Shown here: one piece after another, positions 1 to 64,000 of the stretch
How the letters are laid out: every line of letters begins with the position of its first letter
How positions within the stretch are numbered: position 1 is the first letter of the stretch
DNA from: Methanobacteriota archaeon
GTDB taxonomy: Archaea > Thermoplasmatota > Thermoplasmata > SG8-5 > JAGLSY01
Assembly (NCBI GenBank): GCA_020697715.1
Contig: JAEHCO010000001.1
Span: 2,222 to 66,221 of the forward strand
DNA: 64,000 nt
Reading direction: 5' to 3'
Made by a program: the position numbers and the translations under genes
Notes under the pieces: generated by a model
Seen by the model: the letters and a program-made list of their open reading frames with translations, nothing else
Told to the model about the DNA's origin: nothing
Database searches by the model: none

Positions 1-1
1 A

Positions 2-118
2 AAGGTGGAACTCGCGGTCAGAAAAGCAATACACGGCAAGGAAGTGAAGAACAAGGACGCTCTTGGGAATCCAGAGGCTGTGGATCTATACAGGGATCTC
101 CCAGAATTGAAAACCTGA
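2..118 (+). CDS. 3' end of an unidentified protein-coding gene (5'-partial, runs off window start)
   Basis: Open frame from window edge in frame 2 (…KVELAVRKAIHGKEVKNKDALGNPEAVDLYRDLPELKT) ending at TGA 116-118; no function recognisable. Confidence 0.3.
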   Translation, partial: KVELAVRKAIHGKEVKNKDALGNPEAVDLYRDLPELKT

Positions 119-127
119 TGATGAAGT

Positions 128-553
128 TCATTCAATGGTTACTTTGACAAGTCCTTTGCCAGCAACACAATCAATATCTTCATGTGTCTTGATGATCTTC
201 AATTTCCTCTTGGCGTCAAGGCCAGGCGGATAGCATAATAGATAATGTTCACAACCCCTCTCAATACAACTGGCAGTTCCATATGTGACAGTGGAGCCTT
301 CTATCGCCTTCTTCTTGTCCATGATGATATCAAAAGGCAGTTTCTCTATCTCAACTACCTTGACACCATCCTCATGGACAGTGCATTCGTGTTTTACATC
401 CCTTACTCCGACTATCTTGTAATGACTGCCCTTATCAAGATGAAAACATATGTTCTTGACCTTGCATACCTTACATTCAGATAGGGGGCCTAGAAAGATT
501 ATCTCCGTACCCTTCTTTGCCAAATTTACTCCAACTACTGTCAACATACCCAT
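128..553 (-). CDS. Small Cys-rich protein, UPF0179-like
   Basis: 141 aa ORF with paired Cys motifs (CKVCKVKNIC, CIERGCEH); resembles archaeal UPF0179 family from memory; 1-nt overlap with upstream egsA stop. Confidence 0.45.
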   Translation of the reverse strand: MGMLTVVGVNLAKKGTEIIFLGPLSECKVCKVKNICFHLDKGSHYKIVGVRDVKHECTVHEDGVKVVEIEKLPFDIIMDKKKAIEGSTVTYGTASCIERGCEHYLLCYPPGLDAKRKLKIIKTHEDIDCVAGKGLVKVTIE

Positions 554-1632
554 TATATCACCATCGTGGTCTTGGCCAATCTTTCTGCGGCATCTGTGGT
601 CATTCCCTTGTAGCCCAATATGGTGTATCTCTCGGGCTTTATCTCATGGGCTTTGACCAAAGCATTTATCACATCTTCATTCGACAGACCAGCTGCCTTG
701 GCGGTAGTGGGAGCTCCGATTATCCAGAGAGCTTCCTTGATACTCTCCCAATCTCCACCATGAAGATACATCATCATTATGGTTCCCAGTCCACATTGCT
801 CACCATGCAGGGCTGGTTTCTCGCATATCATATCAAGAGCGTGGGAGAACTTATGTTCTGATCCACTTGCTGGTCTTGAGGATCCCGCAATGCTCATTGA
901 TACACCTGAGGATACAAGCCCTTTGACCACGGTCCAGGATGATTCCTCCAAACCTGGCCGTATATGAGATGCATTCTCTATGAGGATCTTGGCCACCATC
1001 TCGGAAAGTGTGGCGGCATAACTACTATAATCTTCATTTCTCAGCCTCTGGGCCAATTTCCAGTCCTTGACCGCTGTGAGGTTGGATATTATATCTCCAC
1101 AACCGGCCGCCAAGAGCCTATGCGGCGATTGTGATATGATACCCGTATCAGCAATGACCCCCAATGGAGTATGGGCGTCAAGTGACTTCTTAACACCATC
1201 CATTGTTATCGAGGCGCGGGATGACACAATGCCATCATGAGAGGCGGCTGTCGGAACACTTAGAAATGGAATTCCAATATTGAAAGAGGCGGCTTTGGCA
1301 ATATCAATTGGCTGTCCTCCTCCCACTCCAAGGGCGAAGCCAGCTTTTCCTTCAGTTGCCAATGAACTAACAGTGTTCACAGTATCGCCATCTGCGGTTT
1401 TTATCGTGACCATATCTATATCAAAGCCAACATCCTCCAGGAGATCCTTCACTTTATCTCCTGCAATGGATCTGGTAGTCTCATCGCATACCAGGATACC
1501 CGAATCTTGCAGGCCGAGGTGTTTACAGACCTCGGGAGCCTCATCAAGAGCATCGTGGCCGACCACGACCTCTCGGGGCAATTCCATTCTTTTACTCTTT
1601 TCAAAACCAGACATGTGCTTCGGAACTGACAA
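553..1632 (-). CDS. egsA: sn-glycerol-1-phosphate dehydrogenase (archaeal lipid backbone synthesis)
   Basis: 359 aa; N-terminal ELPREVVVGHDALDE motif and Gly-rich NAD(P)-binding stretch typical of G1PDH / iron-ADH-like fold. Confidence 0.85.
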   Translation of the reverse strand: MSVPKHMSGFEKSKRMELPREVVVGHDALDEAPEVCKHLGLQDSGILVCDETTRSIAGDKVKDLLEDVGFDIDMVTIKTADGDTVNTVSSLATEGKAGFALGVGGGQPIDIAKAASFNIGIPFLSVPTAASHDGIVSSRASITMDGVKKSLDAHTPLGVIADTGIISQSPHRLLAAGCGDIISNLTAVKDWKLAQRLRNEDYSSYAATLSEMVAKILIENASHIRPGLEESSWTVVKGLVSSGVSMSIAGSSRPASGSEHKFSHALDMICEKPALHGEQCGLGTIMMMYLHGGDWESIKEALWIIGAPTTAKAAGLSNEDVINALVKAHEIKPERYTILGYKGMTTDAAERLAKTTMVI

Positions 1633-1713
1633 AGGTCTTTAAGGATTTATAGTTGTGGACATTGCTTTATAAATAAATGAAGAATGGCTGGGCTATTAAT
1701 TAAGCCCAGCTTA

Positions 1714-2217
1714 TCACTTCAAACCTGCTTTTTTCATCAACATTTGCTTAAGCTCTTCAGGTTTTGTCATCTCCAATCCAAAGAACTCGAAGAACTTTGG
1801 CGTGGTATTGAGCATGATATTACCTTGAGCTCCACGCTCGGCGGTTATCAACCTGTGCTTCTTTAACTCATCAACATGAGGGTTAGCTGGCCGGCCTATC
1901 ATCTCCACCAGGTCCTTCTTCTTCATTGGCTGGTAGTACGCGATGAGTGCGGCTGTTTTTATCACCTCATGGGGAAGCTCACGTTGTGCCACTGTCTCGG
2001 TGGATTCCTTATATTCCTCCCTGAGCTGTAGAACATATTTCGAGCCTATCTTGGCGATCTCAAGACAGGTATTTCGATTCTTGTATGATCGAGAGAGCTT
2101 TTTGAGGGCAGAGCGAACTTGATCCACTTCCAGATCACTGGCTCTCGCTATATCCGGAACCGTCATCAGCTTACCGGAAGAGAATAATATTGCCTCAACG
2201 ACCTCGACTTCTGTCAA
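1714..2217 (-). CDS. scpB: Segregation and condensation protein B
   Basis: 167 aa; N-terminal EAILFSSGKLMTV winged-helix signature; immediately downstream of scpA and smc. Confidence 0.8.
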   Translation of the reverse strand: MTEVEVVEAILFSSGKLMTVPDIARASDLEVDQVRSALKKLSRSYKNRNTCLEIAKIGSKYVLQLREEYKESTETVAQRELPHEVIKTAALIAYYQPMKKKDLVEMIGRPANPHVDELKKHRLITAERGAQGNIMLNTTPKFFEFFGLEMTKPEELKQMLMKKAGLK

Positions 2218-2218
2218 A

Positions 2219-3181
2219 TCACACCACCGCGAGTTCTTCTAGGCTGATGCTTTCATTATCTGTCGACTGTGGCTCGGCAACCAGGCTGTCAATTGATTCT
2301 GAAACATCAATATCCTGTTCCATTCCAATTATTGGAGCAGTGTCCTCGATGTTCTTTATCATTATCTCGCCATAAGGTAATCTTTTCTGGGAAAGAGATA
2401 TCTTCTTCATCTTGGCCAGGAACAGGGATGATACAAAAACACGAACTCGATCCATCGGATCTCCATTCCATACCTGCGTAATTGGAATTGCGTCTTCGTC
2501 ACAATTACATATCCTCTGCCACGTGATGCTGATATTCTCTTCCAGATTTTCCAGGTGAAGGTTATCGGATACACAGAAAGGAACTTCAGGCTCATCAAAA
2601 TGCTTGCCTACCAATTTTCTAAGCTCTATTTCCTGGCGAGCCTCGTCAAAGGCCTCCAAAAGCGACATGAGTGAAACTTGACGTGTGGCTGTATTCCTCA
2701 CAGCCTCTTGGATGAGAGGAGCCTCACATTCCAACACGGTCTGGAAATAACCAGCGCTTGATGGCTCTTCAGGCTGTTCCATAATATCCCAACCATCGAA
2801 ATAATACTCCTCTTGTTCTGGCTTTATATCCGCATCCAGAAGAACTTTATCACTCTGCATCTTGAGAACAGACCAGGCCATGAGAATGAGTCTTCCAGCG
2901 ATTATGAAATTGACATCCTCTTCATTGTTAATTCTCTTCAGATATAATTTGGTGAATTCAGCAAGGTCCAGATCCCAAGGATCGAACTTACTCTCCATCA
3001 CCAATTGGAATGCAATAGCTACTGCTTTTTCAATAGGATCTTCGATCACCACATGCATGCCTTCATCCAATTTATGGAGTAAAGACACATAATTGTCTAT
3101 GTCCAGATCCTCATCATTCTCCTTTATTATTGCCTTGTGAAAAAGCAAATGGTTCAATATATTCTCTGTGTCGTATTTCAT
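2219..3181 (-). CDS. scpA: Segregation and condensation protein A (kleisin)
   Basis: 320 aa; FDPWDLDL motif near N-terminus; 1-nt gap to smc and scpB (operon). Confidence 0.8.
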   Translation of the reverse strand: MKYDTENILNHLLFHKAIIKENDEDLDIDNYVSLLHKLDEGMHVVIEDPIEKAVAIAFQLVMESKFDPWDLDLAEFTKLYLKRINNEEDVNFIIAGRLILMAWSVLKMQSDKVLLDADIKPEQEEYYFDGWDIMEQPEEPSSAGYFQTVLECEAPLIQEAVRNTATRQVSLMSLLEAFDEARQEIELRKLVGKHFDEPEVPFCVSDNLHLENLEENISITWQRICNCDEDAIPITQVWNGDPMDRVRVFVSSLFLAKMKKISLSQKRLPYGEIMIKNIEDTAPIIGMEQDIDVSESIDSLVAEPQSTDNESISLEELAVV

Positions 3182-3182
3182 T

Positions 3183-6100
3183 CTATCCCATCCCGTGTTC
3201 TGTATCTATGATTTCATCATCAATGTCATCCTGGCCAGGTGCATCTATCTGGCCAGTATTGCCCATATCTTTCTCGGCATCCATGCCACCCTTGATGTCC
3301 TTCAGGCTTCCCAGATCGACCTTCATAATAACTTTGGATATTCCATCGTTCTGCATTGTCACCCCTACTAAATTAGAGGCCTCTTTCAATGTCACCTCAC
3401 GAAGTGATATCTGAAGGAATTGCGCCCGCTCGGAATTCCTCTTTATCATCTGCGCGATATTGCGTGCGTTTATGGCATCGAGGTTTTGATCGACCTCATC
3501 AAGAACGTAGAAAGGCGATGGTTGGTATCTCTGAATTGCGAATATGAAGGACATGGAAACCAGACCCTTCTCTCCACCAGAAAGCGCTTCCAATCTATGC
3601 ACTTTCTTTCCCTTGGGTCTGGCCTTTATCTGAAGACCACCCTGGAAAGGATCTGCCATATTCTCTATAAGGAGCTCGGCCTCTCCACCATCCGAAAGAT
3701 CAGCGTACACGTCCTTGAACTTCTCATTTATACCATCGAAGACCTTCAGAAGCCCGGTCTTCTTTTTCTCTTTGAGCTCGCCGACAAGTTTTATCAATCT
3801 CTTTCTCTGGTCTTTCAATCTTTTTACTTCTATTTTGAGCTCTTCATGTCTGGCCTTCTGTTCATCATATGTTTCCAGTGCCAGCATGTTAACACTTCCA
3901 ATGGTCTCCAGTGTCACTTCGGACCTTCTGATTATCTTCTTCAGGGTTTCCATCGATGGTATCTTATCCTTATCTTCGAGCTTGATGTCCTTAACCGCTT
4001 CCTCGATCTCCATCAATCTCTTGGAAGCGTTCTCATACTCGATCCTCAGACCTCGGATAAAGTCCTCCTTGGTCTCCGCTCTGTGATTGAGTTTCTCTAT
4101 CTCGGCCTCGGTCTCCATCTTGGCCTTGTACACTTTGTCTCTTTTGTTCCTTGCTTCGATGAGATCCTTGCCCATGGATTCCTGTAATTTTAATTCAGCT
4201 TTAAGACTTACTTGGAGCTTCTCAACCATTTTGGACTTTGACTTGATATTCTTCTGATTTTCTTCGATCTTATTGTCAAGGTCATCCAATGTGGCCTGTA
4301 TCTCCTTCTTTCTGTCTTGATATAATTTGATCTGTGCTTTTAATGAATCCTTGCCAGCTTCCAGCTCGGATCTGATATTGACATGCTCGGATAATTTGGA
4401 CTGAAGCTCATTCATTTCCTTACCCATCTTCGCAGGCGTGTGTTTGAACAGAGTCTTTTCCATCTCATCTTTCTGAGCCTTCAGGGTCTCCACTTTGTCA
4501 GCCAGGATCATGATCTCGGATTCCACTTTCGTGATATCCTTTTCTAAGGCTATCATTTCCTTTTTCTTTGTATTGATATTATTATCCAGGACCTTGAGAT
4601 TGGTCTGAAGCTCCTTTTTCTTCATATTGAGAACTTCACTTTTACCCAGTGTTCCCCCGGTTGTGGCACCAGCCTCTTTAATATTCTTTTCAAGCTCGAT
4701 CAATTCCAACCTCAGTGAGCTTAATTCCCCACTGATCTTGTCCGCCTCATTTGTGGCCTTTCTCAGCTTCTTGGAAACATCATCCAAGGATTTCTTATCC
4801 ACGCTTCCCACTTTGATCATGGACCTGGACTTCAAGCCACCTATCATGGCTCCAGAAGCCTCGATCAATTCCCCATCTTTTGTCACGATCCTCACACCGC
4901 CCATGATCTCCCTTGCTTCTGCAAGAGAGCCCATGACCACGGTGTCTCCGAACACATATGAGAATACATCTCGATATTTCTCATCGAAATCCACCAGGTC
5001 TAAAGCGAATCCGAGTGATCTCTTGACTGCCAATTGAGCCTTGCCCCTTGGCTTCTGCATCATCATCTTATTGAGTGGAAGGAATGTCGCCCTTCCGATC
5101 TTGTTCTTCTTGAGATAGGATATACATTTCTCCGCCACTGCATCATCCTCGACGACCAGGGCCTGCATCCTTGGCCCTGCGGCCGTGTTTATCGCTGTCT
5201 CGTACTGATCATCCACCTTGACCAGTTCGGCGATAGTTCCATGAATGCCCTTTATGTCACCACGATCCCTTGCCTCCATCATCTTATCAACTGCCGCGGT
5301 GTAACCTCTGGCCACGGACTTGGAGGCCTCATTTTCAGCCTTAAGTTGATTATACTGCCTTGTCAGGGACCTTATGGCATTCTCGAGTTCTACAGCCTGC
5401 TTGGAAAGCTCTGTCTCCCTGTTCTTCTTTTTGAAAAAGCCTTCTTGCAATGCTTTCAATTCCTTGTCCGAGCTCTTTGTGCTGGAATTATGCTCCTTAA
5501 GGCGCCAATCCGTATCCTTGATCTCGAATTTCAGAGCTTTTTTGGTCTCTTCAAGCTCTGCCACTTCCTGCTTGATCCTCTTGTGTTTGTCTATGGCTCG
5601 ATCTTTTTCCAATATCGAACTCTGTACCTGGGAAGAAGCAGTGTCCATCTTGTTCTTCATATCAACTACGTCATCTTGAAGTTTAGAAATATCCGTATCT
5701 GACTTGGAGAGCTTGGACTTGTGCTTTTTCAAAGACTTATCAAGTTCCTTCATCTCACGGTCATTTTCTTTTATTTTGGCCTCAGTGGATCTGAGCTCGG
5801 TATTAAGATCATCAAGCTCTGTGTCGATCTTCTTCATGTCCAGGGCTTTCTTCTTTTTCTCGCTCTTTAGCTCGGGAATTTGTTCTTTAGAGAGCTCCGA
5901 AGAATCATTGCCTCTTGCGATCTCCACGCGTAGCCCATCTATTTTGTTCTTTAATTCCAAGTTCTCTTGTGAGCTCTTCTCAGAGAATTCCTTCTCCAGA
6001 TCATCCAATTCCGTTGTGAGCTTATCAAGTTTTTCTTTGAAAGAGTCCTTCTCGGCTTTTGTCTTGGATATCTCTTCCTCTCTCTTGTTGATCTGCTCTT

Positions 6101-6857
6101 CCATGCTTTGGATCTCATTTTCCACACTGCTCTTTTTCTTATACTCTATCTGCGCTCTGGCCAGATCAAGTTTTTCCTTGACCTCCTTGTGCTTCATCGC
6201 ACTGACCCTTTCGCCTTCCAGCTGCTTCAATTGCTTGCGGATCTCGTCCATGATGATATCGATCCTTTCAAGATTGTCATCGGTCTCTATCTTTTCAACA
6301 TTAGCAGAGTCTATGTCCTTGTCAAACCTGGTGATCCCGGCGATCTCATCCAATATCTGTCTTCTTTCCACTCCACCCATGCTGACAATATTGGTTATAT
6401 CACCCTGTTGCACGATATTGTAGCCATCCGAGGAAATTCTTGCATGAGCGAGGATATTATCGAAGTCACCCAATGTGGATTTTTTCCCATTGACATAAAA
6501 ATTACTGGTATATCCGATTTGATTCTTCGAGCGTTTGACAAGTCTGGTCAGCTTCACCTCATTGCTTGAGATCGGCAAGATATTTTCCGAATTATCGAAG
6601 GTCAAAGAGACCTTGCAAAAGGGTGCTGGCTTACCGGTCTTCCCACCATTGAATATCAGATCAGTGAGCTTGCCCGCCCTTATGGCCTTGGAGCTCCGTG
6701 GCCCTAACACGAAAAGTACAGCATCGGATACATTTGATTTTCCACTGCCATTCGGCCCCGTAATAGCCGTAAATCCATCCATGAATGGTATGGACAATTT
6801 GCCCTTGAATGATTTGAAATTCTCCACTTCAAGTTGTTTGAGATACAAACTCGTCAC
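3183..6857 (-). CDS. smc: Chromosome segregation protein SMC
   Basis: 1224 aa; N-terminal Walker A (GPNGSGKSN), long coiled-coil arms, hinge, C-terminal ABC signature (LSGGEK) and D-loop. Confidence 0.95.
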   Translation of the reverse strand: MTSLYLKQLEVENFKSFKGKLSIPFMDGFTAITGPNGSGKSNVSDAVLFVLGPRSSKAIRAGKLTDLIFNGGKTGKPAPFCKVSLTFDNSENILPISSNEVKLTRLVKRSKNQIGYTSNFYVNGKKSTLGDFDNILAHARISSDGYNIVQQGDITNIVSMGGVERRQILDEIAGITRFDKDIDSANVEKIETDDNLERIDIIMDEIRKQLKQLEGERVSAMKHKEVKEKLDLARAQIEYKKKSSVENEIQSMEEQINKREEEISKTKAEKDSFKEKLDKLTTELDDLEKEFSEKSSQENLELKNKIDGLRVEIARGNDSSELSKEQIPELKSEKKKKALDMKKIDTELDDLNTELRSTEAKIKENDREMKELDKSLKKHKSKLSKSDTDISKLQDDVVDMKNKMDTASSQVQSSILEKDRAIDKHKRIKQEVAELEETKKALKFEIKDTDWRLKEHNSSTKSSDKELKALQEGFFKKKNRETELSKQAVELENAIRSLTRQYNQLKAENEASKSVARGYTAAVDKMMEARDRGDIKGIHGTIAELVKVDDQYETAINTAAGPRMQALVVEDDAVAEKCISYLKKNKIGRATFLPLNKMMMQKPRGKAQLAVKRSLGFALDLVDFDEKYRDVFSYVFGDTVVMGSLAEAREIMGGVRIVTKDGELIEASGAMIGGLKSRSMIKVGSVDKKSLDDVSKKLRKATNEADKISGELSSLRLELIELEKNIKEAGATTGGTLGKSEVLNMKKKELQTNLKVLDNNINTKKKEMIALEKDITKVESEIMILADKVETLKAQKDEMEKTLFKHTPAKMGKEMNELQSKLSEHVNIRSELEAGKDSLKAQIKLYQDRKKEIQATLDDLDNKIEENQKNIKSKSKMVEKLQVSLKAELKLQESMGKDLIEARNKRDKVYKAKMETEAEIEKLNHRAETKEDFIRGLRIEYENASKRLMEIEEAVKDIKLEDKDKIPSMETLKKIIRRSEVTLETIGSVNMLALETYDEQKARHEELKIEVKRLKDQRKRLIKLVGELKEKKKTGLLKVFDGINEKFKDVYADLSDGGEAELLIENMADPFQGGLQIKARPKGKKVHRLEALSGGEKGLVSMSFIFAIQRYQPSPFYVLDEVDQNLDAINARNIAQMIKRNSERAQFLQISLREVTLKEASNLVGVTMQNDGISKVIMKVDLGSLKDIKGGMDAEKDMGNTGQIDAPGQDDIDDEIIDTEHGMG

Positions 6858-7257
6858 CTATCCAAATTACTGGAACAGGCAAAAAAGGTCATCTTTCGTT
6901 TGGTCTCGATCCATTATCGTATTAGCCCTGAAAGTGCTTTCTACATCCCATCCCATGTAGAGTCCGACCTTTGTCAGACAAGCAACTATATCTATTGCTG
7001 TATATATAAATGTTTCCTATTTGGTGTAAAAACTGTAAATATTAACTATATGGATTATATTTACTTATCAATATAATGAAACTAATAATCAATTAATCAT
7101 ATAATTACTGGCATGCACTGTCAGACAATATAAATAATCAATGTGTGAAAATCAGCAGATGGGCGAGATAGGTTTAAATCAAATAACTTATTTCAGGGAC
7201 ATGTAAGGACTCTAGTTCTATCTGACCCAACCAAGGGAGTCACTTACCAAACGCAAT

Positions 7258-7369
7258 GGGCCCATGGCTTAGCCTGGTTATAGCGCCCGGCTGATATGGA
7301 ACAAACCTCAAAAAAGGGTTTGTTCTCTCCGATACCGGGATGTCTCGAGTTCAAATCTCGTTGGGCCCA
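7258..7369 (+). tRNA. tRNA-Ile (anticodon GAU) with 37-nt canonical intron (7297-7333) between positions 37/38
   Basis: GGGCCCA/TGGGCCC acceptor stem, D-arm GCTT…TAGC, anticodon stem CCCGG/CCGGG with loop CTGATA-[intron]-A, T-loop TTCAAAT, discriminator A; intron contains 9-bp helix GAACAAACC/GGTTTGTTC. Confidence 0.75.
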
Positions 7370-7524
7370 CTTTTCTTTTTTCCCGATATATCAAAGATTG
7401 GAAGCCAGCTTTAGTTTCGTATATTATATGTGATCATCTTTCTATTCCATACAAGGATAAAACGCTTATATCACCTATGAATACAACCCTGTCAATAGCG
7501 CACCCAGTGTTATAACATGCATAG

Positions 7525-9117
7525 GTGAAACATATGACGGATTACATATTATCAAATTTACTCAAGAAGGCGGCAGAGCGATTCCCTGACAGGACTGCCA
7601 TATATTTTAAAGGATTAGAAATGACCTTTAGCGAACTGGACAAAAAAGCATCCAGGTTCGCCAGTGGTCTTTTGAATAATGGTATTAAAAAGGGAGATCG
7701 AGTTGGTCTATATATGCCGAATTATCCCGAATGGATAATCGCCTTTTTTGGAATTGCCAGGATGGGTGGTGTCGTGGTTCCAATGAACACCAGGTACAAG
7801 GCCAAGGAAGTTGATTACATAATGAACAACTCCGAGGCTACATCTCTCGTTATGACCTCGGATTTCATGAACTTGGATTATATCACAATACTTGATTCCC
7901 TCAGAGGTAAGATCCCCGAACTGAAGAAGGTCATCGTTCTTGGGGACAGGGTATTATCTGGAATGACTGCTTTCGATGAAATTCTGGAAGCAGGCTCGGA
8001 TCATGCCCATGACCAGGCTCTGGAAGATGCCATTTTGACCGCGAAGGAAGATGACGCGGTCTTCATCCTATACACCTCTGGAACGACCGGAGAGCCGAAG
8101 GGAGCTATGCTGACCAATCTGAACATCTCGAAAAACGCTGCCCAGATTGCTGAAGTTCTGGAGCAGAATGAGAATGACAATACTCTCATCGTAGTGCCTT
8201 TCTTCCACTGCTTTGGCTGTGTTATTGCGCTTTCGGCTTCAGTACATGCTGGATCTGGTGTGATTCCCATGCCCGCATTCGATGCAAAGGCATCACTGGA
8301 AGCCATGGAGAGATATAGGATCTCGATAGTTCATGGTGTTCCGACCATGTTCATCAACTACCTGGATGTGCTCAAGAACAAGGATTTCGATCTGGATGCG
8401 GTAAGGACCGGTGTGATGGCCGGAGCTCCCTGCCCCATAGAGGTGATGAAAGGGGCCATTGACAAGATGGGGGCCAATATCTCAATAGCCTACGGACTCA
8501 CGGAAGCATCACCCGTCATAACCATGACCAGGCTGGATGATTCCCTTGAGGACAGGGTGGAGACTGTTGGAAGAGCCTTGCCAGAACAGGAAATAAAAAT
8601 TATCGATGAGCATGGGAAGGAACTTCCCCTGGACAAGACCGGCGAGCTTGTCTCCCGGGGCTACAATATAATGAAAGGTTATTTCAAAATGCCAGAACAA
8701 ACAAGTGAGGCAATAGATGTTGACGGTTGGCTTCATTCTGGAGATCTGGCCACAATGGACGATAGAGGATATATCAGGATCGTGGGAAGAAAGAAGGAGA
8801 TGTACATATCCGGCGGCTTCAATGTATACCCCAGAGAGATCGAGGAATTCCTTTTCACCCTGCCTTACGTGGACAATGTCTCGGTCATCGGAGTCCCAGA
8901 CAAAAGACTGGGCGAGGCGGGGATGGCTGTCATCAAGTTGAAGAATGGCCACAATGCGACCAAAGAAGAACTTATCAGCCATTGCAAGGAAAATATAGCC
9001 AATTTCAAGGTTCCCAAATTCGTCTGGTTCGTCGATGAGTATCCAATGACCGAATCCGGCAAGATACAGAAGTTCAAGCTCAGGGATATGGCAGTAGAGG
9101 AATTCAAACTTGAATGA
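7525..9117 (+). CDS. Acyl-CoA synthetase / fatty-acid--CoA ligase (AMP-binding family)
   Basis: 530 aa; AMP-binding motif YTSGTTGEPKGAML and C-terminal GWLHSGDL…GRKKEM pattern. Confidence 0.85.
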   Translation: MKHMTDYILSNLLKKAAERFPDRTAIYFKGLEMTFSELDKKASRFASGLLNNGIKKGDRVGLYMPNYPEWIIAFFGIARMGGVVVPMNTRYKAKEVDYIMNNSEATSLVMTSDFMNLDYITILDSLRGKIPELKKVIVLGDRVLSGMTAFDEILEAGSDHAHDQALEDAILTAKEDDAVFILYTSGTTGEPKGAMLTNLNISKNAAQIAEVLEQNENDNTLIVVPFFHCFGCVIALSASVHAGSGVIPMPAFDAKASLEAMERYRISIVHGVPTMFINYLDVLKNKDFDLDAVRTGVMAGAPCPIEVMKGAIDKMGANISIAYGLTEASPVITMTRLDDSLEDRVETVGRALPEQEIKIIDEHGKELPLDKTGELVSRGYNIMKGYFKMPEQTSEAIDVDGWLHSGDLATMDDRGYIRIVGRKKEMYISGGFNVYPREIEEFLFTLPYVDNVSVIGVPDKRLGEAGMAVIKLKNGHNATKEELISHCKENIANFKVPKFVWFVDEYPMTESGKIQKFKLRDMAVEEFKLE

Positions 9118-9153
9118 TATAAAATTTCAAAGGAATGTTGATAGATCAGCAAT

Positions 9154-10239
9154 CTAATATCCAGCCTCAATATCCACAATATTGAGATAGTCTGTACTTC
9201 CGTCTCTCACCCTCTTGATATTCTCAATAACTTCATTCCACCTCTCCAGATCATCAAAGGGCGATGCACATCTGTGCGGTGACATCACGATATTGTCCAG
9301 CTCGTGAAAAGGATGTTCGAGCTGGTTATACGGATATTTACGGCCTTCTTCATCCTCTTCTGGCCGATAATCATACCACACGTCAATAGCTGCACCTGCT
9401 ATTGATCTGTCCTTAAGGGCTGTGAAAAGGGCCTTCTCGTCCACGATATCACCACGGCCCGTCTGTACAAGAATTCCATTTGATCCGAGTAGAGCCAACT
9501 CGGCCTTTCCGATCAGGCCGATGGTATCCTTCGTACTTGGCAAACTGATGAAAAGGATATCTATCTCTCTCAGGAATTCAGCAAGCTCGTCCGGACCATA
9601 TCGGACGAGTTGTGTTGGCCCATCATCATTGTACTTGCTCCAATCCTTACGCAGAGCGTGGAATTCCAATCGGAAATTTGATAGAAATAAATGCACATGC
9701 TGGCTGACATGCCCGAATCCGAGGAATCCGATCTTCCGATCCCTCAGTGGGATGGTCTTGGCCTTGTCATCCAGGAATCGCCAGTTTCCATCCACCATCC
9801 AATTATGGTGGATGATTATCTTGTTCATGAAAGATAGAAGAAGTCCCACTGCCCCAGTCGCTGTGAAATAAGCATTGCCATGTCCATTCGCCAATGGTAT
9901 ATCACGCCCCTCTTCCCTCAGTTCCAGGAAGAGGTCAGTTATGTGCTGCACACCCGCTCCAGGATTGATAAACAGCTTCATATTACTGGCTGCAAGAAGA
10001 AGCTCCTTGGATGGTCTCCAGCCAACTATCACATCTGCCTCACTAGCATATGGCAAATACATGTCCTCTGTCACTGTCTCGAAATTGTCATCCGAGCCAA
10101 CTGGACAAGGGTATATCATTTTCATATCTGGCAGGGCACCTTCCAGATATGACCTTAGCTCCGCGCGCACATTCCATATGAATAGAACCTTCATTGACCT
10201 AATATCGATGAAGAAGATAATATGTTTTGCCTCGCTCAC
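9154..10239 (-). CDS. D-isomer-specific 2-hydroxyacid dehydrogenase family protein
   Basis: 361 aa; NAD-binding GFLGFGHV and catalytic-domain pattern (GRGDIVDEKAL…AAIDV); start may be an internal Met. Confidence 0.7.
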   Translation of the reverse strand: MSEAKHIIFFIDIRSMKVLFIWNVRAELRSYLEGALPDMKMIYPCPVGSDDNFETVTEDMYLPYASEADVIVGWRPSKELLLAASNMKLFINPGAGVQHITDLFLELREEGRDIPLANGHGNAYFTATGAVGLLLSFMNKIIIHHNWMVDGNWRFLDDKAKTIPLRDRKIGFLGFGHVSQHVHLFLSNFRLEFHALRKDWSKYNDDGPTQLVRYGPDELAEFLREIDILFISLPSTKDTIGLIGKAELALLGSNGILVQTGRGDIVDEKALFTALKDRSIAGAAIDVWYDYRPEEDEEGRKYPYNQLEHPFHELDNIVMSPHRCASPFDDLERWNEVIENIKRVRDGSTDYLNIVDIEAGY

Positions 10240-11414
10240 TTGCCACTGCGGACGATATCCTTCACACCCTCTACCAGATCCTTGGACCCGGCCTTGGTCA
10301 GCACATCGATGGCTTTGTGTATGTTCATGACCGCCAGGTCCACCCTGCCGATCTTCATGTATATGCTTGCCAGCTCATACTGGATGACACCAAGATCATA
10401 TACCATCTTCAGACTTTCCATACGCCTTTCAGCCCTGCGGATCCATTCTATTCCCTCTTCAGGGCGATCATTGGCCACCTCTATCAATCCAGTGACGACC
10501 CACATGCAGGCCACTGCGAATTTATCTTCACTACCCTCCAAAATGACCTTGGCATTATCAAGACTGGCCTGTGCCGCGGAGATATCACCCTTGCGAATCT
10601 GGCATTCGGCCAAATTGGTCAAAAGATAGCCCAATTGTCTTTCCTTACCAGAGTCCAGAATGGATATGCCCTCCTGATACGAAATTATGGCATTATCGAA
10701 TTGCTTCATCCTCTTGTATATCTCACCCTGATTGTTCAATGCCCGGGCCAGGTCAGCTGGATTGGCCATATTCCTGTAAGTGGATACAGATAATTTAGCG
10801 GCTTGAAGTGCCTTGTCGAACTCTGCTAGCTCGTACCAGCATGAGCATAGTATACCAGCAGCTCCAGCTGTAAGCATGTTCTCATCATTCTCTAGACCGA
10901 TCTCCAAAACTTTCTCGGCCATCTGGATCGCATCCTTGTTCTTCCCACTTCGCCATAGAACATTAGCCTGGCCAGCCAATGCACGACCATACTGCACCTG
11001 GTTCTTGAAGTTCTGAACCAGTTTTTCAGCCTCCTTGAACCTCTCCATAGCACCATCACGGTTCCCCATTCGATTGAGTGTGAAGCCACTGGTATTCAGC
11101 ATCCTGGCCAGTGTCTCTCTATCATTCAATTTCCGGGCACCGTCTATCACATGGTCCGAGTACATTATATTGTCCACTAGGCGTCCTTCTATCCTTGTGA
11201 TCTCTACTAGAACATCATATATGCTCATCTTATCGCGTAGGTCGGATTCATGTGTTCCAGTCACATCATGGAGAATGGCCTTGCAGATATCCTTGGCCTT
11301 ATCATAATTCTTGGCATCTAGTGCCTGCTTCGCTTTCCCCAGCTCGGTATCGATATCAAACATATTAACAATTAACAATATGATACAAGAATAATAAAAC
11401 TTACGCATGATCAC
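10236..11414 (-). CDS. Tetratricopeptide-repeat protein with N-terminal signal/TM segment
   Basis: 392 aa; multiple 34-aa TPR-like units; 4-nt overlap with downstream dehydrogenase gene. Confidence 0.7.
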   Translation of the reverse strand: MIMRKFYYSCIILLIVNMFDIDTELGKAKQALDAKNYDKAKDICKAILHDVTGTHESDLRDKMSIYDVLVEITRIEGRLVDNIMYSDHVIDGARKLNDRETLARMLNTSGFTLNRMGNRDGAMERFKEAEKLVQNFKNQVQYGRALAGQANVLWRSGKNKDAIQMAEKVLEIGLENDENMLTAGAAGILCSCWYELAEFDKALQAAKLSVSTYRNMANPADLARALNNQGEIYKRMKQFDNAIISYQEGISILDSGKERQLGYLLTNLAECQIRKGDISAAQASLDNAKVILEGSEDKFAVACMWVVTGLIEVANDRPEEGIEWIRRAERRMESLKMVYDLGVIQYELASIYMKIGRVDLAVMNIHKAIDVLTKAGSKDLVEGVKDIVRSGK

Positions 11415-11435
11415 ATATCTGAGTTATTGGTAAGA

Positions 11436-12107
11436 TCACCAAATATACCTGTCCACCGCGCTGGTATCTTCCTCTTCAGTAGTCTGTACCTGAACTTCTT
11501 CGATCTCTTTTTCTTCCTTTTCTATCAAGCCCAGTTGGTATGCCAGACTCTTCACCAATTCCACCGCTTGGTCTTCAGGATACCCAGCCTCCACCATCTT
11601 GGTCTCGACCTCTTCCATGGGCGTGCCTTTGAGTAACTCGGCAGATCCCAAAGTGGCCATCTCCTTGGCAAAACGATTGTCCTCCTCTGTTTCACCAAGC
11701 TCGGCTATCAACCATCGGCCACCAAGTATAGTGGATTCCAATGCCAGATTGAATTCTTTCTTGTCCATATGCTGGGTGTATAGATCTGTCCTGAGGCAAA
11801 GAGTGTCATCCTCATCCATGAGAAAGAACTTGGAAAGACCCATGGCCTTGTTCTTCTTGAGAAGAGAACGGAAAACAGATTCAGCGATCTCCACTGGCTT
11901 GTCCTTTGTATATATGGCCGTTTTGACGGCAATGTAGGTGAGGTCATCATCTACCTGAATGATTATTTTGAAAGGCATCTGCTCAGTATCTATGACCATG
12001 GTACTTCCATCTTCCTCGATCATCCATCCATGGTCTACAGCTTGCTGGCTATCCTTAATGGTCTTCTCAAGCCATTTTCTTATCTTTTCCTGTGGGGAGT
12101 CGAACAT
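11436..12107 (-). CDS. Hypothetical protein with acidic C-terminal tail
   Basis: 223 aa ORF with clean codon usage; no confident family assignment. Confidence 0.4.
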   Translation of the reverse strand: MFDSPQEKIRKWLEKTIKDSQQAVDHGWMIEEDGSTMVIDTEQMPFKIIIQVDDDLTYIAVKTAIYTKDKPVEIAESVFRSLLKKNKAMGLSKFFLMDEDDTLCLRTDLYTQHMDKKEFNLALESTILGGRWLIAELGETEEDNRFAKEMATLGSAELLKGTPMEEVETKMVEAGYPEDQAVELVKSLAYQLGLIEKEEKEIEEVQVQTTEEEDTSAVDRYIW

Positions 12108-12194
12108 AGATGGGGAATCGGAATCATATGATAAAATATTTTCCAGAATAATATATGACCCAGAGCGGTGTTGGTCGCATTCTATTGCTTAGAA

Positions 12195-12824
12195 CTATTC
12201 CTGCCCGTCTTCTTCCTTAACAGCGGGCTTATCAGCCTCTGGAACCTGGCCTTGTGCTTCAGATGGTACAACAGGTGCCTCCCATCCAATGGGCTTTAGC
12301 TCGTCCTCATCATCAGCAGCCTCTTCCAACATCTGGTACCATTTTAAGGTATCAGACCTGAGTACCGCCCTTTCACGTTTGAATATGTGTGAAAGGAGTG
12401 CGTATTCACCTACGACCTTTCCTATAATGGTCGATACAAGAGCAACCGGGAATATTGTTACAATGGCTATCGATATATTCTGAATGACAAATACATAATA
12501 GAGGCCTATAAAGTCTCCAGCTACCCCGAACAATAGGGGTGAGAAAAGGGACAATGATATCAGTGATACTGCGGATATAGTCATTATTATGGAAGCGAAA
12601 ACTGAATGATGTAGCTCATCCATTGTTGTCAGGATGCCCAAAATAAAGCCGCAGAACAGGGGACTTATGAAAAGGATCTCACCACTCAGTGAGAGGCCCG
12701 TGGCGAATTTCAGGAAATTGCCACCAAAGAAAAAGGCCACTATAACTCCAGCGGATATAGACCATATCAGAAGCTTCAGCTTCCTTTTATTATCCATAGC
12801 ACCTGTATTTACATCATCCTGCAT
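12195..12824 (-). CDS. Multi-pass membrane protein with acidic cytoplasmic tail
   Basis: 209 aa; 4-5 hydrophobic helices then Glu/Asp/Pro-rich C-terminus; overlaps upstream gene by 11 nt. Confidence 0.5.
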   Translation of the reverse strand: MQDDVNTGAMDNKRKLKLLIWSISAGVIVAFFFGGNFLKFATGLSLSGEILFISPLFCGFILGILTTMDELHHSVFASIIMTISAVSLISLSLFSPLLFGVAGDFIGLYYVFVIQNISIAIVTIFPVALVSTIIGKVVGEYALLSHIFKRERAVLRSDTLKWYQMLEEAADDEDELKPIGWEAPVVPSEAQGQVPEADKPAVKEEDGQE

Positions 12825-13395
12825 TTACACTCACCTTGTCTCCATAATAGAACATGATAGAATCCTGAAGCCCACTGGAACCCATTATCTTGTAATGAGC
12901 CCTGCCCTGTATCAACACATATCCTGAACCATCTTCTGTGACATCCGTCAACTTTGAATAATATTCATTGTCAGAGTCAAATGTTATCGGTATATTGTAC
13001 ATTTGGCCGGTCCCTGCTTCCAATATATCATTTCCACTTGCGGAAGAGGTTATCATGCCAATATAATCATTGTAATCGGGACGAACTATAGGTTCATCGG
13101 AGATATATATCGAATATTCAATAAGATATATGTCAACGTCCAATCTGCTTTCAATATTAGAGACCGCGATATTTACATTTACGATCGAGTGATTATCTAA
13201 ATACGTAACGGATACTGAATCATCACCGTATGGCACATACGCACCAATATTCATCTGTGTCTCGGTTACTTTAGCATATTCATTGGATATGTAATAGATA
13301 CCATAAGCAGATATGAGAGCAGTAATTATTATACAGATGCCGATGATCTCAATGATCTCGCTTCTTTTTTTTATCTTGCCTGTATCGCTCATCAT
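12814..13395 (-). CDS. Membrane-anchored extracellular protein (single N-terminal TM)
   Basis: 193 aa; N-terminal hydrophobic helix then hydrophilic Tyr/Ser/Asp-rich domain; promoter carries conserved TTGTAC motif. Confidence 0.5.
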   Translation of the reverse strand: MMSDTGKIKKRSEIIEIIGICIIITALISAYGIYYISNEYAKVTETQMNIGAYVPYGDDSVSVTYLDNHSIVNVNIAVSNIESRLDVDIYLIEYSIYISDEPIVRPDYNDYIGMITSSASGNDILEAGTGQMYNIPITFDSDNEYYSKLTDVTEDGSGYVLIQGRAHYKIMGSSGLQDSIMFYYGDKVSVNAG

Positions 13396-13427
13396 ATGGA
13401 GAATGTCAGACTAATATAAAAGCGAAG

Positions 13428-13470
13428 TTGTACGGTTTTTTGTATAATATAAAATCTTTGTGGTACAGGC
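13428..13470 (-). promoter_or_regulatory. Conserved promoter/operator motif, copy a (TTGTACGG-N-TTTTGTATAATAT-N-TTTGTGGTACA)
   Basis: About 45-bp motif shared with 23232-23286 and 24505-24545; 33-75 bp upstream of the 12814-13395 start; contains TATA-like TTATATTA on the gene strand. Confidence 0.45.
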
Positions 13471-13560
13471 TTTTGTATTCCTACCATTTATAATATCCAG
13501 AACATGAAGAGATACCATATTGAAAATTAATAAAAATATAAAATTCGAAAATTAATGGGA

Positions 13561-13587
13561 TCAGCTTCGGCCTACGACCGAAGCTGA
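13561..13587 (-). terminator. Perfect 10-bp-stem hairpin followed by T-rich tract, likely terminator of the opp operon
   Basis: TCAGCTTCGG-CCTACGA-CCGAAGCTGA inverted repeat 17 nt downstream of oppF stop; T-rich run on gene strand. Confidence 0.5.
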
Positions 13588-13603
13588 CATTATGTTTTTC
13601 CTA

Positions 13604-14713
13604 TCAGGCTACCTGACGAGCTTCTGGAGCTTCAGTTGCTGGCTCGGTCTTTTCAGCAGCCTTCACCTGATCCTCAAAGGTTGGGATCTTAGGTTCATCC
13701 GTGCGGAAGTTTATATCTCCTGCAAAGTGGCATTGTATGAAGTGACCGGTCTTGATCTCCTTGGTATCAGGCTTCTTCTCCTTACATATATCCTTTGCAT
13801 AAAGACATCTTGGGTGGAATGAACATCCAGAAGGTATGTTCATAGCTGATGGAAGATCTCCCTTGATCTCCGTCCTGCCACGCTCCATAGCCGGATCTGG
13901 TATCGGAACCGCGGAAAGAAGAGCTCTGGTGTATGGGTGATTAGAGTCGTGTATGATCTCCTCAGCTGGTGCGTATTCCACAATATTTCCCAGATACATA
14001 ACAGCGATATGATCGCTCATGTACCTTGACACGGAAAGATCGTGTGTTACGAACATGAAGGGGATATTGTATCTATCCTTCAGACCTAGCATGAGGTTCA
14101 TAATTCCTGCCCTGATCGATACATCCAGCATGGATACAGGTTCATCAGCCACTATGAACTCCGGCCTTAATGCCAGTGTTCTCGCGATAGCAACCCTCTG
14201 TCTCTGTCCACCACTCAACTCGTGTGGGTATCTTCCCATGTATTCGGAGGATGGTTTCAATTCCGCATACTCAAGTGCCTTTGCGACCATGTCCTCTCTT
14301 TCCTCATAGGATTCTCCAACACCGTGAACGAGCAATGGCTCCACCACTGTGCCGAATACCGTGAACCTTGGATTCAGAGATTCATATGGATCCTGGAAGA
14401 TCATCTGGACCTTTCGCCTGAAATCTTTCAGTTCAGAACCTTTCTTCGCGGCAATGTCCTCACCCTGGAAGAACATGTTACCTGCAGTGGGGTCTTCCAA
14501 TCGCACAAGGAGTCGACCGACCGTGGTCTTACCACAGCCACTCTCTCCAACAAGTCCAAGGATCTTTCCCTTTTTGACCTGGAATGAGATATCATCGACC
14601 GCATGTACGAACATAGATTCCTTACTCATCAATGATGATAGGAAACCTCCGGACATTTCGAAATATTTTCTTAGATTCACCACATCGAATATTACATCAT
14701 CGTCTGCCATCAT
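13604..14713 (-). CDS. Oligopeptide/dipeptide ABC transporter ATP-binding protein (OppF/DppF-like)
   Basis: 369 aa; Walker A GESGCGKTT, ABC signature LSGGQRQR, Walker B, C-terminal Opp-type extension. Confidence 0.9.
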   Translation of the reverse strand: MMADDDVIFDVVNLRKYFEMSGGFLSSLMSKESMFVHAVDDISFQVKKGKILGLVGESGCGKTTVGRLLVRLEDPTAGNMFFQGEDIAAKKGSELKDFRRKVQMIFQDPYESLNPRFTVFGTVVEPLLVHGVGESYEEREDMVAKALEYAELKPSSEYMGRYPHELSGGQRQRVAIARTLALRPEFIVADEPVSMLDVSIRAGIMNLMLGLKDRYNIPFMFVTHDLSVSRYMSDHIAVMYLGNIVEYAPAEEIIHDSNHPYTRALLSAVPIPDPAMERGRTEIKGDLPSAMNIPSGCSFHPRCLYAKDICKEKKPDTKEIKTGHFIQCHFAGDINFRTDEPKIPTFEDQVKAAEKTEPATEAPEARQVA

Positions 14714-15738
14714 CTCACCTCCTTCAATTGGCCATTGAACAGCTCAAGCGCGAAATGACACAAGGAAAAGTGGTTTGGTTCAACCTCGATCGTCTCTGGT
14801 TCCTGGTCCTTACATATTTCCTTTGCATATTTGCATCTTGGATGGAATTTACATCCAGATGGTGGGTTTGCAAGGTCAGGTGGTGAACCAGGGATAGAAT
14901 AGAGTGGTTTCTTCTCACCAATGATACTTGGGAAAGAAGCAAGCAGACCCATAGCGTAAGGGTTCGCCGGTCTCTCAAATACCGCATCTATATCACCGTA
15001 CTCGAAGATCCTTCCAGCATACATGATACCTATCTTCTCAGCCACTTCCGCGACCACAGATATATCATGAGTGATGATGATCATAGCCATGCCCAGTTTC
15101 CTCTGAAGATCTCTGATCTCCGCCAGGACACGATCCTGCATGATCACATCCAATGCAGTCGTTGGTTCATCAGCTATAATGAGCTTCGGGTTGCAGGCAA
15201 GAGCCATAGCGATCATACCCCTCTGTCTCATTCCACCACTGTACTCGTGTGGATATCCATCTATTCTCTCAGAATCAAGCCCAACGAGCTTGAAAAGCTC
15301 AAGAACTCTTTTTCTTGCTTCCTGCTTAGTGATATCATCATGAGCCCTTATGGCTTCCGCTATCTGGTCTCCGACCTTAAATACAGGATTGAAAGCATTC
15401 ATCGCACTCTGGAAGATCATAGCTACTTCATCCCATCTAAAGTCGACCATGGTATTCTCCACGAACTTCTTTCTCTTTCTGGGGGATAGAGCCATTTCCT
15501 CTTCGCTTCCGGCAATGACCGTACCGTCGAAGGTTATCGTACCTTCGACGATGTCACCGTTATCTGGAAGAAGCCTGGTGATCGCATAGGCTGCTGTTGT
15601 CTTACCACATCCAGATTCACCGACAAGGCCAAGGGTCTCCCCTCTGTCCAGCTTTAGTGTTACTTTCTCGACAGCCTTGACTGTTCCTCTTTGAATGCCG
15701 TAATGCACACTTACATTATCTATTTCTAACAGTGCCAT
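14710..15738 (-). CDS. Oligopeptide/dipeptide ABC transporter ATP-binding protein (OppD/DppD-like)
   Basis: 342 aa; Walker A GESGCGKTT, signature YSGGMRQR; 4-nt overlap with oppF-like gene. Confidence 0.9.
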   Translation of the reverse strand: MALLEIDNVSVHYGIQRGTVKAVEKVTLKLDRGETLGLVGESGCGKTTAAYAITRLLPDNGDIVEGTITFDGTVIAGSEEEMALSPRKRKKFVENTMVDFRWDEVAMIFQSAMNAFNPVFKVGDQIAEAIRAHDDITKQEARKRVLELFKLVGLDSERIDGYPHEYSGGMRQRGMIAMALACNPKLIIADEPTTALDVIMQDRVLAEIRDLQRKLGMAMIIITHDISVVAEVAEKIGIMYAGRIFEYGDIDAVFERPANPYAMGLLASFPSIIGEKKPLYSIPGSPPDLANPPSGCKFHPRCKYAKEICKDQEPETIEVEPNHFSLCHFALELFNGQLKEVR

Positions 15739-15743
15739 TTAAA

Positions 15744-18047
15744 TCACCTCCTCCTCAATCTTGGATTAACGATCTCATCAAACGCCCTTCCAAGAAGGAA
15801 GAAAGACAAACATATCAGAGTGATACATATGCCAGGCGGCAATAGCCACCACCATGCGGTCAATGCATTTGCATGCTGAACGAAGTTCAACATCATTCCC
15901 CAGCTCATAGTACGCGGGTCACCCAATCCAATGAAACTCAATGAAGCTTCAGAAAGGATAGCACCACTGACATAGAAGGTCATGTACAGAACAGCCAATG
16001 GGAGAATGTTCGGAGCTATGTGCCTGAACATGATCCTCGTTTTGCTTGCTCCAGTGACCCTGGCTGAGTCGATGAAAGGCCTTTCCTTCAAAGTAAGGAC
16101 CTCTGATCTTATGACCCTGGCAGTTCCACCCCAACCTACAATACCAATTATGAACACGATATTGAACACACTCGGTTCCATCAGCGCCGCAAGAATAATA
16201 AGCAGCGGAAGGCCAGGAAGTGTCAAGATAACATCAGTGAACCTCATCAATATTATATCGACATTACCACCGTAATAACCTGAGACCAAACCTACGAGCA
16301 TACCTATGCTAATAGAGAATATAGCCGCAGCGAAACCGACCAATAGAGCTATTCTGGAACCCAGAAGAAGCTGGCTGAGAATATCTCTACCCTGAGCATC
16401 TGTGCCTAGTGGGTATTCAATACCACTTGCTGGCTTCTCATCATCTGGTACTGCCCATGTTGGCTTCAATGGAGCGATCATGGTTCCAGTACATCTGTGA
16501 GAATATACCTTTCCAGGCATAGGGTTACCATCTGAATCCAGGTATGAAGTGACAATAACCACTTCTCCCTCACCAATATGCTGAGATGTTTCGAGAGCGA
16601 AATCATCGTATACGATAGGTGAACCAAATGTCACGCCTTGTAAGTTCTTTCTCCATTTGACTATACCAGTCGCATCCAGACCATATATCTGGGTGAAATC
16701 ATCTGTTGGAGTTGCTGTGTCATTGGTATTCTTCACTGCGACAAAGATAAGTCTTGAGTAGACAGAGTCATAATATGGTGCTGCCACACAGGAAGTGTCC
16801 AAAACACCTTTGAGAGTTGTGTCAAAGTCCATCTTCACCATTGACTCAGCAGTGTCCACTCTTGCAGTTGTTGATAATCTATAGATATGGCCAGTATCTG
16901 AACCAACCACAAGCTCATCACCATCGGCTCTAACAGATGGTGAAGTAAGGTTTCCGAGATCAAGTTCTGTAAGTGTTACGTCGATCTTGTATCCACCTTC
17001 CCATCCAGTCAATGGTGTCAGATCAGCTGTCAATACATGAACCCTACCATCATCCGTCGATGCATAGACATTGGTTGCAGCACATACTGGAAATGATGAC
17101 CAATGGTCCCTTCTGTCATTAGCAGCTATCTCACCGGGATTGTCTCCAGGGTAATCATATAATGGATCATATAGATCATATTCACCGATCTTAGTTCCAT
17201 CCGATGTATTGAATGCGTAGATGATACCATCGCTAGATCCAACATAGACCTGTTCACCAGTAGAAGATATCGCTGGTTGAGTCAGTGTTGAATTTGATAC
17301 CTGGATGGTAGCCCTGATAGTGTACGAACCATCTATAATGTATAATGAGCCAGATTCAGTAGATGCGGCAAAGAGATCATCGCTGTTTAGAGTACTAACC
17401 GCATCCTGATAAATATCCACACCGGAAACAGAAGCACCTAGAATGAAAGTCTCTACATCATCACCTGATGGTGGATATTCTGAATCTAATCCATCATGAA
17501 GGAGATACAGGACACCACTCTGTGTTCCAAAGAGCAGTCTGAAATCCATTCCATTCGGGCTCCTCTTGGCTCCGAAGTTCATAGCTTCAACATTGGTCGT
17601 GATCTCAGAGTTGGTCTCAAATGCACCTGACCATCCTCGCCATGCTTTGCTTCCATCAGCTGATGATTTGGCATAAAGACCATAAGGCGATATGACCGAA
17701 TTCATATCGCTAAGAGGCAGACCACCCGCCACATAGAACCTGTCAACTTGCTTGGCATTTGCAGAGGGTATTATCCTCGCAGCCGCACTGTTAGTCACTA
17801 TTCCATTGGTTGTCTGGTCCAAGAAATTCTCAACATTGACCACGTCCTCATCAGGAGCAAACCAGTCTATCGGATGCTTCAATCCCATGAAGGGGGAGGC
17901 AGCTGCGATCAAAATGAAAGCGATCATTATTCCAAGTCCCAGAAGACCTACTTTATTCTCCTTAAAGAGATTCCAGTTATGTGTAAATGAACGTCTTGAG
18001 TCTCTGAACTTTTCTTTTATTTGTTTTGATGTAACCATTTTTCTCAC
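15744..18047 (-). CDS. ABC peptide transporter permease (OppC/DppC-like) with about 450-aa extracytoplasmic insertion after TM1
   Basis: 767 aa; canonical DppC N-terminal TM and C-terminal core (LGTDAQGRDILSQ…); insertion has beta-propeller-like repeats (YVGSSDGIIYAF, VYASTDDGRVHVL). Confidence 0.8.
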   Translation of the reverse strand: MRKMVTSKQIKEKFRDSRRSFTHNWNLFKENKVGLLGLGIMIAFILIAAASPFMGLKHPIDWFAPDEDVVNVENFLDQTTNGIVTNSAAARIIPSANAKQVDRFYVAGGLPLSDMNSVISPYGLYAKSSADGSKAWRGWSGAFETNSEITTNVEAMNFGAKRSPNGMDFRLLFGTQSGVLYLLHDGLDSEYPPSGDDVETFILGASVSGVDIYQDAVSTLNSDDLFAASTESGSLYIIDGSYTIRATIQVSNSTLTQPAISSTGEQVYVGSSDGIIYAFNTSDGTKIGEYDLYDPLYDYPGDNPGEIAANDRRDHWSSFPVCAATNVYASTDDGRVHVLTADLTPLTGWEGGYKIDVTLTELDLGNLTSPSVRADGDELVVGSDTGHIYRLSTTARVDTAESMVKMDFDTTLKGVLDTSCVAAPYYDSVYSRLIFVAVKNTNDTATPTDDFTQIYGLDATGIVKWRKNLQGVTFGSPIVYDDFALETSQHIGEGEVVIVTSYLDSDGNPMPGKVYSHRCTGTMIAPLKPTWAVPDDEKPASGIEYPLGTDAQGRDILSQLLLGSRIALLVGFAAAIFSISIGMLVGLVSGYYGGNVDIILMRFTDVILTLPGLPLLIILAALMEPSVFNIVFIIGIVGWGGTARVIRSEVLTLKERPFIDSARVTGASKTRIMFRHIAPNILPLAVLYMTFYVSGAILSEASLSFIGLGDPRTMSWGMMLNFVQHANALTAWWWLLPPGICITLICLSFFLLGRAFDEIVNPRLRRR

Positions 18048-18051
18048 CTCC

Positions 18052-20025
18052 TCACAATTGAACCCTCGGGTCTAGATATGCATACAATATATCGGCAAAC
18101 ATGTTTCCGAGAACGGTCATCAATGCCATTATGTAGAATGCACCCTGAACGATTGGATAGTTGTGTGTTAAAGTTCCTCTAACGAGGAGCGTTCCCATTC
18201 CAGGCCACGAAAAGATCGTTTCTGTCAACACACCACCACTGATGATACCACCGAGTGAAAGTGCCATCGATGTCACAACAGGCAACATCGCGTTCCTTGC
18301 TGCGTGTCTGTACACGACCTGTCTGGTCTTCAGACCCTTTGCCTTGGCCGTTGTAATGAAATCCTCACCCATGACCTCAAGCATAGAGCTTCGCATCAGA
18401 AGGATAGTGCCTGCAAGACCTAAGACCGTCAAGGTCATCAGTGGTAAGGTCAAATGCCATAACACATCAAGGAAATATTCCATACCTAAAAGTGTCTCAC
18501 CTGTAGCAGAAACACCTCCAAGACCACTTAGAGGGAACCATTCAAGTTGAACAAAGAACACCCATTGAGCTATCAAAGCAGACCAGAAGATCGGCATAGA
18601 ATACAAGAATAGTGTTACCACGATTGTACCTAATTCAATAGCTGTACCTCTTCTCCATGCAACTACGACACCAACTACAATACCTATCATGTAGCTCAAT
18701 ATCAAAGAGCTTCCGAAAAGAAGTAGAGTTGGTGGCACTCTTTCTATGATAACATCCCATACTGGTCTGTTATCTTCGAAGGAATTGCCAAAATCGAACA
18801 GAAGCATTGATTTCATATAGAAAGCGAATTGTTCGAACATTGTCCTGTCCACAATATCAGTAGGATGACTCAGAAAGATCGTTGCTACATGCCCATCTGG
18901 TTGGGTTATAACTCCTTCCAAAGCACCGGCAACTCTGTCCCCATTGCTCTTAGTGGCTGATACATTCACCATTATGGTGGGAATTGATGCCTGATCATAG
19001 ATGAATGGGTATTCGGCTTCTAATCCTTCACCGACCCTGTGCATTGTGAAATCCGACAGGATCGTTGAGTCTGCTGGTAATACAAGACTGGAAGAAGCAG
19101 CATTGACAGGGAAAGATGAAGATATCTCAATTCCATTATCTGTCTCAACCACCATACTGAACATACCATTTATCGCAATAGGATAAGAACCATTGAACCA
19201 GGTTCCATCTTGTGTGAGAGTTAATGGTTGGGATGTGATATTGTCTGGTGATGTCACTCTGATATCAGCGGTTGTCGCACCTTCTATTTGTGTCGAAATT
19301 ATGATATTTTCGCCATTGACAGCCACCTCATTATCGGCCATTGCAGTTCCAAGGTTCCACATTTTGAATGATGGAGTAACTGCCACGATATCATCTGATA
19401 AATCCGTAGTCACTTCGAACGTCATAGCTGCAGTTGCAATATTCTGATAGATGTCCCTTGCCTCAAACACAACTGTGTAATTCCTGTTAGCACCAACAAT
19501 AGACGTGTGATCGATCAATGCCATGTATGCACCAACTACGACCTCATTCATGACGAGATCGGAAGTGGTTTCATACCCAGGGTCCGTGACACTGTACTTA
19601 ACATTCCTTATACCCGCCACATCTTCGGCTTCAAATATCACAGCAATGGTGCTATTATCTAATGCCAGTGCGTCAATATTCCATATTGAAGGCGGGTTAA
19701 GATCAGTAATTGTGGGATCCATATTTACATCAAATGATGTCTGAACAGTATCCCCTTCAGTCTCGACCTCGATAGTATAATGTCCAATCCTCGTTGGGTT
19801 GAAATTATATATGAAATGATTTCCCGGATATTCTACCTCTTTGGCGAAACCATATCTCAAGGCTATTTGATCCTTTTCAATCTCTGTTATTCCTGGCTTC
19901 ATGAAAAGGCCCATTGCCGCATCTCCAGGCATCAGCCTGAACAATACGAACAAAAGCACCAGGACAATCAACAGGGTGACTACCATATGTATGGTTCGTT
20001 TAACCAGATATTTCCTCAATCTCAT
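18052..20025 (-). CDS. ABC peptide transporter permease (OppB/DppB-like) with about 350-aa extracytoplasmic insertion after TM1
   Basis: 657 aa; DppB-type N-terminus and C-terminal permease core; inserted beta-rich Ig-like domain. Confidence 0.8.
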   Translation of the reverse strand: MRLRKYLVKRTIHMVVTLLIVLVLLFVLFRLMPGDAAMGLFMKPGITEIEKDQIALRYGFAKEVEYPGNHFIYNFNPTRIGHYTIEVETEGDTVQTSFDVNMDPTITDLNPPSIWNIDALALDNSTIAVIFEAEDVAGIRNVKYSVTDPGYETTSDLVMNEVVVGAYMALIDHTSIVGANRNYTVVFEARDIYQNIATAAMTFEVTTDLSDDIVAVTPSFKMWNLGTAMADNEVAVNGENIIISTQIEGATTADIRVTSPDNITSQPLTLTQDGTWFNGSYPIAINGMFSMVVETDNGIEISSSFPVNAASSSLVLPADSTILSDFTMHRVGEGLEAEYPFIYDQASIPTIMVNVSATKSNGDRVAGALEGVITQPDGHVATIFLSHPTDIVDRTMFEQFAFYMKSMLLFDFGNSFEDNRPVWDVIIERVPPTLLLFGSSLILSYMIGIVVGVVVAWRRGTAIELGTIVVTLFLYSMPIFWSALIAQWVFFVQLEWFPLSGLGGVSATGETLLGMEYFLDVLWHLTLPLMTLTVLGLAGTILLMRSSMLEVMGEDFITTAKAKGLKTRQVVYRHAARNAMLPVVTSMALSLGGIISGGVLTETIFSWPGMGTLLVRGTLTHNYPIVQGAFYIMALMTVLGNMFADILYAYLDPRVQL

Positions 20026-20101
20026 TTAAACATCTCCGATTCCTTCCTATCTATCTCTCTCGGGACTCCCGAAAAAAAGAAAAGGAAGGGCACTAGCTAA
20101 G

Positions 20102-23089
20102 CTAGGCCCTTATTCTTCTGAACACTGCTGTTGCGACAGCTGTGATCGAGAACAATGAAGCGATCAGCAAGAACGAGGGGAACGGTGTCTCCTGTTCAGT
20201 ACCGGGAGTGACAGTATCCTCATCAACATCTAGTATACCGTCTCCATCATCGTCGTCATCGTCTACGTCTGGGATGCCGTCATTGTCATCATCAGTGTCG
20301 GTGGCATCTGGAATACCGTCGCCGTCAGTATCGATTTCAACGGTGCCAGGGCCAGTGACCTCATCCAGATTAATGACATTTATCGGGATGGACTGTGTTC
20401 CATTCTTGTAGTCCTTCATATTGCCACCATCCGAATACTGACCGAATGCTATCACACTTACTGTGTACTCTTTGTCTGCGTCTATGTCCGCTGCCTGGAA
20501 CGAGAAGGTCGCTTCTCCGTTTGAATCTGTTGTTGCGAACAATGGCGAGACTATGGGACCTTCAGGGTCCACCTGTATCACCACATTCATTCCAGATAAT
20601 GGTTCATAATCATTACCATTCTTGGTCACAGTCGCAGTAACACTTGTCAAACCAGGTGCATCAGCTGCATCCTTATCATCCACCACATCAGGGTTGGCTT
20701 CCAGCTGTACTGCAAGGAAGTCCACACCTTCTGGATATGCGGTCATCAAGGTCAGTTTATTAGGTGCATCGTCGTATCCTTCGATCTCCGCACTCTTGAT
20801 CTCAATAAGAATACCTGAACCGTTCTTGTAAAGATCTGGGTACAATAATTCATCGTTTGGAACATATGGTGCTGTGAAAGTGGTTCTCAATTTCCCAGTT
20901 GAATCTGTTGTTCCATTGTATACGGACAGTGTTCCATTGGTCACTGCGAGTTCGACAAATGCGTTCTTGACTGGCTCTCTTGTAAGAGATCCATCAGCGT
21001 TCTTCGTGATCCCTGTAATAAGTACATCTACATCGGCAGTTGCATTAGATTCGATAGCTGATACTGTGTTAACGAATCTGGCATTCAACCACTTGTTTGA
21101 TGGTGGTCTCAGTTCAAGGATGGATCTCCAGTTGTATATGGAACCTGATGATCCTGTTACCCAGCCTGTGAACCTGTCTGCACGGTAAGCTTCGATATTG
21201 GTCCTGAAGTAGAGAACATCGTATGGCAGATCGTAAGCAATTGCCGCCTGAGCATCCAATATAAGGTTAAGCCTAGCATCTTCATCTCCAGTTTCCCTTG
21301 CATTATCGATTATCTCATCGAAACTGGTATTGGAATATCCTGGGTAATTCTGACCTGCTGCTGCTGTGCTGGAATGGAAGAAAGCATACAAGAAATCTGT
21401 TGGATCGCTACCAATGCTCCATCCAAGAATGTACATGTCAAAGTCCCTTTGATCAATATGGTTGACAATGGTTCCGAAATCCATAGCAATGGACTCTGCA
21501 TATATACCAACATCCTGCATCTGCTTGGCTATCATCAATCCAGCCTGTGCTCTTATCGGATCATAATCTGCAGGTGGTGTATATATCTCTATTTTGCCAC
21601 CATCTGCATTGCCGATGTTCGAGCCATCTGGGTTAAGCCACCAGTTACCATTTCCTGGCTCGGCTCCTGGATTGGTCAATTTATATCCAGCCCTTGAAAG
21701 AATATCTTTGGACTCCTCTGGGTCAAATGCATACCTTGGAATTGTATCATTGTACCATGTACTGATAGATGATACAGGTCCATCTCCAGGTATACCGAAG
21801 TTCTGAAGCAGTCTCTGAACAATGGTCTGCTTATCGATACAGTGAGCTATGGCCTTCCTTAGTGGCATACCTACATCATTACCATTATCGTCGTATCCGA
21901 AGGATCTCTTGTTTGGTCTCATATTGTAAGCCAAGTAGAAGAAACCTTTCTCAGCAGATTGCTTGACACCAAGATCTGGCTCGTTCATTATTTCCTGAAC
22001 GAAGGTTGGTGGAATGGACCATGCAATGTAGTCCACATCATTGTTCTTCAGAGCCAATACGGCCTGTTCTGCTGTCTTGTAGATCTTGAAAACCATTGCC
22101 TCGATGGTGGGTTGTTTTGCAACTTCATTGACATCGTAGGTAGGGTTCCAGCCCTCTTTGTAAAAGTGCTCCCTGTATGTGGTGATCTTTGAGCTAACAC
22201 CGACATTCCATGAGGAGAACTTGAATACTCCACTGCCAACTGGGTTTGGGTTGTCCCAAGCCAAAGCTGCTCCGGAATCCCATGCTTGTGGGCTGTCCTT
22301 GGTGTAGCCTGGATCTGACCAGATGAGCATTCCATCCTGTGGCTGTCCTGATTCTGTGTATCCCCATACGTGGTATGGGATTAAGAAAGCTGATAGTGTG
22401 TTCCTGAAAAAGTCAGCGAAAGGTGTCTGGAGCTCGAACCTCAGTCCGGCCTGCAGTTTATCCGCACTCTCGTAAACCTTCTGGATGTGTAGGTAATTTG
22501 TGTCAGTGTGGTTTGTGCCGGCTTCTCCGCCCTTGTCCATCAAACACTTGACACTGGATACCCAGTCTGGAAGCTGTGACTGAACGTGATATGCGAACAT
22601 AACATCTCTAATGGTCATCTGTGTTCCATCATGCCATGTCACGTCTGTAAAATCGTAGAAGATCGTTGTCTCAGCGAGACCTGTCATTCCAGGATCCCAG
22701 TCTTCCTCTGGTGTGAATCCAAAGATGCCCTGGTTCATGTCGTCCCAGCCCCAGGCGTCATCCGCGCCCTTGCCGGTACCATTGGCAGAGCCAACGGCTA
22801 TGTAAGGGATTATCTCATCCGTGTTTGGATCGGAGTTAAGTGGACCCTCATAGAGATATCCAATAACATTCCATGTCCAGACATCCCCTGCAACTAGGGG
22901 ATTCAGGGTCTTGAGATCATCCTGCATAGCTACTTTCAAAATATATGTGTCATCTTCACTCTGTCTTGTACCCGCATCTGGGGCCGCAACAGCTACTGGG
23001 AAAGCGCTTAATACCATCACAAATACAAATGCTATTGATAAAGCTGCTATCCCCTTGCTCCTAATACTATCATTTTTGACCATTGTCAT
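20102..23089 (-). CDS. ABC transporter substrate-binding protein (family 5, peptide/nickel type) with C-terminal Ca-binding repeat and TM anchor
   Basis: 995 aa; signal peptide, SBP family-5 core, C-terminal DTDGDGIPD…DDDNDGIPD thrombospondin-type-3-like repeats then hydrophobic anchor. Confidence 0.8.
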   Translation of the reverse strand: MTMVKNDSIRSKGIAALSIAFVFVMVLSAFPVAVAAPDAGTRQSEDDTYILKVAMQDDLKTLNPLVAGDVWTWNVIGYLYEGPLNSDPNTDEIIPYIAVGSANGTGKGADDAWGWDDMNQGIFGFTPEEDWDPGMTGLAETTIFYDFTDVTWHDGTQMTIRDVMFAYHVQSQLPDWVSSVKCLMDKGGEAGTNHTDTNYLHIQKVYESADKLQAGLRFELQTPFADFFRNTLSAFLIPYHVWGYTESGQPQDGMLIWSDPGYTKDSPQAWDSGAALAWDNPNPVGSGVFKFSSWNVGVSSKITTYREHFYKEGWNPTYDVNEVAKQPTIEAMVFKIYKTAEQAVLALKNNDVDYIAWSIPPTFVQEIMNEPDLGVKQSAEKGFFYLAYNMRPNKRSFGYDDNGNDVGMPLRKAIAHCIDKQTIVQRLLQNFGIPGDGPVSSISTWYNDTIPRYAFDPEESKDILSRAGYKLTNPGAEPGNGNWWLNPDGSNIGNADGGKIEIYTPPADYDPIRAQAGLMIAKQMQDVGIYAESIAMDFGTIVNHIDQRDFDMYILGWSIGSDPTDFLYAFFHSSTAAAGQNYPGYSNTSFDEIIDNARETGDEDARLNLILDAQAAIAYDLPYDVLYFRTNIEAYRADRFTGWVTGSSGSIYNWRSILELRPPSNKWLNARFVNTVSAIESNATADVDVLITGITKNADGSLTREPVKNAFVELAVTNGTLSVYNGTTDSTGKLRTTFTAPYVPNDELLYPDLYKNGSGILIEIKSAEIEGYDDAPNKLTLMTAYPEGVDFLAVQLEANPDVVDDKDAADAPGLTSVTATVTKNGNDYEPLSGMNVVIQVDPEGPIVSPLFATTDSNGEATFSFQAADIDADKEYTVSVIAFGQYSDGGNMKDYKNGTQSIPINVINLDEVTGPGTVEIDTDGDGIPDATDTDDDNDGIPDVDDDDDDGDGILDVDEDTVTPGTEQETPFPSFLLIASLFSITAVATAVFRRIRA

Positions 23090-23231
23090 TACCTCCTTAT
23101 ATGATATCCAGCAACGTAAATTCTGATGGAATTCAAGTCCGCTGTAAGTGGTGACTATATTTATATTTTATTGGAATTTGTTTTAGTCATCATTAGTTGA
23201 TATAACATCAGTTCATGGTATAAAAGCAAAC

Positions 23232-23343
23232 TTGTACAGATTTTTGTCTAATATAAATGGTTTGTGGTATAAGGCTTTGTACAAAACATTGTTCTAATGA
23301 TCGATCGGAGCGAATATAACGCCAAAAATCGAGACTTGTACAA
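23232..23343 (-). promoter_or_regulatory. opp operon upstream region with conserved motif copy b and three TTGTACA(A/G) palindromic half-sites
   Basis: Motif at 23232-23286 matches copies a and c; TTGTACA at 23232, 23278 and 23336. Confidence 0.5.
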
Positions 23344-23400
23344 ATATGATAATTATTATGAAATAATCAAGTGATTGAATAAGTAAATGATATTATATGA

Positions 23401-24468
23401 TCAGGCAAGTTCATCATTTATGAAATAATGTTTCTTAACACCACTTCTCTCGAACCTAAGAATGTCCTTTCTTACAAGTATATTGAGATTGTAACTTATA
23501 GATTGCTGGCTCATTCCCAATCCTAATGCTATCTCAGACTGGGTCATACCTTCTGCCTGCCTCAGACAATCTATTATGCTAAGCTGGAGATCACTCAACC
23601 TAATTCCCTTGTTCTTAGAGTGCTTGACACCCATTGGATAGAAACGTTTGTAGGTTCCATCTCTATGGGATTTGACAAAGCCCTGCATCTCCAATGTTCT
23701 AAGATGATGGGATAAAGTGCCATTTGTGACCTTCAATTCCTGCTTTATCGCATTATAATGGGAACCTGGATGAGATATGATATGTCCATATATCTGACCT
23801 CGAACGAAATGGTCGAGAACCTCTTCCTTCTTAACTCGAGAGTAAAGCGGGATGAAGACCAGTTTGAGCATACCATATTTACCGACCTCGGTAGCTATGG
23901 CCCCTAGGCCAAGTAATAGAAGAGTGCTTGCCCCTATGTACAAGACCTCCTTCTCTATCTGTGTTATAGGAATAGGAACTGGATCATCAACAGCATCATC
24001 TATGGGTTCATCAGGAAGAAAAAGGATCGTGACCTCCATTGAATCAACAGCGGCCTCATACCCATTATAGGTGGCTAGGGCATTCAGAAGTATGGTATTG
24101 TCCTCGGTCACATATCCAACAATTATGAATTGCGATATGCCATCTATATTAGTCACATCTTCTATAGCGGTTATCGTGACATTGTCAGGAAGGGTGGATG
24201 TCAGGTTCACATTAGCTCCCTGCACTGGCCATTCATTTTCCATGACCTTCACGGTGACATATAAAGAATCATTGGAATTCACAACATCCTGATCTATTAA
24301 GAATTCTATATCAAGATAGCCTTCACTAATACTTGTATCAGAAGATGAGAACATATCATCCGCGCTGACGATAGGCATGAGGGAAAGAGCAGTAAGTGAT
24401 AGAGCTAGTACTACCAAAATACCTATGAAATAGCCTTCTCGGCAAGCTCCGCTCTCATTCCTTCTCAT
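23401..24468 (-). CDS. Membrane-anchored transcriptional regulator with two C-terminal winged-HTH domains (ArsR/MarR-like)
   Basis: 355 aa; N-terminal signal/TM, extracellular domain, second TM, then wHTH segments (YNAIKQELKVTNGTLSHHLRTLE; MTQSEIALGLGMSQQSISYNLNILV). Confidence 0.65.
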   Translation of the reverse strand: MRRNESGACREGYFIGILVVLALSLTALSLMPIVSADDMFSSSDTSISEGYLDIEFLIDQDVVNSNDSLYVTVKVMENEWPVQGANVNLTSTLPDNVTITAIEDVTNIDGISQFIIVGYVTEDNTILLNALATYNGYEAAVDSMEVTILFLPDEPIDDAVDDPVPIPITQIEKEVLYIGASTLLLLGLGAIATEVGKYGMLKLVFIPLYSRVKKEEVLDHFVRGQIYGHIISHPGSHYNAIKQELKVTNGTLSHHLRTLEMQGFVKSHRDGTYKRFYPMGVKHSKNKGIRLSDLQLSIIDCLRQAEGMTQSEIALGLGMSQQSISYNLNILVRKDILRFERSGVKKHYFINDELA

Positions 24469-24504
24469 AATTATAAATATGTAACCGGAGGTATATAAAG
24501 AGAT

Positions 24505-24545
24505 TTGTACGCGGTTTTGTCTAATATTTAAGGTTTGCGGTTTAT
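24505..24545 (-). promoter_or_regulatory. Conserved promoter/operator motif, copy c
   Basis: TTGTACGCGGTTTTGTCTAATATTTAAGGTTTGCGGT, 37-70 bp upstream of the wHTH regulator start; shares identical 13-mer TTTTGTCTAATAT with copy b. Confidence 0.45.
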
Positions 24546-25070
24546 TGAATGTAAAACAGCAGGAATTATACCCATCGCTGTACAGGTCTCCAGGGATAGT
24601 CCTTTTTGCGTTATGTCCAGATGATGGTTTCCGACCTCGAACACCTTCTTTGGAAGACCATGCGGACCGAGGCCAATGAGTAATAGCACAGATTTGCCTC
24701 TTTTGACCTGACTGGCCACTTCATCTGGAGCGATGCTTTTCTTCGCATCAGGCTTGCGAGTTGTGACGATCACATCACCAAATTGCGGAGGGAAACCTTT
24801 TTTCGGCATATCAAAAGCTTGAAAGCGACCAGCCTCGGCCAGTTCTATCAAGTACTGGCCGTTGTCTCCTATCGAAGTTGTTTCGGAGATCCACTCCACG
24901 ATATCTGCTGGTGTGCGCATTTCCCGATCATAGGGAAAGCCGAATGTAACTAGATTACAATCGAATGCCAGAGCGACCGGACCAGCTCTGGCCAGTGCCC
25001 TTCTGTGGGCTTCCCTTATCTTCTTCGGATCATAGCAATTGTACAGACCGAGGGTCATTCTTCCGGGCAT
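24528..25070 (-). CDS. SPOUT-class RNA methyltransferase-like protein (possibly tRNA 2'-O-methyltransferase)
   Basis: ORF track gives 24528-25262; the 5' extension would overlap folD, so start placed at internal Met (MPGRMTLGLY…); C-terminal knot-like motifs VLLLIGLGPHGLPK and LSLETCTAMGIIPAVL. Confidence 0.45.
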   Translation of the reverse strand: MPGRMTLGLYNCYDPKKIREAHRRALARAGPVALAFDCNLVTFGFPYDREMRTPADIVEWISETTSIGDNGQYLIELAEAGRFQAFDMPKKGFPPQFGDVIVTTRKPDAKKSIAPDEVASQVKRGKSVLLLIGLGPHGLPKKVFEVGNHHLDITQKGLSLETCTAMGIIPAVLHSINRKP

Positions 25071-25122
25071 GAGAGGGGACAATAGCCAATATTCAAATAG
25101 GCTTTTGGGTATATTCGACCGG

Positions 25123-26001
25123 ATGACAGCCAAGATCATTGATGGGAAGGGTATTGCGGAACAGGTGAAAGAGGAGCTTGGGCCAGCTATTAAGAGTTTG
25201 GGCGAAAGAGGTATAATCCCTGGACTGGCTGCCGTCATAGTGGGGGACGACCCCGCATCCAAGACCTATGTTGCGATGAAAGAGAGAGCATGTGATAGGC
25301 TGGGCATCAATAGTTTTGTGCATCGGCTTCCAGAGGAGACCACGGAATCCGAGCTACTGGCACTTGTTCAAGACCTGAATACCGATGATAAAATTCATGG
25401 CATCCTGGTCCAGATGCCAGTGCCCGATCATATCGACTCCAACAAGATACTAGATGCCATTGCCCAGGCAAAGGATGTGGACGGATTCAGCGCCGATTCC
25501 CTGGGAAAGATCATGTCCGGCAGGGAGTACTTCGTCCCCGCCACCCCCTTGGGCGTCATGGTCCTACTCGAAAGGTCGGGGATCGACCCATCTGGAAAGC
25601 ACGCTGTCATTGTTGGTCGAAGCAATATCGTGGGCAAACCACTGGCCAACCTCCTGATGCAGAAAAAGCAAGGAGCGAATGCCACGGTCACCATTTGCCA
25701 TTCCCGGACACCTGACGTGAGTGTTTTCACACGTCAGGCCGATATTCTTATCGCGGCCATCGGAGTGCCTGGATACATCAAGGCAGATATGGTCAAGCCT
25801 GGAGCTGTGATCATAGATGTGGGAATTAACAGCGTGGACGACCCAACGAAAAAGCGAGGCTACCGTCTTGTCGGAGATGTGGATTTTGATGCGGTATCGG
25901 AAGTGGCCAGTGCCATAACTCCGGTTCCCAAAGGTGTGGGGCCGATGACTATCGCGATGTTGATGAGTAATGTCGTCAAAGCCGCCGAGAATGGGCTTTG
26001 A
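25123..26001 (+). CDS. folD: Bifunctional 5,10-methylene-tetrahydrofolate dehydrogenase/cyclohydrolase
   Basis: Start placed at ATG 25123 (MTAKIIDGKG…); FolD motifs YVAMKERA, GILVQMPVP, VIVGRSNIVGKP. Confidence 0.9.
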   Translation: MTAKIIDGKGIAEQVKEELGPAIKSLGERGIIPGLAAVIVGDDPASKTYVAMKERACDRLGINSFVHRLPEETTESELLALVQDLNTDDKIHGILVQMPVPDHIDSNKILDAIAQAKDVDGFSADSLGKIMSGREYFVPATPLGVMVLLERSGIDPSGKHAVIVGRSNIVGKPLANLLMQKKQGANATVTICHSRTPDVSVFTRQADILIAAIGVPGYIKADMVKPGAVIIDVGINSVDDPTKKRGYRLVGDVDFDAVSEVASAITPVPKGVGPMTIAMLMSNVVKAAENGL

Positions 26002-26089
26002 CATCACATTATCATACGATGAGTAATGTTGTTAAGGCTGCGACAAAAAGTTAACACCCCGTTAACTTTTTGATTTTTAGATATCTGGC

Positions 26090-28591
26090 TCAGCCCAATC
26101 TATCATACGGATTCTGGGATTCCACATACGAAACAGTACCCTCTTCGGATGGTTTCCCTTCTTCTATTTTTAGGTGACCGCTCTCATCATATTCGTCCTC
26201 ATCTGGCTCAGGCATGTCTGGATCCCTATCATCAGGATGTTGAGACTCAGGCTTTCGTCCAAAACCAAGGCCAGCCAGAACTCCCAGGATACCGGCTATC
26301 GCAGGTGCGATGACCGCCCAAAGAGGGATCTTCTCCTTTTCCACAACCCGAACTTCATCCGTGCCATTGAAGGTCAGAGTAGGCGCATCCAGGAAGTCCG
26401 CCACACCATCACCGTCCGAGTCCGGGGGAAGGGACGTGGCATCAAGAGGATCGGAGCCTGCCAGTATCTCGACGATATCACGCCAGCCATCGCCATCCGA
26501 GTCAGAATCCTCCAATCCATCGGTGAGGTTCAGGGTCTGATTTTGATAAATGACATTGGTATTGTTGCTATACTCGGTCAGATTGGACCAGACCGTGCCA
26601 TTGCTGTACTCGGTCAAGTTCGCCCACTGGGTGCCATTATTGTATTCTGTGAGATTCGCCCACTCTGTGGAGTTGGTGAAGTCTGTGAGATTGTTGTATA
26701 TCTGCTTCTCGATGAAATCTGGATCCATGAAATCCGCCACACCGTCGAGGTCAGCGTCGCCTGGCATGCTGGAATTGTCGGTCGTGTTCGTGCCGGATAT
26801 CACCTCTATTATGTCCAGCCAGCCATCATCGTCATCATCGGTATCTGCGTTATTGCCGATTCCATCGCCATCCGTGTCCAGGCTTTCGAGTGGATCAAAG
26901 GGGAAGATGTCATTGGTGTCCGGAACACCATCATCATCATCATCCAGATCCACAGAATCTGCCAGTCCATCACCGTCAAAGTCAGCAGAGATGGCAAGTG
27001 TGAATTGGGTTGATACCGCATTCCCATTATTGTCTGTGGCTGTCACTTCAACTTCGTAGCTTCCTGCCATATCTGGCCAGCCAGATAGGACCCCGCTGGC
27101 TGAGTCCATCCACAGCCAACTTGCATTGGTATTGATGCTCCATGTATGTGTGTCAGCTCCATCAACATCTGTAAGATCATAATCATTTGAATATAGCTGA
27201 CCAGCTTGGCCAGCGAAGATGTTGGCTGTGTCGATTGTCTGAAGGTCGTTGGTGTTCAGGGCATTGATGATGACATTTGTAGTGAAGGAACGGCCATATC
27301 CGTCTGTCGTGTTGTAAGTGAATCCATCGGTGCCAGTCCAGTTGGCATCAGGCAGGACCGACAGATTATTGCCAGAAAAGGAAACCTGGCAATTTGTTCC
27401 ATTTGAAAAGCCAGTTATCGTGAACTCGTTCTGGTCTGGTGCGTCATTGGCCAGCACGTTGATTATCGTGCTGGTGTCTTCTGTAATATTGAACTCGTCC
27501 CACAATGGGGTGTAGCCCCAGACTATCTTATAGATATTCAGCTCGCTTGGACCATTGTTAATACCTGTGGCAATATACTTATCGTCAGGACTCCATACCG
27601 CACACTGGGTGGTCAAGCCATAGGACACAGTAGAAATCAAAGTTAAGGTTATTCCATCGAAGAAAAAGAGGTAGCACTCTGGATTTCCTCCTGAGACACC
27701 AGCGACAATTAGGTAACGACCGTCAGAGCTCCAGTCTGCTGATAAGAGCGAGTTTGCTGAATTGAAGCTATCGATTATAGTTAGGGTATTACCATTAAAC
27801 ATCAGAACACTACACTCATATCCACCAGCTCCAGTGTCGCCTGAGATAGCCAAGTATTGACCATCAGGCCTCCAATTGACATCCTCTACATGAGCACCGT
27901 GTGAAAATTGAGCGACCATTATCAATGAAGATCCTGTAAAAAAGAGAACACGCACCTCAACAGCTGCATTGGTATCACCGCCCATTGCAAGATAGTTGCC
28001 ATCAGGGGACCAGTGTACGTCATTTACATCAGCACCGTGGTTGTAGCTGTCTAACTGGAAAAGGCTGGTACCATCAAAAATGAGGATCCAGACTAAATTG
28101 TCCACGCCACAGGAGGCAATATAATTGCCGTTTGGGCTCCAAGATACAGATAATACATCTGCCGAAGTAATGAAGCTGTCTATTTGGGTCAACATTGCTC
28201 CATTGAAAGCGAACACTCTAACACTATCATCCATACCACCCACAGCAATGTACTGGCCGTCTGGGCTCCAGTCGACAGCGTAACAGCTGAAGGCAAACGA
28301 ATAGCTGTCTATCTCATAGAGGTTATTGTTTAGTAAACGCAATACCCTAAGATTATCGCTTAGGCTTGCGATGGCCACATATTGGCCATCGGGGCTCCAT
28401 GCAATATCTCTAATCCCGTCATTATCATCATATTGCTCCAACAAGAATTTATCGGCGTATTGGGTCTCGAAAGTGGGACTTACTGCCTCTTGAGGCTGTG
28501 CTCCTTTTACATTGTCCAGCATCATAAACAATGAGCTGAAAACTAACATTAAACTTATCATCAATACGGTAATTTTCCTCATATCCTTCAC
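26090..28591 (-). CDS. Large membrane-anchored surface protein: beta-propeller head, Ig-like domain, Ca-binding TSP3-like repeats, NxT sequon stalk, TM, acidic tail
   Basis: 833 aa; signal peptide; seven WSPDGQY(I/V)A-type repeats; DFDGDGLADSVDLDDDDDG…; 12-aa repeats EWANLTEYNNGT; C-terminal hydrophobic helix and Asp/Glu/Pro tail. Confidence 0.75.
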   Translation of the reverse strand: MKDMRKITVLMISLMLVFSSLFMMLDNVKGAQPQEAVSPTFETQYADKFLLEQYDDNDGIRDIAWSPDGQYVAIASLSDNLRVLRLLNNNLYEIDSYSFAFSCYAVDWSPDGQYIAVGGMDDSVRVFAFNGAMLTQIDSFITSADVLSVSWSPNGNYIASCGVDNLVWILIFDGTSLFQLDSYNHGADVNDVHWSPDGNYLAMGGDTNAAVEVRVLFFTGSSLIMVAQFSHGAHVEDVNWRPDGQYLAISGDTGAGGYECSVLMFNGNTLTIIDSFNSANSLLSADWSSDGRYLIVAGVSGGNPECYLFFFDGITLTLISTVSYGLTTQCAVWSPDDKYIATGINNGPSELNIYKIVWGYTPLWDEFNITEDTSTIINVLANDAPDQNEFTITGFSNGTNCQVSFSGNNLSVLPDANWTGTDGFTYNTTDGYGRSFTTNVIINALNTNDLQTIDTANIFAGQAGQLYSNDYDLTDVDGADTHTWSINTNASWLWMDSASGVLSGWPDMAGSYEVEVTATDNNGNAVSTQFTLAISADFDGDGLADSVDLDDDDDGVPDTNDIFPFDPLESLDTDGDGIGNNADTDDDDDGWLDIIEVISGTNTTDNSSMPGDADLDGVADFMDPDFIEKQIYNNLTDFTNSTEWANLTEYNNGTQWANLTEYSNGTVWSNLTEYSNNTNVIYQNQTLNLTDGLEDSDSDGDGWRDIVEILAGSDPLDATSLPPDSDGDGVADFLDAPTLTFNGTDEVRVVEKEKIPLWAVIAPAIAGILGVLAGLGFGRKPESQHPDDRDPDMPEPDEDEYDESGHLKIEEGKPSEEGTVSYVESQNPYDRLG

Positions 28592-28648
28592 CCTGATTAT
28601 CTCTAAAAGGTAATCGGGCGGCGGGATAATAACATTTCCGTAATATTG

Positions 28649-31600
28649 TTAAGGAGTGTCTGGCTCCTCAGTTTCTTCAGCCTCTACCTCAGGTTCAGCC
28701 TCTGGTTCCGGTGTCTCTTCCGCAACCTCTGGTTTCCTTCCGCTTACTCCACGCTCTGCGAAGAAAACAGCCAGTGCTCCAAAGACTATGGCTGCAATCA
28801 ATGCTCCATAGGCCCATGTCGGGGTTTCTGAGACTGTTTCGGTTATTGTGACAGGGTCGGTAGTTTCATTGTTCCAAATGGTGTTGTTGTGATACTCGGG
28901 AATTGTGGTGTTGTGATACTCAGGAACCGTCTCATTGTTCCATATCGTGTTATTACTGTATTCAGTAACATTGTCCCAGACGGTTTGATTCACTGTCTGG
29001 TTATCCCATATTGTTTGATTGTTATATTCTATCACAATCAGAAAATCAGGATCCATATAGTCTGCCACGGTGTCATTATCAACATCTGATGGTATGGATG
29101 TATTGTCCAGTGGATCAAATCCACCAGCGATCTCTATGGCATCGTTCCAACCGTCCCAGTCATCGTCCAGATCTGCATTGTTACCGATTCCATCACCGTC
29201 TGTATCTGTATCCTCAGTTGGGTCTAGTGGGAGATCATCAGAGGTATCTGGAGTGCCATCATTATCATCATCTAGATCGGTTTTATCTGGATCCCCATCT
29301 CTGTCGGAATCCAGATTAACTGTTAGAATGAATGTTTGAGTATCGATTCCACCGTTACCATCGTCCACGATGATCTCAACATTGTAAGTGCCATCCTCAG
29401 TAGTGCTGGGTGTTCCGCTTATAATTCCACTGCTATCTATTGTAAGCCAACCAGTTGCGTTTCCTGCCAAGCTCCAGGTCGTTGATGGATCATCTGTGGA
29501 ATCATAATCCACCTCGTACAGTGCACCAGTGTTTGTAATTTCAATATCATTCGTTGTAATAATTGGTTCTGAATTTATCACTATGAGAGTGTAATTGAAG
29601 TATCCTTCTCGATTGATTGAATCTATTGCTGTGATATTGGCATAATATGTGCCCACATCTAAATTCTCTGGAGTTCCTGTCAGAACTCCAGAGTCTGAAA
29701 CAGACAACCAGCCAGTCATATTTGTATCAAGGTTCCAGTCAGTGATGGTGTTAAAGCCTGGATGAGGTTGAGGAGTACAATCAAGATCGATTACATAGAT
29801 CGAATCCTCCAAACATGTGTCCATAGCTGTAACTTGTGTAGTGGTCACTATTAGGGATATCGGCGTCAAGAAAGGATATGTTACCGTCTCCATAATGCCC
29901 CAGATATCAGTGAAATCCCAGCCTGTAAAAGTTAATTCCTGCTTCATCTCGATAGTGGTCTTGCCGATCCCGCTGGCAGTGCTCGGATTGCCGGATGTAT
30001 TGGTATCCCAGAAGCAGTTCATGGTGGAGTTAAGATCAATTCCTGCAAAGCCGCCAATTGAACTAGCTCCACTAGCATTTCCTGTGCTGTAGGAATTCAT
30101 AATAAAGCCAATAACATTATTTTGTCCAACAAAGCCACCGATCATACTACCGCTACTGGCATTACCAGTGCTATAGGAGTTCGTGATATCACCGCCATTA
30201 CATCCTACGAAGCCACCAACATTACCTGCAGTTCCGTTGGCACTGCTAGTACTGTAGCAGTTCGTGATAGCACCAATATTATATCCTACGAAGCCACCGA
30301 TCCACTGAACTCCGCTGATGACACCACCAGTGCTGTAGCAGTTCGTGATGGAGCCGTCATTATTATATCCTGCAAAACCACCAACATAATTTCCACTTCC
30401 AATGGCACTGGCACTAGCATCGCCAGAGCTATAGCAGTTTGAAATGGTGGCGCCGGGAGCATTTCGACCTACAAAACCACCAACATAATCACTAATTCCA
30501 AATATCCCACTAGCACTTGCACTGCCAGTACTGTAGCAATTCATTATAGAATCAGCATTCTGGCCAACGAAACCTCCAATATATAATTCGTACCCTATGG
30601 CATTCCCAATACTGTAGCAGTTTGTGATGGGGCCATCGTTCTGGCCAACGAAACCTCCTATCTGGATCGTACCGCTGGCACTGTCTGTGCTATAGGAGTT
30701 GGAAATATTGCCAGCATTACTTCCGATGAAACCACCTATATTACTATTGCCAGATGCACTGCCCTGGCAGTATGAATTGGTGATTGTGTTCGTATTCGCT
30801 CCGGCGAAGCCACCAACATAGGTTCCCCCGTTAGTGTTTCCGGTTGAATAGCAGTCGTCAATATTATTCTCATTGATTCCCACAAAACCACCTACATTAT
30901 CACCACTGCCTGTAACCATCCCAGTTGAATAACTGGAAGTGATCGGACCATGGTTCCAGCCCACAAAACCTCCGAATTTGTTACTTGTCGAATTTACTAG
31001 TCCCGTACTATAACAAATATCAATTATGTGACCAAAGGTGCTGTATCCCATGAAGCCGCCAATAGTTCCAGCCCCCGAAACATTACCTGTACTGTAACTG
31101 TTGGTTATTGAGCCCCCATTTCCACCAGATCCGGCAAAGCCCCCACTGTATGAGCCTGAAACATCCCCAGTGCTGTAGCAGTATGAAATGTCAGTATTAG
31201 TAGCCATATTGCCGATAAAACCGCCAGTTGATTGTGGGCCTGATACAAGACCTGTGGCATAGCAGTTGGTTATTTCTCTCGATGAATGGAATCCAGTAAA
31301 TCCCCCGGCATTATTACCGATGGCAGTAGCATTGCCAGTTGCATAGCAATTATTAATTGTGCTTTGACTTGTACCGACAAATCCTCCAACACGATCACCT
31401 GTTCCAGTTGCATCACCTGTACTAAAACAATTAACGATTATTCCATTGAAACCACTATCATGTCCAATAAAGCCACCGACATCATCTCGCCCATCGGCTG
31501 AGCCAGTGCTGTAACAGTTAGTTAATTGACTGTCATCATTCAATCCAATAAACCCACCAATCTCATCAGATGTACCAATTGCTGTTGCTTCGCTGTGGCT

Positions 31601-32359
31601 GTCAGAAACCGTACCATAATTTACTCCTAAGAGCCCTCCAACCTGATTGGAGCCCGAAGCGATACCAATACTACTGAGGTTTTGCAATGAGCCAGCACTG
31701 AGCCCGATCAAAACACCAATATAGACATTGCCAGTGGATGTGCCGTTGGAATTACAATCACTTATGATTGATGAACCACTTGAGGAACCAAGCAAGAGCC
31801 CTGCATAGCTGGTATTTGTATTTACTGAACCCTGACAGGAGATCCCCGTAATGATCCCTGAAGCACTACCGGCTAAACCTCCAACAGTATGATTACCTTT
31901 TATGTTAAGGCCAATGAAGATGATGTCCCTGATCTCGCTGTTTGGACCGGCATGACCAAAAAGTCCGACATAGCGTTGAGAGGAACGGTTGATGAAAAGG
32001 TCATTAATACTGTAGCCCTGGCCATCTAAGGAACCTTGAAAATCATCGACCCAATTACCAATTGGATCAAAACCCTCGAAGGCAGAACCATTTAAGTTCC
32101 ATGTTGAGGTCGCGCTGGCATCGATATCATTCATCAGAACATAATGGGCATTCAGATCCAGCTCCATTTCCTGAAGCTGGTTCACATTTGTTACCTGATA
32201 TGGATCTCCAGGAGTTCCGACACCCCCGCCTGAGAACAATGGGGCAGGAACTATCTCCATTCCCTCAACATCCGTAGTCATGTCCAGCATCACGAATGAT
32301 GAGCTGAAGATCATAGCTAAACTTATCAATAATGTAATAGATTTTTTCATATCCTTCAC
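28649..32359 (-). CDS. Giant surface protein with GLUG-motif repeat array, Ig-like domains, TSP3-like Ca-binding repeats, NxT sequon stalk, TM anchor
   Basis: 1236 aa; signal peptide; more than 20 repeats of VGGFVGxNxGxITNCYSTG type; C-terminal module paralogous to 26090-28591 and 32416-35610. Confidence 0.75.
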   Translation of the reverse strand: MKDMKKSITLLISLAMIFSSSFVMLDMTTDVEGMEIVPAPLFSGGGVGTPGDPYQVTNVNQLQEMELDLNAHYVLMNDIDASATSTWNLNGSAFEGFDPIGNWVDDFQGSLDGQGYSINDLFINRSSQRYVGLFGHAGPNSEIRDIIFIGLNIKGNHTVGGLAGSASGIITGISCQGSVNTNTSYAGLLLGSSSGSSIISDCNSNGTSTGNVYIGVLIGLSAGSLQNLSSIGIASGSNQVGGLLGVNYGTVSDSHSEATAIGTSDEIGGFIGLNDDSQLTNCYSTGSADGRDDVGGFIGHDSGFNGIIVNCFSTGDATGTGDRVGGFVGTSQSTINNCYATGNATAIGNNAGGFTGFHSSREITNCYATGLVSGPQSTGGFIGNMATNTDISYCYSTGDVSGSYSGGFAGSGGNGGSITNSYSTGNVSGAGTIGGFMGYSTFGHIIDICYSTGLVNSTSNKFGGFVGWNHGPITSSYSTGMVTGSGDNVGGFVGINENNIDDCYSTGNTNGGTYVGGFAGANTNTITNSYCQGSASGNSNIGGFIGSNAGNISNSYSTDSASGTIQIGGFVGQNDGPITNCYSIGNAIGYELYIGGFVGQNADSIMNCYSTGSASASGIFGISDYVGGFVGRNAPGATISNCYSSGDASASAIGSGNYVGGFAGYNNDGSITNCYSTGGVISGVQWIGGFVGYNIGAITNCYSTSSANGTAGNVGGFVGCNGGDITNSYSTGNASSGSMIGGFVGQNNVIGFIMNSYSTGNASGASSIGGFAGIDLNSTMNCFWDTNTSGNPSTASGIGKTTIEMKQELTFTGWDFTDIWGIMETVTYPFLTPISLIVTTTQVTAMDTCLEDSIYVIDLDCTPQPHPGFNTITDWNLDTNMTGWLSVSDSGVLTGTPENLDVGTYYANITAIDSINREGYFNYTLIVINSEPIITTNDIEITNTGALYEVDYDSTDDPSTTWSLAGNATGWLTIDSSGIISGTPSTTEDGTYNVEIIVDDGNGGIDTQTFILTVNLDSDRDGDPDKTDLDDDNDGTPDTSDDLPLDPTEDTDTDGDGIGNNADLDDDWDGWNDAIEIAGGFDPLDNTSIPSDVDNDTVADYMDPDFLIVIEYNNQTIWDNQTVNQTVWDNVTEYSNNTIWNNETVPEYHNTTIPEYHNNTIWNNETTDPVTITETVSETPTWAYGALIAAIVFGALAVFFAERGVSGRKPEVAEETPEPEAEPEVEAEETEEPDTP

Positions 32360-32415
32360 CCGGCTTCCTCTGAATGGGAATCGGGTGGCAAGATAATAAC
32401 ATTTCCGTAATATTG

Positions 32416-35400
32416 TTAAGAAATGTCTGGCTCCCCTTGCCCTTCAGCCTCAACCTCAATTTCAGCATCTGGCTCTGGAGATCCTTCCACACCCTCCGGC
32501 TTTCCACCACTTCCACCTCTGGTGAATCCAATAACAGCCAGCACACCCATAACGACAGCCGCGATGACCGCGCCCCAGGCCCATGCCGGGGTCTCGATGA
32601 CCGTGTCCTGTGTGGATGGATCGGCGGTGCCATTATTCCAAACAGTTGTATTATGATATTCTGGAATTGTGTTATTGGCCCATTCGGTCGTGTTGTGGTA
32701 TTCTGGAATTGTCTCATTGTTCCATATTGTTTGATTGTGATACTCTGGAACTGTCTCATTGTTCCAGATGGTCTGATTGTTGTACTCTGGAACTGTCTCA
32801 TTGTTCCAGATGGTCTGATTGTTGTACTCTGTGACAATGAGGAAATCAGAATCCATGAAATCCGCTATGCCGTCATTGTCATCGTCTGGTGGAAGATCAG
32901 TGTCATCCAATGGGTCAAATCCACCTGCAATTTCGACTGCATCGTCCCAGTTATCATTGTCATCATCATCATCCACCGAATCGTCAATTCCATCGCCATC
33001 ATTATCTGATACCATTGTCGGATCAAGTGGGAAGTCATCAGAGGTATCTGGAGTGCCGTCATTGTCATCGTCCAGGTCTGTGGTGTCCGGTTGACCGTCA
33101 TTGTCTGTATCCAGATCCACAGTAAGGGTGAATATCCGGGTGTCATTGGCACCGTTCCCATCATCAACTGTGACCTCGACATTGTAGATACCTGCCTGCG
33201 CATTGTTGGGTGTTCCGGACAATATTCCGTCATTGTCTATTGAAAGCCAGCCTGTGACATTACCGGACAGGTTCCAGGTCGTGGATGGGTCATCTGTGGA
33301 ATCATAATCGACCGAGTACAATGCTCCAGTGTTGGTGCTCGGAACATCTGGGGTTGTTATACTGGGGCCCATGTTCTCCACATCGAAGGTGTAATTATAG
33401 AAGCCTTGGTGGCCCACAGGATCCGTGGCCGTGATATTTGCATAGTATGTGCCTACATCCACGTTCAAAGGAGTTCCAGATATTACTCCAAATGAGGATA
33501 TGGACAGCCAGCCTGTGGCATCGGTTTCCAAGCCCCATTGCATCATGCCAGATCCAGGAAGAGGTTGAAGGGCTGAATCAAAAACGATCATGTAATTTGA
33601 ATCTTCAATAGCCGTGTCCATCATGGTCACTTGCCCTGTCGAGATAATTGTGGAGAACGGAGTCAGGTATGGGTATGAAGTGGTCTCCATAATGCCCCAG
33701 ACATTTGTGAAGTTCCATGGCGGGTTGAATGTCGCTTGCTGCTTCATCTCAGCAGTGGTCTTACCAGTTGCACCAGTAAGTCCGCCAGCGCCGATTCCTA
33801 TTCCTGTTACAGAAGTGTCGGTATCCCAAAAACAATCTATGATAGCGCCAGAATTGTTATATCCGGCAAAGCCACCCGAATTGAGATTACCGATTGCCCT
33901 ACCTGTGCTGTAACAATTCTTTATCGTGCCAATGCCCCATACATATCCTGTGAATCCACCAACCCGGTCATTACCAATAGCATTTCCCATGCTGTAGCAG
34001 TTCGCGATGATACCGTGGTTCTGTCCTGAAAAACCACCAACATATTCAATTGTTCCAATAGAGCTCCCAGTACTGTAGCAGGCAGTGATCGATCCAACTT
34101 CATTGATACCCACAAAACCACCAACATAACTATCTGTTCCAGTTGCACCCCCTGTGCTGTAGCTTGCCGTTATCGGTCCTTCGTTCCATCCTACAAAACC
34201 ACCAATATACATATGTCCACTGGCACTACCTGTGCTGTAGCAATTTGTGATCGTGCCGACATTGGTCATAAACCCCGCGAAGCCCCCAACATAATCAAAA
34301 ATTCCTGTGGCACTGCCAGTGCTGTAGCAATTTGTGACCTGGCTATTATCAATATATCCAACGAAACCACCAACATACATATCTCCATTTACAATACCGG
34401 TGCTGTATGAGTTTATGATCGTGCCGCCAATATTAAATCCAACGAAGCCGCCGACATAATGATCGATCGATGTGGCATCTCCTGTGCTGTAGCAGTTAGA
34501 GGCGGTATTGCCATTAAGACCGATGAAGCCGCCGACATTGTTAGCACCGCTGGCATCTCCTGTGCTGTAGCAGTTAGAGACGGGATTGCCATTAAGACCG
34601 ATGAAGCCACCGACATGATCATCACCACTGGCATTGCCAGTACTGTAGCAGTTAGAGACGAGATTGTTATTAAGACCGATGAAGCCACCATAATAATCTC
34701 CCGATGCAAAAGAGATGGCATTGCCGGTGCTGTAGCAGTTTGTTATAGTGCCACTGTTACTTCCTGTGAATCCTCCTGCATAATCATCGACCCCATTGGC
34801 ATCTCCCGTACTATAGCAATTTATTATGTCTGCCTGATTTTGGCCTACAAAGCCTCCTGTATACTCAACTGCGGTTGACGTGCCAGTACTGTAGCAATTG
34901 GAGATATTACCTACAAAATTAAGTCCTACAAATCCACCAGCGGTCCATGAGATACCATTTACAGAACTGGTACTGTAGCAGTAAGTGATAGTGCCACCAT
35001 TATTTGTTCCAACAAGCCCGCCAACATCAAAGATTCCAGTTACGTATCCTGTGCTGTAACAGTCAGTGATCGTGCCCATATTTCTTGCAACCAAGCCTCC
35101 AACAGTATCTTGGCCATCTATATCTGAATTGTTCAGGCCAATGCCAGTTAAGCTGGCTGTTTCGCTGATAATGCCAAAGAGGCCAACTTGATCTGTGGTG
35201 GAACGGTTTATTATCAAATTAATTATTTCAAAGCCCTGGCCATCCAGAGAGCCATTGAACTTCGATGTGGTATTACCAATTGGTGTAAACCCTGCGCCAG
35301 AATCCCAGATATTGGTAATTGTGGCATCGATATCATTGCCCAATACGTAACTTGCATTCATGTCCAAGCGTATGTAATACAAATCAAGAACATCCTCCAC

Positions 35401-35610
35401 AATGTAAGGGTTGCCAATACTACCATCTCCACCACCGAAAGCTCCTCCGGCAAGTGGGACAGGGCCGGGAACAATTTCCTCACCCTCTACATTCGCGGTC
35501 ATATCCAGCATCACAAAAAGTGAGCTGAGAACTAGCATAGAACTGATAATTAATGTGGCTGTTTTCTTCATGATATCATTTCCCCTATCAATGTGAGGGA
35601 AATGCACCAT
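32416..35610 (-). CDS. Giant surface protein, paralog of 28649-32359 (GLUG repeats, Ig-like, TSP3-like repeats, sequon stalk, TM anchor)
   Basis: 1064 aa; same architecture and near-identical C-terminal module; downstream flank ATAATAACATTTCCGTAATATTGTTAAG duplicated after both paralogs. Confidence 0.75.
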   Translation of the reverse strand: MVHFPHIDRGNDIMKKTATLIISSMLVLSSLFVMLDMTANVEGEEIVPGPVPLAGGAFGGGDGSIGNPYIVEDVLDLYYIRLDMNASYVLGNDIDATITNIWDSGAGFTPIGNTTSKFNGSLDGQGFEIINLIINRSTTDQVGLFGIISETASLTGIGLNNSDIDGQDTVGGLVARNMGTITDCYSTGYVTGIFDVGGLVGTNNGGTITYCYSTSSVNGISWTAGGFVGLNFVGNISNCYSTGTSTAVEYTGGFVGQNQADIINCYSTGDANGVDDYAGGFTGSNSGTITNCYSTGNAISFASGDYYGGFIGLNNNLVSNCYSTGNASGDDHVGGFIGLNGNPVSNCYSTGDASGANNVGGFIGLNGNTASNCYSTGDATSIDHYVGGFVGFNIGGTIINSYSTGIVNGDMYVGGFVGYIDNSQVTNCYSTGSATGIFDYVGGFAGFMTNVGTITNCYSTGSASGHMYIGGFVGWNEGPITASYSTGGATGTDSYVGGFVGINEVGSITACYSTGSSIGTIEYVGGFSGQNHGIIANCYSMGNAIGNDRVGGFTGYVWGIGTIKNCYSTGRAIGNLNSGGFAGYNNSGAIIDCFWDTDTSVTGIGIGAGGLTGATGKTTAEMKQQATFNPPWNFTNVWGIMETTSYPYLTPFSTIISTGQVTMMDTAIEDSNYMIVFDSALQPLPGSGMMQWGLETDATGWLSISSFGVISGTPLNVDVGTYYANITATDPVGHQGFYNYTFDVENMGPSITTPDVPSTNTGALYSVDYDSTDDPSTTWNLSGNVTGWLSIDNDGILSGTPNNAQAGIYNVEVTVDDGNGANDTRIFTLTVDLDTDNDGQPDTTDLDDDNDGTPDTSDDFPLDPTMVSDNDGDGIDDSVDDDDDNDNWDDAVEIAGGFDPLDDTDLPPDDDNDGIADFMDSDFLIVTEYNNQTIWNNETVPEYNNQTIWNNETVPEYHNQTIWNNETIPEYHNTTEWANNTIPEYHNTTVWNNGTADPSTQDTVIETPAWAWGAVIAAVVMGVLAVIGFTRGGSGGKPEGVEGSPEPDAEIEVEAEGQGEPDIS
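32657..32840 (-). repeat. In-frame 42-bp tandem repeat (about 4.4 copies, two identical) encoding 14-aa double-sequon units (PEYHNQTIWNNETV)
   Basis: Units start at 32657, 32699, 32741, 32783, 32825; 32741-32782 is identical to 32783-32824. Confidence 0.8.
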
Positions 35611-35642
35611 ATGGCATAATTACTTTTAGATTGTTAATTGAA

Positions 35643-36680
35643 TTACAACAGCTTGCCCCACCTGGAAGGTTCCCTGCCCTTCCAGTTGCCCTTGTTGTAA
35701 GCATACCCGGCTATCAGCGGCAATGCGATGGTGGCCTCTGCCCAAACCATCTGCTCATGGTTGGTCTCTACTTTTCCCCATGAACTGGCTTCCTTCAGGG
35801 TGCTGCCGGATAATGCGCCATCGCGCTCGTCAGCCACTGTGATCTGTATCGCGTATTTGTGCATGCGGACATCCTCCAGGAGCTTGCCAGATGGGTCAAC
35901 TTCGACACCCAGGACAGTGTCCTGTACGAAGTTCTTGGGCACTCCGCCGCCTATCATGAAGATGCCGGATTGCTTGCTGGCTGTTACCAAGGCTACCAGT
36001 TCCCTGAAATCAGCGACCGAATCAATGCTCAGATGCAGATCCGGGTTCTGACGCTGGTGATCCAATAGACCGAATCCCGCACTGCAATCCGAGAAAGCTG
36101 GGCAGAAGATCGGAACATCCATCTTGTAGGCCGCGTGAATGACCGAGTCATCCACCTTCGGTCCCTGTTCATCCAGATACTTGCCCATCTCCTTGATGAA
36201 CTCGCGAGATGAATAGGGGCGCTTTTCGAGTTTGTCCGCTATCACTTTCACTGTCTGGTCGCACACGCGCAATTCTTCTTCATCTATGAACGTATCATAT
36301 ATTCTATCAATATGTAATTCGCGGAGATCATTGTCATCCACAAATGGTGTGCCGATGTAGTGCTTGAATCCAATGGCCTCGAAGAAATCCATGTCCACAA
36401 TTACCGCGCCAGTCGAGACAATTGCATCGATCATATTGTTCATTATCATGTCATGAACAATTTTCTTCAAACCTGCTGAGAAGAGGGAGCCGGACATACA
36501 AAGGATCACCTTGCAATCATGGTCAGCCAGCATCATGTCGTATATCTTGGCCGCGCGTGATAGATTGCGAGCCTGGAAAGCCATGCTGGACATCGACTCC
36601 ACGATATCTACAACGTCATGCTCTTTCATGTCATAATGCTCTATCAGGTCTTTGAGAAGGTCTTCTTTTTTCAGGTTCAT
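35643..36680 (-). CDS. dys: Deoxyhypusine synthase
   Basis: 345 aa; DHS motifs including MIGGGVPKNF and NAD-binding segment ILCMSGSLFSAGL. Confidence 0.85.
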   Translation of the reverse strand: MNLKKEDLLKDLIEHYDMKEHDVVDIVESMSSMAFQARNLSRAAKIYDMMLADHDCKVILCMSGSLFSAGLKKIVHDMIMNNMIDAIVSTGAVIVDMDFFEAIGFKHYIGTPFVDDNDLRELHIDRIYDTFIDEEELRVCDQTVKVIADKLEKRPYSSREFIKEMGKYLDEQGPKVDDSVIHAAYKMDVPIFCPAFSDCSAGFGLLDHQRQNPDLHLSIDSVADFRELVALVTASKQSGIFMIGGGVPKNFVQDTVLGVEVDPSGKLLEDVRMHKYAIQITVADERDGALSGSTLKEASSWGKVETNHEQMVWAEATIALPLIAGYAYNKGNWKGREPSRWGKLL

Positions 36681-36889
36681 ATGATCACATCTTATTGATT
36701 AGATAATTAATATTTGTAATGATAATAGATATTTAGTTCTTTTCAAAGAAGGCCTTAAACTTTAATTATTCGATAGATATTACCATCGGACATAAGGGAT
36801 GCATTCGAAGATCGGCCTTTATTGCAAGGCCAGCTTGTCTAATTAATATGGTAAATGCCAGCATTCCTTAATATCAACATAATGAAGGG

Positions 36890-38953
36890 ATGGAAATGGC
36901 AGTCTCAACAGCAGAGAAATTGGCGCAGGGTCAGAAAGAGATATCGATCGGAGAGTTCTTCCAGAGGAACAAGCAGATCCTGGGATTCGACTCATTGACC
37001 AGAGCTTTATTGACATCTGTGAAAGAGGGTGTGGACAATTCTCTGGATGCTTGCGAGGAAGCCGGAATTTTACCAGATATTTATGTCGAGATCGAGCAGA
37101 TATCCAAGATCGAGTTCAAGATCACGATGGAGGATAATGGACCCGGCATTGTCAAGCGACAGATCGCCAATGTCTTCGGCCGGCTTCTGTATGGTTCCAG
37201 GTTCCATGCGATCCGCCAATCCCGTGGCCAGCAGGGTATTGGGATTTCAGCCGTTGTAATGTACGGTCAGCTGACAACCGGAAAACCAACTTACGTTATT
37301 TCCAAGACCGAGAAGGAAGAGGCCGCCCACTGGATGAACCTCGTGCTCAATACGAAGAAGAATCGAGCGGACATTATCGAAGAAGATTTCAAGATCTGGG
37401 AGGGCAAGGAGCATGGAACCCGAATTGAAGTTTATGTCAATGCCCGATATACCGCGGGTAAGCAATCGGTTCTCGAATATCTGAAGGGAACTGCAATTGT
37501 CAACCCACATGCTCATATCACTTTCAAAGACCCGGCTGGGGAGATCCATGAGTTCAAGCGCGTGAGTGAGGATATACCACGCCAGACCAAGGAAGTCAAG
37601 CCACATCCGAAAGGAATAGAACTTGGCCATTTCCACAATATGGCCAAGGCATCCAGTCATCGCCGCATGGTCGCGTTTCTAACTGACGAGTTCTCCAGGG
37701 TCAGCCCCCGTGTTGCCAAAGAGATACTTGAGAAGGCCGGGGTTCGGGAGAAGAAAAGCCCCAAGACCCTGAGCATCCAGGAAGCGAAGGCAGTTGTCAA
37801 GGCCATCGATGCAGTGAAGATCATGGCTCCCCAGACCGATTGCCTGTCACCCATTGGCCCCACGCTTATCAAGAAGGGGCTGCGTAATGTTCTCAGTGGT
37901 CTTAAACCGAAGTTCTACGCGCCCCCTATCACTCGTGATCCGAGTGTTTACTCCGGCCACCCATTCCAAGTTGAGGTCGGTATGGTCTATGGAGGCCAGC
38001 TACCCAAGGACAAGCAAGTGGAGATACTCAGATTCGCCAATCGCGTGCCGTTGCTGTACCAGCAGGGTGGGGATGTGATCACCAATGCCATCTCCAAGGT
38101 GGACTGGCGGCGCTATGGACTTGAACAACGTGGCGGCAAGGGAATTCCCTATGGGCCAGCGGTAATCCTCGTGCATGTGGCTTCCACCCAGATACCTTTC
38201 ACCAGCGAGTCCAAAGACGCGATCGCCAATATCAAGATCATCGACAGCGAGATAGAGCGGGCGTTGAGATTATGCGCCCGTAAATTAAAATCACATCTCA
38301 GCAAGAGCGCGACCAAGGCCAAGAATCGAGAGAAGTTCAATATTGTTCAGATATTGCTTCCGGAGATCGCGAAGAAATCCGCCAATATCGTGGGCAAGCC
38401 AGTGCCCAAACTTGGCAAGACCATCACCAGCATCATGGACGTGATCTGGATAGATGATTCCATCGAGTATGACAAGAAGAGGCACAAGGTGCAGGTTGAC
38501 GTATATAATTACACATCGACCATCAAGAAAATGAAACTGTACGCGGAGCTTCCGATGGATGATATCGATATGAAGAAGTTCGATCCGGAGCCTGATGATA
38601 TAAATGGCGACAAGGTGCAGTGGAATATTAATAGGATAGCCAGTACCGACAGCTATCCTATTAAATTCGAATTAAAGGGTCTGGAAAAGGAAGAGTTCAA
38701 CGATGTTGAGGTTTATTTCAGTGATATGAACCCGGCCATCGTGATCGGAGCCGACATGCTGCCGGGCGACTGGAACCTGGATGATAAAAGGATCACGGCA
38801 GCGGCGCAGTCCTTGTTTGACTATGACGAGGCCGTGAGCAAGACCAAGAAACCGGACGATGATGATGATCTGGACTATGACGATGTGGCCGAGGTCCTGG
38901 ATGATGACAATGGCATTGGAGATAGTGCGGAGGTGATCTCAAATGACGAATAG
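36890..38953 (+). CDS. top6B: DNA topoisomerase VI subunit B
   Basis: 687 aa; GHKL/Bergerat ATPase motifs (EGVDNSLDA, GxxGxG-like loop), transducer domain, acidic C-terminus; overlaps top6A start by 11 nt. Confidence 0.9.
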
Positions 38954-40046
38954 TGACGACAGACACCAGAAAGCAGTGGAAGAGCTTTACAAGATAGCGG
39001 ACAGCGTGTACAAGCAGATCGATAAAGGCCAGATACCGAAGATGGAGATCCCGCTGAGGTCGAAGAAAAATATTCAATTCGCTCCCAGAAAAGGCGTATG
39101 GAAATACGGGAACATGAAAGGCGTACGCAGTGCGAAGAAGCTCAATGGGGCCTACATGCTCCTGCGAACGATGTACATGCTGGAGTTCATCCAGGACATG
39201 ATCAAGGACAGCAAATCATCCACCCTGAGAGAAATGTACTACATATCCGAGGGCTGGGACAAGGGCAAGTTCGGGTCCCAGGACGAGTCAAATAATCTGG
39301 CCGAGGACCTTGAGATAATTACAGCGTGTATGAGGGAGGACTTCAAGCTCCGCCCTGAAGAGGATGGAGCCAGAGTTATCGGCAATCTCACTTTGGAAGA
39401 GGTCAACAGAAAGGGAATTAAAAAGAGAATAAACTGCCAGGACGATGTCGGCGACAGTGGATACAGCATACCGTACAATGTGGAATCCGACAAGGTGAAC
39501 TTCATCGAGACCGATGCGAAGTTCGTCATGGCTGTCGAAACTGGTGGTATGTTCGACAGGTTGGTGGAGAATGGATTTGACGAGGATTCAAATGCAATTG
39601 TACTGCATCTCAAGGGACAGCCAGCGAGATCAACCAGGCGGATGATGAAGCGACTGAACGAGGAGATGAATCTACCAATTCTCGTATTCACGGATTGCGA
39701 TCCATGGTCCTTCAGAATTTATTCATCGATAGCATACGGGGCCATAAAGACAGCTCACATTTCAGAATACCTGGCCTGTCCAAGTGCGGTGTACATCGGC
39801 ATAACCACCGACGACATACTGACCTACGACCTGCCGACCGACAAATTAAACGCACAAGATGTCAAGGCACTCAAGTCCGAGCTAACAGACCCGAGGTTCA
39901 AGGATAGGTTCTGGCGCGATGAGATCGAGCTGATGTTAAAAATAAACAAAAAAGCAGAACAGCAAGCACTGGCCAAGTATGGTCTGAACTTCGTGACGGA
40001 TAAGTATCTGCCGGAGAAGTTGACGGAACTGGGTATGCTGGATTAA
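38943..40046 (+). CDS. top6A: DNA topoisomerase VI subunit A (Spo11-like)
   Basis: 367 aa; winged-helix region and Toprim segment ([17 protein letters not shown]) characteristic of Top6A/Spo11. Confidence 0.9.
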
Positions 40047-40493
40047 TTCATTATAAATGCACAAGAGCTCCGAGCAGGCCAATGGGGGTAGGGATTGGCC
40101 AGTGGAGGAGCTGGGTGGGGGGCCGACCCATAGGATGGGGTGGGCAATATTGCAATGTATCAGCAAGGCATCTTATATTCGAACATGCCCCGGGGCGAGT
40201 GTATTTTGTGTTAAATGCACAAAATAATAGTTCGAGAAGCAAAGCGATTCGAACTATGACGCAGACCCGGGGTACTATATTCTATATCTCAGTGAGTGAC
40301 AGTTGCGATGTGCCAGCAAAAAAATATCCTCCTCGCTCTCTCAATGCGAGGAGTCAAATAGAGCCCCGCCAGGAGTTCAACGATGGGCGGGGGCCTTATC
40401 CACACCCAGCTTAGCAAACTTATATCTCTGCAAGGGTGGGCATATTCAATGAATATTCATGGTGGGGGCGGTAAGCGGGCTAAATACCCGAAC
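40047..40493. ncRNA. Candidate structured non-coding RNA region (identity and strand unresolved)
   Basis: No protein-like ORF; G-rich and locally GC-enriched; several perfect hairpins (GGCCAAT-N10-ATTGGCC at 40077-40100, AGTTCGA-N13-TCGAACT, CTCCTCGC-N9-GCGAGGAG, GCCCCGCC…GGCGGGGGC). Confidence 0.3.
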
Positions 40494-41552
40494 CTAGAAA
40501 GCGTTGATAATCGTGTCCAGATCTTCCTTCGTCAATCCCGGATGCACCGGCAGGCTCAGCACCTCTTCCGCGGCCTTATCCGAGTTATCCAAGCCTTTGC
40601 TTCCATAATCAGATAGCAGGTCGAACTTGTGCAGGGATTTGGGGTAATACACACCTGATCCGACACCATTGTCCCTGAGCTTCTGGATGACATTGTCCCT
40701 ATCCTGCACTCTTATCGTGTACTGGTGGAAAACATGGCGGTAGCCATCTGGTACGTATGGAGTGACGATGCCTTTTGCTTTCAATCCTTCTGTTAAGTAA
40801 GCGGCATTTGCGATCCTGGCCTTGGTCATTTCTTCAAGTTTGGCAAGCTGGACAACGCCGATGGAGGCCGCGATGTCGGTCATTCTGAAATTGTATCCCA
40901 GGAATTCGTACACATAGCGGTCGGCCATGCCGTGGTTCCTGAACTTCTTGGCCAGGTCGTTTATCTCATCATCATTTGTCGTGATGATGCCGCCCTCGCC
41001 GGTTGTCATGTTCTTTGTTGGATAGAAGCTGAAACTGGCTGCATCTCCCATGGAGCCAGTGGTCTTCCCGTTCATGGCAGCTCCGTGAGCCTGGCATGAG
41101 TCTTCGAGAATCTTTAGACCATGCTGAACACCGAGCTTGTTTATCTTCTCCATGTCAGCTGACAGTCCGAAAATATGGACTGGCATGATGGCCTTTGTTC
41201 TTGGAGTTATCTTCTCAGCTATTGAATCAGGAGAGATATTGAAGGTCTTTGGATCTATATCCGCGAAGACCGGGGTCGCTCCCGTGAATAAGATGGATGT
41301 CGCACTGGCCACGAAGCTGAAAGGAGTTGTTATGACCTCATCGCCCTTGCCGATGCCCATTGATAATAGGGCGAGGTGAAGGGCCTGGGTTCCGTTTCCC
41401 ACCGCGATGCCGTGTTTCGCTCCGCAGTACTCGGCGAATTTTTCTTCCAATTCGGCGACTTTCTTTCCCTGAGCCAGCATACCGGATTGCATAACGGCTT
41501 TCACTGCCTCGAACTCGTCATCCCCTATCTGGGGGCTTGCTACGTTTATCAT
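40494..41552 (-). CDS. DegT/DnrJ/EryC1/StrS-family PLP-dependent sugar aminotransferase (WbpE-like)
   Basis: 352 aa; PLP-lysine region and family motifs (MPVHIFG, SFSFYPTKNMTTGEGG). Confidence 0.85.
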   Translation of the reverse strand: MINVASPQIGDDEFEAVKAVMQSGMLAQGKKVAELEEKFAEYCGAKHGIAVGNGTQALHLALLSMGIGKGDEVITTPFSFVASATSILFTGATPVFADIDPKTFNISPDSIAEKITPRTKAIMPVHIFGLSADMEKINKLGVQHGLKILEDSCQAHGAAMNGKTTGSMGDAASFSFYPTKNMTTGEGGIITTNDDEINDLAKKFRNHGMADRYVYEFLGYNFRMTDIAASIGVVQLAKLEEMTKARIANAAYLTEGLKAKGIVTPYVPDGYRHVFHQYTIRVQDRDNVIQKLRDNGVGSGVYYPKSLHKFDLLSDYGSKGLDNSDKAAEEVLSLPVHPGLTKEDLDTIINAF

Positions 41553-41553
41553 A

Positions 41554-42183
41554 TTACAATCTCCTGTGATCTTTTGGTGTTTCGCCTATTTGTCTAGCTG
41601 GCACACCTGCCATGATGGCGAAGTCCGGTACATCCTTCGTAACTACCGCGCCAGCTCCAATAACCGTATCCCTGCCGATCTTCACTCCTGGCAGGATCGT
41701 CGTATTGGCTCCTATCCTGGCATGGTCACCGACTCTCGCTCCTATCAAATTGATATCACCGCGACCCATGTACTTGTCATTCGTGAAGCACGCGCGTGGT
41801 CCGATAAAGACATCGTCGCCGATTATCGTGTTCGTTGGAATGTAAACACCTGTCTGGATGGATGTGCGATTCCCGATCTTGCACTGGTCCTCGATGACCG
41901 TGCTGGTACCGATTATAACCTGGTCGCCGATCTCTGTTTCTTCCCTTATGAGAGCGTGATGGCCAGTCTGGCATCTATCACCCATTTTCACATCCGTGTA
42001 GATGATCGTGTAATCCCTTATAACGCAGTTCTCTCCAAGTATCGAGCCGCGGGTCTCATTCTCGCGACCAGATATCATCAGTTCTTTGTCATGCTTTCCT
42101 GGATGGCCGATAACAGCAGTTTCTGCCACATATGTTCCATCACCTAGCTTGGTATCTCCAAGTATCCTTCCCATATTCATCAC
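41554..42183 (-). CDS. Hexapeptide-repeat sugar N-acetyltransferase (WbpD/PglD-like)
   Basis: 209 aa; left-handed beta-helix hexapeptide repeats across most of the protein; 1-nt gap and 4-nt overlap with neighbours. Confidence 0.8.
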   Translation of the reverse strand: MMNMGRILGDTKLGDGTYVAETAVIGHPGKHDKELMISGRENETRGSILGENCVIRDYTIIYTDVKMGDRCQTGHHALIREETEIGDQVIIGTSTVIEDQCKIGNRTSIQTGVYIPTNTIIGDDVFIGPRACFTNDKYMGRGDINLIGARVGDHARIGANTTILPGVKIGRDTVIGAGAVVTKDVPDFAIMAGVPARQIGETPKDHRRL

Positions 42184-43187
42184 TCCAGATCAATTTTCCT
42201 TCCAGTTTTAACGGATTCTATCGCGGCCTGGCAGACCTTGATCGTCTCCAGACCATCCTCACCGGATACGAGCGGTTCTCTCTTGTCCCGAATTGCTTCG
42301 AGGAAATCCACCAGTTCGTTCATGAGAGGTTCTTTCTTTCTTAGTGAAATGTCACGTATATCGAATTCAAGTGGGATATGCGACATATCTGAATTATCAA
42401 AAGCACGTACCTGGGAGGATGATATCCTCGCACTCTGAGTGATATAATCAAGCTCAACAAAGTTCTTCATGCACGTGAGCGAGAGCTTGCGCACTTTCAT
42501 GGGTGTCAACCAATTTATCTCGATGAAGCCAGTTGTACCGTTTTCGAAGTCAAGAAGTATGTTCGCATGATCCTCGAAAACATCATTGGCCTGCTTTCCA
42601 CCAAGTGCATAGACGCTCTTGATCGGGCTGCCGATGAGATAGCGGAGAGCATCGATATCATGAACACCCAGATCCATTACCACTCCCACATCCCGTATCC
42701 TTGCCGGGAAGGAACTAACGCGCCTGGCGGTGATAGTTACCACATCACCGAACTTCTTGGAAGCTATGGCTTCCTTGCCGAACTTCACCACTGGATTATG
42801 CCTCTCGATAAGACCGACCGCGAGGGTGAGGTTCGCATCCCTTGCCGCATTGATCAATGTCTGGGATTCCTCAATAGTGGAGCAGATGGGCTTCTCGATA
42901 AGCACATGCTTTCCAGCCGCGATCGCATCCATCGCGATCTGAAAATGCGTAACTGTCGGAGTCGCTATTGACACCGCTTCGATGTCAGAGGCAAGAAGTT
43001 CATGATAATCCTCATATGCCTTTGCTCCGAACTTTTCCGCAAGCTCACCGGCTGTCTTGAAATCCACATCGGATATTGCATCCAGAACACCAATATCTGA
43101 ATATACCCGGGCGTGGTTTCGACCCATTGAGCCAACACCTATAACTCCTACACTTATCTTACCTTCAAAGCTAGTCATCGCGAGCAC
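42180..43187 (-). CDS. Gfo/Idh/MocA-family NAD-dependent sugar oxidoreductase (WbpB-like)
   Basis: 335 aa; N-terminal Rossmann motif VGVIGVGSMGRNHARVY and EKP motif (LIEKPI). Confidence 0.85.
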   Translation of the reverse strand: MLAMTSFEGKISVGVIGVGSMGRNHARVYSDIGVLDAISDVDFKTAGELAEKFGAKAYEDYHELLASDIEAVSIATPTVTHFQIAMDAIAAGKHVLIEKPICSTIEESQTLINAARDANLTLAVGLIERHNPVVKFGKEAIASKKFGDVVTITARRVSSFPARIRDVGVVMDLGVHDIDALRYLIGSPIKSVYALGGKQANDVFEDHANILLDFENGTTGFIEINWLTPMKVRKLSLTCMKNFVELDYITQSARISSSQVRAFDNSDMSHIPLEFDIRDISLRKKEPLMNELVDFLEAIRDKREPLVSGEDGLETIKVCQAAIESVKTGRKIDLE

Positions 43188-43337
43188 CTAAGATACAATA
43201 GATATAAAGTTTTACCTTTTATGACATAAGATGATAAATGAATAAAAATTATAAGTGGGCTGAGGCGGATCGAGAAAAATACGAAGCTTTTTTCGACATA
43301 GCCTCGGTTCACGATTAAAATCAAAAAGAAAACAAAG

Positions 43338-43479
43338 TGGGCCGAGGCGGATTTGAACCGCCGATCTTCGCCTTGCTGATTGCATGTCAGAAATTTCTGG
43401 CATGCAACTGTAAGGGCGACGTCAGATGGAGTGAAATGTAAGCGAACTTGCCATTTCAAAACCCCTAGACCACCGGCCC
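43338..43479 (-). tRNA. tRNA-Val (anticodon UAC) with two introns: about 34 nt in the D-loop and 35 nt at canonical 37/38
   Basis: Gene-strand 5' GGGCCGGTGGTCTAG…TGACGTCGCC-CTTACA-[GTTGCATGCCAGAAATTTCTGACATGCAATCAGCA]-AGGCGAAGATCGGCGGTTCAAATCCGCCTCGGCCC-A; exons give a canonical 73-nt tRNA; exact D-loop intron boundaries not resolved. Confidence 0.6.
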
Positions 43480-43591
43480 GCGGTATTTCGGGGATTGGCG
43501 AAGTGGTATTTATTTCTGTGGTTTGATATGGTTTTTGTCAAAACCTTTAAAATGATGGTGGATATCACCTTAACATCCACAGCAAGAGTAT

Positions 43592-43724
43592 GCGAGGGTA
43601 GCTAAGCATGGTCAAATTGACCTGCAACCACTGACGAATCAACAGCGTTTGCAATCAAGGCTAACGGCGATAGACTCAAGATCTATTCCTTAGTGGTTCG
43701 CCGGTTCAAATCCGGTCCCTCGCA
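43592..43724 (+). tRNA. tRNA-Leu (anticodon CAA, type II) with about 48-nt non-canonical intron in the D-loop (about 43617-43664)
   Basis: GCGAGGG/CCCTCGC acceptor stem, D-loop AGCATGGTCAAA, intact anticodon arm ATAGA-CTCAAGA-TCTAT, 13-nt variable arm, T-arm GCCGG-TTCAAAT-CCGGT, discriminator A; 6-bp helix GGTCAA/TTGACC spans the exon-intron junction. Confidence 0.6.
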
Positions 43725-43876
43725 CCTTTTTATTTTTTGAGATAGCAGACTGTATTTTACACATACCCAGCAAGAATATGAAGCGAACGAGCAGGGTCAC
43801 CCGAGTTTTCTTTTGCAATGGAATACTTGTTCTTTTGGAGGGTGACCCAGCACAGTGAGCGTAAAAGAAAAGGCTT

Positions 43877-43900
43877 CCGTTTGAATCCGGTCCCTCGCAC
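43877..43900 (+). repeat. Direct repeat of the tRNA-Leu 3' end (20 of 20 nt identical: AATCCGGTCCCTCGCACCTT), att-like remnant
   Basis: Second copy 173 bp downstream of the tRNA; T-arm upstream of the repeat is degenerate, so not a functional tRNA. Confidence 0.5.
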
Positions 43901-43901
43901 C

Positions 43902-44612
43902 TTATTTTACCATATTTTGTATCATCTCAACAAGCCTATCGATGATGACCTCATTGGCTTTTTCTCCGAATTCCTTCGATGCAAGCTGGGGATCTCCCAT
44001 GACACCAGTTGGGAAGTATTTTTCAGGGTGCTTGAGTATCATAAAAGGTGGGAAATTTGGATGATTGGATTCGGCAGTTCCCTTTACCAGATCAGGGCGT
44101 ATGGCCATCACCCGCGAGGTCTCGATCATGCCCGCATGCCCGTCATTGACAGGTATCTCGATCTCGTTCATCGTGTACGCGATATCATAATCCGAAAGTA
44201 CCATCAGATTAATGTCCTCATCATGGGCTTCCAGAACAGTCTCACCTGCAAGCTTCAGCGCGGTCATGTGAGTTCGTCCAGCATGACCGGATAGGACCAC
44301 GATATTCCTGAATCCCATCCTGATCAACTCGGACAGGATGTCCTCCATCATCATCCGCAGAGTTTCGAATCTGAGTGTTATGGTTCCCGGGAAGTTCTTG
44401 GTGCTCGAACACTGTCCGTATTTCAAAATAGGTAACAGATAGGCTCCCAATCGCTCTGAAACTACTTCCGCAACATATTGGGGTTGCAAACAATCGGTGG
44501 ACAGGGGAAGATGTGGCCCATGCTCCTCTATCGCACCCAGTGGTAATATCGCGATAGAGCTCTCATTCACTTTTTCCCTTATCTCTTCAGTGGTCATTTC
44601 CTCCAATAACAT
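43902..44612 (-). CDS. Creatininase-family amidohydrolase (possibly ArfB-like formamide hydrolase)
   Basis: 236 aa; creatininase signature ILPLGAIEEHGPHLPLSTD and metal-binding His/Glu/Asp pattern. Confidence 0.8.
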   Translation of the reverse strand: MLLEEMTTEEIREKVNESSIAILPLGAIEEHGPHLPLSTDCLQPQYVAEVVSERLGAYLLPILKYGQCSSTKNFPGTITLRFETLRMMMEDILSELIRMGFRNIVVLSGHAGRTHMTALKLAGETVLEAHDEDINLMVLSDYDIAYTMNEIEIPVNDGHAGMIETSRVMAIRPDLVKGTAESNHPNFPPFMILKHPEKYFPTGVMGDPQLASKEFGEKANEVIIDRLVEMIQNMVK

Positions 44613-44631
44613 GTTATCCCTCTTTACTAGT

Positions 44632-44701
44632 TCATGATTTTGTCCATGATTATTTCATGATTTTCTCATATTCATTCATGATCGCTCATAGTCACTCATG
44701 A
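44632..44701. promoter_or_regulatory. Helically phased array of seven (T)CATGA(T) palindromic hexamers, spacing 9-13 bp
   Basis: TCATGA-like sites at 44632, 44645, 44655, 44666, 44676, 44687, 44696; starts 20 bp upstream of the creatininase-family start codon, in the divergent intergenic region. Confidence 0.4.
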
Positions 44702-44915
44702 TATACAAATGAAATCTTATAATTAACCTAAGGTAATCTTTATTATCAGTTAATCCATTATTGATTGTATAAATGGCACATAGGAGGCCTATTAGATAAC
44801 TCCAGCAAATCCGTCAGCAGAAGCCTCAATAGTCTTTGAGCGACTTTTCTCAGATTATCTTCAGACCCTTTCAAAGAGCGGAAGCATTAATCTTCACATC
44901 AAGAAGCTTCAGAAG

Positions 44916-46472
44916 ATGGCTGAGACACTCACCATACTGAAAGGCGTCAGTATAAATGATGACGGCCAGGTATCCATGGATCTCAGAGAATGGAGCATTG
45001 AGGATATCGTATCCACCATGAGCAAGGTGTTCGATTCGCTGATCGCGGTCTCCGCTATCACCAAAGGTGATGAAAAGGCCTACCTGGAAGCGGATGATTC
45101 CGTAATGAGGATAAAAAATCAATTCAAGTCCCAATTTGTCTCACTTGGCATAGAGAAGCATATCCTGAAGGGAGGTTTGAGATCCCATCTGGACGTGGGA
45201 ATTGAAGGAGCGGATAAGGTATTGGGGGGAGGGATCCCCAAAGGCAATACCATATTATTGCTCGGACCACCTGGAAGTGAGAAATACTTATTCGCATACC
45301 AATATATAATCCAGGGACTGAGGGATGGAAGTGCATGTCTTATCAGCACATCGGTCACTGACCATAAAGGAATGAAGAACAATCTTTCAAAGTTGAAGAT
45401 CAAGCCATCCACATTCGAGGGCCAGGGATTATTGAAGACCATCGACTGGTATTCTTATAAGAAAGAAAATCTGGTGGGTGTGGAGGATGATGGAAATGTT
45501 TTCAGAGCGTCCAAGGACATAACCAATCTTGATATCGCGATAGGATCGGCTGTCAACAAGCTCTCCTTTGCCCCGACAAAAAGAGCGATGCTGGATATAA
45601 TATCACCAGCACTCAATATCTATGATCATTCCATGGTCATAGAGTTCGTTCAAAAGGAGAAGAACCTATTGAAGACTAAGGGCTTCACGACACTTCTGGT
45701 GGTTGAGAGCGGAGCTCATGATGAAAGAACATTGTCCACTCTTAAACATCTTTCAGACGGTGTGTTGATTATCGAGAAAGGCAGCAAAGGCCAGCTTACA
45801 TTCAAAGTAGAAGCTTTATCTGGCATGAAGTTCGACCAGAAGGCCCATCGCATCAAGGTGACCAAGAAAGGTCTGGAGATCATTTCCAATGTGAAGGATG
45901 AAAGCTCCATATTACAGGATCTGCAAGAAATACCAGCGATTGACAAAATAACAGCAGAAAAACTTATCGAGGCTGGCTTCACCAGCATGGAAAAATTGGA
46001 AAAGGCGAAGAAGTCGGAACTGGAAAGTGTTACAGGCATTGATGCGAATGTGTCCAATAAGATCTACGAATACATACATTCTGTAGAATATTCAAAGAAG
46101 ATAATAGAGAGAAAGAGCCAGAACTGGGTAAGGAAAGGATTGCAATTCATTGGTAAAAAAGAGATAGACAAGGGAATGCAAAGTTTCCAGAGGGCGATAG
46201 AGATCCACCCCAAGAACTCAAGTGCGTGGCTGGAGATGGCCAGGCTTCTTTACAATGAAGGTAGCAAAGATGATTCCAGAAAATGCTTTGACAAAGCTTT
46301 GGAGATCGATCCCACATTGGCAAAAGAATGGTTCGATAAGACCGAGGTACAGGAAGCTGGATGGGGCTGTCCCGTATGTGGGTTCTACATAAAGGAAGAA
46401 AATATCGAATGCCCTGAATGTGGTGTCATATTCAGTGTTGAAGAAAGAGAGAGCCAGAGGGATCAAATATGA
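44916..46472 (+). CDS. KaiC/RecA-like domain protein fused to helix-hairpin-helix, TPR and C-terminal zinc ribbon
   Basis: 518 aa; KaiC-like core (GIEGADKVLGGGIPKGNTILLLGPPGSEKY) with atypical P-loop lacking GK[ST]; HhH (IPAIDKITAEKLIEAGF…VTGIDANVSNKI); TPR-like pair; CPVCG…CPECG; start uncertain. Confidence 0.65.
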   Translation: MAETLTILKGVSINDDGQVSMDLREWSIEDIVSTMSKVFDSLIAVSAITKGDEKAYLEADDSVMRIKNQFKSQFVSLGIEKHILKGGLRSHLDVGIEGADKVLGGGIPKGNTILLLGPPGSEKYLFAYQYIIQGLRDGSACLISTSVTDHKGMKNNLSKLKIKPSTFEGQGLLKTIDWYSYKKENLVGVEDDGNVFRASKDITNLDIAIGSAVNKLSFAPTKRAMLDIISPALNIYDHSMVIEFVQKEKNLLKTKGFTTLLVVESGAHDERTLSTLKHLSDGVLIIEKGSKGQLTFKVEALSGMKFDQKAHRIKVTKKGLEIISNVKDESSILQDLQEIPAIDKITAEKLIEAGFTSMEKLEKAKKSELESVTGIDANVSNKIYEYIHSVEYSKKIIERKSQNWVRKGLQFIGKKEIDKGMQSFQRAIEIHPKNSSAWLEMARLLYNEGSKDDSRKCFDKALEIDPTLAKEWFDKTEVQEAGWGCPVCGFYIKEENIECPECGVIFSVEERESQRDQI

Positions 46473-47413
46473 GCTTGGGCAAGAAGGCCTTCGCCTCGGC
46501 TCCCTGTAGCTTGACATTATTGGGATATGACCTACACGATCATATTGGAACCTCTGTGGGGATCGCACTGGATAAGCGAATAAAATGTGAGACCATGATA
46601 TCGGAAAGCTTCATGGTCAATAACGATGTCTATGATGGGAACAAATATCCTTATGTTAGGGCGGCTCTGCTTCATGGATGGAGCGATATTGACACCCCTG
46701 TCTCATTCGAGATAGATGATATTACGATCCCAGATAATGTCAGTGGCTATGGACCTGGACATATCGCCTCCACCCTGGGTTCCCTGTCAATGATGAACGA
46801 CAATCTGATGTTCGAGGATATCTTATTGAAAGGCCATGAGATATTGAAGGAGAATGATAGCAAGATGGGGGTATTGGGACTATCCACCGCTATCAATGGA
46901 TATGGCACTGTATTATCCAATGAGATCGGCAAAGGCCACTTATGGAGTGTGGGAAAGGGGAAGAAAGCGAGGCACATCCATCATCTCGACATGCCGGATA
47001 TGACATTCGTTCTCGCATTTCAGAAGGGTGGATCTGGGAAAGAGGATTTCTCTGGAAAGTTCAATAATTTCGCCAGGCGTCAGAGTGGCTTCTTCAAAGA
47101 CATGCTGAAGGATTCGGCAAAGCTGGCTAAAAAAGGTCTTCAGGCTTTGGAGCGTGGGGATATGGAAGGGCTTGGCCAGGCCATGAACGAGACCGACAAG
47201 TTGACGAAGACGATGGGCATGTACACGCCAGAACTGAAAGTCGTGGCCGACCTGTGCAGGAGCCAGGCATTTGGAGCGAGGCTTTGCATATCGGAGAAAC
47301 ATGCGTATGTGGTGACTTTGACCAATGAGCCGGAAGAATTGGCCAGCAATATCCGGGAAAAGGGACATATCGCGATGGTCGCTGGCATATCCCGCGATGG
47401 ATTGCAGATATAA
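46469..47413 (+). CDS. GHMP-kinase-like protein (divergent; function unassigned)
   Basis: 314 aa; weak GHMP-type motifs (APCSLTLLGYDLHDH…, Gly/Ser-rich loop PGHIASTLGS, C-terminal GARLCISEKHAYVVTL); 4-nt overlap with upstream gene. Confidence 0.4.
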   Translation: MSLGKKAFASAPCSLTLLGYDLHDHIGTSVGIALDKRIKCETMISESFMVNNDVYDGNKYPYVRAALLHGWSDIDTPVSFEIDDITIPDNVSGYGPGHIASTLGSLSMMNDNLMFEDILLKGHEILKENDSKMGVLGLSTAINGYGTVLSNEIGKGHLWSVGKGKKARHIHHLDMPDMTFVLAFQKGGSGKEDFSGKFNNFARRQSGFFKDMLKDSAKLAKKGLQALERGDMEGLGQAMNETDKLTKTMGMYTPELKVVADLCRSQAFGARLCISEKHAYVVTLTNEPEELASNIREKGHIAMVAGISRDGLQI

Positions 47414-47502
47414 ACAAACACTCTAAAGGGTTGATAAATTTAGTCGTGTTAGTTTTTCTAATCGCTAGTAATACATTGAATTTAGGCGATTAGAAAGAAC
47501 CT

Positions 47503-47600
47503 AGTCGGTTGCCGTAAGCCCATCTATGAAAATTTAGCTTAACTCGAAGCCATATAAGCTTCGAGAAATCGGGTTTTATGGCCTTGGATGAGAACATTCA
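47503..47600. other. Conserved intergenic element, copy 1 (17-mer AGTCGGTTGCCGTAAGC plus 8-bp-stem hairpin), candidate sRNA or terminator
   Basis: 17-mer at 47503-47519 identical to 52015-52031; hairpin CTCGAAGC-CATATAA-GCTTCGAG at 47543-47565; shared downstream TTATGGCC; between convergent genes. Confidence 0.3.
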
Positions 47601-47624
47601 GGCACTTTTTGGGCATGATAGTTC

Positions 47625-49367
47625 TCACATTTCTTCAGGGGCCACAATACCCAGCGTGTTCAGCGCGTTCTGAAGTACCATCTTGGAGCATTTTACCAGA
47701 TTCAAACGCGCCTCCATGATATCCGCTTCCGCGCTGAGAACCGGGCAATCTCTGTAAAATTGATTGAAGAGGGATGCCAGCTCGTAGGTGTATGACGCCA
47801 CAAGGTGGGGTGTCCTGTCATCCGCGCATTTGATTATGAGTGAAGGGAACCTGGCCAGTGCTTTTATCAAGCTTATCTCGGACTCATGGATCAGAAGTCC
47901 GGGGTCGAAGTCATTCGGAGCATCCGTATTCCTCAGGATGCTGCTCGCTCTGGCATGGGAGTATTGAATGAAAGGCGCGCTATTTCCTTCAAAGTTCATG
48001 GCCTCCTCCCATTTGAAGGTCATTTGCTTTTCCGCCTGCACCCGGATGATATTGTAGCGTATGGCACCGACACCCACGGTCTCCGCTATGCCCAGCTTGA
48101 TCTCTTCAGGAAGCTCCGGTCTTTTCTTTTCAACTTCCGCCAGTGCCCTTGACACGGCCTCTTCGATGAGGTCATCCATGTAGACAACCTGGCCCTTGCG
48201 TGTGGACATCTTGCCCTCTGGCAAGGACACGAAGGCGTAGAATATGACCTCGACCTTTTTCTCATAATCCAGTACCTCATTGAGGGCTATGCTGACTGCC
48301 TCTGCTTTGAGTTTGTGATCCTCACCCAGCACATTGATCATATGGTCAAAATTATTATGTTTATCAATGTGGTAAGCTATGTCACGTGTTGTGTAAAGGG
48401 ACGTACCATCACTTCTTGTAAGGAACAGCTTGTTCTCCCTACCATGTATACCGAATTTCTCAAGATCCAGATACAGCGCGCCATCATCCTCGCCTGTCGA
48501 TTCACTGGCTCTCAGTTTTTCAACTACTTCCGCCACACTACCGTCCCTGACATATTTTGATTCCAGGTCGAATTTATCATAATGAATATCCAATCTCATC
48601 ATGGGAACCAACATCCCTTCCAAAATGTCCTCACAGTTCTTCTTCACCTTCTTGGATATGTCAGCCTCTCCATCTTCCTCATAAAGTGAAATGAGCTTAT
48701 TGATCTCATTATTGATATTGGGATCCTCAGCCATCAGCCTGTTAGCTTCCTGGTAGAATTTCACGAACTTGTGGTCCGCCCTGTCGCTCTCCACATCCAA
48801 TCCAGTGATATTCTCATGGCCCCAGGTGAGAATAACTAATTGTTTTCCCATGTCATCAACGTAAAAATGAACATCCAGATCATATCCTCTTTTTCTCAGG
48901 ATACGCGCCATCGTGTCCCCGATTATTGGATTGCGAGCCCGGCCTACATGAAGCGGGCCAGTTGGGTTCGCACTGGTATGTTCGAGGATAATCTTGGGAG
49001 CCTGATCCTCGAATTCGAAGGAACCATATCTATCCTTCATGCGAAATACCATTTCCATGGTTTTCCCGGCCAGTACTTTCCTATCAATGTAAAAATTAAC
49101 ATAAGGGCCCACATTCTCTATCTTTTCGAATAGAGGATTCGCGCCAATGCCAGCCACCAATTTCTCGGCCAGTTCCTGTGGTTTCATACCCAGTGGCCCA
49201 GCTAATGAGAAACAAACAAAGGCATAATCACTGTGCTGGTGTAATTTCAATGGTGGTAGGTAGAGCTCATTCCCACCCAGGGAATCCAAGGCCTTTCTCA
49301 TCTGGGCATTTGCTTCTTTATCGAATAAGGCCAGTGGGTTGAACTTTTCTAAATTATCGACATCCAT
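47625..49367 (-). CDS. argS: Arginine--tRNA ligase
   Basis: 580 aa; class I HIGH-type motif (ANPTGPLHVGRARN), ArgRS anticodon-binding C-terminal domain. Confidence 0.9.
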   Translation of the reverse strand: MDVDNLEKFNPLALFDKEANAQMRKALDSLGGNELYLPPLKLHQHSDYAFVCFSLAGPLGMKPQELAEKLVAGIGANPLFEKIENVGPYVNFYIDRKVLAGKTMEMVFRMKDRYGSFEFEDQAPKIILEHTSANPTGPLHVGRARNPIIGDTMARILRKRGYDLDVHFYVDDMGKQLVILTWGHENITGLDVESDRADHKFVKFYQEANRLMAEDPNINNEINKLISLYEEDGEADISKKVKKNCEDILEGMLVPMMRLDIHYDKFDLESKYVRDGSVAEVVEKLRASESTGEDDGALYLDLEKFGIHGRENKLFLTRSDGTSLYTTRDIAYHIDKHNNFDHMINVLGEDHKLKAEAVSIALNEVLDYEKKVEVIFYAFVSLPEGKMSTRKGQVVYMDDLIEEAVSRALAEVEKKRPELPEEIKLGIAETVGVGAIRYNIIRVQAEKQMTFKWEEAMNFEGNSAPFIQYSHARASSILRNTDAPNDFDPGLLIHESEISLIKALARFPSLIIKCADDRTPHLVASYTYELASLFNQFYRDCPVLSAEADIMEARLNLVKCSKMVLQNALNTLGIVAPEEM

Positions 49368-49369
49368 CT

Positions 49370-50593
49370 CTATCCCACCTTGTATCGGAGAATGGCCGCC
49401 AGACCATTGAAGGCCTTCATCAGCATTTCTCCTTCTTCCGAATCCATTGAGATCAATTCCACTGTCGTGCCATAGCTTTCGGCATTCACATATAGCCCTT
49501 CGATGACATCCGCTTCCTCATCGATGGCCACATCCCCCGAGCATTTTTTGCATTTTATCTGATTTGGATCATTGATCATCTCCTGACCAGATACGCCGCA
49601 ATCCTTACAGGTGTATTTCACCCGGTATCTGTCAACTCCCTCAGATACCATCAGGACATCCACTGCCCCGGCATTCAGGGTTTCATAGACCTCGACCTCG
49701 CCGTATGCGGTCAAGCCACCATCTGGCTTGCGAAGTTCGTCCATGAACCTTCGCATCAGCTCCTTTTCCTTGGATATGTCCATATCCTTCAGGGTCATTG
49801 TGGCATTTTCCAGAAGCTCTTTAAGGCCGTATTCGTCAGTATAGCCAGTATCAAATGTATTGAGGATCTTGCTATTCAATGCGTGATTGAGATAATTCTT
49901 ATCCGCGAAGAAATTCTTGGTGCTTCCCGGCCCACCAAGGATAATGCCCTTCAAGCCTTCGATCTCCAGAAATGCATCGTCTGCAATTCCAGCAACTTTC
50001 TTGTAATACTCATGGGCTGATATTTCAATTAATCTTTCAAATCTCTGAGCGGACTGGCCACCCTGTCGATGCTTGCCCATGATCCTTGATTGGATATTCT
50101 TCACCACTTGCAATCTCTTGCCGTTCAGGATACCGATGGTCGCCTCGCTCCTGTCGATCACTATGAGGCCCAGAGTTTCCTTTTCAATGAGCATGTCCTC
50201 CAGAGCGTCCAGGTAAAAATACGAATCACATCTGTAAAGGAATGTGGAGATCGGTTCCGGTGGCTCGATGATGAAACTTACTGCAACTGTCTGATCACCG
50301 CCAGCAGCCTTGTGCCCGACGAAGAAGGCCAGGCCATTTTCAGGCACTGCTTTATAATTCTTCAATCGGCCCATTATGGACTCGATGGCCCAGGACACGT
50401 TCTTCTTTGTTGTTCTGGACTTGATATTGGATGACTGGGAAGCCTCATTCCTGAGATATGATACGACATCGTGCACCATCTTCTTCTGCGGAATATGGAG
50501 TGATATCAGCTCGGTCGCTCTACCCTTGATGCTCTGGATCTCTCTGATCTGTCGCTTGAACTCGTATCTCGCTAATGCATCTGGCTTTGCCAT
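49370..50593 (-). CDS. prf1: Peptide chain release factor aRF1
   Basis: 407 aa; NIKS codon-recognition motif (SSNIKSRTTKK) and GGQ peptidyl-hydrolase motif (HRQGGQSAQRF); C-terminal zinc-ribbon-like CxxC pair. Confidence 0.9.
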   Translation of the reverse strand: MAKPDALARYEFKRQIREIQSIKGRATELISLHIPQKKMVHDVVSYLRNEASQSSNIKSRTTKKNVSWAIESIMGRLKNYKAVPENGLAFFVGHKAAGGDQTVAVSFIIEPPEPISTFLYRCDSYFYLDALEDMLIEKETLGLIVIDRSEATIGILNGKRLQVVKNIQSRIMGKHRQGGQSAQRFERLIEISAHEYYKKVAGIADDAFLEIEGLKGIILGGPGSTKNFFADKNYLNHALNSKILNTFDTGYTDEYGLKELLENATMTLKDMDISKEKELMRRFMDELRKPDGGLTAYGEVEVYETLNAGAVDVLMVSEGVDRYRVKYTCKDCGVSGQEMINDPNQIKCKKCSGDVAIDEEADVIEGLYVNAESYGTTVELISMDSEEGEMLMKAFNGLAAILRYKVG

Positions 50594-50726
50594 GTATTGT
50601 CCTCGGTATTATATCGGGCACAAGGTATCCACCTTTATATATTTTATATGTTTGAGTTTGAGCACTCCCGCACTCATTATCAATAGCAAGTATGAAATAT
50701 TGATATCTGATTGTTCATGCGATAAT

Positions 50727-51410
50727 ATGGATAATGTAGTTATCTCAATAGGCGGCTCGATACTGGTACCGGACGATCATGATACCTCTTACATCAAGGA
50801 ACTGGCAGACATGCTTCTGAGGATCAAGAAGGATGCGAAGCTGTTCATCGTCGTGGGCGGTGGTCGAATAGCCAGATATTATATTCGACTTGGTCGTGAC
50901 CTTGGAGCTGATGAGTCCTATCTGGATGATGTTGGAATTGCTGTTACCAGGCTCAATTCCCGAATGCTGATTACCGCACTTGGGGACAGTGCTTATCACG
51001 TGCCAGCCGAGAGCTTTGACGAGGCGATCATGGCCTCTAAAAATCATGATATCGTGATAATGGGTGGCACACATCCAGGACACACGACAGACGCAGTTTC
51101 CGCCATGCTGGGTGAGCGTGTTGGAGCTGTTCGATTGATCAATGCCACATCCGTTGACGGTGTTTATACATCCGATCCGAAGAAGGACCCGGATGCCAAG
51201 CGCCTGCCCACGGTCAGTTTCCCCGAGCTGGTGCGCATCTGCCTGCAAGTCGAAGGCGGAGCTGGACCCAATGTGGTCTTCGATCCATTGGGTGCGAAGA
51301 TAATTGCAAGATCTGGTATCGAGACACGGATCGTGCACGGTCGTGAGCTAGTGGAACTGGAGAAGGCCATACTTGGCAAGGATTTCCACGGTACCATTGT
51401 ATCAGAATGA
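50727..51410 (+). CDS. pyrH: UMP kinase (archaeal type)
   Basis: Start placed at ATG 50727 (MDNVVISIGGSIL…); amino-acid-kinase fold motifs IVVGGGRIAR, VIMGGTHPGHTTD. Confidence 0.85.
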   Translation: MDNVVISIGGSILVPDDHDTSYIKELADMLLRIKKDAKLFIVVGGGRIARYYIRLGRDLGADESYLDDVGIAVTRLNSRMLITALGDSAYHVPAESFDEAIMASKNHDIVIMGGTHPGHTTDAVSAMLGERVGAVRLINATSVDGVYTSDPKKDPDAKRLPTVSFPELVRICLQVEGGAGPNVVFDPLGAKIIARSGIETRIVHGRELVELEKAILGKDFHGTIVSE

Positions 51411-51424
51411 GGGGTGTTTGAGAT

Positions 51425-51982
51425 ATGGGAGATAAAATAAGGAGTTTCATCGCTGTCGATATAGGCCGCGTTCCTGAGCTCTTGAAATTCGTCAAGGCTT
51501 TGAGAGATATAGATTCAGATCTCAAGTTCGTAAAGCTGGATAACCTTCATATAACCTTGAAATTCTTGGGTGATATCGATGAGGAATTGGTTCCGGAGAT
51601 CGAGAGCTTTATGAGGAAGGCAGTTGAAGGACATGGACCTTTTGAAATGGATCTGAAAGGTACTGGTGTGTTTCCCAATTACAAAAGGATATCAGTGGTA
51701 TGGGCCGGCCTTGAGAAGACAGAGGTCTTGGCCGATATCGCAGATAAGCTGAACAACAACTTGACCATGATGGGGTTCCGTCAGGAAAGAAGGGGATTCT
51801 CACCTCATATCACGATCGCGAGAGTGGGGAACACTCTGGATACGATCGGCTTGCCGGAAACCGTCAAAAAGTTCGAGAACTTGGAGTTCACCACACTTAA
51901 GGTCGAGAGGATCATTTTGAAGAAATCCGAGCTCACACCTAAGGGTCCGATCTACTCGGATGTTGTAACTGTTGAGCTATAA
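51425..51982 (+). CDS. thpR: RNA 2',3'-cyclic phosphodiesterase (2H phosphoesterase, LigT/ThpR)
   Basis: 185 aa; two H-x-T-x motifs (HITLKFLG and HITIARV) at the expected spacing. Confidence 0.8.
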   Translation: MGDKIRSFIAVDIGRVPELLKFVKALRDIDSDLKFVKLDNLHITLKFLGDIDEELVPEIESFMRKAVEGHGPFEMDLKGTGVFPNYKRISVVWAGLEKTEVLADIADKLNNNLTMMGFRQERRGFSPHITIARVGNTLDTIGLPETVKKFENLEFTTLKVERIILKKSELTPKGPIYSDVVTVEL

Positions 51983-52014
51983 CTGGCACCTATTGAAAAG
52001 GAAATACGAGGGGC

Positions 52015-52110
52015 AGTCGGTTGCCGTAAGCTCATCATAAAACATCAACTGGATGCGGCGAACCAAACGCCGCACGTTCGAGCTTATGGCCCTAATGATC
52101 CACTAATAGA
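52015..52110. other. Conserved intergenic element, copy 2 (17-mer AGTCGGTTGCCGTAAGC plus 7-bp-stem hairpin)
   Basis: 17-mer at 52015-52031; hairpin TGCGGCG-AACCAAA-CGCCGCA at 52054-52074; then CGTTCGAGCTTATGGCC as in copy 1; between convergent genes. Confidence 0.3.
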
Positions 52111-52122
52111 TTCTCAGTGTTT

Positions 52123-52527
52123 TCATTTCTTATATTTGTGGATCAACATCTTGTCCCAGTCCACATCATTCTCAAAGCCCTTGCTTTTCAGATATCGACT
52201 CATGGACTCGGTGACCCTGGCCACTTCCAATGACTTGGCTGAATGGTAATGTCCGTAGATGTACATCTCCAGGTCATCTGATTCTTCCTGGATCGGGAAT
52301 ATCATTCTCATGCGTCCCTGGCGATTGTAACCTTCTGGCTTCTTGTTCTTTTCCAGATCGATGAGGTTCTCCTTTATCATCATATTGACCACCTCTTCCT
52401 CTTCGGGTGTCTGGTCCGTGTCCTCCAGGAACTTGAGGTACATCTCTGAGAATATAGGTGTGAAGTCCTTGTATTGCACACCCTTGTCAAATTTTATGTG
52501 TCCGCTTCTTACTTTCATATTGATCAC
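52123..52527 (-). CDS. Hypothetical small acidic protein
   Basis: 134 aa ORF downstream of pilin gene; no recognisable family. Confidence 0.4.
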   Translation of the reverse strand: MINMKVRSGHIKFDKGVQYKDFTPIFSEMYLKFLEDTDQTPEEEEVVNMMIKENLIDLEKNKKPEGYNRQGRMRMIFPIQEESDDLEMYIYGHYHSAKSLEVARVTESMSRYLKSKGFENDVDWDKMLIHKYKK

Positions 52528-52649
52528 TTTTCTATACTATCCAAAATAGGATGGAGTGATATTTAATGGTTGTGGCTAAGAATTCGAATGTGTTATTCGG
52601 ATCAGAAATGAGAATAATAATAATAATAATAAGTAAAGAGGAACAAGCA

Positions 52650-52695
52650 GAGAAGGATAATAAAAAAGAGAAGATTTGCGGGTCCGAAGACCCGC
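52650..52695 (-). terminator. Hairpin (GCGGGTC-CGAA-GACCCGC) followed by T-rich tract, terminator of pilin gene
   Basis: Perfect 7-bp stem with tetraloop at 52678-52695, 30 nt downstream of pilin stop; T-rich run on gene strand. Confidence 0.5.
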
Positions 52696-52724
52696 ATTAA
52701 CTTAGTTGATTAGCGATAGCTGGC

Positions 52725-53231
52725 TTACATATTCAGTAAGCTGCCGCCGCTCATCTGGATCTCTTGTCCGTCTAGGTCGACTATTGTAATTTCGTATTCA
52801 CCAGCCTGTGCGTTTGCCCAGGTCAATGTTACGTAGTCTCCACTGTTTATAAGAGAGTTGGCTCCGATATCAGTTGCTACTGCAGTGATATCCTGTCCAG
52901 CGCCAGATTTTGCAACAGAAATTGCTGTTGGCGGATTGGCATCAAACGATAATACATAACTAGTGGAATTAACACCAGCTATTGTTATTGTTATGTCTGT
53001 CCATTCGATATCTGTGCTGAACGATCCGAACTTCATTGTTGCGGTTGTTGAAGAGTCCTTATCGAGCTCTGACCAGTTTCCTGTTGCAGCTACACTGCCT
53101 CCACCGCCAAAGTCCATGACCATGACGTAAAGCACAGCAGCCAAAACCACGGTGATAGCGACCATCAAAATGGTAGCAATAACCGGAGACACTGCGTCGT
53201 CCTTCTTTCTTATATTCCATGTGTTTTTCAT
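52725..53231 (-). CDS. Archaeal type IV pilin-like protein (class III signal peptide)
   Basis: 168 aa; N-terminus MKNTWNIRKKDDAVSPVIATILMVAITVVLAAVLYV matches the prepilin-peptidase-processed motif; beta-rich Thr/Ser-rich C-terminal domain. Confidence 0.65.
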   Translation of the reverse strand: MKNTWNIRKKDDAVSPVIATILMVAITVVLAAVLYVMVMDFGGGGSVAATGNWSELDKDSSTTATMKFGSFSTDIEWTDITITIAGVNSTSYVLSFDANPPTAISVAKSGAGQDITAVATDIGANSLINSGDYVTLTWANAQAGEYEITIVDLDGQEIQMSGGSLLNM

Positions 53232-53367
53232 ATATTTTGTCCTCCTGTAGACTATAAGCCTACGTAATTATAGATTACAAGGACAATATATTTATAGTTT
53301 TCTCAAAATAATACGGCAATCAACGTATATACATACGGCAAATACCGATGCATTGTGCCTCAAAGGA

Positions 53368-54120
53368 TCATATGTTCTTTGCGGATATACCCTTATCATC
53401 TATGTTGCATGATAAGATCTTAGTTTTCTCTGGGTGATTCCTCACCTTCCTTATCAGCAGATTCCTTGTGAAAGTGGAGCCCTCTCTGAGCCTCTCCAGT
53501 TCTATTGTGATATCCACTATATCCTGGACACCACTTTCCACGCGATTGTCAAAAACCCCTTTCAGCATCGTGACGAGGGCTATGCCATTATTTAGTTGAG
53601 TATGAGCCTTGATGGTCCTTATGGCGGAAAGCACATCAGCCTCATCATAATACTCTAGGAAGAAATCCAGAGAATCCAATACGATCCTAAATGGTGGTTT
53701 GAGCTTCGATATACCATATGTGAGCGTGGTCAGGAAATTGACATCCATGCTTTGTTCAGCCTGGGCGGCATTGAATTGCTTGATATCTCGCATTTTCAAT
53801 CCTTCCTGGCGATACTTGCTAACTTCCAGGTTCTTGGCCAGAACCTTCTCATAATACATCTTGCCGATATTCACGACCCTGATATCCTGCTTCCACCCGA
53901 ATTCACCCATGGCGGTCTTAACAGCCTCATCACTTTCAGTGGTGGAGAAATAGGTAACGTTCTCATTTCCTATTCCAGCTGCTGCAAACTGCTTGGCAAA
54001 TAGCTCGACACCGGTTCCGGGTATACCGGTGATCAATATCGTACATCCTTTCGGAACACCATCCATCAGGGATTTATCCAGCTCCTTCACACCTATGCTG
54101 GTAGTTTCGATCAAACTCAT
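53368..54120 (-). CDS. KaiC/RecA-like ATPase domain protein (third of triad)
   Basis: 250 aa; P-loop-like GIPGTGVELF (non-canonical) and KaiC-type fold; 4-nt overlap with upstream gene. Confidence 0.7.
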   Translation of the reverse strand: MSLIETTSIGVKELDKSLMDGVPKGCTILITGIPGTGVELFAKQFAAAGIGNENVTYFSTTESDEAVKTAMGEFGWKQDIRVVNIGKMYYEKVLAKNLEVSKYRQEGLKMRDIKQFNAAQAEQSMDVNFLTTLTYGISKLKPPFRIVLDSLDFFLEYYDEADVLSAIRTIKAHTQLNNGIALVTMLKGVFDNRVESGVQDIVDITIELERLREGSTFTRNLLIRKVRNHPEKTKILSCNIDDKGISAKNI

Positions 54121-54689
54121 TCACCCCCTATGGTTATCGTGGTATCACATACCAACTTCATCATATTGGATATCTCTTCAGTGCTGAACTCTTCCATTGT
54201 GAAGACCATGGAATAGGCATCCTTGGCTCTCAGATTGTTTATGAATATATGCAAGAATTCGGACAGGATCTTCATATTATTGTGAATACCCAGGGCATTT
54301 ATGGCATCTAAAACAATGACATTGTTCTTGCCATCTGATTTCCTTATGAGGTATTCCACCTTCAGCATGATGTTCTCCAGCATGGTGGGGCTTTCCACAT
54401 AGAGCACGTTCTTGTATTTCTTGGCCCCTCCGACCATGATATGGGAAACACAGTCCACGAAGTAAATATTGGTAAGATCGATCTCCAGGATCTTCAAGAC
54501 ATCGATTATTGAATGTGATGGAATAGCCACCGTGATGTAGATGACATTCAAATTCTTCTTATTGGCGAAGATATCCACTATTCCCCTTATGGCATCGAAA
54601 TAACTATCACTGACTATCTTCAGGTTTATAGCGGATGAAGGTGGGAGCTCATGAAGCTCATCTGCCAGATCGCCAGGTGATTTGATCAT
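54117..54689 (-). CDS. KaiC/RecA-like fold protein lacking recognisable Walker A (second of triad)
   Basis: 190 aa; matches C-terminal part of KaiC-like fold (NVIVLDAINALG) without P-loop; 4-nt overlaps on both sides. Confidence 0.5.
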   Translation of the reverse strand: MIKSPGDLADELHELPPSSAINLKIVSDSYFDAIRGIVDIFANKKNLNVIYITVAIPSHSIIDVLKILEIDLTNIYFVDCVSHIMVGGAKKYKNVLYVESPTMLENIMLKVEYLIRKSDGKNNVIVLDAINALGIHNNMKILSEFLHIFINNLRAKDAYSMVFTMEEFSTEEISNMMKLVCDTTITIGGE

Positions 54690-55438
54690 AGACCACCACC
54701 GCCCTTGAGCAATGGAACAAGTAATACGCCCGCGGGTGTCAGATCCAGAACATATTTCGCTCTGGAATGTACTGTTCCTCTCATTTTCACCACTTGCAAT
54801 GTCCTCAGAAGGTCTCCCCTCCGCTCATAATTCCCCATAAGGACGATACCATCCGCGATGGCTTCCTCCACCCCGTAGAGCGAGTACCTGTCGGCAGATG
54901 GTGATATTTCGGATATCAGAAGACTGGTGCAACCCCTGGTAGAAAGAGCTTTTCCTATCTTCAATATGAATTCCCTTATCTTCTCCTCTGTTTTCAATCT
55001 GTAGCAAACGGAGGTTATGGAATCTATGACCAATCTTTTGACAGAAAGCTCATCCACGAGGTTACCCAGTGCACGAACCAGAGTGTCGACATCCTCCAGA
55101 CTGAACTCCACATTTGTCAAACCCAATCTCTCATAGATGACTGGCATATCGACGAATGCCAGTTTTCCTGTTTTTATCAGGGATTCCTCAAAGAAATCAT
55201 ATGGGATGACATTCGTGGTAAGTTTCTCAGATGATTCTGTAACTGAAACAAAAAGTGAATTCTCATCGGCCAGAGCCCCATGCACTAAAAATTCAAGGGA
55301 CAGTGTGGTCTTTCCAGTACCGCAACTGCCTGTGAACAAAATGGTATTTCCTCTGGGTATTCCTCCATTTAGAATATTATCCAAACCATCTATTCCTGTA
55401 ACGCAACGTTCTCTCTCAATGATATTTTCTGAGGCCAT
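54686..55438 (-). CDS. KaiC/RecA-like ATPase (first of triad; canonical Walker A)
   Basis: 250 aa; GIDGLDNILNGGIPRGNTILFTGSCGTGKTTL Walker A, Walker B (RLVIDSI), KaiC-type C-terminus. Confidence 0.75.
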   Translation of the reverse strand: MASENIIERERCVTGIDGLDNILNGGIPRGNTILFTGSCGTGKTTLSLEFLVHGALADENSLFVSVTESSEKLTTNVIPYDFFEESLIKTGKLAFVDMPVIYERLGLTNVEFSLEDVDTLVRALGNLVDELSVKRLVIDSITSVCYRLKTEEKIREFILKIGKALSTRGCTSLLISEISPSADRYSLYGVEEAIADGIVLMGNYERRGDLLRTLQVVKMRGTVHSRAKYVLDLTPAGVLLVPLLKGGGGL

Positions 55439-55591
55439 GATTTCCGTTCTCCAATATAGCTAACCATATTTTAATCATTTGCATAAGGATGGATTAATTT
55501 GTAATTACCTGCAAATCTATTTATAAGTCTTAACAGATATATAAAAAACTGTCCATAACATCAAGCAGACATCAAGTAGGAGACTGGCACT

Positions 55592-58500
55592 TTGAGCGAT
55601 TCCACACTTTACCTATGCCCATTTTGTGGCGCCTTCATAAACGAGGAGGCCGAGGTTTGTCCCAATTGCAGCAAACCATTGGAAGAGGAGGTGGAAGGTG
55701 GATTCGAGAAAGAGCTGGATGATCTTATAGATGAAGATCTCAATGCCATGTCAGGAAGTGAATCCTGTCCCAGATGTGGAAAGCAGCTGGAAGAAGGATC
55801 ATTAGAATGCCTGGATTGCAATATGAAGATCGAGGATGGACTGGAACCCGCATCTGAAGGAGAAGAGGAAGGAGTGGCTCTATTCCTTTGTTCAGGATGT
55901 GGGGCTTTTATCAATTCGAATTCCAATGAATGCCCCAAATGTGGTATTTCACTTGATGATGAGGCTGAAGAAGAACATGATTTTGTAGAATATGATAATG
56001 AATTGCTGGATCTCCTTGTTGAGAATGAGCCAGATGAAGAAGATGAGCTTATCCTGGAGTTGGATAGCATAGATGATCCAGAAGATCTGATATCGGTCAT
56101 TGACAAGATGCCGGATATTGAAGATGAAGAGCTATTCGATGATGAACCAGATATCGTACTTGATCTTGATCTGGCAGATGACGATCCGGAAGGCGATCTT
56201 CTTCACATGAACATTGATGATGAAATAGAGAAGACCAGGATAGTGGAATCCATTAGCGAAAGGGTAGCCGGAGAAGTGGCTATCGAAAGTGATAGTGGAG
56301 ATGAGATCATGCTCTGTGGAGAGTGTGGAGCATTTGTCTCCCAATCTTCAAAGGAATGTAATGTTTGTGGAAATGACATAAGACCTGGCAGCCATCTGGC
56401 TATTGAAAAAGATGAGATCCCCTCAGAGAATGATGGCGAAAATACAGAGACCGCCCTGAGGTCCATACTTGGGATATTGGATGATGTCATACTTGATCCG
56501 GATCCAATGGCAGATCATGAGGATGATATTGGCATATGCCAGAAATGTGGAGCTTTCATACCTCATGGCGAGAGTGCGTGTCCCGTATGTCATGCGGACA
56601 AAAAGAGTCTTCCAGATATCATATACACGGAACTGCCTATAGATGATCATGATTCTATGTCCATTTGCGGGGATTGTGGAGCTTTTGTCAAATCCGATTC
56701 AGATACATGTAATGTTTGTGGAGCCAAGGTCGATGCCGATATGCTAAGATCCATAGAGCCAGATGATGTCTTGGAGATGGGGATGGATGCGGATGACCCA
56801 ATGGATATTCTGAAAAAAGCACTGGGTGTGCTGGAATTACGAGATACGACACCAGAGGAAAGGATCGGTGGAGAACTGGATCTATGTCCGGATTGTGGTG
56901 CTTTCGTCTCAGCTAATGCCAAATCATGCTCCATTTGTGGCAGCGATCTGATCCAGGGCACGGATATAAGCCTGGATGATGGCATAGTCATGGATCTGGA
57001 TGATGGATCGGTCATTCTTTCAGACAGTGTTTGTCCCAATTGTGGCTCCAAGTTCGGGGTCGGGGCAGGAGATTGTGAGGTTTGTGGCTTCACATTCCTC
57101 GGTGATGAAAGTGATCATGACGAGAAGGAAATGTCCTATGAAGACAGGGTGGACATATCGGATATCATAGAATTCGAGGTTCCAGAATTGACAAAGGAAA
57201 GCGCTATCGATCACCTCAATGAAATGGAAGATGATATGGATGATCTAATTCTGGATGAAGTAAAGCCTGAATCATCTGCCGAGGTTAAGAGTGGGGAACT
57301 ATCCAATGAAGAAAAGCTGGCCAGGATAGAAAAGGCCTATGAAGAAGGGCAACTTAGCAAGGCCAATTACATAATCAACAAGGCCAAGTTCTACGGACTT
57401 GTTCAGGAAATGAATGAGATAGAAGATGACCTGGATGAGCTTTTGATAGATATTGATGAGACGATGGCCGAGACCGTGGAAGTGCCGACCGAAGAGGATG
57501 AAATAGAAAGTCTGGAGCTTGGAGATCTTCATCTGAATATCGATCCAGATGCTCAGGACGACGAGGATACCCAGCCAGATGTGGAAATGGAATATGATGA
57601 TCTGTCCCTTTCAGAAGATGACATCAAAGAAGGCATCCATGACGGAAAATATGATGATATCATCGAATTCGATGATCAGGATCTGGATCTAACCCAGGAT
57701 GATACTTATCAGGAAGATCTGGATGAGCATATTGAAACTTATGAGGAAGAGGATGAGACCTCGAAAGAGGATGAAACCTCGGATGAGGATGTCATATACG
57801 AAGAGGTCGAGGTCTATGTGGACGAAGATGGCCAGGAAATAGAATATGAAGAGGTCGAGGTAAATGAGGATGACATCGAAGAGTATGAGGAGGATGTCGA
57901 TGATCCTGAAGGAACCGATTTAGATGATCATGACCCCGAGGAAACATATTTCGAAGAGGAAGACGAGATCCATGTACCCTTCAGATCACATGCCATGGCG
58001 GAGACCACTGGAGGACCGCAATATCTCAATCATTCCGGATGGGAATATGGTGTCATCGCATCACTTCTTACATCCCTCTTCTATGTCGCGCTTTCCTCAT
58101 ACATACCCATCAATCCCATATCATTGGCCATAATATTTGGCGTGATACTTATCTTCGCCTTCATAATGATGGTCACATCAAGATCCATATTCATGAAAGG
58201 CGATCTGTACCGTGGTTCCGTGTTCATGATAGGCGGAGTGATAATTTCTTTCATCCTGCTCCATTGGTTCGCGGATATCATGATCGATGATCCGATGGTG
58301 GACAAAATGCTACTGTCGATAGGAATAATGATGATCGGTATAGGAATAATCTGGATAAGGGGCAAGATCCGATATATCCATCTCTGGTTATCCGGCACCA
58401 TATTCCTATTTCTGTTCTCCATAGGAGAGCTTTATTATTTCGAGCAATGGGCCTATTCCCCCATCCAGCCACCAGGAGCGATAGTGGCTGGGATCGGGAT

Positions 58501-59152
58501 ATCTCTGATCGTGGCCAGTTCCATACTGCTGGCCTATGAGAGAAGTCTACACACTTCGATAGAGACGGAGATCGTTCGAGGAGATATGGACTATCTCAAT
58601 AAGAATTACAAGAAGGCATTGCATTCCTATGATAGGGCGCTTGAGAAAAGCACCCTGAAGACCGAATCCGCATTGAAGGCAGATGATACCAGGGAATACG
58701 ATGTCCCATGGTACAGTAAAGGTGCGACCCTGATATTGATGGGTAATTTGAAAGAAGGAATTGAATGTCTGGATATGGCTCTATCCATAAATCCCAATAA
58801 CGAGGTCGCATGGGTGAGCAAGGGAAATGCCTATTCAAAGCTCGGGGACATGAGCAGTGCTTTGGAATCATATAACAATGCATTGATCGCGAACCCCAGA
58901 TACATAATAGCCTGGAACAATAGAGGTAATGCATTTGCCAGGAAGGAGAATTATATCGAAGCCCTGAAGAACTATAACAGGGCGATCAAGCTGGATCCAG
59001 ATTATAAGGACGCGTGGATCAATAAGGGCTATGTCCTGATGAAGATGGGAAAGCAGGATGAGGCGCTCAAATGTGTGTCGATGATAGGGGAGAAAAAGAT
59101 GGGACAGCATGGAGCAGCCAGTACCAATGGCAGTACTAAGGCCTCTGCCTGA
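55592..59152 (+). CDS. Giant membrane protein: eight N-terminal CxxC-N(9-11)-CxxC zinc ribbons, acidic linker, about six TM helices, C-terminal TPR repeats
   Basis: 1186 aa, TTG start; ribbons such as CPFCGAFINEEAEVCPNCSKP, CSGCGAFINSNSNECPKCGIS, CGDCGAFVKSDSDTCNVCGAK; hydrophobic block (…VIASLLTSLFYVALSSY…); four or more 34-aa TPR units. Confidence 0.7.
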   Translation: MSDSTLYLCPFCGAFINEEAEVCPNCSKPLEEEVEGGFEKELDDLIDEDLNAMSGSESCPRCGKQLEEGSLECLDCNMKIEDGLEPASEGEEEGVALFLCSGCGAFINSNSNECPKCGISLDDEAEEEHDFVEYDNELLDLLVENEPDEEDELILELDSIDDPEDLISVIDKMPDIEDEELFDDEPDIVLDLDLADDDPEGDLLHMNIDDEIEKTRIVESISERVAGEVAIESDSGDEIMLCGECGAFVSQSSKECNVCGNDIRPGSHLAIEKDEIPSENDGENTETALRSILGILDDVILDPDPMADHEDDIGICQKCGAFIPHGESACPVCHADKKSLPDIIYTELPIDDHDSMSICGDCGAFVKSDSDTCNVCGAKVDADMLRSIEPDDVLEMGMDADDPMDILKKALGVLELRDTTPEERIGGELDLCPDCGAFVSANAKSCSICGSDLIQGTDISLDDGIVMDLDDGSVILSDSVCPNCGSKFGVGAGDCEVCGFTFLGDESDHDEKEMSYEDRVDISDIIEFEVPELTKESAIDHLNEMEDDMDDLILDEVKPESSAEVKSGELSNEEKLARIEKAYEEGQLSKANYIINKAKFYGLVQEMNEIEDDLDELLIDIDETMAETVEVPTEEDEIESLELGDLHLNIDPDAQDDEDTQPDVEMEYDDLSLSEDDIKEGIHDGKYDDIIEFDDQDLDLTQDDTYQEDLDEHIETYEEEDETSKEDETSDEDVIYEEVEVYVDEDGQEIEYEEVEVNEDDIEEYEEDVDDPEGTDLDDHDPEETYFEEEDEIHVPFRSHAMAETTGGPQYLNHSGWEYGVIASLLTSLFYVALSSYIPINPISLAIIFGVILIFAFIMMVTSRSIFMKGDLYRGSVFMIGGVIISFILLHWFADIMIDDPMVDKMLLSIGIMMIGIGIIWIRGKIRYIHLWLSGTIFLFLFSIGELYYFEQWAYSPIQPPGAIVAGIGISLIVASSILLAYERSLHTSIETEIVRGDMDYLNKNYKKALHSYDRALEKSTLKTESALKADDTREYDVPWYSKGATLILMGNLKEGIECLDMALSINPNNEVAWVSKGNAYSKLGDMSSALESYNNALIANPRYIIAWNNRGNAFARKENYIEALKNYNRAIKLDPDYKDAWINKGYVLMKMGKQDEALKCVSMIGEKKMGQHGAASTNGSTKASA

Positions 59153-62100
59153 CCTGCATGATGCATATTCCGATCATGGTTGCCAGGATCAATGAGAAGA
59201 TATTACTGAACTCGTCAATAATGATTATATCGACCGATGCCACATCACTATCCGGCAGAAGCATGTAGCCACTGGAAGTAGTGTAATTCAATAGTGCCCA
59301 ATTATCAACAGGGCCAGCAAGTGGCGTCGCATTGACTGTCACATTGATGAATATCGCGTATGAGCCGGGCGCGATATTTGTGAAGTACCAGCTAATATCC
59401 TGACCCAGTATTGTCGAAGGAGCTGGAACCGCGCTGTCGAAGATAATTCCAGAGGGTAATGTGTCATTTATCCAGACATTGCCCGCATTGGTCGAGCCAG
59501 TATTATTGTAGAAGATGGTGTACATGATGGTGTCATTGGCATAGGCGGTTGTGACATTGGCGGTCTTCTGGATATCTATAACAGGCCGCTGGCAGGTGAC
59601 ATTGGCCCATGAGGTCTCGGTTCCCAGAGAGTATGTCAAAGTGGCGGAATTGGATAATAATTCCAGATCGGTCGCATTGGCATTCACCTGCACCTCGATG
59701 GTTATGAGATTCGTACTCTGTCTGGGAATCTGGGTGAAGGTCCAGCCAAGATCCTGGCCAACTATCGTCACGGGCAATGGATTGGCGACCACATAATCGA
59801 CATTCGCTGGAAGTACATCATCTATCTGAACATTCCAGGCCTTTCCCAAACCTGTATTATTGTACCATATCTCGTAGGTTATCAGATCGCCTGGTTGGGC
59901 AGTGGTCACATTGGCTGTTTTGGATATGGACATATTGGGGAGTTTAGGTGCCAGTGGATCAATGGGGTCAGAAAGCTCTATTTCTTCTAGCCCAGTCGAT
60001 CGGGATGACCTTGCGGCCTCGGCATTGTGCCTGATACTATTGGTCTCATCCTCCATACCCAGCCAGTCTGACATTTCGATGGCGATGGAGATATCAGATT
60101 GCCTGGATATTCCAAGAAGTCCAAGGGGCACGCCTACCTCAATCCGGGATAGATCATTGGCCCCGGATGCTTTGCCGAGATATGTCCATGGAGTGCTCGC
60201 GGACATCTCCTCATATGAGTATATCTCGCTGGATAGTATCTTATTGTATTTGCCAGTTATAAGGATTAAATGGTCAGCTCCAAGCTGACCATTTAAATAA
60301 TGGCCTGTTTCGATATCATCATCCGCGTCTATGTATATCAACAGATGATCCATACCTTTTCTCTCAATGTGCCTCACAGGGCCGATATAACGGCTTATGA
60401 ACCTGCCAGAATAATTCGCATCATAGCTCTGGGGGATGGTGGTATTGAGCCAATTGTCAACACCTCCAGCATCGTGATCCACTACACCGTCGCCATCACG
60501 ATCCCCATTAGAATTCGCATCATCGACACCGTCATTATTAAAATCATGAGCATATGAGCCATCAGGGCCATCCAGCACATCCGGGACACCATCATTGTCC
60601 GAGTCCAAATTAGGAGAAGTCTGAGTGACATTTTGAGCCGATGGTGTTGATCTGATCCTCAGCACTGGTATTGCGGATCCTCCCATGGCCACCCCACCCA
60701 CGGATGTGTAGATGTTCAGCTCATCATCCATATTCATGCGGTAATCCCTGATATCCACATTCCTGTTCAGGAACTTCAGCTTTGCAGGATCCTTTCCTGG
60801 AACTACCTGATCATTGGCCGCATCGATATTTGGAGGTGTCGATTGCCAGTCTCCAAATGCTCCATCTATCGTCGTACCAGATGGTTGGCCATAGTGTTTG
60901 AGAGATGGTGCACTTACTATCATGTCCAAGTTGACGGTGTCGATCATGCCCACATTCAAAGGCATGAGGCCGATGGTCTGGCCATTCTCTGTCCCGGTCA
61001 ATGTGGATGAAAGAATAAGTTGAGTGATTTCAGACGGCGATAGTGGCATGGGGTCGAATAATTCCAAATGAAGGACCTGGCCGTCCACCTGCATCGAGGA
61101 TAGGCCAACCACCTCGTCAATGACAGGTTCTATCAGGCCATTATCATTCATATCCTTGTATAATGTGAATTGTGAAAGAATATCCGGACTGGATGTTCCC
61201 AATATACGGAAGTCGAGTGAGTCGATCTCCACCTCATCCTCATAGCATACGAGTTCGAAGGAGCAAGAGAGAACATCATCTCTTGCCAGTATATCATTCG
61301 AAGGGTCAGTGATCGACCTTATAGACAGGGATGCGGTATTGGGGATCATTATGCCATCGGAAGTGTCTGTATTTCCTTCGGAATCACTTGTCATGACAAG
61401 GACTGATGGTGACTGGTCTGCCAGATCGCTCATGGCCGTTCTCAGTTCGATCTTATCTCCACTCACCTTACTGGATACCGAGGATATATACATGAACCCA
61501 CTCCAGTCATCAGGATCATGATCATTATCGAATCTCAATAGTTCAGATGCTTCCACATGATTATCATAACCATGAACATCTATCAGGACATCGGCGCCCA
61601 GATTGTCGATGGAATAGCCAGTGCGATTATTCCCATCTGCATCTAGGAAGATATAGATGGAATCCACACCACTGCCATTCGCACTACCACCTTCCATCAT
61701 GGTCCCGTCAACTTGTAGGAAAATGTCAAGATATGGATGATCCAATGAAAATCTAGTATCTACCAGATCTATATCAGGGTTTATGACATCCGATACTTCA
61801 TCGGCATAGGATGTGAACTTATTCCAGTCACTGAAAGCTCCGTCTATCGAGATATCTCGTGTGTCACCATTATTCATATTCTCGGTGAATATCGGCACAT
61901 AGAGTATCAAAGATATCACAATGACAATGGATAAAAAGCCGATCTTCCACCTACGTGCTTTTTGACGATTCCTTCTCAATATAGCCATATCCTGCTTTCT
62001 CTCAACCAAGGAATCACCATTTATGAAACCATCGCCATTAACTATGCCAGAGCCGTTGACCAGGCCATTCGTTAACCCATTGGTCAAGCCATTGGTACGA

Positions 62101-63953
62101 CCTTGACCATTTGTGATTCCATTCGTCCTACCCTGCCCATTCGTTAACCCATTGGTACGGCCTTGACCATTGGTGAGACCGTTCGTTCTTCCCATACCAT
62201 TTGTAAGGCCGTTCGTCCTACCCTGGCCATTAGTTAATCCATGGGCACCACCTTGACCATTGGTCAAACCATTTGTCCTACCTTGACCATTGGTAAAGCC
62301 TTGAGCATGACCGAATTTCCTTCTCATCTTTTCAGAAAGTTCAAGATCATTGGAATGGGATATCTTCTCGGCATCCACATCGTATACCAGAGAATCCAAT
62401 ATGGACTCCAATTCTTCTTCCGTATAGTCCTCTTCTTGATCGTCCACACACTCATCCTGATCGATGACCTCGAATGACTGGTCATCATCATCGTCCTCAT
62501 CATCTAAATCAAATTCAAGGGAATCAAGAAGATCCTGCATCTCTTCATCTGACTCGACCTCATCCATATCCGTATAGCCCAATTCCAATGGATCTTCAAT
62601 TATCTCTCCATCTAAACCGAAAATAATGGGAGTTGGAGCAGTATCCGGCTCATCAGTCTCATCAAGATCAAGAACAAGAGATTCGAGAAGATCGTCCATG
62701 TCTTCATCTGGCTCATCTTCAAGGATTAGCTCGGGTTCATGTTCAATATCATCTTCAAACTCTTCACCCTCAAGATCCAGACCCAATTCTGCCAGGTCGT
62801 CCAATCCATCCAATTCCAATAAGAGCCAGTCCTCTTTGAATGCCTCATCAGAGCCCTGGTCAAGATCAGATATATCGTCATCATCGTGCTCGACCACCTC
62901 GATCCTTTCCAGCTCTTCATCCTTCAATTCCAATAATTCCAGGGAGAACATCTCGTCCTCCAATTCAGCCATTTCAGATCTGAGGATATCGTCCTTCATC
63001 ATGCCCTTCTCTTCGATCTCCATCTGCTTACAGTTCGGGCATGAACTGGAATCTCCCATAACGAAGGTGCCGCAGGACTCGCAGACCGTGAACCCTATGG
63101 TTGGAACTGTCTCGAGAAGGTCTATTTCCTCTTCAGGGTCCTCATCCGGTTCATCCAGCTCCCTGGATAATACCTCATTCACTTCCTTGGACAGGACATT
63201 CACATCTCCGATCTCATCCTCCAGATCACCCAGGGAATTGATGATGGCCTCATCCAGCTTGAATTCCTTCATGTCTATGACATCGTCACAGTTCGGACAG
63301 CTTTCTGCCCCACTGCCCAGGAATGCTCCACAGGATCCGCATATACCAATATCTAGATCCGGGGCGGTCTCAAGCCTATCCACCTCTGGTTCATCCACCA
63401 GGTCCATTTCCAATATCTCATCGATCTCGGAAGATAGCATCTCGCCACATTTGGGACACGTGTCCACATCCCCCTCCACAAATGTCCCGCAGGAACTGCA
63501 CATTTGGAAATCGATCTCCGGTATCGTCTCAAGGAGATCGTCATGCTCATCTGCCAGTTCATTGCCCAATGCTTCTGCGGTGATATCTTGACTGAATATC
63601 TCACCACAGACCCCGCAATCCTCGGATATGGAGCTGATCAATGCACCACAACTCGAGCATCTGGATAATATCTCATCAGTTACATCATCCTCATCTTCCT
63701 CCACCGTGGTGTAACATATTGGACAGACCGCACTGTGCTCGTTCAGAAATGCTCCGCAGTTCCCACATAGGTAAAATTTGATATCAGCAGCATCTTCGCC
63801 AACTGAAAGCCCCAGGAAATTGATTATGTTCTCGATCGCGCCTTTCTCATCCAAGATAAGATCCGAGGTCGAAATACGAGTGCCAGTAATGGAGCCGACA
63901 TCGACTGGCTGACCCAATTGAACATGCATCCGATTCACAATATCATGGTTCAC
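59136..63953 (-). CDS. Giant membrane/surface protein: five or more N-terminal zinc ribbons, acidic region, GxTNG decapeptide repeats, TM, about 1000-aa extracellular region with DUF11-like repeat domains, C-terminal TM
   Basis: 1605 aa from GTG start; reading frame stays open upstream to the window end, so the N-terminus may be truncated; ribbons CGNCGAFLNEHSAVCPICYT etc.; repeats GLTNGQGRTN about nine times; domains TANVTTAQPGDLITYEIWYNNTG and TANVTTAYANDTIMYTIFYNNTG. Confidence 0.7.
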   Translation of the reverse strand: MNHDIVNRMHVQLGQPVDVGSITGTRISTSDLILDEKGAIENIINFLGLSVGEDAADIKFYLCGNCGAFLNEHSAVCPICYTTVEEDEDDVTDEILSRCSSCGALISSISEDCGVCGEIFSQDITAEALGNELADEHDDLLETIPEIDFQMCSSCGTFVEGDVDTCPKCGEMLSSEIDEILEMDLVDEPEVDRLETAPDLDIGICGSCGAFLGSGAESCPNCDDVIDMKEFKLDEAIINSLGDLEDEIGDVNVLSKEVNEVLSRELDEPDEDPEEEIDLLETVPTIGFTVCESCGTFVMGDSSSCPNCKQMEIEEKGMMKDDILRSEMAELEDEMFSLELLELKDEELERIEVVEHDDDDISDLDQGSDEAFKEDWLLLELDGLDDLAELGLDLEGEEFEDDIEHEPELILEDEPDEDMDDLLESLVLDLDETDEPDTAPTPIIFGLDGEIIEDPLELGYTDMDEVESDEEMQDLLDSLEFDLDDEDDDDDQSFEVIDQDECVDDQEEDYTEEELESILDSLVYDVDAEKISHSNDLELSEKMRRKFGHAQGFTNGQGRTNGLTNGQGGAHGLTNGQGRTNGLTNGMGRTNGLTNGQGRTNGLTNGQGRTNGITNGQGRTNGLTNGLTNGLVNGSGIVNGDGFINGDSLVERKQDMAILRRNRQKARRWKIGFLSIVIVISLILYVPIFTENMNNGDTRDISIDGAFSDWNKFTSYADEVSDVINPDIDLVDTRFSLDHPYLDIFLQVDGTMMEGGSANGSGVDSIYIFLDADGNNRTGYSIDNLGADVLIDVHGYDNHVEASELLRFDNDHDPDDWSGFMYISSVSSKVSGDKIELRTAMSDLADQSPSVLVMTSDSEGNTDTSDGIMIPNTASLSIRSITDPSNDILARDDVLSCSFELVCYEDEVEIDSLDFRILGTSSPDILSQFTLYKDMNDNGLIEPVIDEVVGLSSMQVDGQVLHLELFDPMPLSPSEITQLILSSTLTGTENGQTIGLMPLNVGMIDTVNLDMIVSAPSLKHYGQPSGTTIDGAFGDWQSTPPNIDAANDQVVPGKDPAKLKFLNRNVDIRDYRMNMDDELNIYTSVGGVAMGGSAIPVLRIRSTPSAQNVTQTSPNLDSDNDGVPDVLDGPDGSYAHDFNNDGVDDANSNGDRDGDGVVDHDAGGVDNWLNTTIPQSYDANYSGRFISRYIGPVRHIERKGMDHLLIYIDADDDIETGHYLNGQLGADHLILITGKYNKILSSEIYSYEEMSASTPWTYLGKASGANDLSRIEVGVPLGLLGISRQSDISIAIEMSDWLGMEDETNSIRHNAEAARSSRSTGLEEIELSDPIDPLAPKLPNMSISKTANVTTAQPGDLITYEIWYNNTGLGKAWNVQIDDVLPANVDYVVANPLPVTIVGQDLGWTFTQIPRQSTNLITIEVQVNANATDLELLSNSATLTYSLGTETSWANVTCQRPVIDIQKTANVTTAYANDTIMYTIFYNNTGSTNAGNVWINDTLPSGIIFDSAVPAPSTILGQDISWYFTNIAPGSYAIFINVTVNATPLAGPVDNWALLNYTTSSGYMLLPDSDVASVDIIIIDEFSNIFSLILATMIGICIMQVRQRP
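62020..62310 (-). repeat. In-frame 30-bp tandem repeat (about 9 copies) encoding GLTNGQGRTN decapeptides
   Basis: Recurrent CCATTGGT…CCTTGACC units on plus strand at 30-bp period inside the giant gene. Confidence 0.6.
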
Positions 63954-64000
63954 GAAACTGGGAGAGATGACATGAACGGACGTGATATCCTTATCCTGCA

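Follow-up and report, generated by a model that had tools for sequence, protein, structure and literature searches.

The 3′ end of a tRNA-Leu(CAA) gene occurs twice in the window (the entire 64-kb stretch of DNA analysed here), and the 155 bp of DNA between the two copies carry most of a strongly conserved hairpin module with relatives behind other genes. We lean, a little beyond an even chance, towards the reading that a small non-autonomous module inserted into the tRNA-Leu 3′ end and has since been retained by selection, probably as a structured RNA. Duplicated tRNA ends are a routine marker of integrated elements, and at that level the locus is ordinary; unusual is that the insert is tiny, devoid of an integrase, strongly conserved and apparently structured, and that its family also occurs behind a protein gene, there with what looks like replacement of the gene's 3′ end.

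The repeat, AATCCGGTCCCTCGCACCTT, is present in two exact copies in the window, both on the + strand (Table 1) and 175 nt apart from start to start. The original prediction had rightly described a 20-nt direct repeat of the tRNA-Leu 3′ end that recurs downstream, its figure of 173 bp being slightly off. The chance expectation for a second copy is 0 and 100 shuffles yielded 0 matches, ruling out a chance origin; a search of the 64 kb that tolerated up to three mismatches returned no further match. Wider similarity around the copies spans 28 nt at 89% identity (43704–43731 and 43879–43906). Identity begins in the T-loop of tRNA-Leu, at position ~58 (AATCC...), and continues past the 3′ end of the gene, such that an intact, seemingly regenerated tRNA-Leu (ending at 43724) is followed by a displaced 20-nt 3′ fragment as a direct repeat, this second copy overlapping the stop codon of a creatininase-family gene (TAA, 43902–43904, − strand). 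Between the copies lies the inverted pair already spotted in the sequence at the outset, GGGTCACCC (43794–43802) and GGGTGACCC (43840–43848), with 12-nt arms that are 92% complementary.

Table 1 Features at and around the tRNA-Leu(CAA)/creatininase junction, in window coordinates
Feature	Position	Strand	Remarks
Short second instance of the hairpin motif	40071–40104	+	CGAGCAGG-CCAAT-loop-ATTGG-CCAGTG, 25 nt after the top6A stop codon
tRNA-Val 3′-end direct repeat	43254–43270 and 43336–43352	−	17 nt, AGTGGGC(T/C)GAGGCGGAT; flanks a 65-nt insert (43271–43335)
tRNA-Val(UAC) gene	43337–43479	−	Two ~34-nt introns (D-loop; after the anticodon); divergent from tRNA-Leu
TATA-like box TTTAAAAT	43546–43553	+	Candidate archaeal promoter of tRNA-Leu, from sequence alone
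tRNA-Leu 5′ leader ACATCCACAGCAAGAGTATG	43573–43592	+	First copy of a second direct repeat
tRNA-Leu(CAA) gene	43592–43724	+	49-nt D-loop intron (43617–43665), boundaries uncertain by 1–2 nt
Repeat copy 1	43709–43728	+	Putatively regenerated tRNA-Leu 3′ end; spans T-loop position ~58 through discriminator A (43724), then CCTT
T5-A-T6 tract	43727–43738	+	Likely tRNA-Leu terminator and/or TATA-like box for the downstream module, as read from the sequence
Fast-evolving 5′ spacer of the insert	43729–43778	+	Includes the leader-like repeat (43761–43780)
Conserved core of the inserted module (unit B)	43779–43903	+	Ends in repeat copy 2
Hairpin motif	43788–43859	+	CGAGCAGG, stem (43794–43802), GAG, T-rich loop, GGA, stem (43840–43848), CCAGCACAGTGAG
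Repeat copy 2	43884–43903	+	Presumed original tRNA-Leu 3′ end, now displaced; shares bases with the creatininase stop codon
Creatininase-family gene	43902–44612	−	PF02633 in all homologs; anchor for fetching orthologous loci

The tRNA-Leu gene possesses acceptor, anticodon and T arms, and ARAGORN calls its intron-removed sequence as an 84-nt tRNA-Leu(caa). Run on the whole window, ARAGORN reported no tRNA, and at gathering score Rfam detected in the window only a third tRNA gene (7258–7369, +; 38-nt intron at the canonical position). Both programs missed tRNA-Leu(CAA) because of its 49-nt D-loop intron, Rfam returning a partial tRNA match of 19 bits at this gene, and both missed tRNA-Val(UAC) as well; two of the three tRNA genes found in the window escape standard tRNA finders. 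Among ~30 related loci, tRNA-Leu orthologs are intron-free or otherwise interrupted, the intron site differing between relatives (D-loop, anticodon stem, T-loop, or none), and the tRNA-Val ortholog at the related locus L036 is intron-free and called by ARAGORN as tRNA-Val(tac). The flanking proteins of the window comprise topoisomerase VI A/B, aRF1, ArgRS and creatininase; together with the creatininase homologs they assign it to a Thermoplasmata lineage, uncultured and akin to Proteinoplasmatales SG8-5. The window also encodes a LigT-like 2′-5′ RNA ligase/phosphoesterase (51425–51979, +), possibly relevant to RNA end processing in a host rich in tRNA introns.

Orthologous loci were gathered via creatininase homologs together with a 24-mer from the T arm and acceptor of tRNA-Leu (one genome per species), and they show the site occupied in some relatives and empty in others. 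In L037, an intron-free tRNA-Leu abuts the creatininase stop with its 3′ end and there is no insert; in L038 and L004 the 3′ end likewise lies against the stop, and the gene carries a 32–33-nt T-loop intron. L036 has an insert of ~150 nt, unrelated to that of the window, followed by ..GGTCCCTCGCACCTTATTTT against the creatininase stop. In the closest relative, L026, the tRNA is followed first by an extra unit of 181 nt (unit A), then by unit B (178 nt) and the creatininase gene; CCTT comes after each of the three repeat copies. In both L036 and L026 the distal repeat copy adjoins the creatininase stop. Because relatives have tRNA-Leu's own 3′ end at that very spot, copy 2 is, as far as the compared sequences tell, the ancestral 3′ end of tRNA-Leu, moved 175 nt downstream; with the distal copy at the ancestral position, it is the intervening DNA that varies, and insert differences between close relatives are bounded exactly by the repeats.

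In two further relatives, L003 (6706–7113) and L018, the whole tRNA-Val/tRNA-Leu pair (window 43272–43731) is turned round with respect to the gene on either side, with breakpoints at the tRNA 3′ ends, and the insert is lacking. The other relatives show the gene order of the window to be the ancestral one and that of L003 and L018 the inverted one. Since L003, L018 and L037 have no unit at tRNA-Leu, the unit is dispensable.

More broadly, of 24 other Thermoplasmatota genomes at least 10 carry between one and three tandem units (96–220 nt each) behind tRNA-Leu(CAA). These units end in ..(T)CCGGTCCCTCGCA, and the repeat always starts at T-loop/T-stem positions ~56–63, with a minimal stretch of ~14 nt (TCCGGTCCCTCGCA) common across lineages. 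Many units start with an inverted partial tRNA end (GAGGGAC..GGATTTG), which allows the two ends of a unit to pair, and contain one or two variable hairpins. Units of distant lineages share almost nothing with the window unit except the tRNA-derived ends, so several unrelated insert families are possible. A metagenome scan for the gapped two-copy pattern returned nothing; a scan with TGAATCCGGTCCCTCGCA returned a sole relevant contig, L029, in which a unit follows tRNA-Leu as in the Thermoplasmatota genomes, the other six hits being chance matches in unrelated genes. The same contig contains a 3.6-kb segment (246–3905) bounded by copies of the tRNA-Leu 3′ end, which starts with a truncated L028-type unit and has two ORFs, for proteins of 180 aa and 852 aa (the latter repeat-rich), neither of them integrase-like in the ORF list.

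Comparison with L026 singles out the core of the insert. Window and L026 are identical at 124 of 125 positions of the unit B core (99.2%), as against 77.8% identity in the 5′ spacer (43725–43778), 90.2% in the tRNA-Val/tRNA-Leu spacer, 91.2% in the region upstream of a GFO/Idh/MocA oxidoreductase gene (42180–43187) and 86.9% in the creatininase CDS; tRNA-Leu itself is 100% identical (133/133), its D-loop intron included, and the T5-A-T6 tract is conserved in part. Given 10% neutral divergence, we calculate a probability of ~3e-5 for one change or fewer in 125 nt. On this comparison, the ~125-nt core of unit B evidently evolves under purifying selection.

The inverted pair forms the one helix that is supported by covariation, scored on a hand-checked structure over the family alignment described below. 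Compensatory changes affect five of its nine base pairs, and 97% of cells are paired (4–5 sequences); 0 of 500 shuffles reached this level and the signal collapsed when partners were slid by 1–3 columns. The GA on both sides of the helix is conserved in the same alignment. Folded as a whole, the window insert is no better than shuffled sequence (z = −0.89). In unit folds, the tRNA strand has 32 internal G-U against 3 A-C pairs and the other strand 17 against 7, an asymmetry that weakly favours the tRNA strand. With 675 Watson-Crick against 32 G-U pairs, the helices of the units are near-exclusively Watson-Crick and also compatible with palindromes acting at the DNA level.

A 26-codon ORF, MKRTSRVTRVFFCNGILVLLEGDPAQ, runs across the hairpin (43778–43858, +), and the lone core difference between window and L026 is synonymous in it. 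Unit A of L026 has a 26-codon ORF too, with an RVF..N.IL stretch in common; as this one ends ahead of the 3′ arm of the helix, we judge the ORF unlikely to be coding and its match probably coincidental.

The hairpin has relatives away from tRNA-Leu. An nhmmer search with the core minus its tRNA-derived end recovered homologs in L003 (12095–12190, E=2e-6), L020 and L012. Aligned members share a frame of CGAGCAGG, a 9-bp helix, GAG, a T-rich loop, NGA, the complementary arm and CCAGYGCAGYGAG, or, in general form, CGAGCAGG-stem-GA...GA-stem-CCAGYG; the window has all of CGAGCAGG, the covarying 9-bp helix closed by GA/GA, the T-rich loop and CCAGYG. A covariance model, R1, built on four members including unit B of the window and excluding unit A of L026, matched the window at 43775–43871 with 88 bits (a sequence contained in its seed) and recovered unit A, from outside the seed, at E=5e-9. 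Across the ~290 kb of related sequence covered by the family search, there were 7 matches (in 291 kb).

The L003 member is positioned directly after the stop codon of top6A. On either side of it stands one copy of a 91-nt stretch of the top6A 3′ end, in direct orientation, the two copies being 80% identical with mostly synonymous differences. By its layout, this is the same replace-and-displace geometry as at tRNA-Leu, here at a protein gene. Both L003 copies are equally far from top6A of the window (83% and 82%), a comparison that favours neither direction of duplication. On the + strand of the window, CGAGCAGG outside unit B occurs solely in the short motif instance behind top6A, which has a like architecture, and L003 has a full-length family member at the place orthologous to it (window 40071–40104). 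This short hairpin can be drawn more widely (40066–40112) as AGCTCC-GAGCAGG-CCAAT-loop-ATTGG-CCAGTGGA-GGAGCT, with CGAGCAGG...CCAGYG as its frame, as in the core. In L012, three tandem 5′ halves of the hairpin module (GAGCGAGCAGG every ~61 nt) occupy 2127–2342, with a 3′ arm on the last copy only, which suggests nested or truncated insertions.

These data bear on the original view of the locus as the scar of an excised or decayed element. On such an account, a large integrase-bearing element would have been deleted or imperfectly excised, leaving attL, attR and ~155 bp of non-functional remainder. The repeat geometry and the T-loop start are indeed typical of tRNA-gene integration (PMC4383910), and both the tandem arrays and the 3.6-kb cargo segment of L029 between tRNA-Leu repeats would suit it. 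A decaying scar fits poorly, however, with a core as conserved as the tRNA beside it (against 78–91% in neighbouring non-coding DNA), with a covarying helix and with modules at other genes; nor was any integrase-like ORF seen in the ORF lists of related loci (first residues, without Pfam check), where genes downstream of tRNA-Leu are housekeeping-like by the same lists, and the site occurs in no viral contig. We thus consider a plain scar unlikely, and this part of the original interpretation gives way.

Part of the insert echoes the tRNA-Leu gene itself. The leader (43573–43592), which lies ~20 nt downstream of TTTAAAAT, recurs at 43761–43780 with 85% identity and a spacing of 188, and this leader-like segment starts ~22 nt downstream of the T5-A-T6 tract; unit B opens with ..GCGA and closes with ..TCGCA. 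Had the whole tRNA-Leu gene been duplicated in tandem and one copy decayed, leaving unit B as a pseudo-tRNA with leader, GCGA and 3′ end, these likenesses would be accounted for, as would the resemblance of the family 5′ motif GCGAGCAGG to the tRNA 5′ end GCGAGGG. Yet the ~100 nt in between are unlike the tRNA-Leu body or its intron, the members in L003, L012 and L020 are not beside tRNA-Leu, and 99% conservation is not expected of a pseudogene, making this origin quite improbable.

Insertion into the tRNA 3′ end accommodates these features as follows. A ~175-bp module would have entered tRNA-Leu(CAA) by recombination in the stretch from T-loop to 3′ end, its proximal end bringing the final ~16 nt of the tRNA anew, followed by CCTT; owing to this copy the tRNA-Leu gene would stay intact, and the original end would have been pushed 175 nt downstream, still against the creatininase stop. 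We accept recombination into the tRNA 3′ end as the probable event because the geometry is that published for tRNA-gene integration, in which the target is split and made whole again by incoming sequence, with the displaced fragment left to mark the distal end (PMC4383910). Regenerated tRNA, insert, displaced 3′ fragment, T-loop start, and gain or loss of inserts at the repeats all sustain the integration-type reading that had been proposed initially. Site-specific integration targeted to the tRNA T-loop could have been the route, and a single crossover with a small DNA bearing the segment is an equally good candidate; given that the insert contains no recombinase gene, any recombinase would act in trans.

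The insert would then be a live module and not a decayed remnant. In its fast-evolving ~50-nt 5′ spacer lie a T-rich/TATA-like tract and a segment close to the tRNA-Leu leader, and the core centres on the 9-bp helix, closed by GA/GA and topped by a T-rich loop, between CGAGCAGG and CCAGYGCAGYGAG. The T5-A-T6 tract after the tRNA, the leader-like segment, and the ..GCGA start and ..TCGCA end together suggest an independently transcribed, presumably structured small RNA, with a 3′ end (a tRNA-like acceptor strand plus discriminator A) that tRNA-processing enzymes would cut. T tracts on both strands may in addition terminate the convergent tRNA-Leu and creatininase transcripts, as a bidirectional terminator. 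The original prediction had named, as grounds against its own reading, a second copy that is part of a conserved functional RNA; that the copy belongs to a conserved element has largely been borne out, the element being putatively an RNA.

A parallel exists at tRNA-Val, whose 3′ end is likewise duplicated, the 17-nt direct copies enclosing 65 nt of inserted DNA (Table 1); L026 has no such insert and a single repeat copy. From its arrangement, this appears to be the same phenomenon as at tRNA-Leu. The 65-nt insert resembles the L003 region downstream of tRNA-Val, including the last 15 nt of the longer creatininase gene of L003, so that in the window a creatininase-3′-end-like fragment (43271–43335) sits on the oxidoreductase side of the tRNA pair. 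A simple inversion with staggered breaks was considered as the source of both the tRNA-Leu and the tRNA-Val duplication and was rejected, as it predicts the wrong fragment at each junction (compared by hand with L003).

The tRNA-Leu/creatininase junction exists in three states among relatives: empty (L037), with an insert and duplicated end (window, L026, L036), and with a T-loop intron (L004, L038). It has been proposed that integration of mobile elements creates non-canonical archaeal tRNA introns (Sugahara et al. 2012, PMC3293823). When aligned, the L004 intron matches the 3′ tail of L028-type units significantly (0/2000 shuffles) and unit B weakly (62/2000), a likeness that fits this model as far as sequence goes. 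Tentatively, and with a good deal less assurance than we have in the insertion itself, T-loop introns may be the remains of inserts whose regenerated 3′ end was lost, and the CGAGCAGG module may be a hitherto unreported small RNA or miniature mobile element, one that invades gene 3′ ends and replaces them. If true, this would be direct comparative evidence that small mobile modules give rise to non-canonical archaeal tRNA introns; if confirmed, it would offer a natural series in which the long-standing question of how such introns are acquired becomes tractable.

One could go further and regard the insert as a giant T-loop intron, with read-through transcription and a splicing endonuclease joining the upstream T-loop to copy 2 as an alternative 3′ exon. 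L004 and L038 do carry their 32–33-nt intron at that T-loop position, that of L004 in a canonical bulge-helix-bulge by hand (T stem, TTT, TTCA/TGAA, AAA, CGG/CCG); in the window, TTTGAA, the complement of TTCAAA, directly precedes copy 2, and the intron's likeness to unit tails points the same way. Copy 1, though, already completes tRNA-Leu and the T5-A-T6 tract comes next, and the window junctions form by hand only a degenerate bulge-helix-bulge (a 2-nt bulge plus an internal loop) instead of two 3-nt bulges around a 4-bp helix. No function would be gained by such splicing, its product tRNA being identical. A giant intron therefore strikes us as very improbable.

The original remark that the window lacks an integrase held for the ORFs scanned: no integrase, Cas1, PolB or transposase domain was found at E≤1e-5 in 20 window ORFs of 185–527 aa, neither Phage_integrase nor another recombinase domain, and the ORF list shows no recombinase-type ORF inside the 155-bp insert; an integrase gene within the element, as an autonomous integrative element would have, was not seen. 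IMG/VR viral contigs gave 0 matches to an 18-mer of the site and 0 to the hairpin motif, and neither a free circular form nor a donor element came to light. Over the insert, Rfam 15 returned tRNA matches only, the best non-tRNA match being at 15 bits (E=2.4), and with no covariance-model match near gathering score we rejected the idea that the insert is an RNA family described in Rfam 15. A MITE was rejected as well, the duplications measuring 17–91 nt versus 2–10 bp and the 64 kb holding one full and one short copy where a MITE would have many dispersed ones. If confirmed, the module would be a new small element or RNA for the little-known Thermoplasmata mobilome.

Among known systems, casposons offer a superficial match. 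Methanosarcina casposons target tRNA-Leu with 14-bp duplications and insert in tandem (PMC4779613), and the minimal cross-lineage repeat here is of that length (~14 nt), so a target-site duplication by a Cas1 integrase around a miniature insert might be imagined. The M. mazei duplication, however, extends from CGCA into the DNA beyond the tRNA, on its downstream side (PMC4779613), unlike the window duplication, which lies inside the tRNA; the unit ends show by eye no terminal inverted repeats, and cas1 and polB are absent from the scanned window ORFs, so that we regard a casposon-type origin as scarcely credible.

Closer are Islander-type tRNA-gene islands (tyrosine integrase, T-loop sublocation; PMC4383910), with which the locus shares the regenerated tRNA, the displaced fragment, identity that starts in the T-loop and extends a little beyond the 3′ end, tandem accretion and presence/absence among relatives. 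The non-canonical T-loop tRNA introns are alike in that L004 and L038 have a bulge-helix-bulge intron at the position of the window insert; they differ in that the window tRNA is complete upstream of its insert, which leaves splicing unneeded, and in the degenerate junctions. In contrast to tRNA-gene islands, the insert measures only 155–181 bp, has neither integrase nor cargo, and is conserved and structured, and the module is also found at a protein gene 3′ end with a diverged 91-nt duplication. The cis-mobilizable elements (CIMEs) of Streptococcus are att-flanked, integrase-less derivatives of integrative elements. Flanking repeats resembling attL/attR, the missing recombinase and a tandem arrangement with other units are common to CIMEs and the module; CIMEs, unlike the module, are kilobases long and have a recognisable parent element. 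Finally, REP-like or terminator-type hairpin repeats are likewise short conserved hairpins downstream of genes, in sense orientation and with T tracts, but the module is set apart by its low copy number in the 291 kb covered (7 matches) and by its association with duplicated 3′ ends of target genes; the conserved motifs on its flanks and the GA/GA closure point to a specific fold.

Follow-up and report, generated by a model that had tools for sequence, protein, structure and literature searches.

A KaiC-fold protein with a remodelled P-loop and a mevalonate-kinase-derived partner: a candidate regulatory gene pair of uncultured Thermoplasmata

Two overlapping genes in the 64,000-nt stretch of archaeal DNA that was analysed (hereafter the window) encode a KaiC-fold protein with an atypical nucleotide site (ORF1) and a degenerate paralogue of mevalonate kinase (MVK; ORF2), and the pair is conserved under purifying selection. 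The maintenance of such a pseudoenzyme pair points to a sensor or regulator of a kind not yet described, which may act on lipid-precursor synthesis. Tentatively, as a reading that is possible though short of probable, we propose that ORF1 and ORF2 form a coupled, lineage-specific, non-catalytic sensor/regulator complex. Nothing on a pairing of KaiC-like and MVK-like genes emerged from literature searches. The features on which this account is based are collected in Table 1.

Table 1. Features of the ORF1/ORF2 locus (window coordinates).
Feature	Position	Strand	Remarks
Conserved non-coding element AAGGTAATCTTTATTATCAGTTAATCCATTATTG	44730..44763	+	TATA-like TTTATTAT and 17 conserved bases downstream
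Shine-Dalgarno-like GGAGG run	44781-44785	+	10-nt spacer, then ATA codon
ATA, putative initiation codon of ORF1	44796-44798	+	behind GGAGG; whole SD-ATA unit, 44781..44798
ORF1, proposed full length	44796..46472	+	558 aa, ATA start
ORF1 as annotated	44916..46472	+	518 aa, ATG start
Orphan N-terminal domain	44796..45185	+	~130 aa; motifs EASIVFERLFSDYL and FDSLI
Single KaiC/RecA-fold domain	45195..45890	+	PF06745, Foldseek
Atypical Walker A GPPGSEKY	45264..45287	+	aligned to KaiC GTPGTGKT and RecA GPESSGKT
Strand-2 end ISTSVTDH	45342..45365	+	site of catalytic Glu-Glu in KaiC; no glutamates here
Walker-B-like MLDIIS	45588..45605	+	Asp retained; aligned to KaiC 'vvidsit'
(HhH)2 domain, resembling RadA N-terminal domain	45915..46085	+	HHH_5, HHH_2, RadA profile
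Two TPR units	46113..46331	+	TPR_1, TPR_2, TPR_8, TPR_17, TPR_19
Zinc ribbon CPVC-x10-CPEC	46368..46421	+	read directly from sequence
ORF1/ORF2 junction ATGA	46469..46472	+	ORF2 start codon overlaps ORF1 stop codon by 4 nt
ORF2, MVK-derived putative pseudokinase	46469..47413	+	314 aa
ORF2 motif I APCSLTLLGYD	46499-46531	+	no Lys
ORF2 motif II position NVSGYGPGHIAS	46736-46771	+	GLGSSAA lost
ORF2 catalytic-Asp position GVLGLS	46868-46885	+	Asp lost
ORF2 subfamily insertion HLWSV	46937-46951	+	retained
ORF2 motif III RLCISEKHAY	47279-47308	+	GGGG loop lost

The core of ORF1 was matched by the KaiC family of Pfam (PF06745) over residues 94–325, with an E-value of 4e-26 and 92.2 bits against a cut-off of 26.6. 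An AF2 model computed from ATG 44916 (pLDDT 85) was compared using Foldseek and resembled PH0284 (2dr3; TM 0.83) and the CI domain of KaiC (about 0.8), with SSO2452 and PH0186 also among the matches. A first, sequence-only reading of this DNA had proposed a KaiC-like core devoid of GK[ST], and domain search and structure model alike assign the region to the KaiC fold rather than to an unrelated one. The canonical Walker A pattern GxxxxGK[ST] is not found in ORF1, which carries Glu in place of the second Gly and Tyr in place of Thr/Ser, with Lys retained. The form GPPG-x-[AE]-K-[YHF] occurs in 28/28 aligned family members, including the distant paralogue P0032 (GPSGNEKY), and the alignment indicates that the atypical P-loop is under conservation, not decay. 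The family displays a conserved non-canonical P-loop, G-x-x-G-x-E/A-K-Y. Catalytic glutamates are absent after strand 2, where the FEES of KaiC corresponds to STSV of ORF1 (phmmer alignment of 'vtfees' from KaiC 8zn5 with 'istsvt') and the family consensus reads LSSMSVKE. The Walker B acidic residue is present in ORF1 and is Asp or Glu family-wide.

The core is preceded by an orphan N-terminal domain, which is kept throughout the ORF1 family and yielded nothing significant against Pfam and PDB sequences; its modelled part, from ATG 44916, comprises two long helices and short strands. Behind the core, HHH_5 was matched at residues 334–384 (E 2.4e-6), together with HHH_2, and residues 5–60 of RadA PRK04301 matched this HhH region (E 5.8e-9), which was modelled as five short helices. 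The hairpins (IPAID, VTGID) have degenerated in part and lack the canonical G-h-G, so that DNA binding by ORF1 is uncertain. Pfam TPR matches cover residues 400–467, where consensus TPR proteins were matched too, followed by weak zinc-ribbon matches at residues 485–504. The succession of HhH, TPR and CxxC…CxxC ribbon behind the core thus stands as originally described. The ribbon was found only in clade A (the window, L008, L047, L045 and L009) and, independently, in P0032-type paralogues; on this distribution it is a clade-specific add-on. The possibility that the C-terminal TPR extension arose by fusion with the small TPR gene found in other clades was also considered and rejected, as the similarity is generic to TPRs. 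PADLOC identified no defence system here, as its models gave only weak, TPR-driven matches for ORF1 and none for ORF2.

With a RecA-superfamily core and an HhH region close to the RadA N-terminal domain, ORF1 might instead be a RadA-paralogue-like mediator acting on DNA in repair or recombination, to which the MVK-like protein has been recruited as an accessory subunit. Non-hydrolysing RadA paralogues exist in archaea and offer a precedent, and in at least eight loci of clade B2 the module and an Lhr helicase gene are arranged divergently. We judge this explanation quite unlikely, however: the core is nearer to KaiC and PH0284 than to RadA, the HhH hairpins have degenerated, only a single subclade shows the Lhr linkage, and the MVK paralogue is left unexplained.

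The true start of ORF1 is most likely ATA 44796, 120 nt 5' of the annotated ATG 44916, because the 40 intervening codons are in frame, homologous to the family N-terminus and evolving as coding sequence (13 synonymous versus 5 non-synonymous differences from L008). No ATG, GTG or TTG occurs between the in-frame upstream TAG and ATG 44916, and a purine run lies at a similar short distance 5' of the ATA in seven clade-A loci. Pyrrolysine read-through of the TAG was weighed against the ATA start and rejected because protein-level conservation is absent 5' of the ATA and the Shine-Dalgarno-like run is conserved as DNA. As a probable initiation codon, the conserved ATA is missed by gene callers, which leaves database entries of the closest relatives 40 N-terminal residues short. 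Neither this start nor the conserved orphan domain, the MVK-specific ancestry of ORF2 or the clade specificity of the ribbon had figured in the sequence-only reading.

Farther upstream, the non-coding element is near-identical across clade-A loci despite far more diverged coding DNA, and it is probably a promoter that perhaps also includes an operator. Its pattern was restricted to DNA upstream of ORF1 orthologues among the 77 loci scanned, and it occurred once in the window versus zero times expected by chance. The weak ATA start and the conserved promoter element would fit a low-abundance regulator. An Rfam scan of 43100-47700 gave only a sub-threshold sR53 match, inside a creatininase-like gene, and a bacterial promoter/terminator scan around the locus was uninformative.

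The four-nucleotide overlap of ORF1 with the downstream frame, already noted by the first reading, is consistent with translational coupling. That reading had described the downstream gene as GHMP-like with degenerate kinase motifs, and the degeneration proved complete: ORF2 has neither the Lys of APGK..GEH, nor GLGSSAA, nor the Asp of S-x-x-D, nor GxGGGG. It scored 22.6 bits with the MVK model TIGR00549 against a cut-off of 163, which sets it apart from a standard metabolic kinase. The single sequence is likewise marginal for GHMP_kinases_C of Pfam (19.6 bits, below the cut-off of 21), and MVK PRK03926 aligned over the full length but weakly (E 1.9e-8). Profiles were more informative, as a clade-A-only profile retrieved full-length canonical MVKs (for example, P0069 at E 9e-51, with the LW insertion in common) and the partner-family profile matched M. 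mazei MVK 4hac at E 3e-50. Profile evidence places ORF2 in the GHMP kinase superfamily over both domains and, by these comparisons, it is a descendant or paralogue of MVK. An AF2 model of ORF2 from an eight-sequence clade-A alignment (pLDDT 49.6) was unusable for fold comparison.

The ratio dN/dS was 0.07 for ORF1 (versus the L008 orthologue) and about 0.15 for ORF2, compared with 0.10 for ArgRS, and both genes are under purifying selection. As every ATP-binding and catalytic motif is gone and this selection persists, ORF2 is predicted to be a pseudokinase. The loss of catalytic motifs from both proteins could in principle reflect decaying, functionless genes, an extremely improbable explanation that is contradicted by the two ratios, by intact frames in approximately 20 genomes, and by conservation of the remodelled P-loop, the promoter, the Shine-Dalgarno-like run and the start codon.

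Neighbourhood conservation, which had been suggested as a check, was borne out: an MVK-like gene lies directly 3' of ORF1 in 19 of the 20 distinct orthologous loci whose downstream DNA extends far enough, all of them from uncultured Thermoplasmata MAGs with differing flanks. In the other loci, the two genes overlap by 4 or 8 nt or are separated by less than 45 nt. The orthologue without the partner (L017) has two pilin-like genes in its place, and a gene for a small TPR protein is the third of the module in most lineages. The partners form a natural enzyme-to-pseudoenzyme series, in which clade B has R/D/GGGG, an intermediate clade D/GGGG and clade A none. Read from these motif states, the loss is stepwise and the pairing outlives predicted catalysis.

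Clade-B partners retain APGR-ILFGEH, the catalytic Asp and GGGG motif III, pass both Pfam GHMP domains, and score 119–141 bits with TIGR00549, under its cut-off; they may be active kinases, as predicted from their motifs, a point against the sensor/regulator reading. It is conceivable from this that the pair is a metabolic enzyme complex, in which the partner, at least in clade B, is an active GHMP kinase whose substrate is not mevalonate, ORF1 is a scaffold or allosteric subunit, and ORF2 of the window is a derived, dead remnant with a structural role only. The clade-B Arg would agree with this, since it occupies the position of the catalytic Arg in GalK. We nevertheless consider such a complex unlikely, given that the motif-I Lys and the motif-II Ser-Ser are missing from every partner, and that still more motifs are gone from clade A and from the intermediate clade, whose genes nonetheless remain selected and paired. 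Moreover, we know of no pathway that calls for a second MVK-like kinase beside a KaiC-fold protein.

A separate, canonical MVK that passes TIGR00549 is encoded on the same contig in L001 (229.5 bits) and L078. In each of L023, L058 and L078, the module and the archaeal mevalonate operon (MVK-UbiD-(LpdD)-AcnX-AcnX swivel-Cdc48) are arranged divergently. This linkage was found in two of four subclades. Clade A, to which the window belongs, does not show it, and neither does clade B2 with its Lhr linkage; the operon linkage may represent inherited synteny rather than independent evidence. P0090, from another degenerate MVK-like lineage, lies directly upstream of the mevalonate operon in L054. The 350-aa gene upstream of P0090 was considered as a KaiC-like candidate and proved not to be KaiC-like. 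Within the window, 50730-51410 was considered as an isopentenyl-phosphate kinase, which would have tied ORF2 locally to the pathway, and was rejected as an archaeal UMP kinase.

ORF1 had been counted as the fourth KaiC-like gene in the window, which holds with three further KaiC-like frames at 54686-55438, 54117-54689 (marginal) and 53368-54120. The zinc-ribbon/TPR theme that ORF1 was said to share with the giant proteins extends to the 1186-aa protein at 55592-59152, but most other giants (GLUG/He_PIG, SMC, WD40) are unrelated to ORF1. The KaiC trio and a pilin gene together span 52725-55438. On such grounds ORF1 could belong to a KaiC-type signalling branch, as a pseudo-ATPase in mixed rings with the canonical 250-aa KaiC and with an output at the cell surface or pili, not in isoprenoids. 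A KaiC gene of 229–267 aa almost always precedes the more distant ORF1-like paralogues, the 250-aa KaiC of clade B2 is 85% identical to one of the window's trio and has pilin genes nearby, and the partner replacement in L017 also involves pilin-like genes. Yet the canonical KaiC of the window lies 8 kb away, past housekeeping genes, true ORF1 orthologues never directly adjoin the 250-aa KaiC, and the obligatory MVK-like partner is unaccounted for, which makes this arrangement distinctly unlikely. No arl genes occur beside ORF1 in the window.

The sensor/regulator reading draws on conservation of the pair, constraint on both genes, the conserved P-loop and the MVK ancestry, as well as on the stepwise motif loss, the separate MVK of L001 and L078, the mevalonate-operon synteny and the P0090 case; the weak start with its promoter element and the precedent of XOL-1 and Gal3p also point to it. 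We infer a physical complex, a ligand and an output, as follows. The nucleotide site of ORF1 would have been remodelled and then conserved, with Lys kept, the Mg-binding Thr changed to Tyr and the catalytic Glu gone, so that ORF1 most likely binds a nucleotide or other phospho-ligand without hydrolysing it. Its role would be that of a scaffold or switch, and its tail of (HhH)2, TPRs and zinc ribbon may touch DNA and/or proteins. ORF2 would be the ligand-binding sensor subunit, with mevalonate or a related metabolite as the candidate ligand, and its state would be relayed through the pseudo-KaiC hub to an output such as transcription of mevalonate and isoprenoid-lipid genes. This sensor arrangement is modelled on yeast Gal3p, a galactokinase paralogue turned sensor of the GAL regulon.

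To our knowledge, little has been described about the control of isoprenoid membrane lipid synthesis in archaea, and we know of no described regulator of the archaeal mevalonate pathway. A conserved pseudoenzyme pair, of which one member derives from MVK and is located beside the mevalonate operon in deeper clades, is a concrete and testable candidate. That the pair is the first dedicated regulator of the mevalonate/isoprenoid-lipid pathway in archaea, with an MVK-derived sensor wired to a KaiC-derived pseudo-ATPase hub, is a bolder proposition that we hold to be rather doubtful. If true, the step-by-step disappearance of kinase motifs from clade to clade would record the conversion of an enzyme into a sensor.

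Of the systems already described, the single-domain KaiC-like proteins of archaea (PH0284 2dr3, PH0186 2zts, SSO2452 2w0m and ArlH/FlaH; PF06745) share with ORF1 the RecA-type fold (TM 0.8), the core length, the Walker A Lys and the Walker B Asp. ORF1 differs from them in having GPPGSEKY instead of GxxGxGK[ST], no catalytic Glu pair, and, in addition, the orphan N-terminal domain, the C-terminal (HhH)2, TPRs and ribbon, and an MVK-like partner that is obligatory. On ORF1, the NCBIfam KaiC/ArlH models all scored far under cut-off (ArlH/FlaH, 20.1 bits versus 215); ArlH is itself a KaiC-like protein that binds and barely hydrolyses ATP. Circadian KaiC has CI and CII domains homologous to the ORF1 core, but these are two in tandem, compared with one in ORF1, which lacks the canonical P-loop and the catalytic glutamates; genes for KaiA and KaiB are absent from the ORF1 system. 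The corresponding models remained below threshold on ORF1 (TIGR02655, 19.8 bits versus 546; NF006799, 51.9 versus 408). RadA/Rad51 and the RadA paralogues have in common with ORF1 a RecA-superfamily core and a RadA-type (HhH)2, but the order is permuted in ORF1, with HhH C-terminal to a core that is nearer to KaiC, and RadA models (TIGR02236/NF003301) matched the HhH region only, at 35.6 bits versus 259.

MVK (M. mazei 4hac/6mde; TIGR00549) is homologous to ORF2 over its full length, and ORF2 has the LW insertion that also occurs in one subtype of archaeal MVK; of the MVK motifs, however, the Lys, GLGSSAA, catalytic Asp and GGGG loop are all missing from it. The closest functional parallels to the role we propose for ORF2 are Gal3p of yeast and XOL-1 of C. 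elegans, GHMP-fold kinase paralogues without kinase activity that are kept for regulation (PMC11349215). Gal3p regulates the pathway of its own enzymatic ancestor, as would ORF2 under the sensor/regulator reading. It differs in descending from the GalK rather than the MVK branch, in belonging to another domain of life, and in having as its partner in GAL regulation Gal80, which is not a KaiC-fold protein.

ORF1, the KaiC-like gene, and ORF2, the mevalonate kinase (MVK)-like gene overlapping its end, form a module that is real and conserved. The two genes are co-inherited and constrained; catalytic motifs are gone from both proteins, in one of them through stepwise loss from clade to clade, and one of the pair descends from MVK. 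They share an ATGA at 46469, the 4-nt overlap seen in the sequence-only reading, and are probably translationally coupled. Coordinates are collected in the table.

Features of the module and its surroundings in the window
Feature	Position	Strand	Length	Details
Sugar-modification set	40494-44612	-		DegT aminotransferase, hexapeptide acetyltransferase, GFO/IDH/MocA oxidoreductase; then creatininase-family gene
C/D-box sRNA sR53 match	44307-44358	-		Sub-threshold (24.7 bits vs 49), inside creatininase-like gene; probably chance
Non-coding element	44730-44763		34 nt	TATA-like TTTATTAT + 17 conserved bases
ORF1, called form	44916-46472	+	518 aa
ORF1 P-loop variant	45264-45287			GPPGSEKY
ORF1 KaiC domain PF06745	residues 94-325			E 4e-26, 92 bits vs cut-off 26.6 (Pfam)
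ORF1 helix-hairpin-helix	residues 334-390			HHH_5/HHH_2 (Pfam)
ORF1 TPR units	residues 400-467			Pfam
ORF1 zinc ribbon	residues 485-504			Weak matches (Pfam)
CPVC-x10-CPEC ribbon	46368-46421			Evident directly in sequence
ORF2	46469-47413	+	314 aa
Archaeal type IV pilin	52725-53231	-		After KaiC trio (trio and pilin together, 52725-55438)
Three further KaiC-like ORFs (the next three rows)	53368-55438	-
KaiC-related	53368-54120	-		Degenerate GIPGTGVE, Lys lost
KaiC-related	54117-54689	-		DUF7090-like, without P-loop
KaiC-related	54686-55438	-		Canonical GSCGTGKT
Zinc-ribbon/TPR protein	55592-59152		1186 aa	Double zinc ribbons and TPRs; divergent from KaiC trio

An AlphaFold2 model of ORF1 was computed from 28 family members (mean pLDDT 85), and its core superposed on PH0284 (TM 0.83), PH0186 and SSO2452, archaeal KaiC-like proteins with a single domain, and on KaiC CI. 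The N-terminal core is therefore not an unrelated fold, and ORF1 belongs to the KaiC/RecA-fold superfamily. The PF06745 match, the HhH and TPR units and the CxxC...CxxC ribbon likewise bear out the architecture proposed from the sequence, as does the atypical P-loop: GPPGSEKY was aligned with KaiC GTPGTGKT and RecA GPESSGKT, and 'iSTSVt' occupied the position of the KaiC catalytic Glu-Glu ('vtFEES'). Its motifs are not those of an active P-loop ATPase. Nor is ORF1 a circadian KaiC, a RadA or an ArlH, and it fell far under every cut-off of the corresponding NCBIfam equivalog models. The HhH part resembles the RadA N-terminal domain (NCBIfam, E 5.8e-9). A role as a RadA-paralogue-like DNA repair accessory is improbable.

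The database search returned about 31 clusters of the ORF1 family (490-560 aa), every one of them from a Thermoplasmata or 'Methanomassiliicoccales' MAG, with no cultured organism among the sources. Their P-loop reads G-P-P-G-x-[A/E]-K-[Y/H/F] with a nearly invariant Lys, and as aligned it is a conserved variant rather than decay; P0032, a distant paralogue without the N-domain, also carries GPSGNEKY. The catalytic Glu pair is absent from all aligned members, which show little or no variation in a Walker-B-type Asp, a DWY motif and SKD[IM]xNLDIA. Only the window's clade (clade A) and, independently, P0032-like paralogues have the zinc ribbon. A conserved domain, apparently helical in its modelled portion, occupies the first ~130 residues; neither Pfam nor the PDB offered a detectable relative. 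Purifying selection on ORF1 is strong, with a dN/dS of 0.07 against locus L008, compared with 0.10 for the ArgRS next door. That the pair are non-functional remnants is scarcely credible, being contradicted by this value and by that of ORF2 (0.15).

The called start of ORF1 appears to be internal. The 40 in-frame codons 5' of ATG 44916 encode ITPANPSAEASIVFERLFSDYLQTLSKSGSINLHIKKLQK, which has homology with the N-terminal end of every deeper family member (...GSVEASMVFEKLFSDYL...), and include no ATG, GTG or TTG. The first codon after the in-frame TAG is ATA 44796, with a GGAGG ending 10 nt before it; the same ATA, preceded at a similar short distance by a purine-rich run, was found in seven distinct clade-A loci (the window, L007/8, L009, L018, L045, L047 and L056). 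Against L008, these codons showed 13 synonymous and 5 non-synonymous differences. Positions 44796-44915 apparently code for a conserved N-terminal 40 residues, initiated at the conserved ATA behind GGAGG, and ORF1 most likely starts there, with a length of 558 aa. Gene callers take an internal ATG as the start of ORF1 and of P0001-P0004, its closest relatives, and the database entries of these relatives would then be truncated. The equivalent start in deeper clades is ATG or TTG. Further upstream, the 34-nt element hardly varies within clade A, despite much greater divergence of the coding DNA there; the window has a single copy, and elsewhere the element occurs only 5' of ORF1 orthologues. 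In clade-B promoters the TATA box is followed, at a distance of about 12-15 nt, by a looser C-A-T-A-W-T-G.

ORF2 alone scored 19.6 bits with GHMP_kinases_C (Pfam cut-off, 21) and matched MVK PRK03926 over its full length but weakly (E 1.9e-8; 33.8 bits vs 403). A profile from eight clade-A ORF2 sequences, searched against 1.84 billion representatives, retrieved full-length canonical MVKs at E 1e-50 to 1e-30, and the wider partner-family profile matched the Methanosarcina mazei MVK structure (E 3e-50). Judged from these profiles, homology to MVK is secure. An insertion of ~18 residues with an invariant Trp ('LW') is common to the partner family and one canonical archaeal MVK subtype, beside which the family forms one clade in a distance tree. 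P0069, a canonical LW-type MVK, stands alone without a KaiC-like neighbour. Canonical MVK has APGK..GEH (motif I), GLGSSAA (II), SP.DTS at the catalytic Asp and GAGGGG (III). The corresponding states are APGR..G[ED]H, GLG-x-x-x-A, PLD.S and G.GGGG in clade-B partners; APVS/APAS, GWG, PLD and GGGG in the intermediate clade; and APCSLTLLGYD, NVSGYGPGHIAS, GVLGLS and RLCISEKHAY in the window's clade. The motif-I Lys and the motif-II Ser-Ser are missing from partners of every clade. The GHMP motifs are thus as degenerate as first read, and ORF2 is not a standard metabolic kinase: from its motif losses we conclude that it cannot be a working mevalonate kinase, and since its dN/dS is 0.15, it is a retained pseudokinase. 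ORF2 is a GHMP-superfamily member and MVK paralogue without any defining feature of active mevalonate kinase. An enzyme-scaffold complex, acting on some substrate other than mevalonate, is rather unlikely. A second, independent degenerate MVK-like lineage (P0090-type, ~360 aa, without Lys, Asp or GGGG and with a low-complexity insertion) lies on an unrelated contig, at L054 6001-7092, directly upstream of MVK-UbiD-AcnX-AcnX swivel.

Neighbourhood conservation was assessed on distinct loci whose ORF1 is a true orthologue, N-domain included, and whose sequence continues downstream for 1 kb or more. An MVK-like gene followed immediately on the same strand in 19 of 20, overlapping by 4-8 nt or separated by <45 nt. 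The exception, L017 (1854-3067), has two archaeal pilin-like genes instead. A 163-190-aa TPR protein is the third gene in all clades except the window's. Clade A is flanked by a creatininase-family gene upstream, kept in all its loci even where other flanks have changed (L045), and by ArgRS and aRF1 downstream. Clade B2 has Lhr helicase, a radical-SAM enzyme and a 250-aa KaiC upstream. In two subclades, the intermediate clade and B1, the module adjoins the archaeal lower mevalonate operon, from which it diverges. In L023, MVK, UbiD, AcnX, AcnX-swivel and Cdc48 lead away from ORF1; L058 has an MVK fragment 0.8 kb upstream; and in L078 the divergent order is AAA16-TPR, tubulin-like, MVK, UbiD, LpdD, AcnX, AcnX-swivel and Cdc48. 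The operon MVK passes TIGR00549 (229 bits vs 163) and lacks the LW insertion, so canonical MVK and partner stand side by side in these genomes. The two L078 genes before MVK (4473-9939) are tightly packed on its strand; one encodes an AAA_16/TPR STAND-type protein of 972 aa, the other a weakly tubulin-like protein of 548 aa. In clade-A locus L047, too, ORF1 has an AAA_16/TPR gene (3728-6073) as its divergent neighbour.

The three other KaiC-like genes that the sequence-only reading counted in the window were recovered, as was the zinc-ribbon and TPR theme common to ORF1 and a large neighbour, the 1186-aa protein. The pilin gene follows the trio. That ORF1 is a pseudo-subunit of a KaiC signalling network, tied to pili or the cell surface, is quite unlikely. 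The 250-aa KaiC that clade-B2 loci carry ahead of Lhr and radical SAM (L060 3673-4449, L061 3520-4299) is 85% identical to a window KaiC, either of the two 250-aa genes (54686-55438 or 53368-54120); ORF1 identity between the same genomes is 38-39%, so the small KaiC is unusually conserved. More distant ORF1-like paralogues, with TPRs and zinc ribbons, reach 2348 aa and never have an MVK-like partner; a KaiC gene of 229-267 aa usually comes before them. Giants of 1700-2350 aa with a KaiC-like domain as in ORF1 occur at L027 1805-8851, L040 5983-11109, L064 1816-7614 and L065 2957-9073, with a 224-250-aa KaiC gene immediately before those of L027 and L040.

Of the models considered, a sensor-transducer pair fits the module best, and we tentatively adopt it. 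Four observations agree with a low-abundance regulator: the module and the mevalonate operon are divergently arranged, ATA is a weak start, the promoter element is conserved, and XOL-1 and Gal3p set a precedent for GHMP-fold regulators without kinase activity (PMC11349215). ORF1 and ORF2 would form a complex with a role other than catalysis. Its MVK-derived subunit would retain a pocket that takes mevalonate or a related metabolite as ligand, and may still bind ATP in deeper clades; the pseudo-KaiC would be a nucleotide- or phospho-ligand-binding hub whose (HhH)2, TPR and zinc-ribbon tail leads to DNA or other proteins. The finding would gain interest if the module regulates archaeal isoprenoid synthesis. 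The pair was not described in the literature searched and is apparently undescribed, though an earlier survey of archaeal KaiC-like proteins may mention it. It is built from two known kinds of protein, its function being our inference, and would work most like the Gal3p-type enzyme-derived sensors, by analogy rather than membership.

Follow-up and report, generated by a model that had tools for sequence, protein, structure and literature searches.

REPINs and BIMEs are doublets of REP sequences that form hairpins and are mobilised by RAYT transposases in bacteria, where REPINs reach tens to hundreds of copies per genome. The cognate RAYT is a single-copy gene that REPINs usually flank. Elsewhere among mobile DNAs, single-strand transposition by HUH/Y1 enzymes, as in the IS200/IS605 elements, is recognised by insertion 3' of a short motif and by the lack of inverted terminal repeats and of target duplication. 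REPINs are described as having conserved inverted arms and a 5' tail that is single-stranded; their spacer varies but is limited in length and in the ability to form a hairpin, and compensatory changes occur (PMC3116915). REPs have termini that supply stop codons, a position between convergent ORFs and frequent G-T pairs (PMC3733652). According to the literature, RAYTs are absent from Archaea, REPINs have not been reported in archaea, and the IS200-type TnpA is the one Y1 subclass known in Archaea.

In this work we describe the anatomy, conserved structure, restricted distribution, empty syntenic sites and stop-codon junctions of a family of hairpin elements found in two related Thermoplasmata archaea. 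The sequence analysed, referred to here as the window, is a single stretch of 64 kb, and the closest relatives of its arginyl-tRNA synthetase (ArgRS) are annotated as Thermoplasmata or Thermoplasmatota. A sequence-only reading of the window had pointed to a repeated 17-mer, AGTCGGTTGCCGTAAGC, and we found exactly the two sites that it gave, both on the + strand (47503-47519 and 52015-52031), with no third site in the window at up to three mismatches; none of 100 dinucleotide-preserving shuffles of the window reached two matches. Each 17-mer opens a longer element, the boundaries of which were taken from a four-way alignment and from the comparison of filled with empty sites. The four copies aligned are copies A and B of the window and copies L005 and L006 of SF.bin11, a related Thermoplasmata MAG. 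The features of the two window copies and of their neighbours are as follows (in the gene-strand flank the slash marks the junction):

46469-47413, + strand: 314-aa ORF, neighbour of copy A
47503-47627, + strand: copy A, full length, 125 nt, with a 5' tail, a long hairpin (domain 1), a second hairpin (domain 2) and the 3' terminus GATAGTTCTCA
47503-47510, + strand: 5' tail of copy A, AGTCGGTT, invariant in all four copies and outside the main stem
47511-47521, + strand: 5' strand of the closing stem (P2) of copy A, GCCGTAAGCCC
47522-47542, + strand: 21-nt internal loop of copy A, beginning AUC
47543-47565, + strand: inner hairpin (P3) of copy A, CTCGAAGC-CATATAA-GCTTCGAG
47571-47582, + strand: 3' strand of the closing stem (P2) of copy A, GGGTTTTATGGC, which includes the TTATGGC(C) singled out by the sequence-only reading
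47590-47626, + strand: domain 2 hairpin of copy A, GAGAAC-ATT-CAGGCAC-TTTTT-GGGCATG-ATA-GTTCTC
47625-47627, - strand: TGA stop codon of ArgRS, within the last bases of the element; gene-strand flank ATGTGA/GAAC
47625-49367, - strand: ArgRS, neighbour of copy A
51425-51982, + strand: LigT-type phosphoesterase, neighbour of copy B
52015-52116, + strand: copy B, 102 nt, with domain 1 and the 3' terminus AATAGATTCTCA, lacking the domain 2 hairpin
52023-52033, + strand: 5' strand of the closing stem of copy B, GCCGTAAGCTC
52034-52054, + strand: 21-nt internal loop of copy B, ATCATAAAACATCAACTGGAT
52055-52073, + strand: inner hairpin of copy B, GCGGCG-AACCAAA-CGCCGC, with no sequence relation to that of copy A
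52080-52090, + strand: 3' strand of the closing stem of copy B, GAGCTTATGGC
52123-52527, - strand: 134-aa ORF, neighbour of copy B

Both copies are thus flanked by convergent genes, as had been claimed, and all four genes are also called in a related annotated genome. A stable hairpin does follow each 17-mer, although it starts 23 nt after it and not at the 25-35 nt first given. The C-containing element that was said to be shared by the two sites is TTATGGCC, at 47576-47583 and 52084-52091, and it proved to be the 3' strand of an 11-bp stem, the partner of which is formed by bases 9-19, that is, GCCGTAAGC of the 17-mer and the next two bases, YC. The 5' block common to copies A and B extends over 22-26 nt (AGTCGGTTGCCGTAAGCYCATC) and is followed by AT-rich similarity; GCTTATGGCC is also common to the two copies, and a common 3' terminus, (G/A)ATAG(A)TTCTCA, closes them at 47627 and 52116. 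All four copies end in the terminus (G/A)AUAG(A)UUC(UC)A. The domain 2 hairpin is common to copy A, L005 and L006, its shared form in these three full-length copies being GAAC-WUU-CAGG...CCUG-AUA-GUUC. The invariant 5' tail could pair weakly with the GGAU that lies just 3' of the stem.

The same architecture of stem, 21-nt loop and hairpin is present in all four copies, and they constitute a real, structured and unannotated element family. In the 11-bp stem GCCGUAAGCYC pairs with GRGCUUAUGGC; pairing holds in 97.7% of the alignment cells of the four sequences, and sliding the partner strand by 1-3 columns lowers this to 25-48%. Of the 11 pairs, eight are the same in every copy, a G-U has been kept throughout, and one shows covariation, being C-G in two copies and U-A in two. 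The covariation statistics for the stem are weak, and with four sequences the shuffle control is not significant. The lengths of the outer modules are fixed throughout (tail of 8 nt, stem of 11 bp, internal loop of exactly 21 nt), and the inner hairpin has 6-9 bp and the 3' loop 4-6 nt. Sequence and length are conserved very differently along the element: the arms are identical across the four copies whereas the spacers differ by 30-60%, and the 21-nt loop shares only its first three bases, AUC. The inner hairpin is built from three unrelated sequences (CUCGAAGC, CGCAAAGUU and GCGGCG), all of them perfectly paired, and stems of the observed length were reached in 108 (copy A), 155, 11 and 449 of 20000 composition shuffles of the respective spacers. 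In three of the four copies folding is more favourable for the + strand than for the - strand (-40.3 vs -34.7, -49.2 vs -39.7 and -54.9 vs -43.1 kcal/mol); the z-scores range from -3.3 to -8.5. Inspection of the four copies revealed no conserved ORF or peptide on either strand.

These features bear on the proposal of the sequence-only reading that the repeat belongs to a small-RNA family. The elements would then be small non-coding RNA genes specific to this lineage, present as two paralogues in each genome and transcribed on the + strand from near AGUCGG. Their tail and stem would serve as a seed or as the binding site of a protein, and the loop would make each paralogue specific in its own way. 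The better folding of the + strand speaks for this reading, as do the invariant G-U of the stem, which becomes a C-A mismatch on the other strand, the loop of constant length and variable sequence, the missing ORF, the two copies per genome, a number typical of sRNA paralogues, and a 22-nt block without a single difference between two genomes that have diverged to 80% identity in ArgRS. On the other side, we found no TATA- or BRE-like element at a consistent upstream distance (a promoter search that is uninformative here, as even the tRNA gene has no recognisable TATA box), no conserved terminating T-run, no match in Rfam and, within the window, no complementarity of the element to possible trans targets beyond that expected by chance.

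Could the elements be guide RNAs of a known class? C/D box sRNAs carry a C box (RUGAUGA) and a D box (CUGA) arranged as a K-turn, with 12-nt guides; in H/ACA RNAs the ACA lies directly 3' of the lower stem, a pseudouridylation pocket is present and the upper stem holds a K-turn or K-loop. Like the archaeal guide sRNAs, the element is small, structured and multi-copy, with a constant scaffold, a variable single-stranded segment and an order of hairpin, hinge, hairpin and 'ACA'. However, it has neither C/D boxes nor a K-turn or K-loop, only a degenerate GGAUGAG and AUGAUAG, and the best C/D matches in Rfam were SNORD93 with 20.2 bits (gathering threshold 60) and snoMe28S-Gm1083 with 14.7 bits (gathering threshold 48). 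With regard to H/ACA RNAs, the internal loop of domain 2 measures only 3x3 nt, there are no GA/AG tandem pairs and no Rfam match, and the 'ACA' of the element consists of the A of the neighbouring gene's stop codon and the CA of its last codon. Since the C-termini of the host proteins are native (see below), the 'ACA' after the second hairpin belongs to host codons. The C/D and H/ACA features suggested as a check are therefore absent. In Rfam 15 at gathering threshold nothing was found at either element, the only match in the window being the tRNA gene at 7258-7369, and permissive scans returned nothing but sub-threshold chance matches at the two sites, so that the elements belong to no known family there; nor did ARAGORN predict a tRNA or tmRNA at them. 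This tRNA gene (+ strand) has a 38-nt intron in the anticodon loop; Rfam scores it with 49.4 bits and the bacterial mode of ARAGORN missed it. It provides the clearest indication of the archaeal nature of the window.

Is the family more widespread? We scanned one genome per species, in 185,579 species, for the 17-mer and obtained 38 matches, 36 of which are scattered bacterial chance matches that lack the rest of the element. The other two show the full architecture and lie on two contigs of the MAG 'Methanobacteriota archaeon SF.bin11' (GCA_020696385.1). The 17-mer, for which a wider search had been proposed, is thus not unique to the window, and there are two exact sites in the SF.bin11 MAG and two in the 64-kb window. 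A metagenome scan that required both halves of the stem gave five matches, all of them due to chance and located in coding repeats, and the 15 matches of a viral scan were likewise only chance. A covariance model (R1) built from the four copies scores them with 83-95 bits (copy A 90.2 bits, E=2e-19; copy B 82.7 bits, E=1e-17), and run with filters off it detected no more diverged copies in the window or in eight related loci. A 13-mer of the element has no occurrence in the literature. In the sequence searched the family is confined to two related genomes, at low copy number, with two copies each as far as seen; the ArgRS proteins of these genomes share 80% identity, and the 22-nt block is unchanged between them.

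That the repeat arose by chance, or is left over from a local duplication, and has neither function nor mobility would fit the finding of just two window copies, separated by 4.5 kb. Against this stand the shuffles described above, the two further copies of the same architecture on other contigs of another genome, the conservation of a structure built from unrelated hairpin sequences, and the fact that the 4.5 kb between the copies are syntenic housekeeping DNA in a relative without the repeats. We regard a chance origin of the repeat as effectively refuted, and the whole explanation as having a negligible probability; the repeat represents a genuine family of structured elements. A mobile element bounded by the two 17-mers was also rejected, the intervening 4.5 kb containing ArgRS, aRF1, an amino-acid kinase and LigT in the same order of genes as in the repeat-free relative. 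Two smaller candidates were dismissed: a 13-nt match at 6680 lies within a 1224-aa gene and is due to chance, and the domain 2 motif does not form an independent repeat, its extra 9-mer matches falling in coding sequence. Regarding the kinase, the mechanically called ORF (50376-51410, + strand, 344 aa) overlaps aRF1 by ~220 nt. Judging from the length of its orthologues in relatives, 214-235 aa, the gene probably starts near 50700.

Comparison with SF.bin11 revealed what the two window sites look like when the element is missing. That genome is syntenic with the window over the KaiC-like, 314-aa ORF, ArgRS, aRF1, kinase, LigT, 131-aa ORF and pilin genes, and it has no element at either window position. 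Its spacer between the 314-aa ORF and ArgRS has ~130 nt of different sequence, with a z of about 0 against the element, which rules out that it is a diverged homologue. Since it shows weak similarity (z = 3.7) to the corresponding spacer of a more distant relative, this spacer is probably the ancestral one; copy A replaces those ~130 nt and is not a simple insertion. At the second site the LigT/131-aa spacer measures 34 nt in SF.bin11 compared with 140 nt in the window. The converse situation is found for L006, which in SF.bin11 lies between genes for a GNAT acetyltransferase and an ACT-domain protein: two outgroups (GCA_030594255.1 and GCA_054043565.1) have a conserved 94-97-nt spacer and no element at this site, and the SF.bin11 locus consists of the outgroup-type spacer and ~145 extra nt set against the GNAT stop codon. 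The four copies therefore occupy four different loci, three of them between convergent genes and the fourth between tandem genes. Copy A and L006 are the closest pair (81% identity, with the same inner hairpin), yet they reside at unrelated loci. At every syntenic site compared, the related genomes lack the element. Each of the four sites has different flanking genes, none of which codes for a transposase, an integrase or a nuclease, and the element is thus accompanied by no protein gene of its own; among the window ORFs scanned we found no Y1/HUH or other transposase.

Several other features of these loci deserve mention. The KaiC-like ATPase genes of the window form a cluster beside an archaeal type IV pilin gene (44916-46472, 53368-54120, 54686-55438 and 52725-53231), and one of them is a fusion with HhH and TPR domains, an arrangement kept in SF.bin11. 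Just upstream of copy A, at 47449-47497 (+ strand), there is a T5 run and, after it, an 11-bp hairpin, TTTCTAATCGC...GCGATTAGAAA. The two are kept in SF.bin11 (L039 11929-11996), where the element is absent, and probably form the terminator or another 3' structure for the 314-aa gene; the SF.bin11 version has a tandem duplication of the 3' arm of the hairpin, AGGCGATTAGAAA. This upstream hairpin (TCTAAT...ATTAGA) was considered as a part of the element and ruled out, because it belongs to the loci themselves and is also found at sites without the element. Finally, the spacers downstream of ArgRS in two relatives (L039 11800-11925 and L041 4175-4327) share G-rich motifs, namely CGTGGGT repeated ~24 nt apart and GGTGGGGGC(C)GGA; judging from these motifs, the G-rich ancestral spacer may be a different conserved non-coding element that was lost from the window genome.

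The empty sites also bear on the idea, raised by the sequence-only reading, of a bidirectional terminator or insulator, to which an mRNA-stabilising hairpin can be added; in each of these cases the element would act in cis on the 3' ends of the flanking convergent genes. The convergent setting of three of the four copies agrees with such a role, domain 2 starts at the base after the stop codon, copy A and L005 have runs of U5/U6 in the loop of domain 2, and bacterial REPs act in this way once inserted. But the same gene pairs do without the element in related genomes, where the LigT/131-aa spacer of SF.bin11 has no more than its 34 nt, and no conserved T-run follows either hairpin: L006 has only a T3, and copy B has none and lacks domain 2 altogether. 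Moreover, the element folds less well on the strand of the abutting gene, the 314-aa gene upstream of copy A has its own conserved hairpin and T5 run, and the presence of just two copies per genome argues against a general terminator. A terminator scan returned 1 site where 3.6 were expected. We consider a cis-acting 3'-end element improbable.

The position of the elements relative to the neighbouring stop codons is unusual. Read on the gene strand, the four junctions are:

Copy A, ArgRS: ATG TGA/GAAC
L006, GNAT acetyltransferase: CTG TGA/GAAC
L005, 143-aa ORF: CTG TGA/AC
Copy B, 134-aa ORF: CAC TGA/GAAT, 7 nt beyond the real stop

Each of the three full-length copies has the TGA stop of the convergent gene within its final bases, TGTGA being present in all three of them and TGA at all four junctions. 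The C-termini encoded by these host genes are native: ArgRS ends in ...PEEM in all relatives, with TAA, TAG or TGA as the stop, and GNAT ends in ...QLD(L/I). The SF.bin11 orthologue of ArgRS has a TAA stop and no element. TGTGA thus extends two bases into three unrelated genes (ArgRS, the GNAT acetyltransferase and the 143-aa ORF), which is hard to explain without insertion directed at TGTGA, or at least at TGA. The TGA could equally be part of the element itself. Stop-codon read-through and a SECIS-like role were ruled out, since the hairpin is missing from copy B and no conservation is seen among the extension peptides. The 11-mer ATGATAGTTCC, which matches the 3' terminus of the element, is present in two unrelated membrane-protein ORFs (L006 7201-7211 and L005 7090-7100); we judged it to be a coding coincidence (Met-Ile-Val-Pro).

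The reading of the elements as small-RNA genes leaves three of these results unexplained, namely that copy A and L006, despite 81% identity and conserved synteny, sit at unrelated loci, that relatives have empty sites, and that three copies end exactly on TGTGA. The structured family proposed by the sequence-only reading is real, and a small-RNA family remains the main live rival, which we view as possible though unlikely, given the differing loci, the empty sites and the ends on stop codons.

We tentatively favour, at somewhat less than an even chance, a low-copy, non-autonomous and structure-dependent mobile element, represented by four copies, that would resemble the REPINs or the miniature elements of the IS200/IS605 group. 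This reading is preferred because terminal inverted repeats and target duplication are missing, insertion appears to occur 3' of a short motif, several features are REPIN-like and the relatives show insertion polymorphism. Beyond the features described above, we infer mobility, a single-stranded intermediate, the target motif and the type of enzyme. The element is a non-coding hairpin repeat of ~100-125 nt composed of the tail AGTCGGTT, the arms GCCGTAAGCYC and GRGCTTATGGC and the 3' terminus GATAGTTCTCA, and the spacer inside the stem is constrained in length and hairpin formation but free in sequence. We propose that it is, or until recently was, mobile. It would be copied or moved as a folded single strand by a mobilising enzyme encoded elsewhere in the genome, and would insert into the opposite strand directly 3' of a TGA, or of TGTGA in the case of the full-length copies, which would account for its end on the convergent gene's stop codon. 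Transcription is compatible with mobility in a hairpin element of this kind, and so the mobile and small-RNA readings are not exclusive; the element may also be transcribed and then fold as a stable RNA. Several points speak against mobility: the very low copy number (two in the SF.bin11 MAG and two in the window), the lack of a transposase among the window ORFs scanned, the reported absence of RAYTs from archaea, the dissimilar end hairpins, the replacement of ancestral spacer at the ArgRS locus, a target motif drawn from three or four junctions, and the conservation of the 22-nt block, which fits a functional RNA at least as well.

How closely does the element match the known systems? Like the REPINs and BIMEs, it is ~100 nt long and extragenic, often between convergent ORFs, and has conserved inverted arms in a long hairpin and no coding capacity. 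It also shares with them the 5' tail that is single-stranded, the frequent G-T pairs, the compensatory changes and a spacer that varies in sequence within limits of length and hairpin formation, and three of the four copies overlap the TGA of the neighbouring gene. In contrast to REPINs, it is seen in two copies per genome instead of tens to hundreds, and its arms are not clear palindromes of ~14 bp, the 5' arm containing only a 3-bp palindrome (CGG TTG CCG). REPs are tagged with GTAG or CGTC, whereas the tag of the four copies is of the form NTAG, reading CTAG, CAG, GTAG and ATAG, with GTAG in one of them only. The extra second hairpin module and the archaeal host are further differences. The element does not qualify as a REPIN: its copy number is too low, its arms are not GTAG-tagged REP palindromes and no RAYT is known in Archaea.

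The comparison with the miniature elements of IS200/IS605 (PATE-type MITEs, moved by the Y1 HUH transposase TnpA) is similarly mixed. Terminal inverted repeats are missing in both: the ends of our element, TAGTCGG... and ...GATAGTTCTCA, are not inverted copies of each other, and no target duplication flanks it. As in those elements, a hairpin lies ~10 nt from one end; the element may also be inserted directly 3' of a short motif (TGTGA/TGA), judging from four junctions. The ends of IS elements are usually alike, whereas the two end hairpins described here are not, the domain 2 hairpin (CAGGNCC/GGNCCTG) having no counterpart at the other end; TnpA recognises specific hairpins, whereas the sequence of the inner hairpin is free; the target motif lies on the strand with the poorer folding of the element; and in the sequence searched no autonomous partner with matching ends was identified. 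An integron attC site was dismissed on the absence of the core sites RYYYAAC/GTTRRRY. A more specific version of the mobile reading strikes us as rather unlikely. It would make the element the first replicator of a REPIN-like kind to be described from Archaea, kept at very low copy number in a Thermoplasmata lineage, which would move as a folded single strand, home to the base after a TGA (TGTGA) and so dock on stop codons; because RAYTs are unknown in Archaea, an IS200-type Y1 or an unrecognised enzyme would have to move it.

What would either origin imply? An archaeal element of REPIN-like design would mean that structure-dependent non-autonomous elements arose or spread beyond bacteria, and it would point to a mobilising enzyme yet to be identified. 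If it is an sRNA, it represents a new archaeal RNA family with an unusually well-defined scaffold. An unannotated structured element overlaps the stop codon of an essential gene, ArgRS, and the element could serve as an insertion marker at the strain or lineage level. The finding is currently a narrow one, comprising two genomes and four copies.

Repeats of other kinds are also present in the window. At 26090-35610 (- strand) there are three adjacent large paralogous ORFs (833, 1236 and 1064 aa) with diverged 78-84-nt periodic repeats; since blocks of 150-300 nt recur at a spacing of ~3.8 kb, these ORFs look like tandemly duplicated, repeat-rich proteins of the surface type. Further downstream, a 1605-aa ORF (59136-63953, - strand) contains 30-nt (10-aa) tandem repeats at 62077-62324 and adjoins an ORF of 1186 aa (55592-59152, + strand).

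Follow-up and report, generated by a model that had tools for sequence, protein, structure and literature searches.

Cyanobacterial KaiC and the archaeal proteins PH0186 and PH0284 form hexameric rings of the RecA superfamily. KaiC-like ATPases have been proposed as the main archaeon-specific signalling hubs, and few of them have a defined input or output. KaiC families are associated with archaeal type IV pilus (T4P) loci (Makarova, Koonin & Albers 2016, PMC4858521), and CirA, a KaiC-like protein of Haloferax volcanii, is genetically tied to the control of pilin-mediated motility and affects the transcription of filament genes (PMC10983859). Inactivated KaiC-like domains (iKaiC), among them DUF835 and MEDS, were described together with the proposal of a 'KaiC signalling hub' by Makarova, Galperin & Koonin 2017, a work considered here as it is cited in PMC5847659.

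The window, i.e., the whole stretch of 64,000 nt that was analysed, comes from a Methanobacteriota archaeon (Thermoplasmatota; SG8-5; JAGLSY01; GCA_020697715.1, contig JAEHCO010000001.1, positions 2,222-66,221 of the forward strand). Genes were established by ORF calls and by profile searches against Pfam and NCBIfam, and what the analysis shows directly is the anatomy of the genes, the state of their motifs, their folds, their conservation and the separability of the units. All the genes that the original prediction had described for positions 52650-63953 were found in place, and one further gene outside the cassette is listed with them:

52677-52696, minus strand: terminator-like hairpin, 8-bp stem (6 GC pairs) followed by a T-rich run (sequence read)
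52725-53231, minus strand: PilA-type (Pilin_N) type IV pilin precursor (Pfam, NCBIfam)
53287-53300, minus strand: TATA-like box AAACTATAAATATA, about 55-70 nt 5′ of the pilin ATG (sequence read)
53368-54120, minus strand: KaiCc, KaiC-family paralogue with a degenerate P-loop (PF06745, motif conservation)
54117-54689, minus strand: KaiCb, predicted inactivated KaiC-like protein (iKaiC), with a 4-nt overlap with each neighbour (fold, alignment)
54686-55438, minus strand: KaiCa, single-domain KaiC-family ATPase, first gene of the trio (PF06745, Walker motifs)
55439-55591, no strand: 153-nt AT-rich divergent intergenic region between KaiCa and ZnTPR, containing TTTATAAG and ATATATAAAAAA (sequence)
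55592-59152, plus strand: Zn-ribbon/TPR protein (ZnTPR), 8 zinc ribbons, acidic linker, 5-6 TM and C-terminal TPR (Pfam, anatomy)
59136-64000, minus strand: second giant, 3′ 1620 codons, running past the window end (open frame, orthologue alignment)
44916-46472, plus strand: KaiC518, outside the cassette, KaiC, HhH, TPR and a C-terminal zinc ribbon (Pfam)

As predicted, two 4-nt overlaps link the three minus-strand KaiC-like genes, and the KaiC/RecA similarity on which the proposed system had been made to depend was detected for KaiCa, KaiCb and KaiCc by profiles, PDB matches and fold. Against PF06745 (gathering cut-off, 26.6 bits) KaiCa scored 186 bits (E 9e-55) and KaiCc 85 bits (E 6e-24), with KaiCb slightly under the cut-off (23.6 bits, E 4e-5). 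KaiCa, a 250-aa single-domain protein that is not a tandem KaiC pair, matched KaiC (8zn5, 5e-54) and PH0186 (1e-40) in the PDB, and its Walker A (GSCGTGKT) and Walker B (RLVIDSI) motifs are nearly invariant in 76 orthologues; its tail, VPLLKGG, is invariant. Walker A is absent from KaiCb in 29 aligned homologues, which share the invariant motifs VESPTMLEN and LDxIN..IHN. In Pfam, KaiCb remained under the cut-offs of KaiC and DUF7090, and DUF7504 and DUF835 gave no reportable match. Its AF2 model (pLDDT 90.7) matched PH0284 by Foldseek (E 6e-8, TM 0.71-0.73), and further FlaH (4yds), KaiC-CI and RecA, so that KaiCb is predicted to have the RecA/KaiC core fold despite the missed sequence cut-off. 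The P-loop of KaiCc, G.PG[ST]G[TV]E, has lost the Lys, and this degenerate motif is conserved in 56 orthologues; a Walker-B-like VVIDSLDF is kept. By its motifs, then, the trio consists of one predicted active ATPase (KaiCa) and two predicted inactivated paralogues (KaiCb and KaiCc), and these active and dead motif states are kept family-wide. No DNA-binding domain was found in the trio proteins. Scores against the circadian KaiC equivalogs (TIGR02655 / NF006799) were far below their cut-offs (107.6 vs 546 bits, 155.8 vs 408). TIGR03877 and TIGR03878, the 'thermo_KaiC_1/2' gene pair and possible relatives of KaiCa and KaiCb, scored weakly with these two proteins (129 bits vs 307; 16.7 bits).

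The pilin gene carries both the class III signal peptide and the terminator of its own that had been claimed for it. Its product scored above the cut-offs of Pilin_N PF07790 (35.4 bits, cut-off 25.2) and TIGR02537 (51.1 bits, cut-off 20), and its N-terminus, MKNTWNIRKKDDA↓VSPVIATILMVAITVVLAAVLY, is a class III signal peptide, i.e., a short charged leader, a [DE/KR][GA] cleavage site and a hydrophobic helix of ~20 aa, in which DDA↓VSPVIATILMVAITVVLAAVLY is read directly. This motif is present in 54/64 cassette pilins, and AVSPVIATILMVAITVVLAAVLY is nearly invariant among the orthologous pilins. A single-sequence AF2 model, at a low pLDDT of 57.9, consists of a helix (16-38) and 7 strands. The TATA-like box, together with a GGAGG 8-12 nt 5′ of the ATG that represents a putative ribosome-binding site, suggests that the pilin has a putative promoter of its own, and the GC hairpin with its T-run lies 29 nt past the stop codon. 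A sigma-70 promoter scan, whose model is not applicable to archaea, gave 29 sites vs 28.7 expected. Searches of the 64-kb window and of 10-kb flanks at 80 loci found no prepilin peptidase, and no assembly ATPase or TadC/PilC platform for a pilus.

These 80 loci, every one from Thermoplasmatota, were those at which neighbourhoods were compared; the search with KaiCb had returned 816 homologues, and KaiCb relatives are encoded by 122 species-level Thermoplasmatota genomes. The KaiC-pilin cassette is strongly conserved across Thermoplasmatota, in about a hundred species, and complete genomes such as CP070767.1, CP070748.1 and CP070732.1 are among its carriers. KaiCa lies upstream of KaiCb in 70/72 loci, KaiCc is present in 55/63, and of the 52 loci whose sequence reaches far enough downstream, 44 have a pilin after the KaiC genes. 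Neighbouring KaiC genes overlap or adjoin, with junctions mostly from -8 to +5 nt, and the gap from the last KaiC gene to the pilin is 98-284 nt. Both flanks vary among loci, with HPS/RraA, radical SAM or ZnTPR upstream and RDD/Usp, methyltransferase, orf134 or MCM downstream. At 8 loci, from DHVE2/Aciduliprofundum and another clade, the trio has no adjoining pilin, and the same holds for locus L088.

We propose, giving the idea about even credence, that this phylum-wide unit (unit A), i.e., the KaiCa-KaiCb-KaiCc operon plus one or more separately promoted PilA-type pilin genes, is a KaiC/inactivated-KaiC switch for pilin production or pilus assembly, from which the two giants (units A′ and B, described below) are separable. 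The three translationally coupled proteins would assemble as a hetero-oligomeric ring or stack of RecA/KaiC type, in which ATP turnover or autophosphorylation would be left to KaiCa alone, and KaiCb and KaiCc, being dead, would serve as adaptor surfaces. The switch would then set pilin production or pilus assembly, much as ArlH acts on the archaellum motor and CirA on arl expression and on pilin-dependent motility in Haloferax; the cassette probably controls a surface pilus. The heteromer, its regulatory target and the direction of signalling are the parts of this scheme that we infer. The lack of pilus assembly genes nearby, the loci that keep the trio with no adjoining pilin and the absence of a DNA-binding domain from the trio count against it. 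A trio with a fixed active/dead composition beside a pilin, in about a hundred species-level genomes, represents a concrete testable output for KaiC-like ATPases.

The same adjacency could have arisen in another way. Housekeeping genes (MCM, aRF1, ArgRS and Tsr3) flank the cassette, and since it lies within conserved housekeeping synteny, inherited gene order contributes to the adjacency of the KaiC genes and the pilin. The trio could be a housekeeping KaiC/iKaiC hub, or a DNA-transaction complex resembling that of RadA paralogues, next to which the pilin would be functionless synteny. We consider this possible, although rather unlikely. Apart from the flanking genes, it would account for the very high conservation of KaiCa in the orthologue alignment, for the survival of the trio at the 8 pilin-less loci, for the absence of T4P machinery nearby and for the presence of RecA/RadA among the structural neighbours of KaiCb. 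However, the KaiC-pilin junction is kept, with its orientation unchanged, across at least four outer-flank contexts and down to ~50% KaiCb identity, and one and the same pilin family travels with the trio, its members aligning over their full length at distant loci. Furthermore, the cassette site itself holds anywhere from 1 to 4 pilin copies, and the closest sequence relatives are KaiC proteins, not RadA.

Alternatively, the trio might form an ArlH-like ring on a PilB-type ATPase encoded elsewhere and act post-translationally, not via pilin expression. FlaH/ArlH (4yds) is indeed among the structural and sequence neighbours, JGI labels members of the family FlaH, and ArlH is a KaiC-like partner of ArlI (bioRxiv 10.1101/2021.03.19.436134). 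We nevertheless judge this improbable, because the trio lies beside a T2SSE/TadC pair in 0/80 loci, because the scores against the ArlH/FlaH equivalog NF052589 were low (KaiCc 47.2 bits, KaiCa 35.6 bits, KaiCb no match; cut-off 215 bits), and because ArlH genes accompany arlI/arlJ and not filament subunits alone. Neither the window nor any of the 80 loci contains arl genes, and an archaellum reading was dropped, given that there was no Arch_flagellin or Arl match in Pfam and NCBIfam. An anti-phage defence reading of the cassette was also dropped, since the PADLOC-DB component models gave marginal matches alone with the cassette proteins (E 5e-4 or weaker).

Returning to the switch proposed for unit A, its neighbour in the window is the polytopic ZnTPR (unit A′). 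ZnTPR matched DZR PF12773 with 79.1 bits (E 2.7e-22, cut-off 27.3) and TPR_1 with 1.5e-33, and has 8 CxxC..CxxC ribbons followed by a linker with 41% D/E; its topology and the count of 5-6 TM come from a simple hydropathy scan. ZnTPR adjoins the trio in 6/6 loci of the window's clade (defined by KaiCb identity >=71%) and in none outside it, with the divergent KaiCa/ZnTPR arrangement conserved in L006-L009, L087 and L088. The orthologues beside the trio are 30-73% identical and carry 6-8 ribbons, the divergent adjacency holding even where identity drops to about 30-36%. A word-indexed homology search with the TM region gave no match and was uninformative, as it also missed a known orthologue. 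The zinc-ribbon array would face the cytoplasm, as would the TPR if there are six TM helices, and ZnTPR, which shares the divergent promoter region of the trio, probably anchors the switch at the membrane or passes signals to it. Zn-ribbon/TPR proteins may be variable membrane partners of the trio.

The second giant is convergent with ZnTPR, as described in the original prediction, their 3′ ends overlapping by 17 nt. Both giants do contain ribbon arrays (8 and 5 ribbons), but an N-terminal position of the array, which had been assigned to both, does not hold for the second. The GTG at 63953, taken to be its start, is not one, as the frame is open on to nt 64000. In the closest relative (L001) the orthologue has 1798 aa, of which residues 163-1798 align to the window ORF; the array of the second giant is therefore not N-terminal. 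The order of its elements is 5 zinc ribbons (DZR PF12773, 49.1 bits, E 6e-13, cut-off 27.3), an acidic linker with 43% D/E, xTNG repeats, a TM, an ectodomain, 2× DUF11 and a C-terminal TM. What precedes the ribbons in the orthologues is a degenerate KaiC-like domain, predicted to lie mostly beyond nt 64000 in the window's gene. This N-terminal domain found no match in Pfam, but aligned by hhalign to the KaiC domain of KaiC518 (probability 98.75%, E 1.5e-16); its P-loop is lost in g1798 and vestigial (GPPGDLKH) in g1801. The hhalign comparison was negative with the KaiCa, KaiCb and KaiCc profiles, and since the domain matches the KaiC518 subtype only, the iKaiC of the giant is not a KaiCb paralogue. 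A gene for a 238-aa KaiC ATPase (KaiC238) lies directly 5′ of the giant in L001 and in L086, and in L086 the KaiC238-giant operon occurs without the trio or ZnTPR. A homology search with the full giant, swamped by low-complexity words, gave only 4 matches but led to L086. Hence, by gene order and domain content, the second giant appears to belong to a separate operon headed by its own KaiC ATPase (unit B). KaiC238 and the giant, a bitopic protein of the cell surface that has a cytoplasmic iKaiC domain plus zinc ribbons, would form a parallel KaiC/iKaiC pair merely juxtaposed with the cassette.

That the pilin, the three KaiC-like ATPases and both giants constitute one undescribed six-gene surface-appendage system, as originally predicted, is very improbable, and the comparison of neighbourhoods already refutes it for the most part. 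In its favour, the six genes lie together in the window and its closest relative (L001/L006), and fusions of KaiC-type, TPR and Zn-ribbon domains recur in the lineage. Against it, ZnTPR is missing at every trio locus outside one clade, and the second giant adjoins in only 2/5 of the clade loci that reach past ZnTPR (L006 and L008), is preceded by a KaiC gene of its own and is found in L086 without the trio; the pilin, too, has a separate TATA-like box and terminator. A giant beside the pilin was likewise rejected as a conserved feature, because several giants near the cassette in other lineages proved to be non-homologous: AglB/STT3 (c40), a secreted protein of unknown identity (c23) and, in L010, a SMODS/DZR protein. 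Neighbourhood conservation, the check that had been called for, thus bears out the KaiC genes and the pilin across Thermoplasmatota and not the two giants. The 11 kb comprise three separable units (A, A′ and B) and not one co-inherited system, and the two giant zinc-ribbon proteins are lineage-specific neighbours of the cassette.

The suspected link between KaiC-type domains and the Zn-ribbon/TPR giants is nonetheless real in the form of domain fusions. KaiC518 (Pfam matches KaiC, 4e-26, HHH_5 and TPR_1; ribbon CPVCG..CPECG), which is conserved ~7 kb from the trio in seven loci, is a 'Rosetta-stone' link of KaiC domains with TPR and Zn ribbons, and KaiCb-like domains are found C-terminally in TPR/CARDB giants and in DUF835 membrane proteins. 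A bolder version of our proposal, which we hold tentatively and think unlikely, is that a dedicated heteromeric KaiC machine would control a type IV pilus in Thermoplasmatota, and that archaea more widely may couple giant surface or membrane proteins to KaiC rings through a cytoplasmic iKaiC 'plug' and Zn-ribbon/TPR scaffolds. If true, this would represent a new transmembrane signalling architecture, from a surface adhesin through iKaiC and a KaiC ATPase to a pilus output, and three variants of it would lie side by side in the window. The neighbouring iKaiC-zinc-ribbon giants are candidate inputs, and the cassette would offer a first handle on the regulation of surface adhesion in these uncultured Thermoplasmatota, common inhabitants of sediments and soils.

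The original prediction had recognised no named system in this combination. KaiC ATPases near T4P genes and iKaiC modules had in fact been published, and no description of the trio-pilin arrangement was found in the literature searched (for PMC4858521, the main text). Like the systems of PMC4858521, the window has single-domain KaiC-like ATPases, predicted regulators, beside a T4P component, and a pilin of the PilA/Pilin_N kind, which is often encoded apart from assembly genes; unlike them, the cassette is joined to pilin genes only, with no VirB11/TadC operon, and contains a fixed trio, one predicted active and two predicted inactivated, that is conserved across Thermoplasmatota. With the iKaiC modules, as cited in PMC5847659, the window shares a KaiC fold with a lost or degenerate P-loop beside an active KaiC (KaiCb, KaiCc and the N-terminal domain of the giant), as well as the co-occurrence of KaiCb-like domains with DUF835 and TPR in other proteins. 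It differs from them, as far as that citation goes, in that KaiCb misses the KaiC and DUF7090 Pfam cut-offs and has no DUF7504/DUF835 match, and perhaps also in the giant's fusion of an iKaiC with a zinc-ribbon array, a TM and a DUF11 ectodomain and in the stand-alone iKaiC pair; the novelty of the trio relative to the 2017 work, compared through PMC5847659 only, is therefore uncertain. The trio resembles ArlH (FlaH), a KaiCb structural neighbour (4yds), as a ~230-250-aa single-domain KaiC-like protein tied to a type-IV-filament system, whereas the cassette is without arlI/arlJ or archaellin and has three paralogues, two of them apparently dead, instead of one. Like CirA, the trio is KaiC-like and encoded beside filament genes (PMC10983859), but CirA is a single active protein beside archaellum genes in a different phylum. 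Cyanobacterial KaiC and the archaeal PH0186/PH0284 are the best sequence and structure matches of KaiCa and KaiCb; unlike cyanobacterial KaiC, the window proteins are single-domain and not a CI-CII tandem, and neither KaiA nor KaiB was identified among the annotated neighbours. Taken together, the cassette adds a variant to the association of KaiC-like ATPases with signalling and type IV pili that is already in the literature.

The original prediction of three KaiC/RecA-like genes joined by 4-nt overlaps was correct, as the ORF list and the profile searches agree: two such overlaps connect the trio, which lies upstream of a pilin gene on the same strand and next to ZnTPR, the first of two giant membrane proteins.

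54686-55438, minus strand: KaiCa
54117-54689, minus strand: KaiCb
53368-54120, minus strand: KaiCc
52725-53231, minus strand: pilin, Pilin_N 35.4 bits (cut-off 25.2) and TIGR02537 51.1 bits (cut-off 20)
55592-59152, plus strand: ZnTPR, 1186 aa, eight CxxCGAF..CxxC ribbons, linker 41% Asp/Glu

KaiCa is a single-domain KaiC (PF06745, 186 bits) whose best structure-database matches are KaiC 8zn5 (5e-54) and PH0186 (1e-40), and whose Walker A (GSCGTGKT) and Walker B (RLVIDSI) motifs are near-invariant in 76 orthologues. KaiCc also matches PF06745 (85 bits), and its P-loop has a Lys-less, degenerate form, G.PG[ST]G[TV]E, which is itself conserved. KaiCb, which lacks the P-loop altogether, scored just below the Pfam cut-off and gave no match to PDB sequences; it is strongly conserved, the motifs VESPTMLEN and LD.IN..IHN being invariant. 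An AlphaFold model of KaiCb from 29 homologues (pLDDT 90.7) superposed on PH0284 (TM 0.71-0.73) as well as on KaiC-CI, FlaH and RecA. The KaiC/RecA likeness was thus borne out by PF06745 for KaiCa and KaiCc, and by the predicted fold for KaiCb. From these motif states and the KaiCb fold, the trio is predicted to consist of one active ATPase (KaiCa) and two inactivated paralogues, which fit the term 'iKaiC' of Makarova et al. 2017 as it is used in PMC5847659. KaiCa ends in a near-invariant tail, VPLLKGG (54686-54715), a putative peptide that could dock on the TPR domains of ZnTPR or of KaiC518, a KaiC fusion protein. The complete genome CP070767.1 (L002/L027) carries KaiCa in two ORFs of 148 and 107 aa (9230-9997), a sign of either pseudogenization or misassembly; its cassette, with three pilins, is otherwise intact.

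The pilin proved to be as described, with both profile matches above their cut-offs, a class III signal peptide of classic form (MKNTWNIRKKDDA/VSPVIATILMVAITVVLAAVLY) and its own terminator, a GC-rich 8-bp hairpin at 52696-52677 followed by a T-run. A TATA-like AAACTATAAATATA box and GGAGG were read from the sequence 5′ of the gene, the only pilin in the window genome. The protein has two N-x-S/T sequons. Past the terminator, the spacer at 52530-52724 is AT-rich and includes a (TTA)n run; in L006, L007, L009 and L087 a second pilin gene occupies this site. A 134-aa ORF that matches no family (52123-52527, minus strand) is strongly conserved (239-274 bits) right after the pilins of L006, L007 and L009; L087 has at its position a 131-aa gene without Pfam match. 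L019, L039, L043 and L056 encode, 3-6 kb beyond the pilins, a giant AglB/STT3 oligosaccharyltransferase that contains CarboxypepD_reg repeats; this arrangement is seen mostly in a soil clade and may bear on pilin N-glycosylation.

KaiCb has 816 detectable homologues. When its relatives were sought in one genome per species, they were present in 122 species, and the 80 loci inspected were all from Thermoplasmatota (Proteinoplasmatales SG8-5, MAGs labelled Methanomassiliicoccales, soil/groundwater lineages and DHVE2/Aciduliprofundum). The window proteins were then searched against every ORF of these loci. KaiCa was immediately upstream of KaiCb in 70/72 loci and KaiCc downstream in 55/63, with KaiCa-KaiCb alone in one soil clade; at least one pilin gene of the same family and strand (1-4 copies) was found in 44 of the 52 loci whose downstream sequence was long enough, so that the trio-pilin neighbourhood recurs across the phylum. 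The eight loci with no pilin beside the trio belong to DHVE2 and one other clade. The gaps between KaiC genes are almost always -8 to +5 nt, and 98-284 nt precede the pilin, which points to an operon of KaiC genes and a pilin with a promoter of its own. On the outside lie housekeeping genes that vary with lineage (HPS/RraA, radical SAM, FeoAB, M50, MCM, Tsr3, RDD, AglB). The main rival reading, that the trio is a general hub and its pilin neighbour a frozen accident, is rather unlikely, since the KaiC-pilin junction is kept while these flanks change; this persistence is our main argument that the adjacency is probably functional and not inherited alone.

The two convergent giant zinc-ribbon membrane proteins exist, as judged by their ORFs, ribbon counts and TM helices, and overlap by 17 nt. 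ZnTPR has five or six hydrophobic helices and ends in a TPR block. In the clade to which the window belongs, taken as the loci with KaiCb at least 71% identical (L006, L007, L008, L009, L087, L088), its orthologue is the divergent neighbour of KaiCa in 6/6 loci, with identity down to about 30-36% and 6-8 ribbons retained; none was found beside the trio in any other trio locus. The second giant combines five ribbons with a linker that is 43% acidic, xTNG repeats, a single TM helix and an ectodomain of about 900 aa that closes with two DUF11 repeats before a C-terminal anchor. It lies beyond ZnTPR in L006 and L008 only; L009, L087 and L088 have unrelated genes there. Position 63953 is not its start: the frame stays open up to nt 64000, and therefore the window cuts the gene. 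The closest public relative, a 257-kb contig of the Thermoplasmata-type MAG GCA_020696385.1 (KaiCb 98% identical, giants only 71-73%), encodes a second giant of 1798 aa, to residues 163-1798 of which the window ORF aligns. The additional N-terminal domain is homologous to the KaiC domain found in KaiC518 (hhalign: 98.75% probability, E 1.5e-16, 155 columns; BLASTP 4e-13 for the L086 homologue), its P-loop being lost or vestigial. Ribbons are present in both giants as proposed, but the second giant's relatives start with a KaiC-like domain. A canonical 238-aa KaiC ATPase (KaiC238; PF06745, 8.5e-64) is encoded directly upstream on the same strand. The gap is 76 nt in this relative (L001); in L086 it is 8 nt, and a wHTH gene comes before the KaiC gene. 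Locus L086 has this operon, and neither trio nor ZnTPR within 27 kb. The second giant thus belongs to a separate KaiC/iKaiC unit, and the view of all six genes as one system is not upheld, ZnTPR being beside the trio only in the window's clade. L086 also encodes a giant paralogue close to another KaiC gene.

L086 10001-17485, plus strand: 2494-aa giant paralogue, HhH + zinc ribbons + LTD + DUF11 + TPR

With the KaiC gene (292 aa) and HTH regulator 5′ of it, this is a third KaiC-plus-giant pairing.

KaiC518 itself (44916-46472, plus strand; 518 aa) combines KaiC, HhH, TPR and a zinc ribbon of the giants' type (CP.CG..CP.CG). Its gene overlaps by 4 nt a 314-aa ORF without Pfam match (pair at 44916-47413, plus strand), about 7 kb from the trio; the pair is conserved in L006, L009, L017, L020, L021, L031 and L087. 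Searched without filters, the KaiCb profile HMM gave 1263 cluster representatives, in many of which the KaiCb-like domain is the C-terminal part of a larger protein, including soluble TPR/SNAP + CARDB/BatD giants of 900-1770 aa that end in a KaiCb-like inactivated KaiC domain. Examples of fusions are P0161, P0175 (Altiarchaeota, MFH0861731.1), P0191 and P0213, the last a DUF835 membrane protein, a class that also carries the domain. TPR, β-sandwich 'DUF11/CARDB', zinc ribbons, iKaiC and active KaiC thus make up a recurrent toolkit of variable fusion state, which lends indirect support to a functional ZnTPR-trio link, not to a six-gene single system.

Elsewhere, the window carries archaeal markers (topoisomerase VI, aRF1, ArgRS, deoxyhypusine synthase, SMC/ScpAB) and a 112-nt tRNA, probably with an intron (7258-7369, plus strand; Rfam 49 bits, missed by ARAGORN). 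Side by side at 26090-35610 (minus strand) are genes for three large proteins, probably of the cell surface: GLUG + He_PIG giants of 1236 and 1064 aa, and an 833-aa protein with a WD40 propeller and an Ig domain. The Opp-type ABC permease at 15744-18047 (minus strand; BPD_transp_1) contains a large beta-propeller/PQQ-like region of ~260 aa (Pfam residues 225-483), and the adjoining solute-binding protein (995 aa) has a Big_1 domain.

We propose that the products of the overlapping genes would form a stoichiometric hetero-oligomer in which KaiCa alone would cycle ATP or phosphate, and the dead, conserved KaiCb and KaiCc would offer partner-binding surfaces. In the window's clade ZnTPR might bring the switch to the membrane; the ribbon array of ZnTPR is presumably cytoplasmic, and the TPR block would be too if there are six TM helices. 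Nothing resembling a pilus assembly ATPase, platform protein or prepilin peptidase was found within the 64-kb window. Because it is pilin genes that accompany the trio, and not an assembly ATPase, we lean towards a switch that controls pilin supply or pilin-dependent signalling rather than one that docks directly on the motor. The trio as ArlH or circadian KaiC failed on family membership, and membership in a defence system failed when tested.

The original prediction did not recognise the combination as a named system, which is partly right. KaiC families are associated with archaeal type IV pilus loci (PMC4858521), the iKaiC/signalling-hub idea is already published, and each domain is of known kind; but the literature searched, Makarova et al. 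2017 apart, yielded neither the fixed trio (one active, two dead) with pilin genes phylum-wide, nor the iKaiC - zinc-ribbon array - TM - DUF11 giant with its own KaiC, nor the ZnTPR partner. The two experimentally studied analogues nearest to the proposed trio mechanism are ArlH, the KaiC-like protein that partners ArlI, the archaellum ATPase (bioRxiv 10.1101/2021.03.19.436134), and the KaiC-like CirA of Haloferax, loss of which relieves repression of arl transcription and also suppresses the motility defect seen in cells lacking pilins (PMC10983859).
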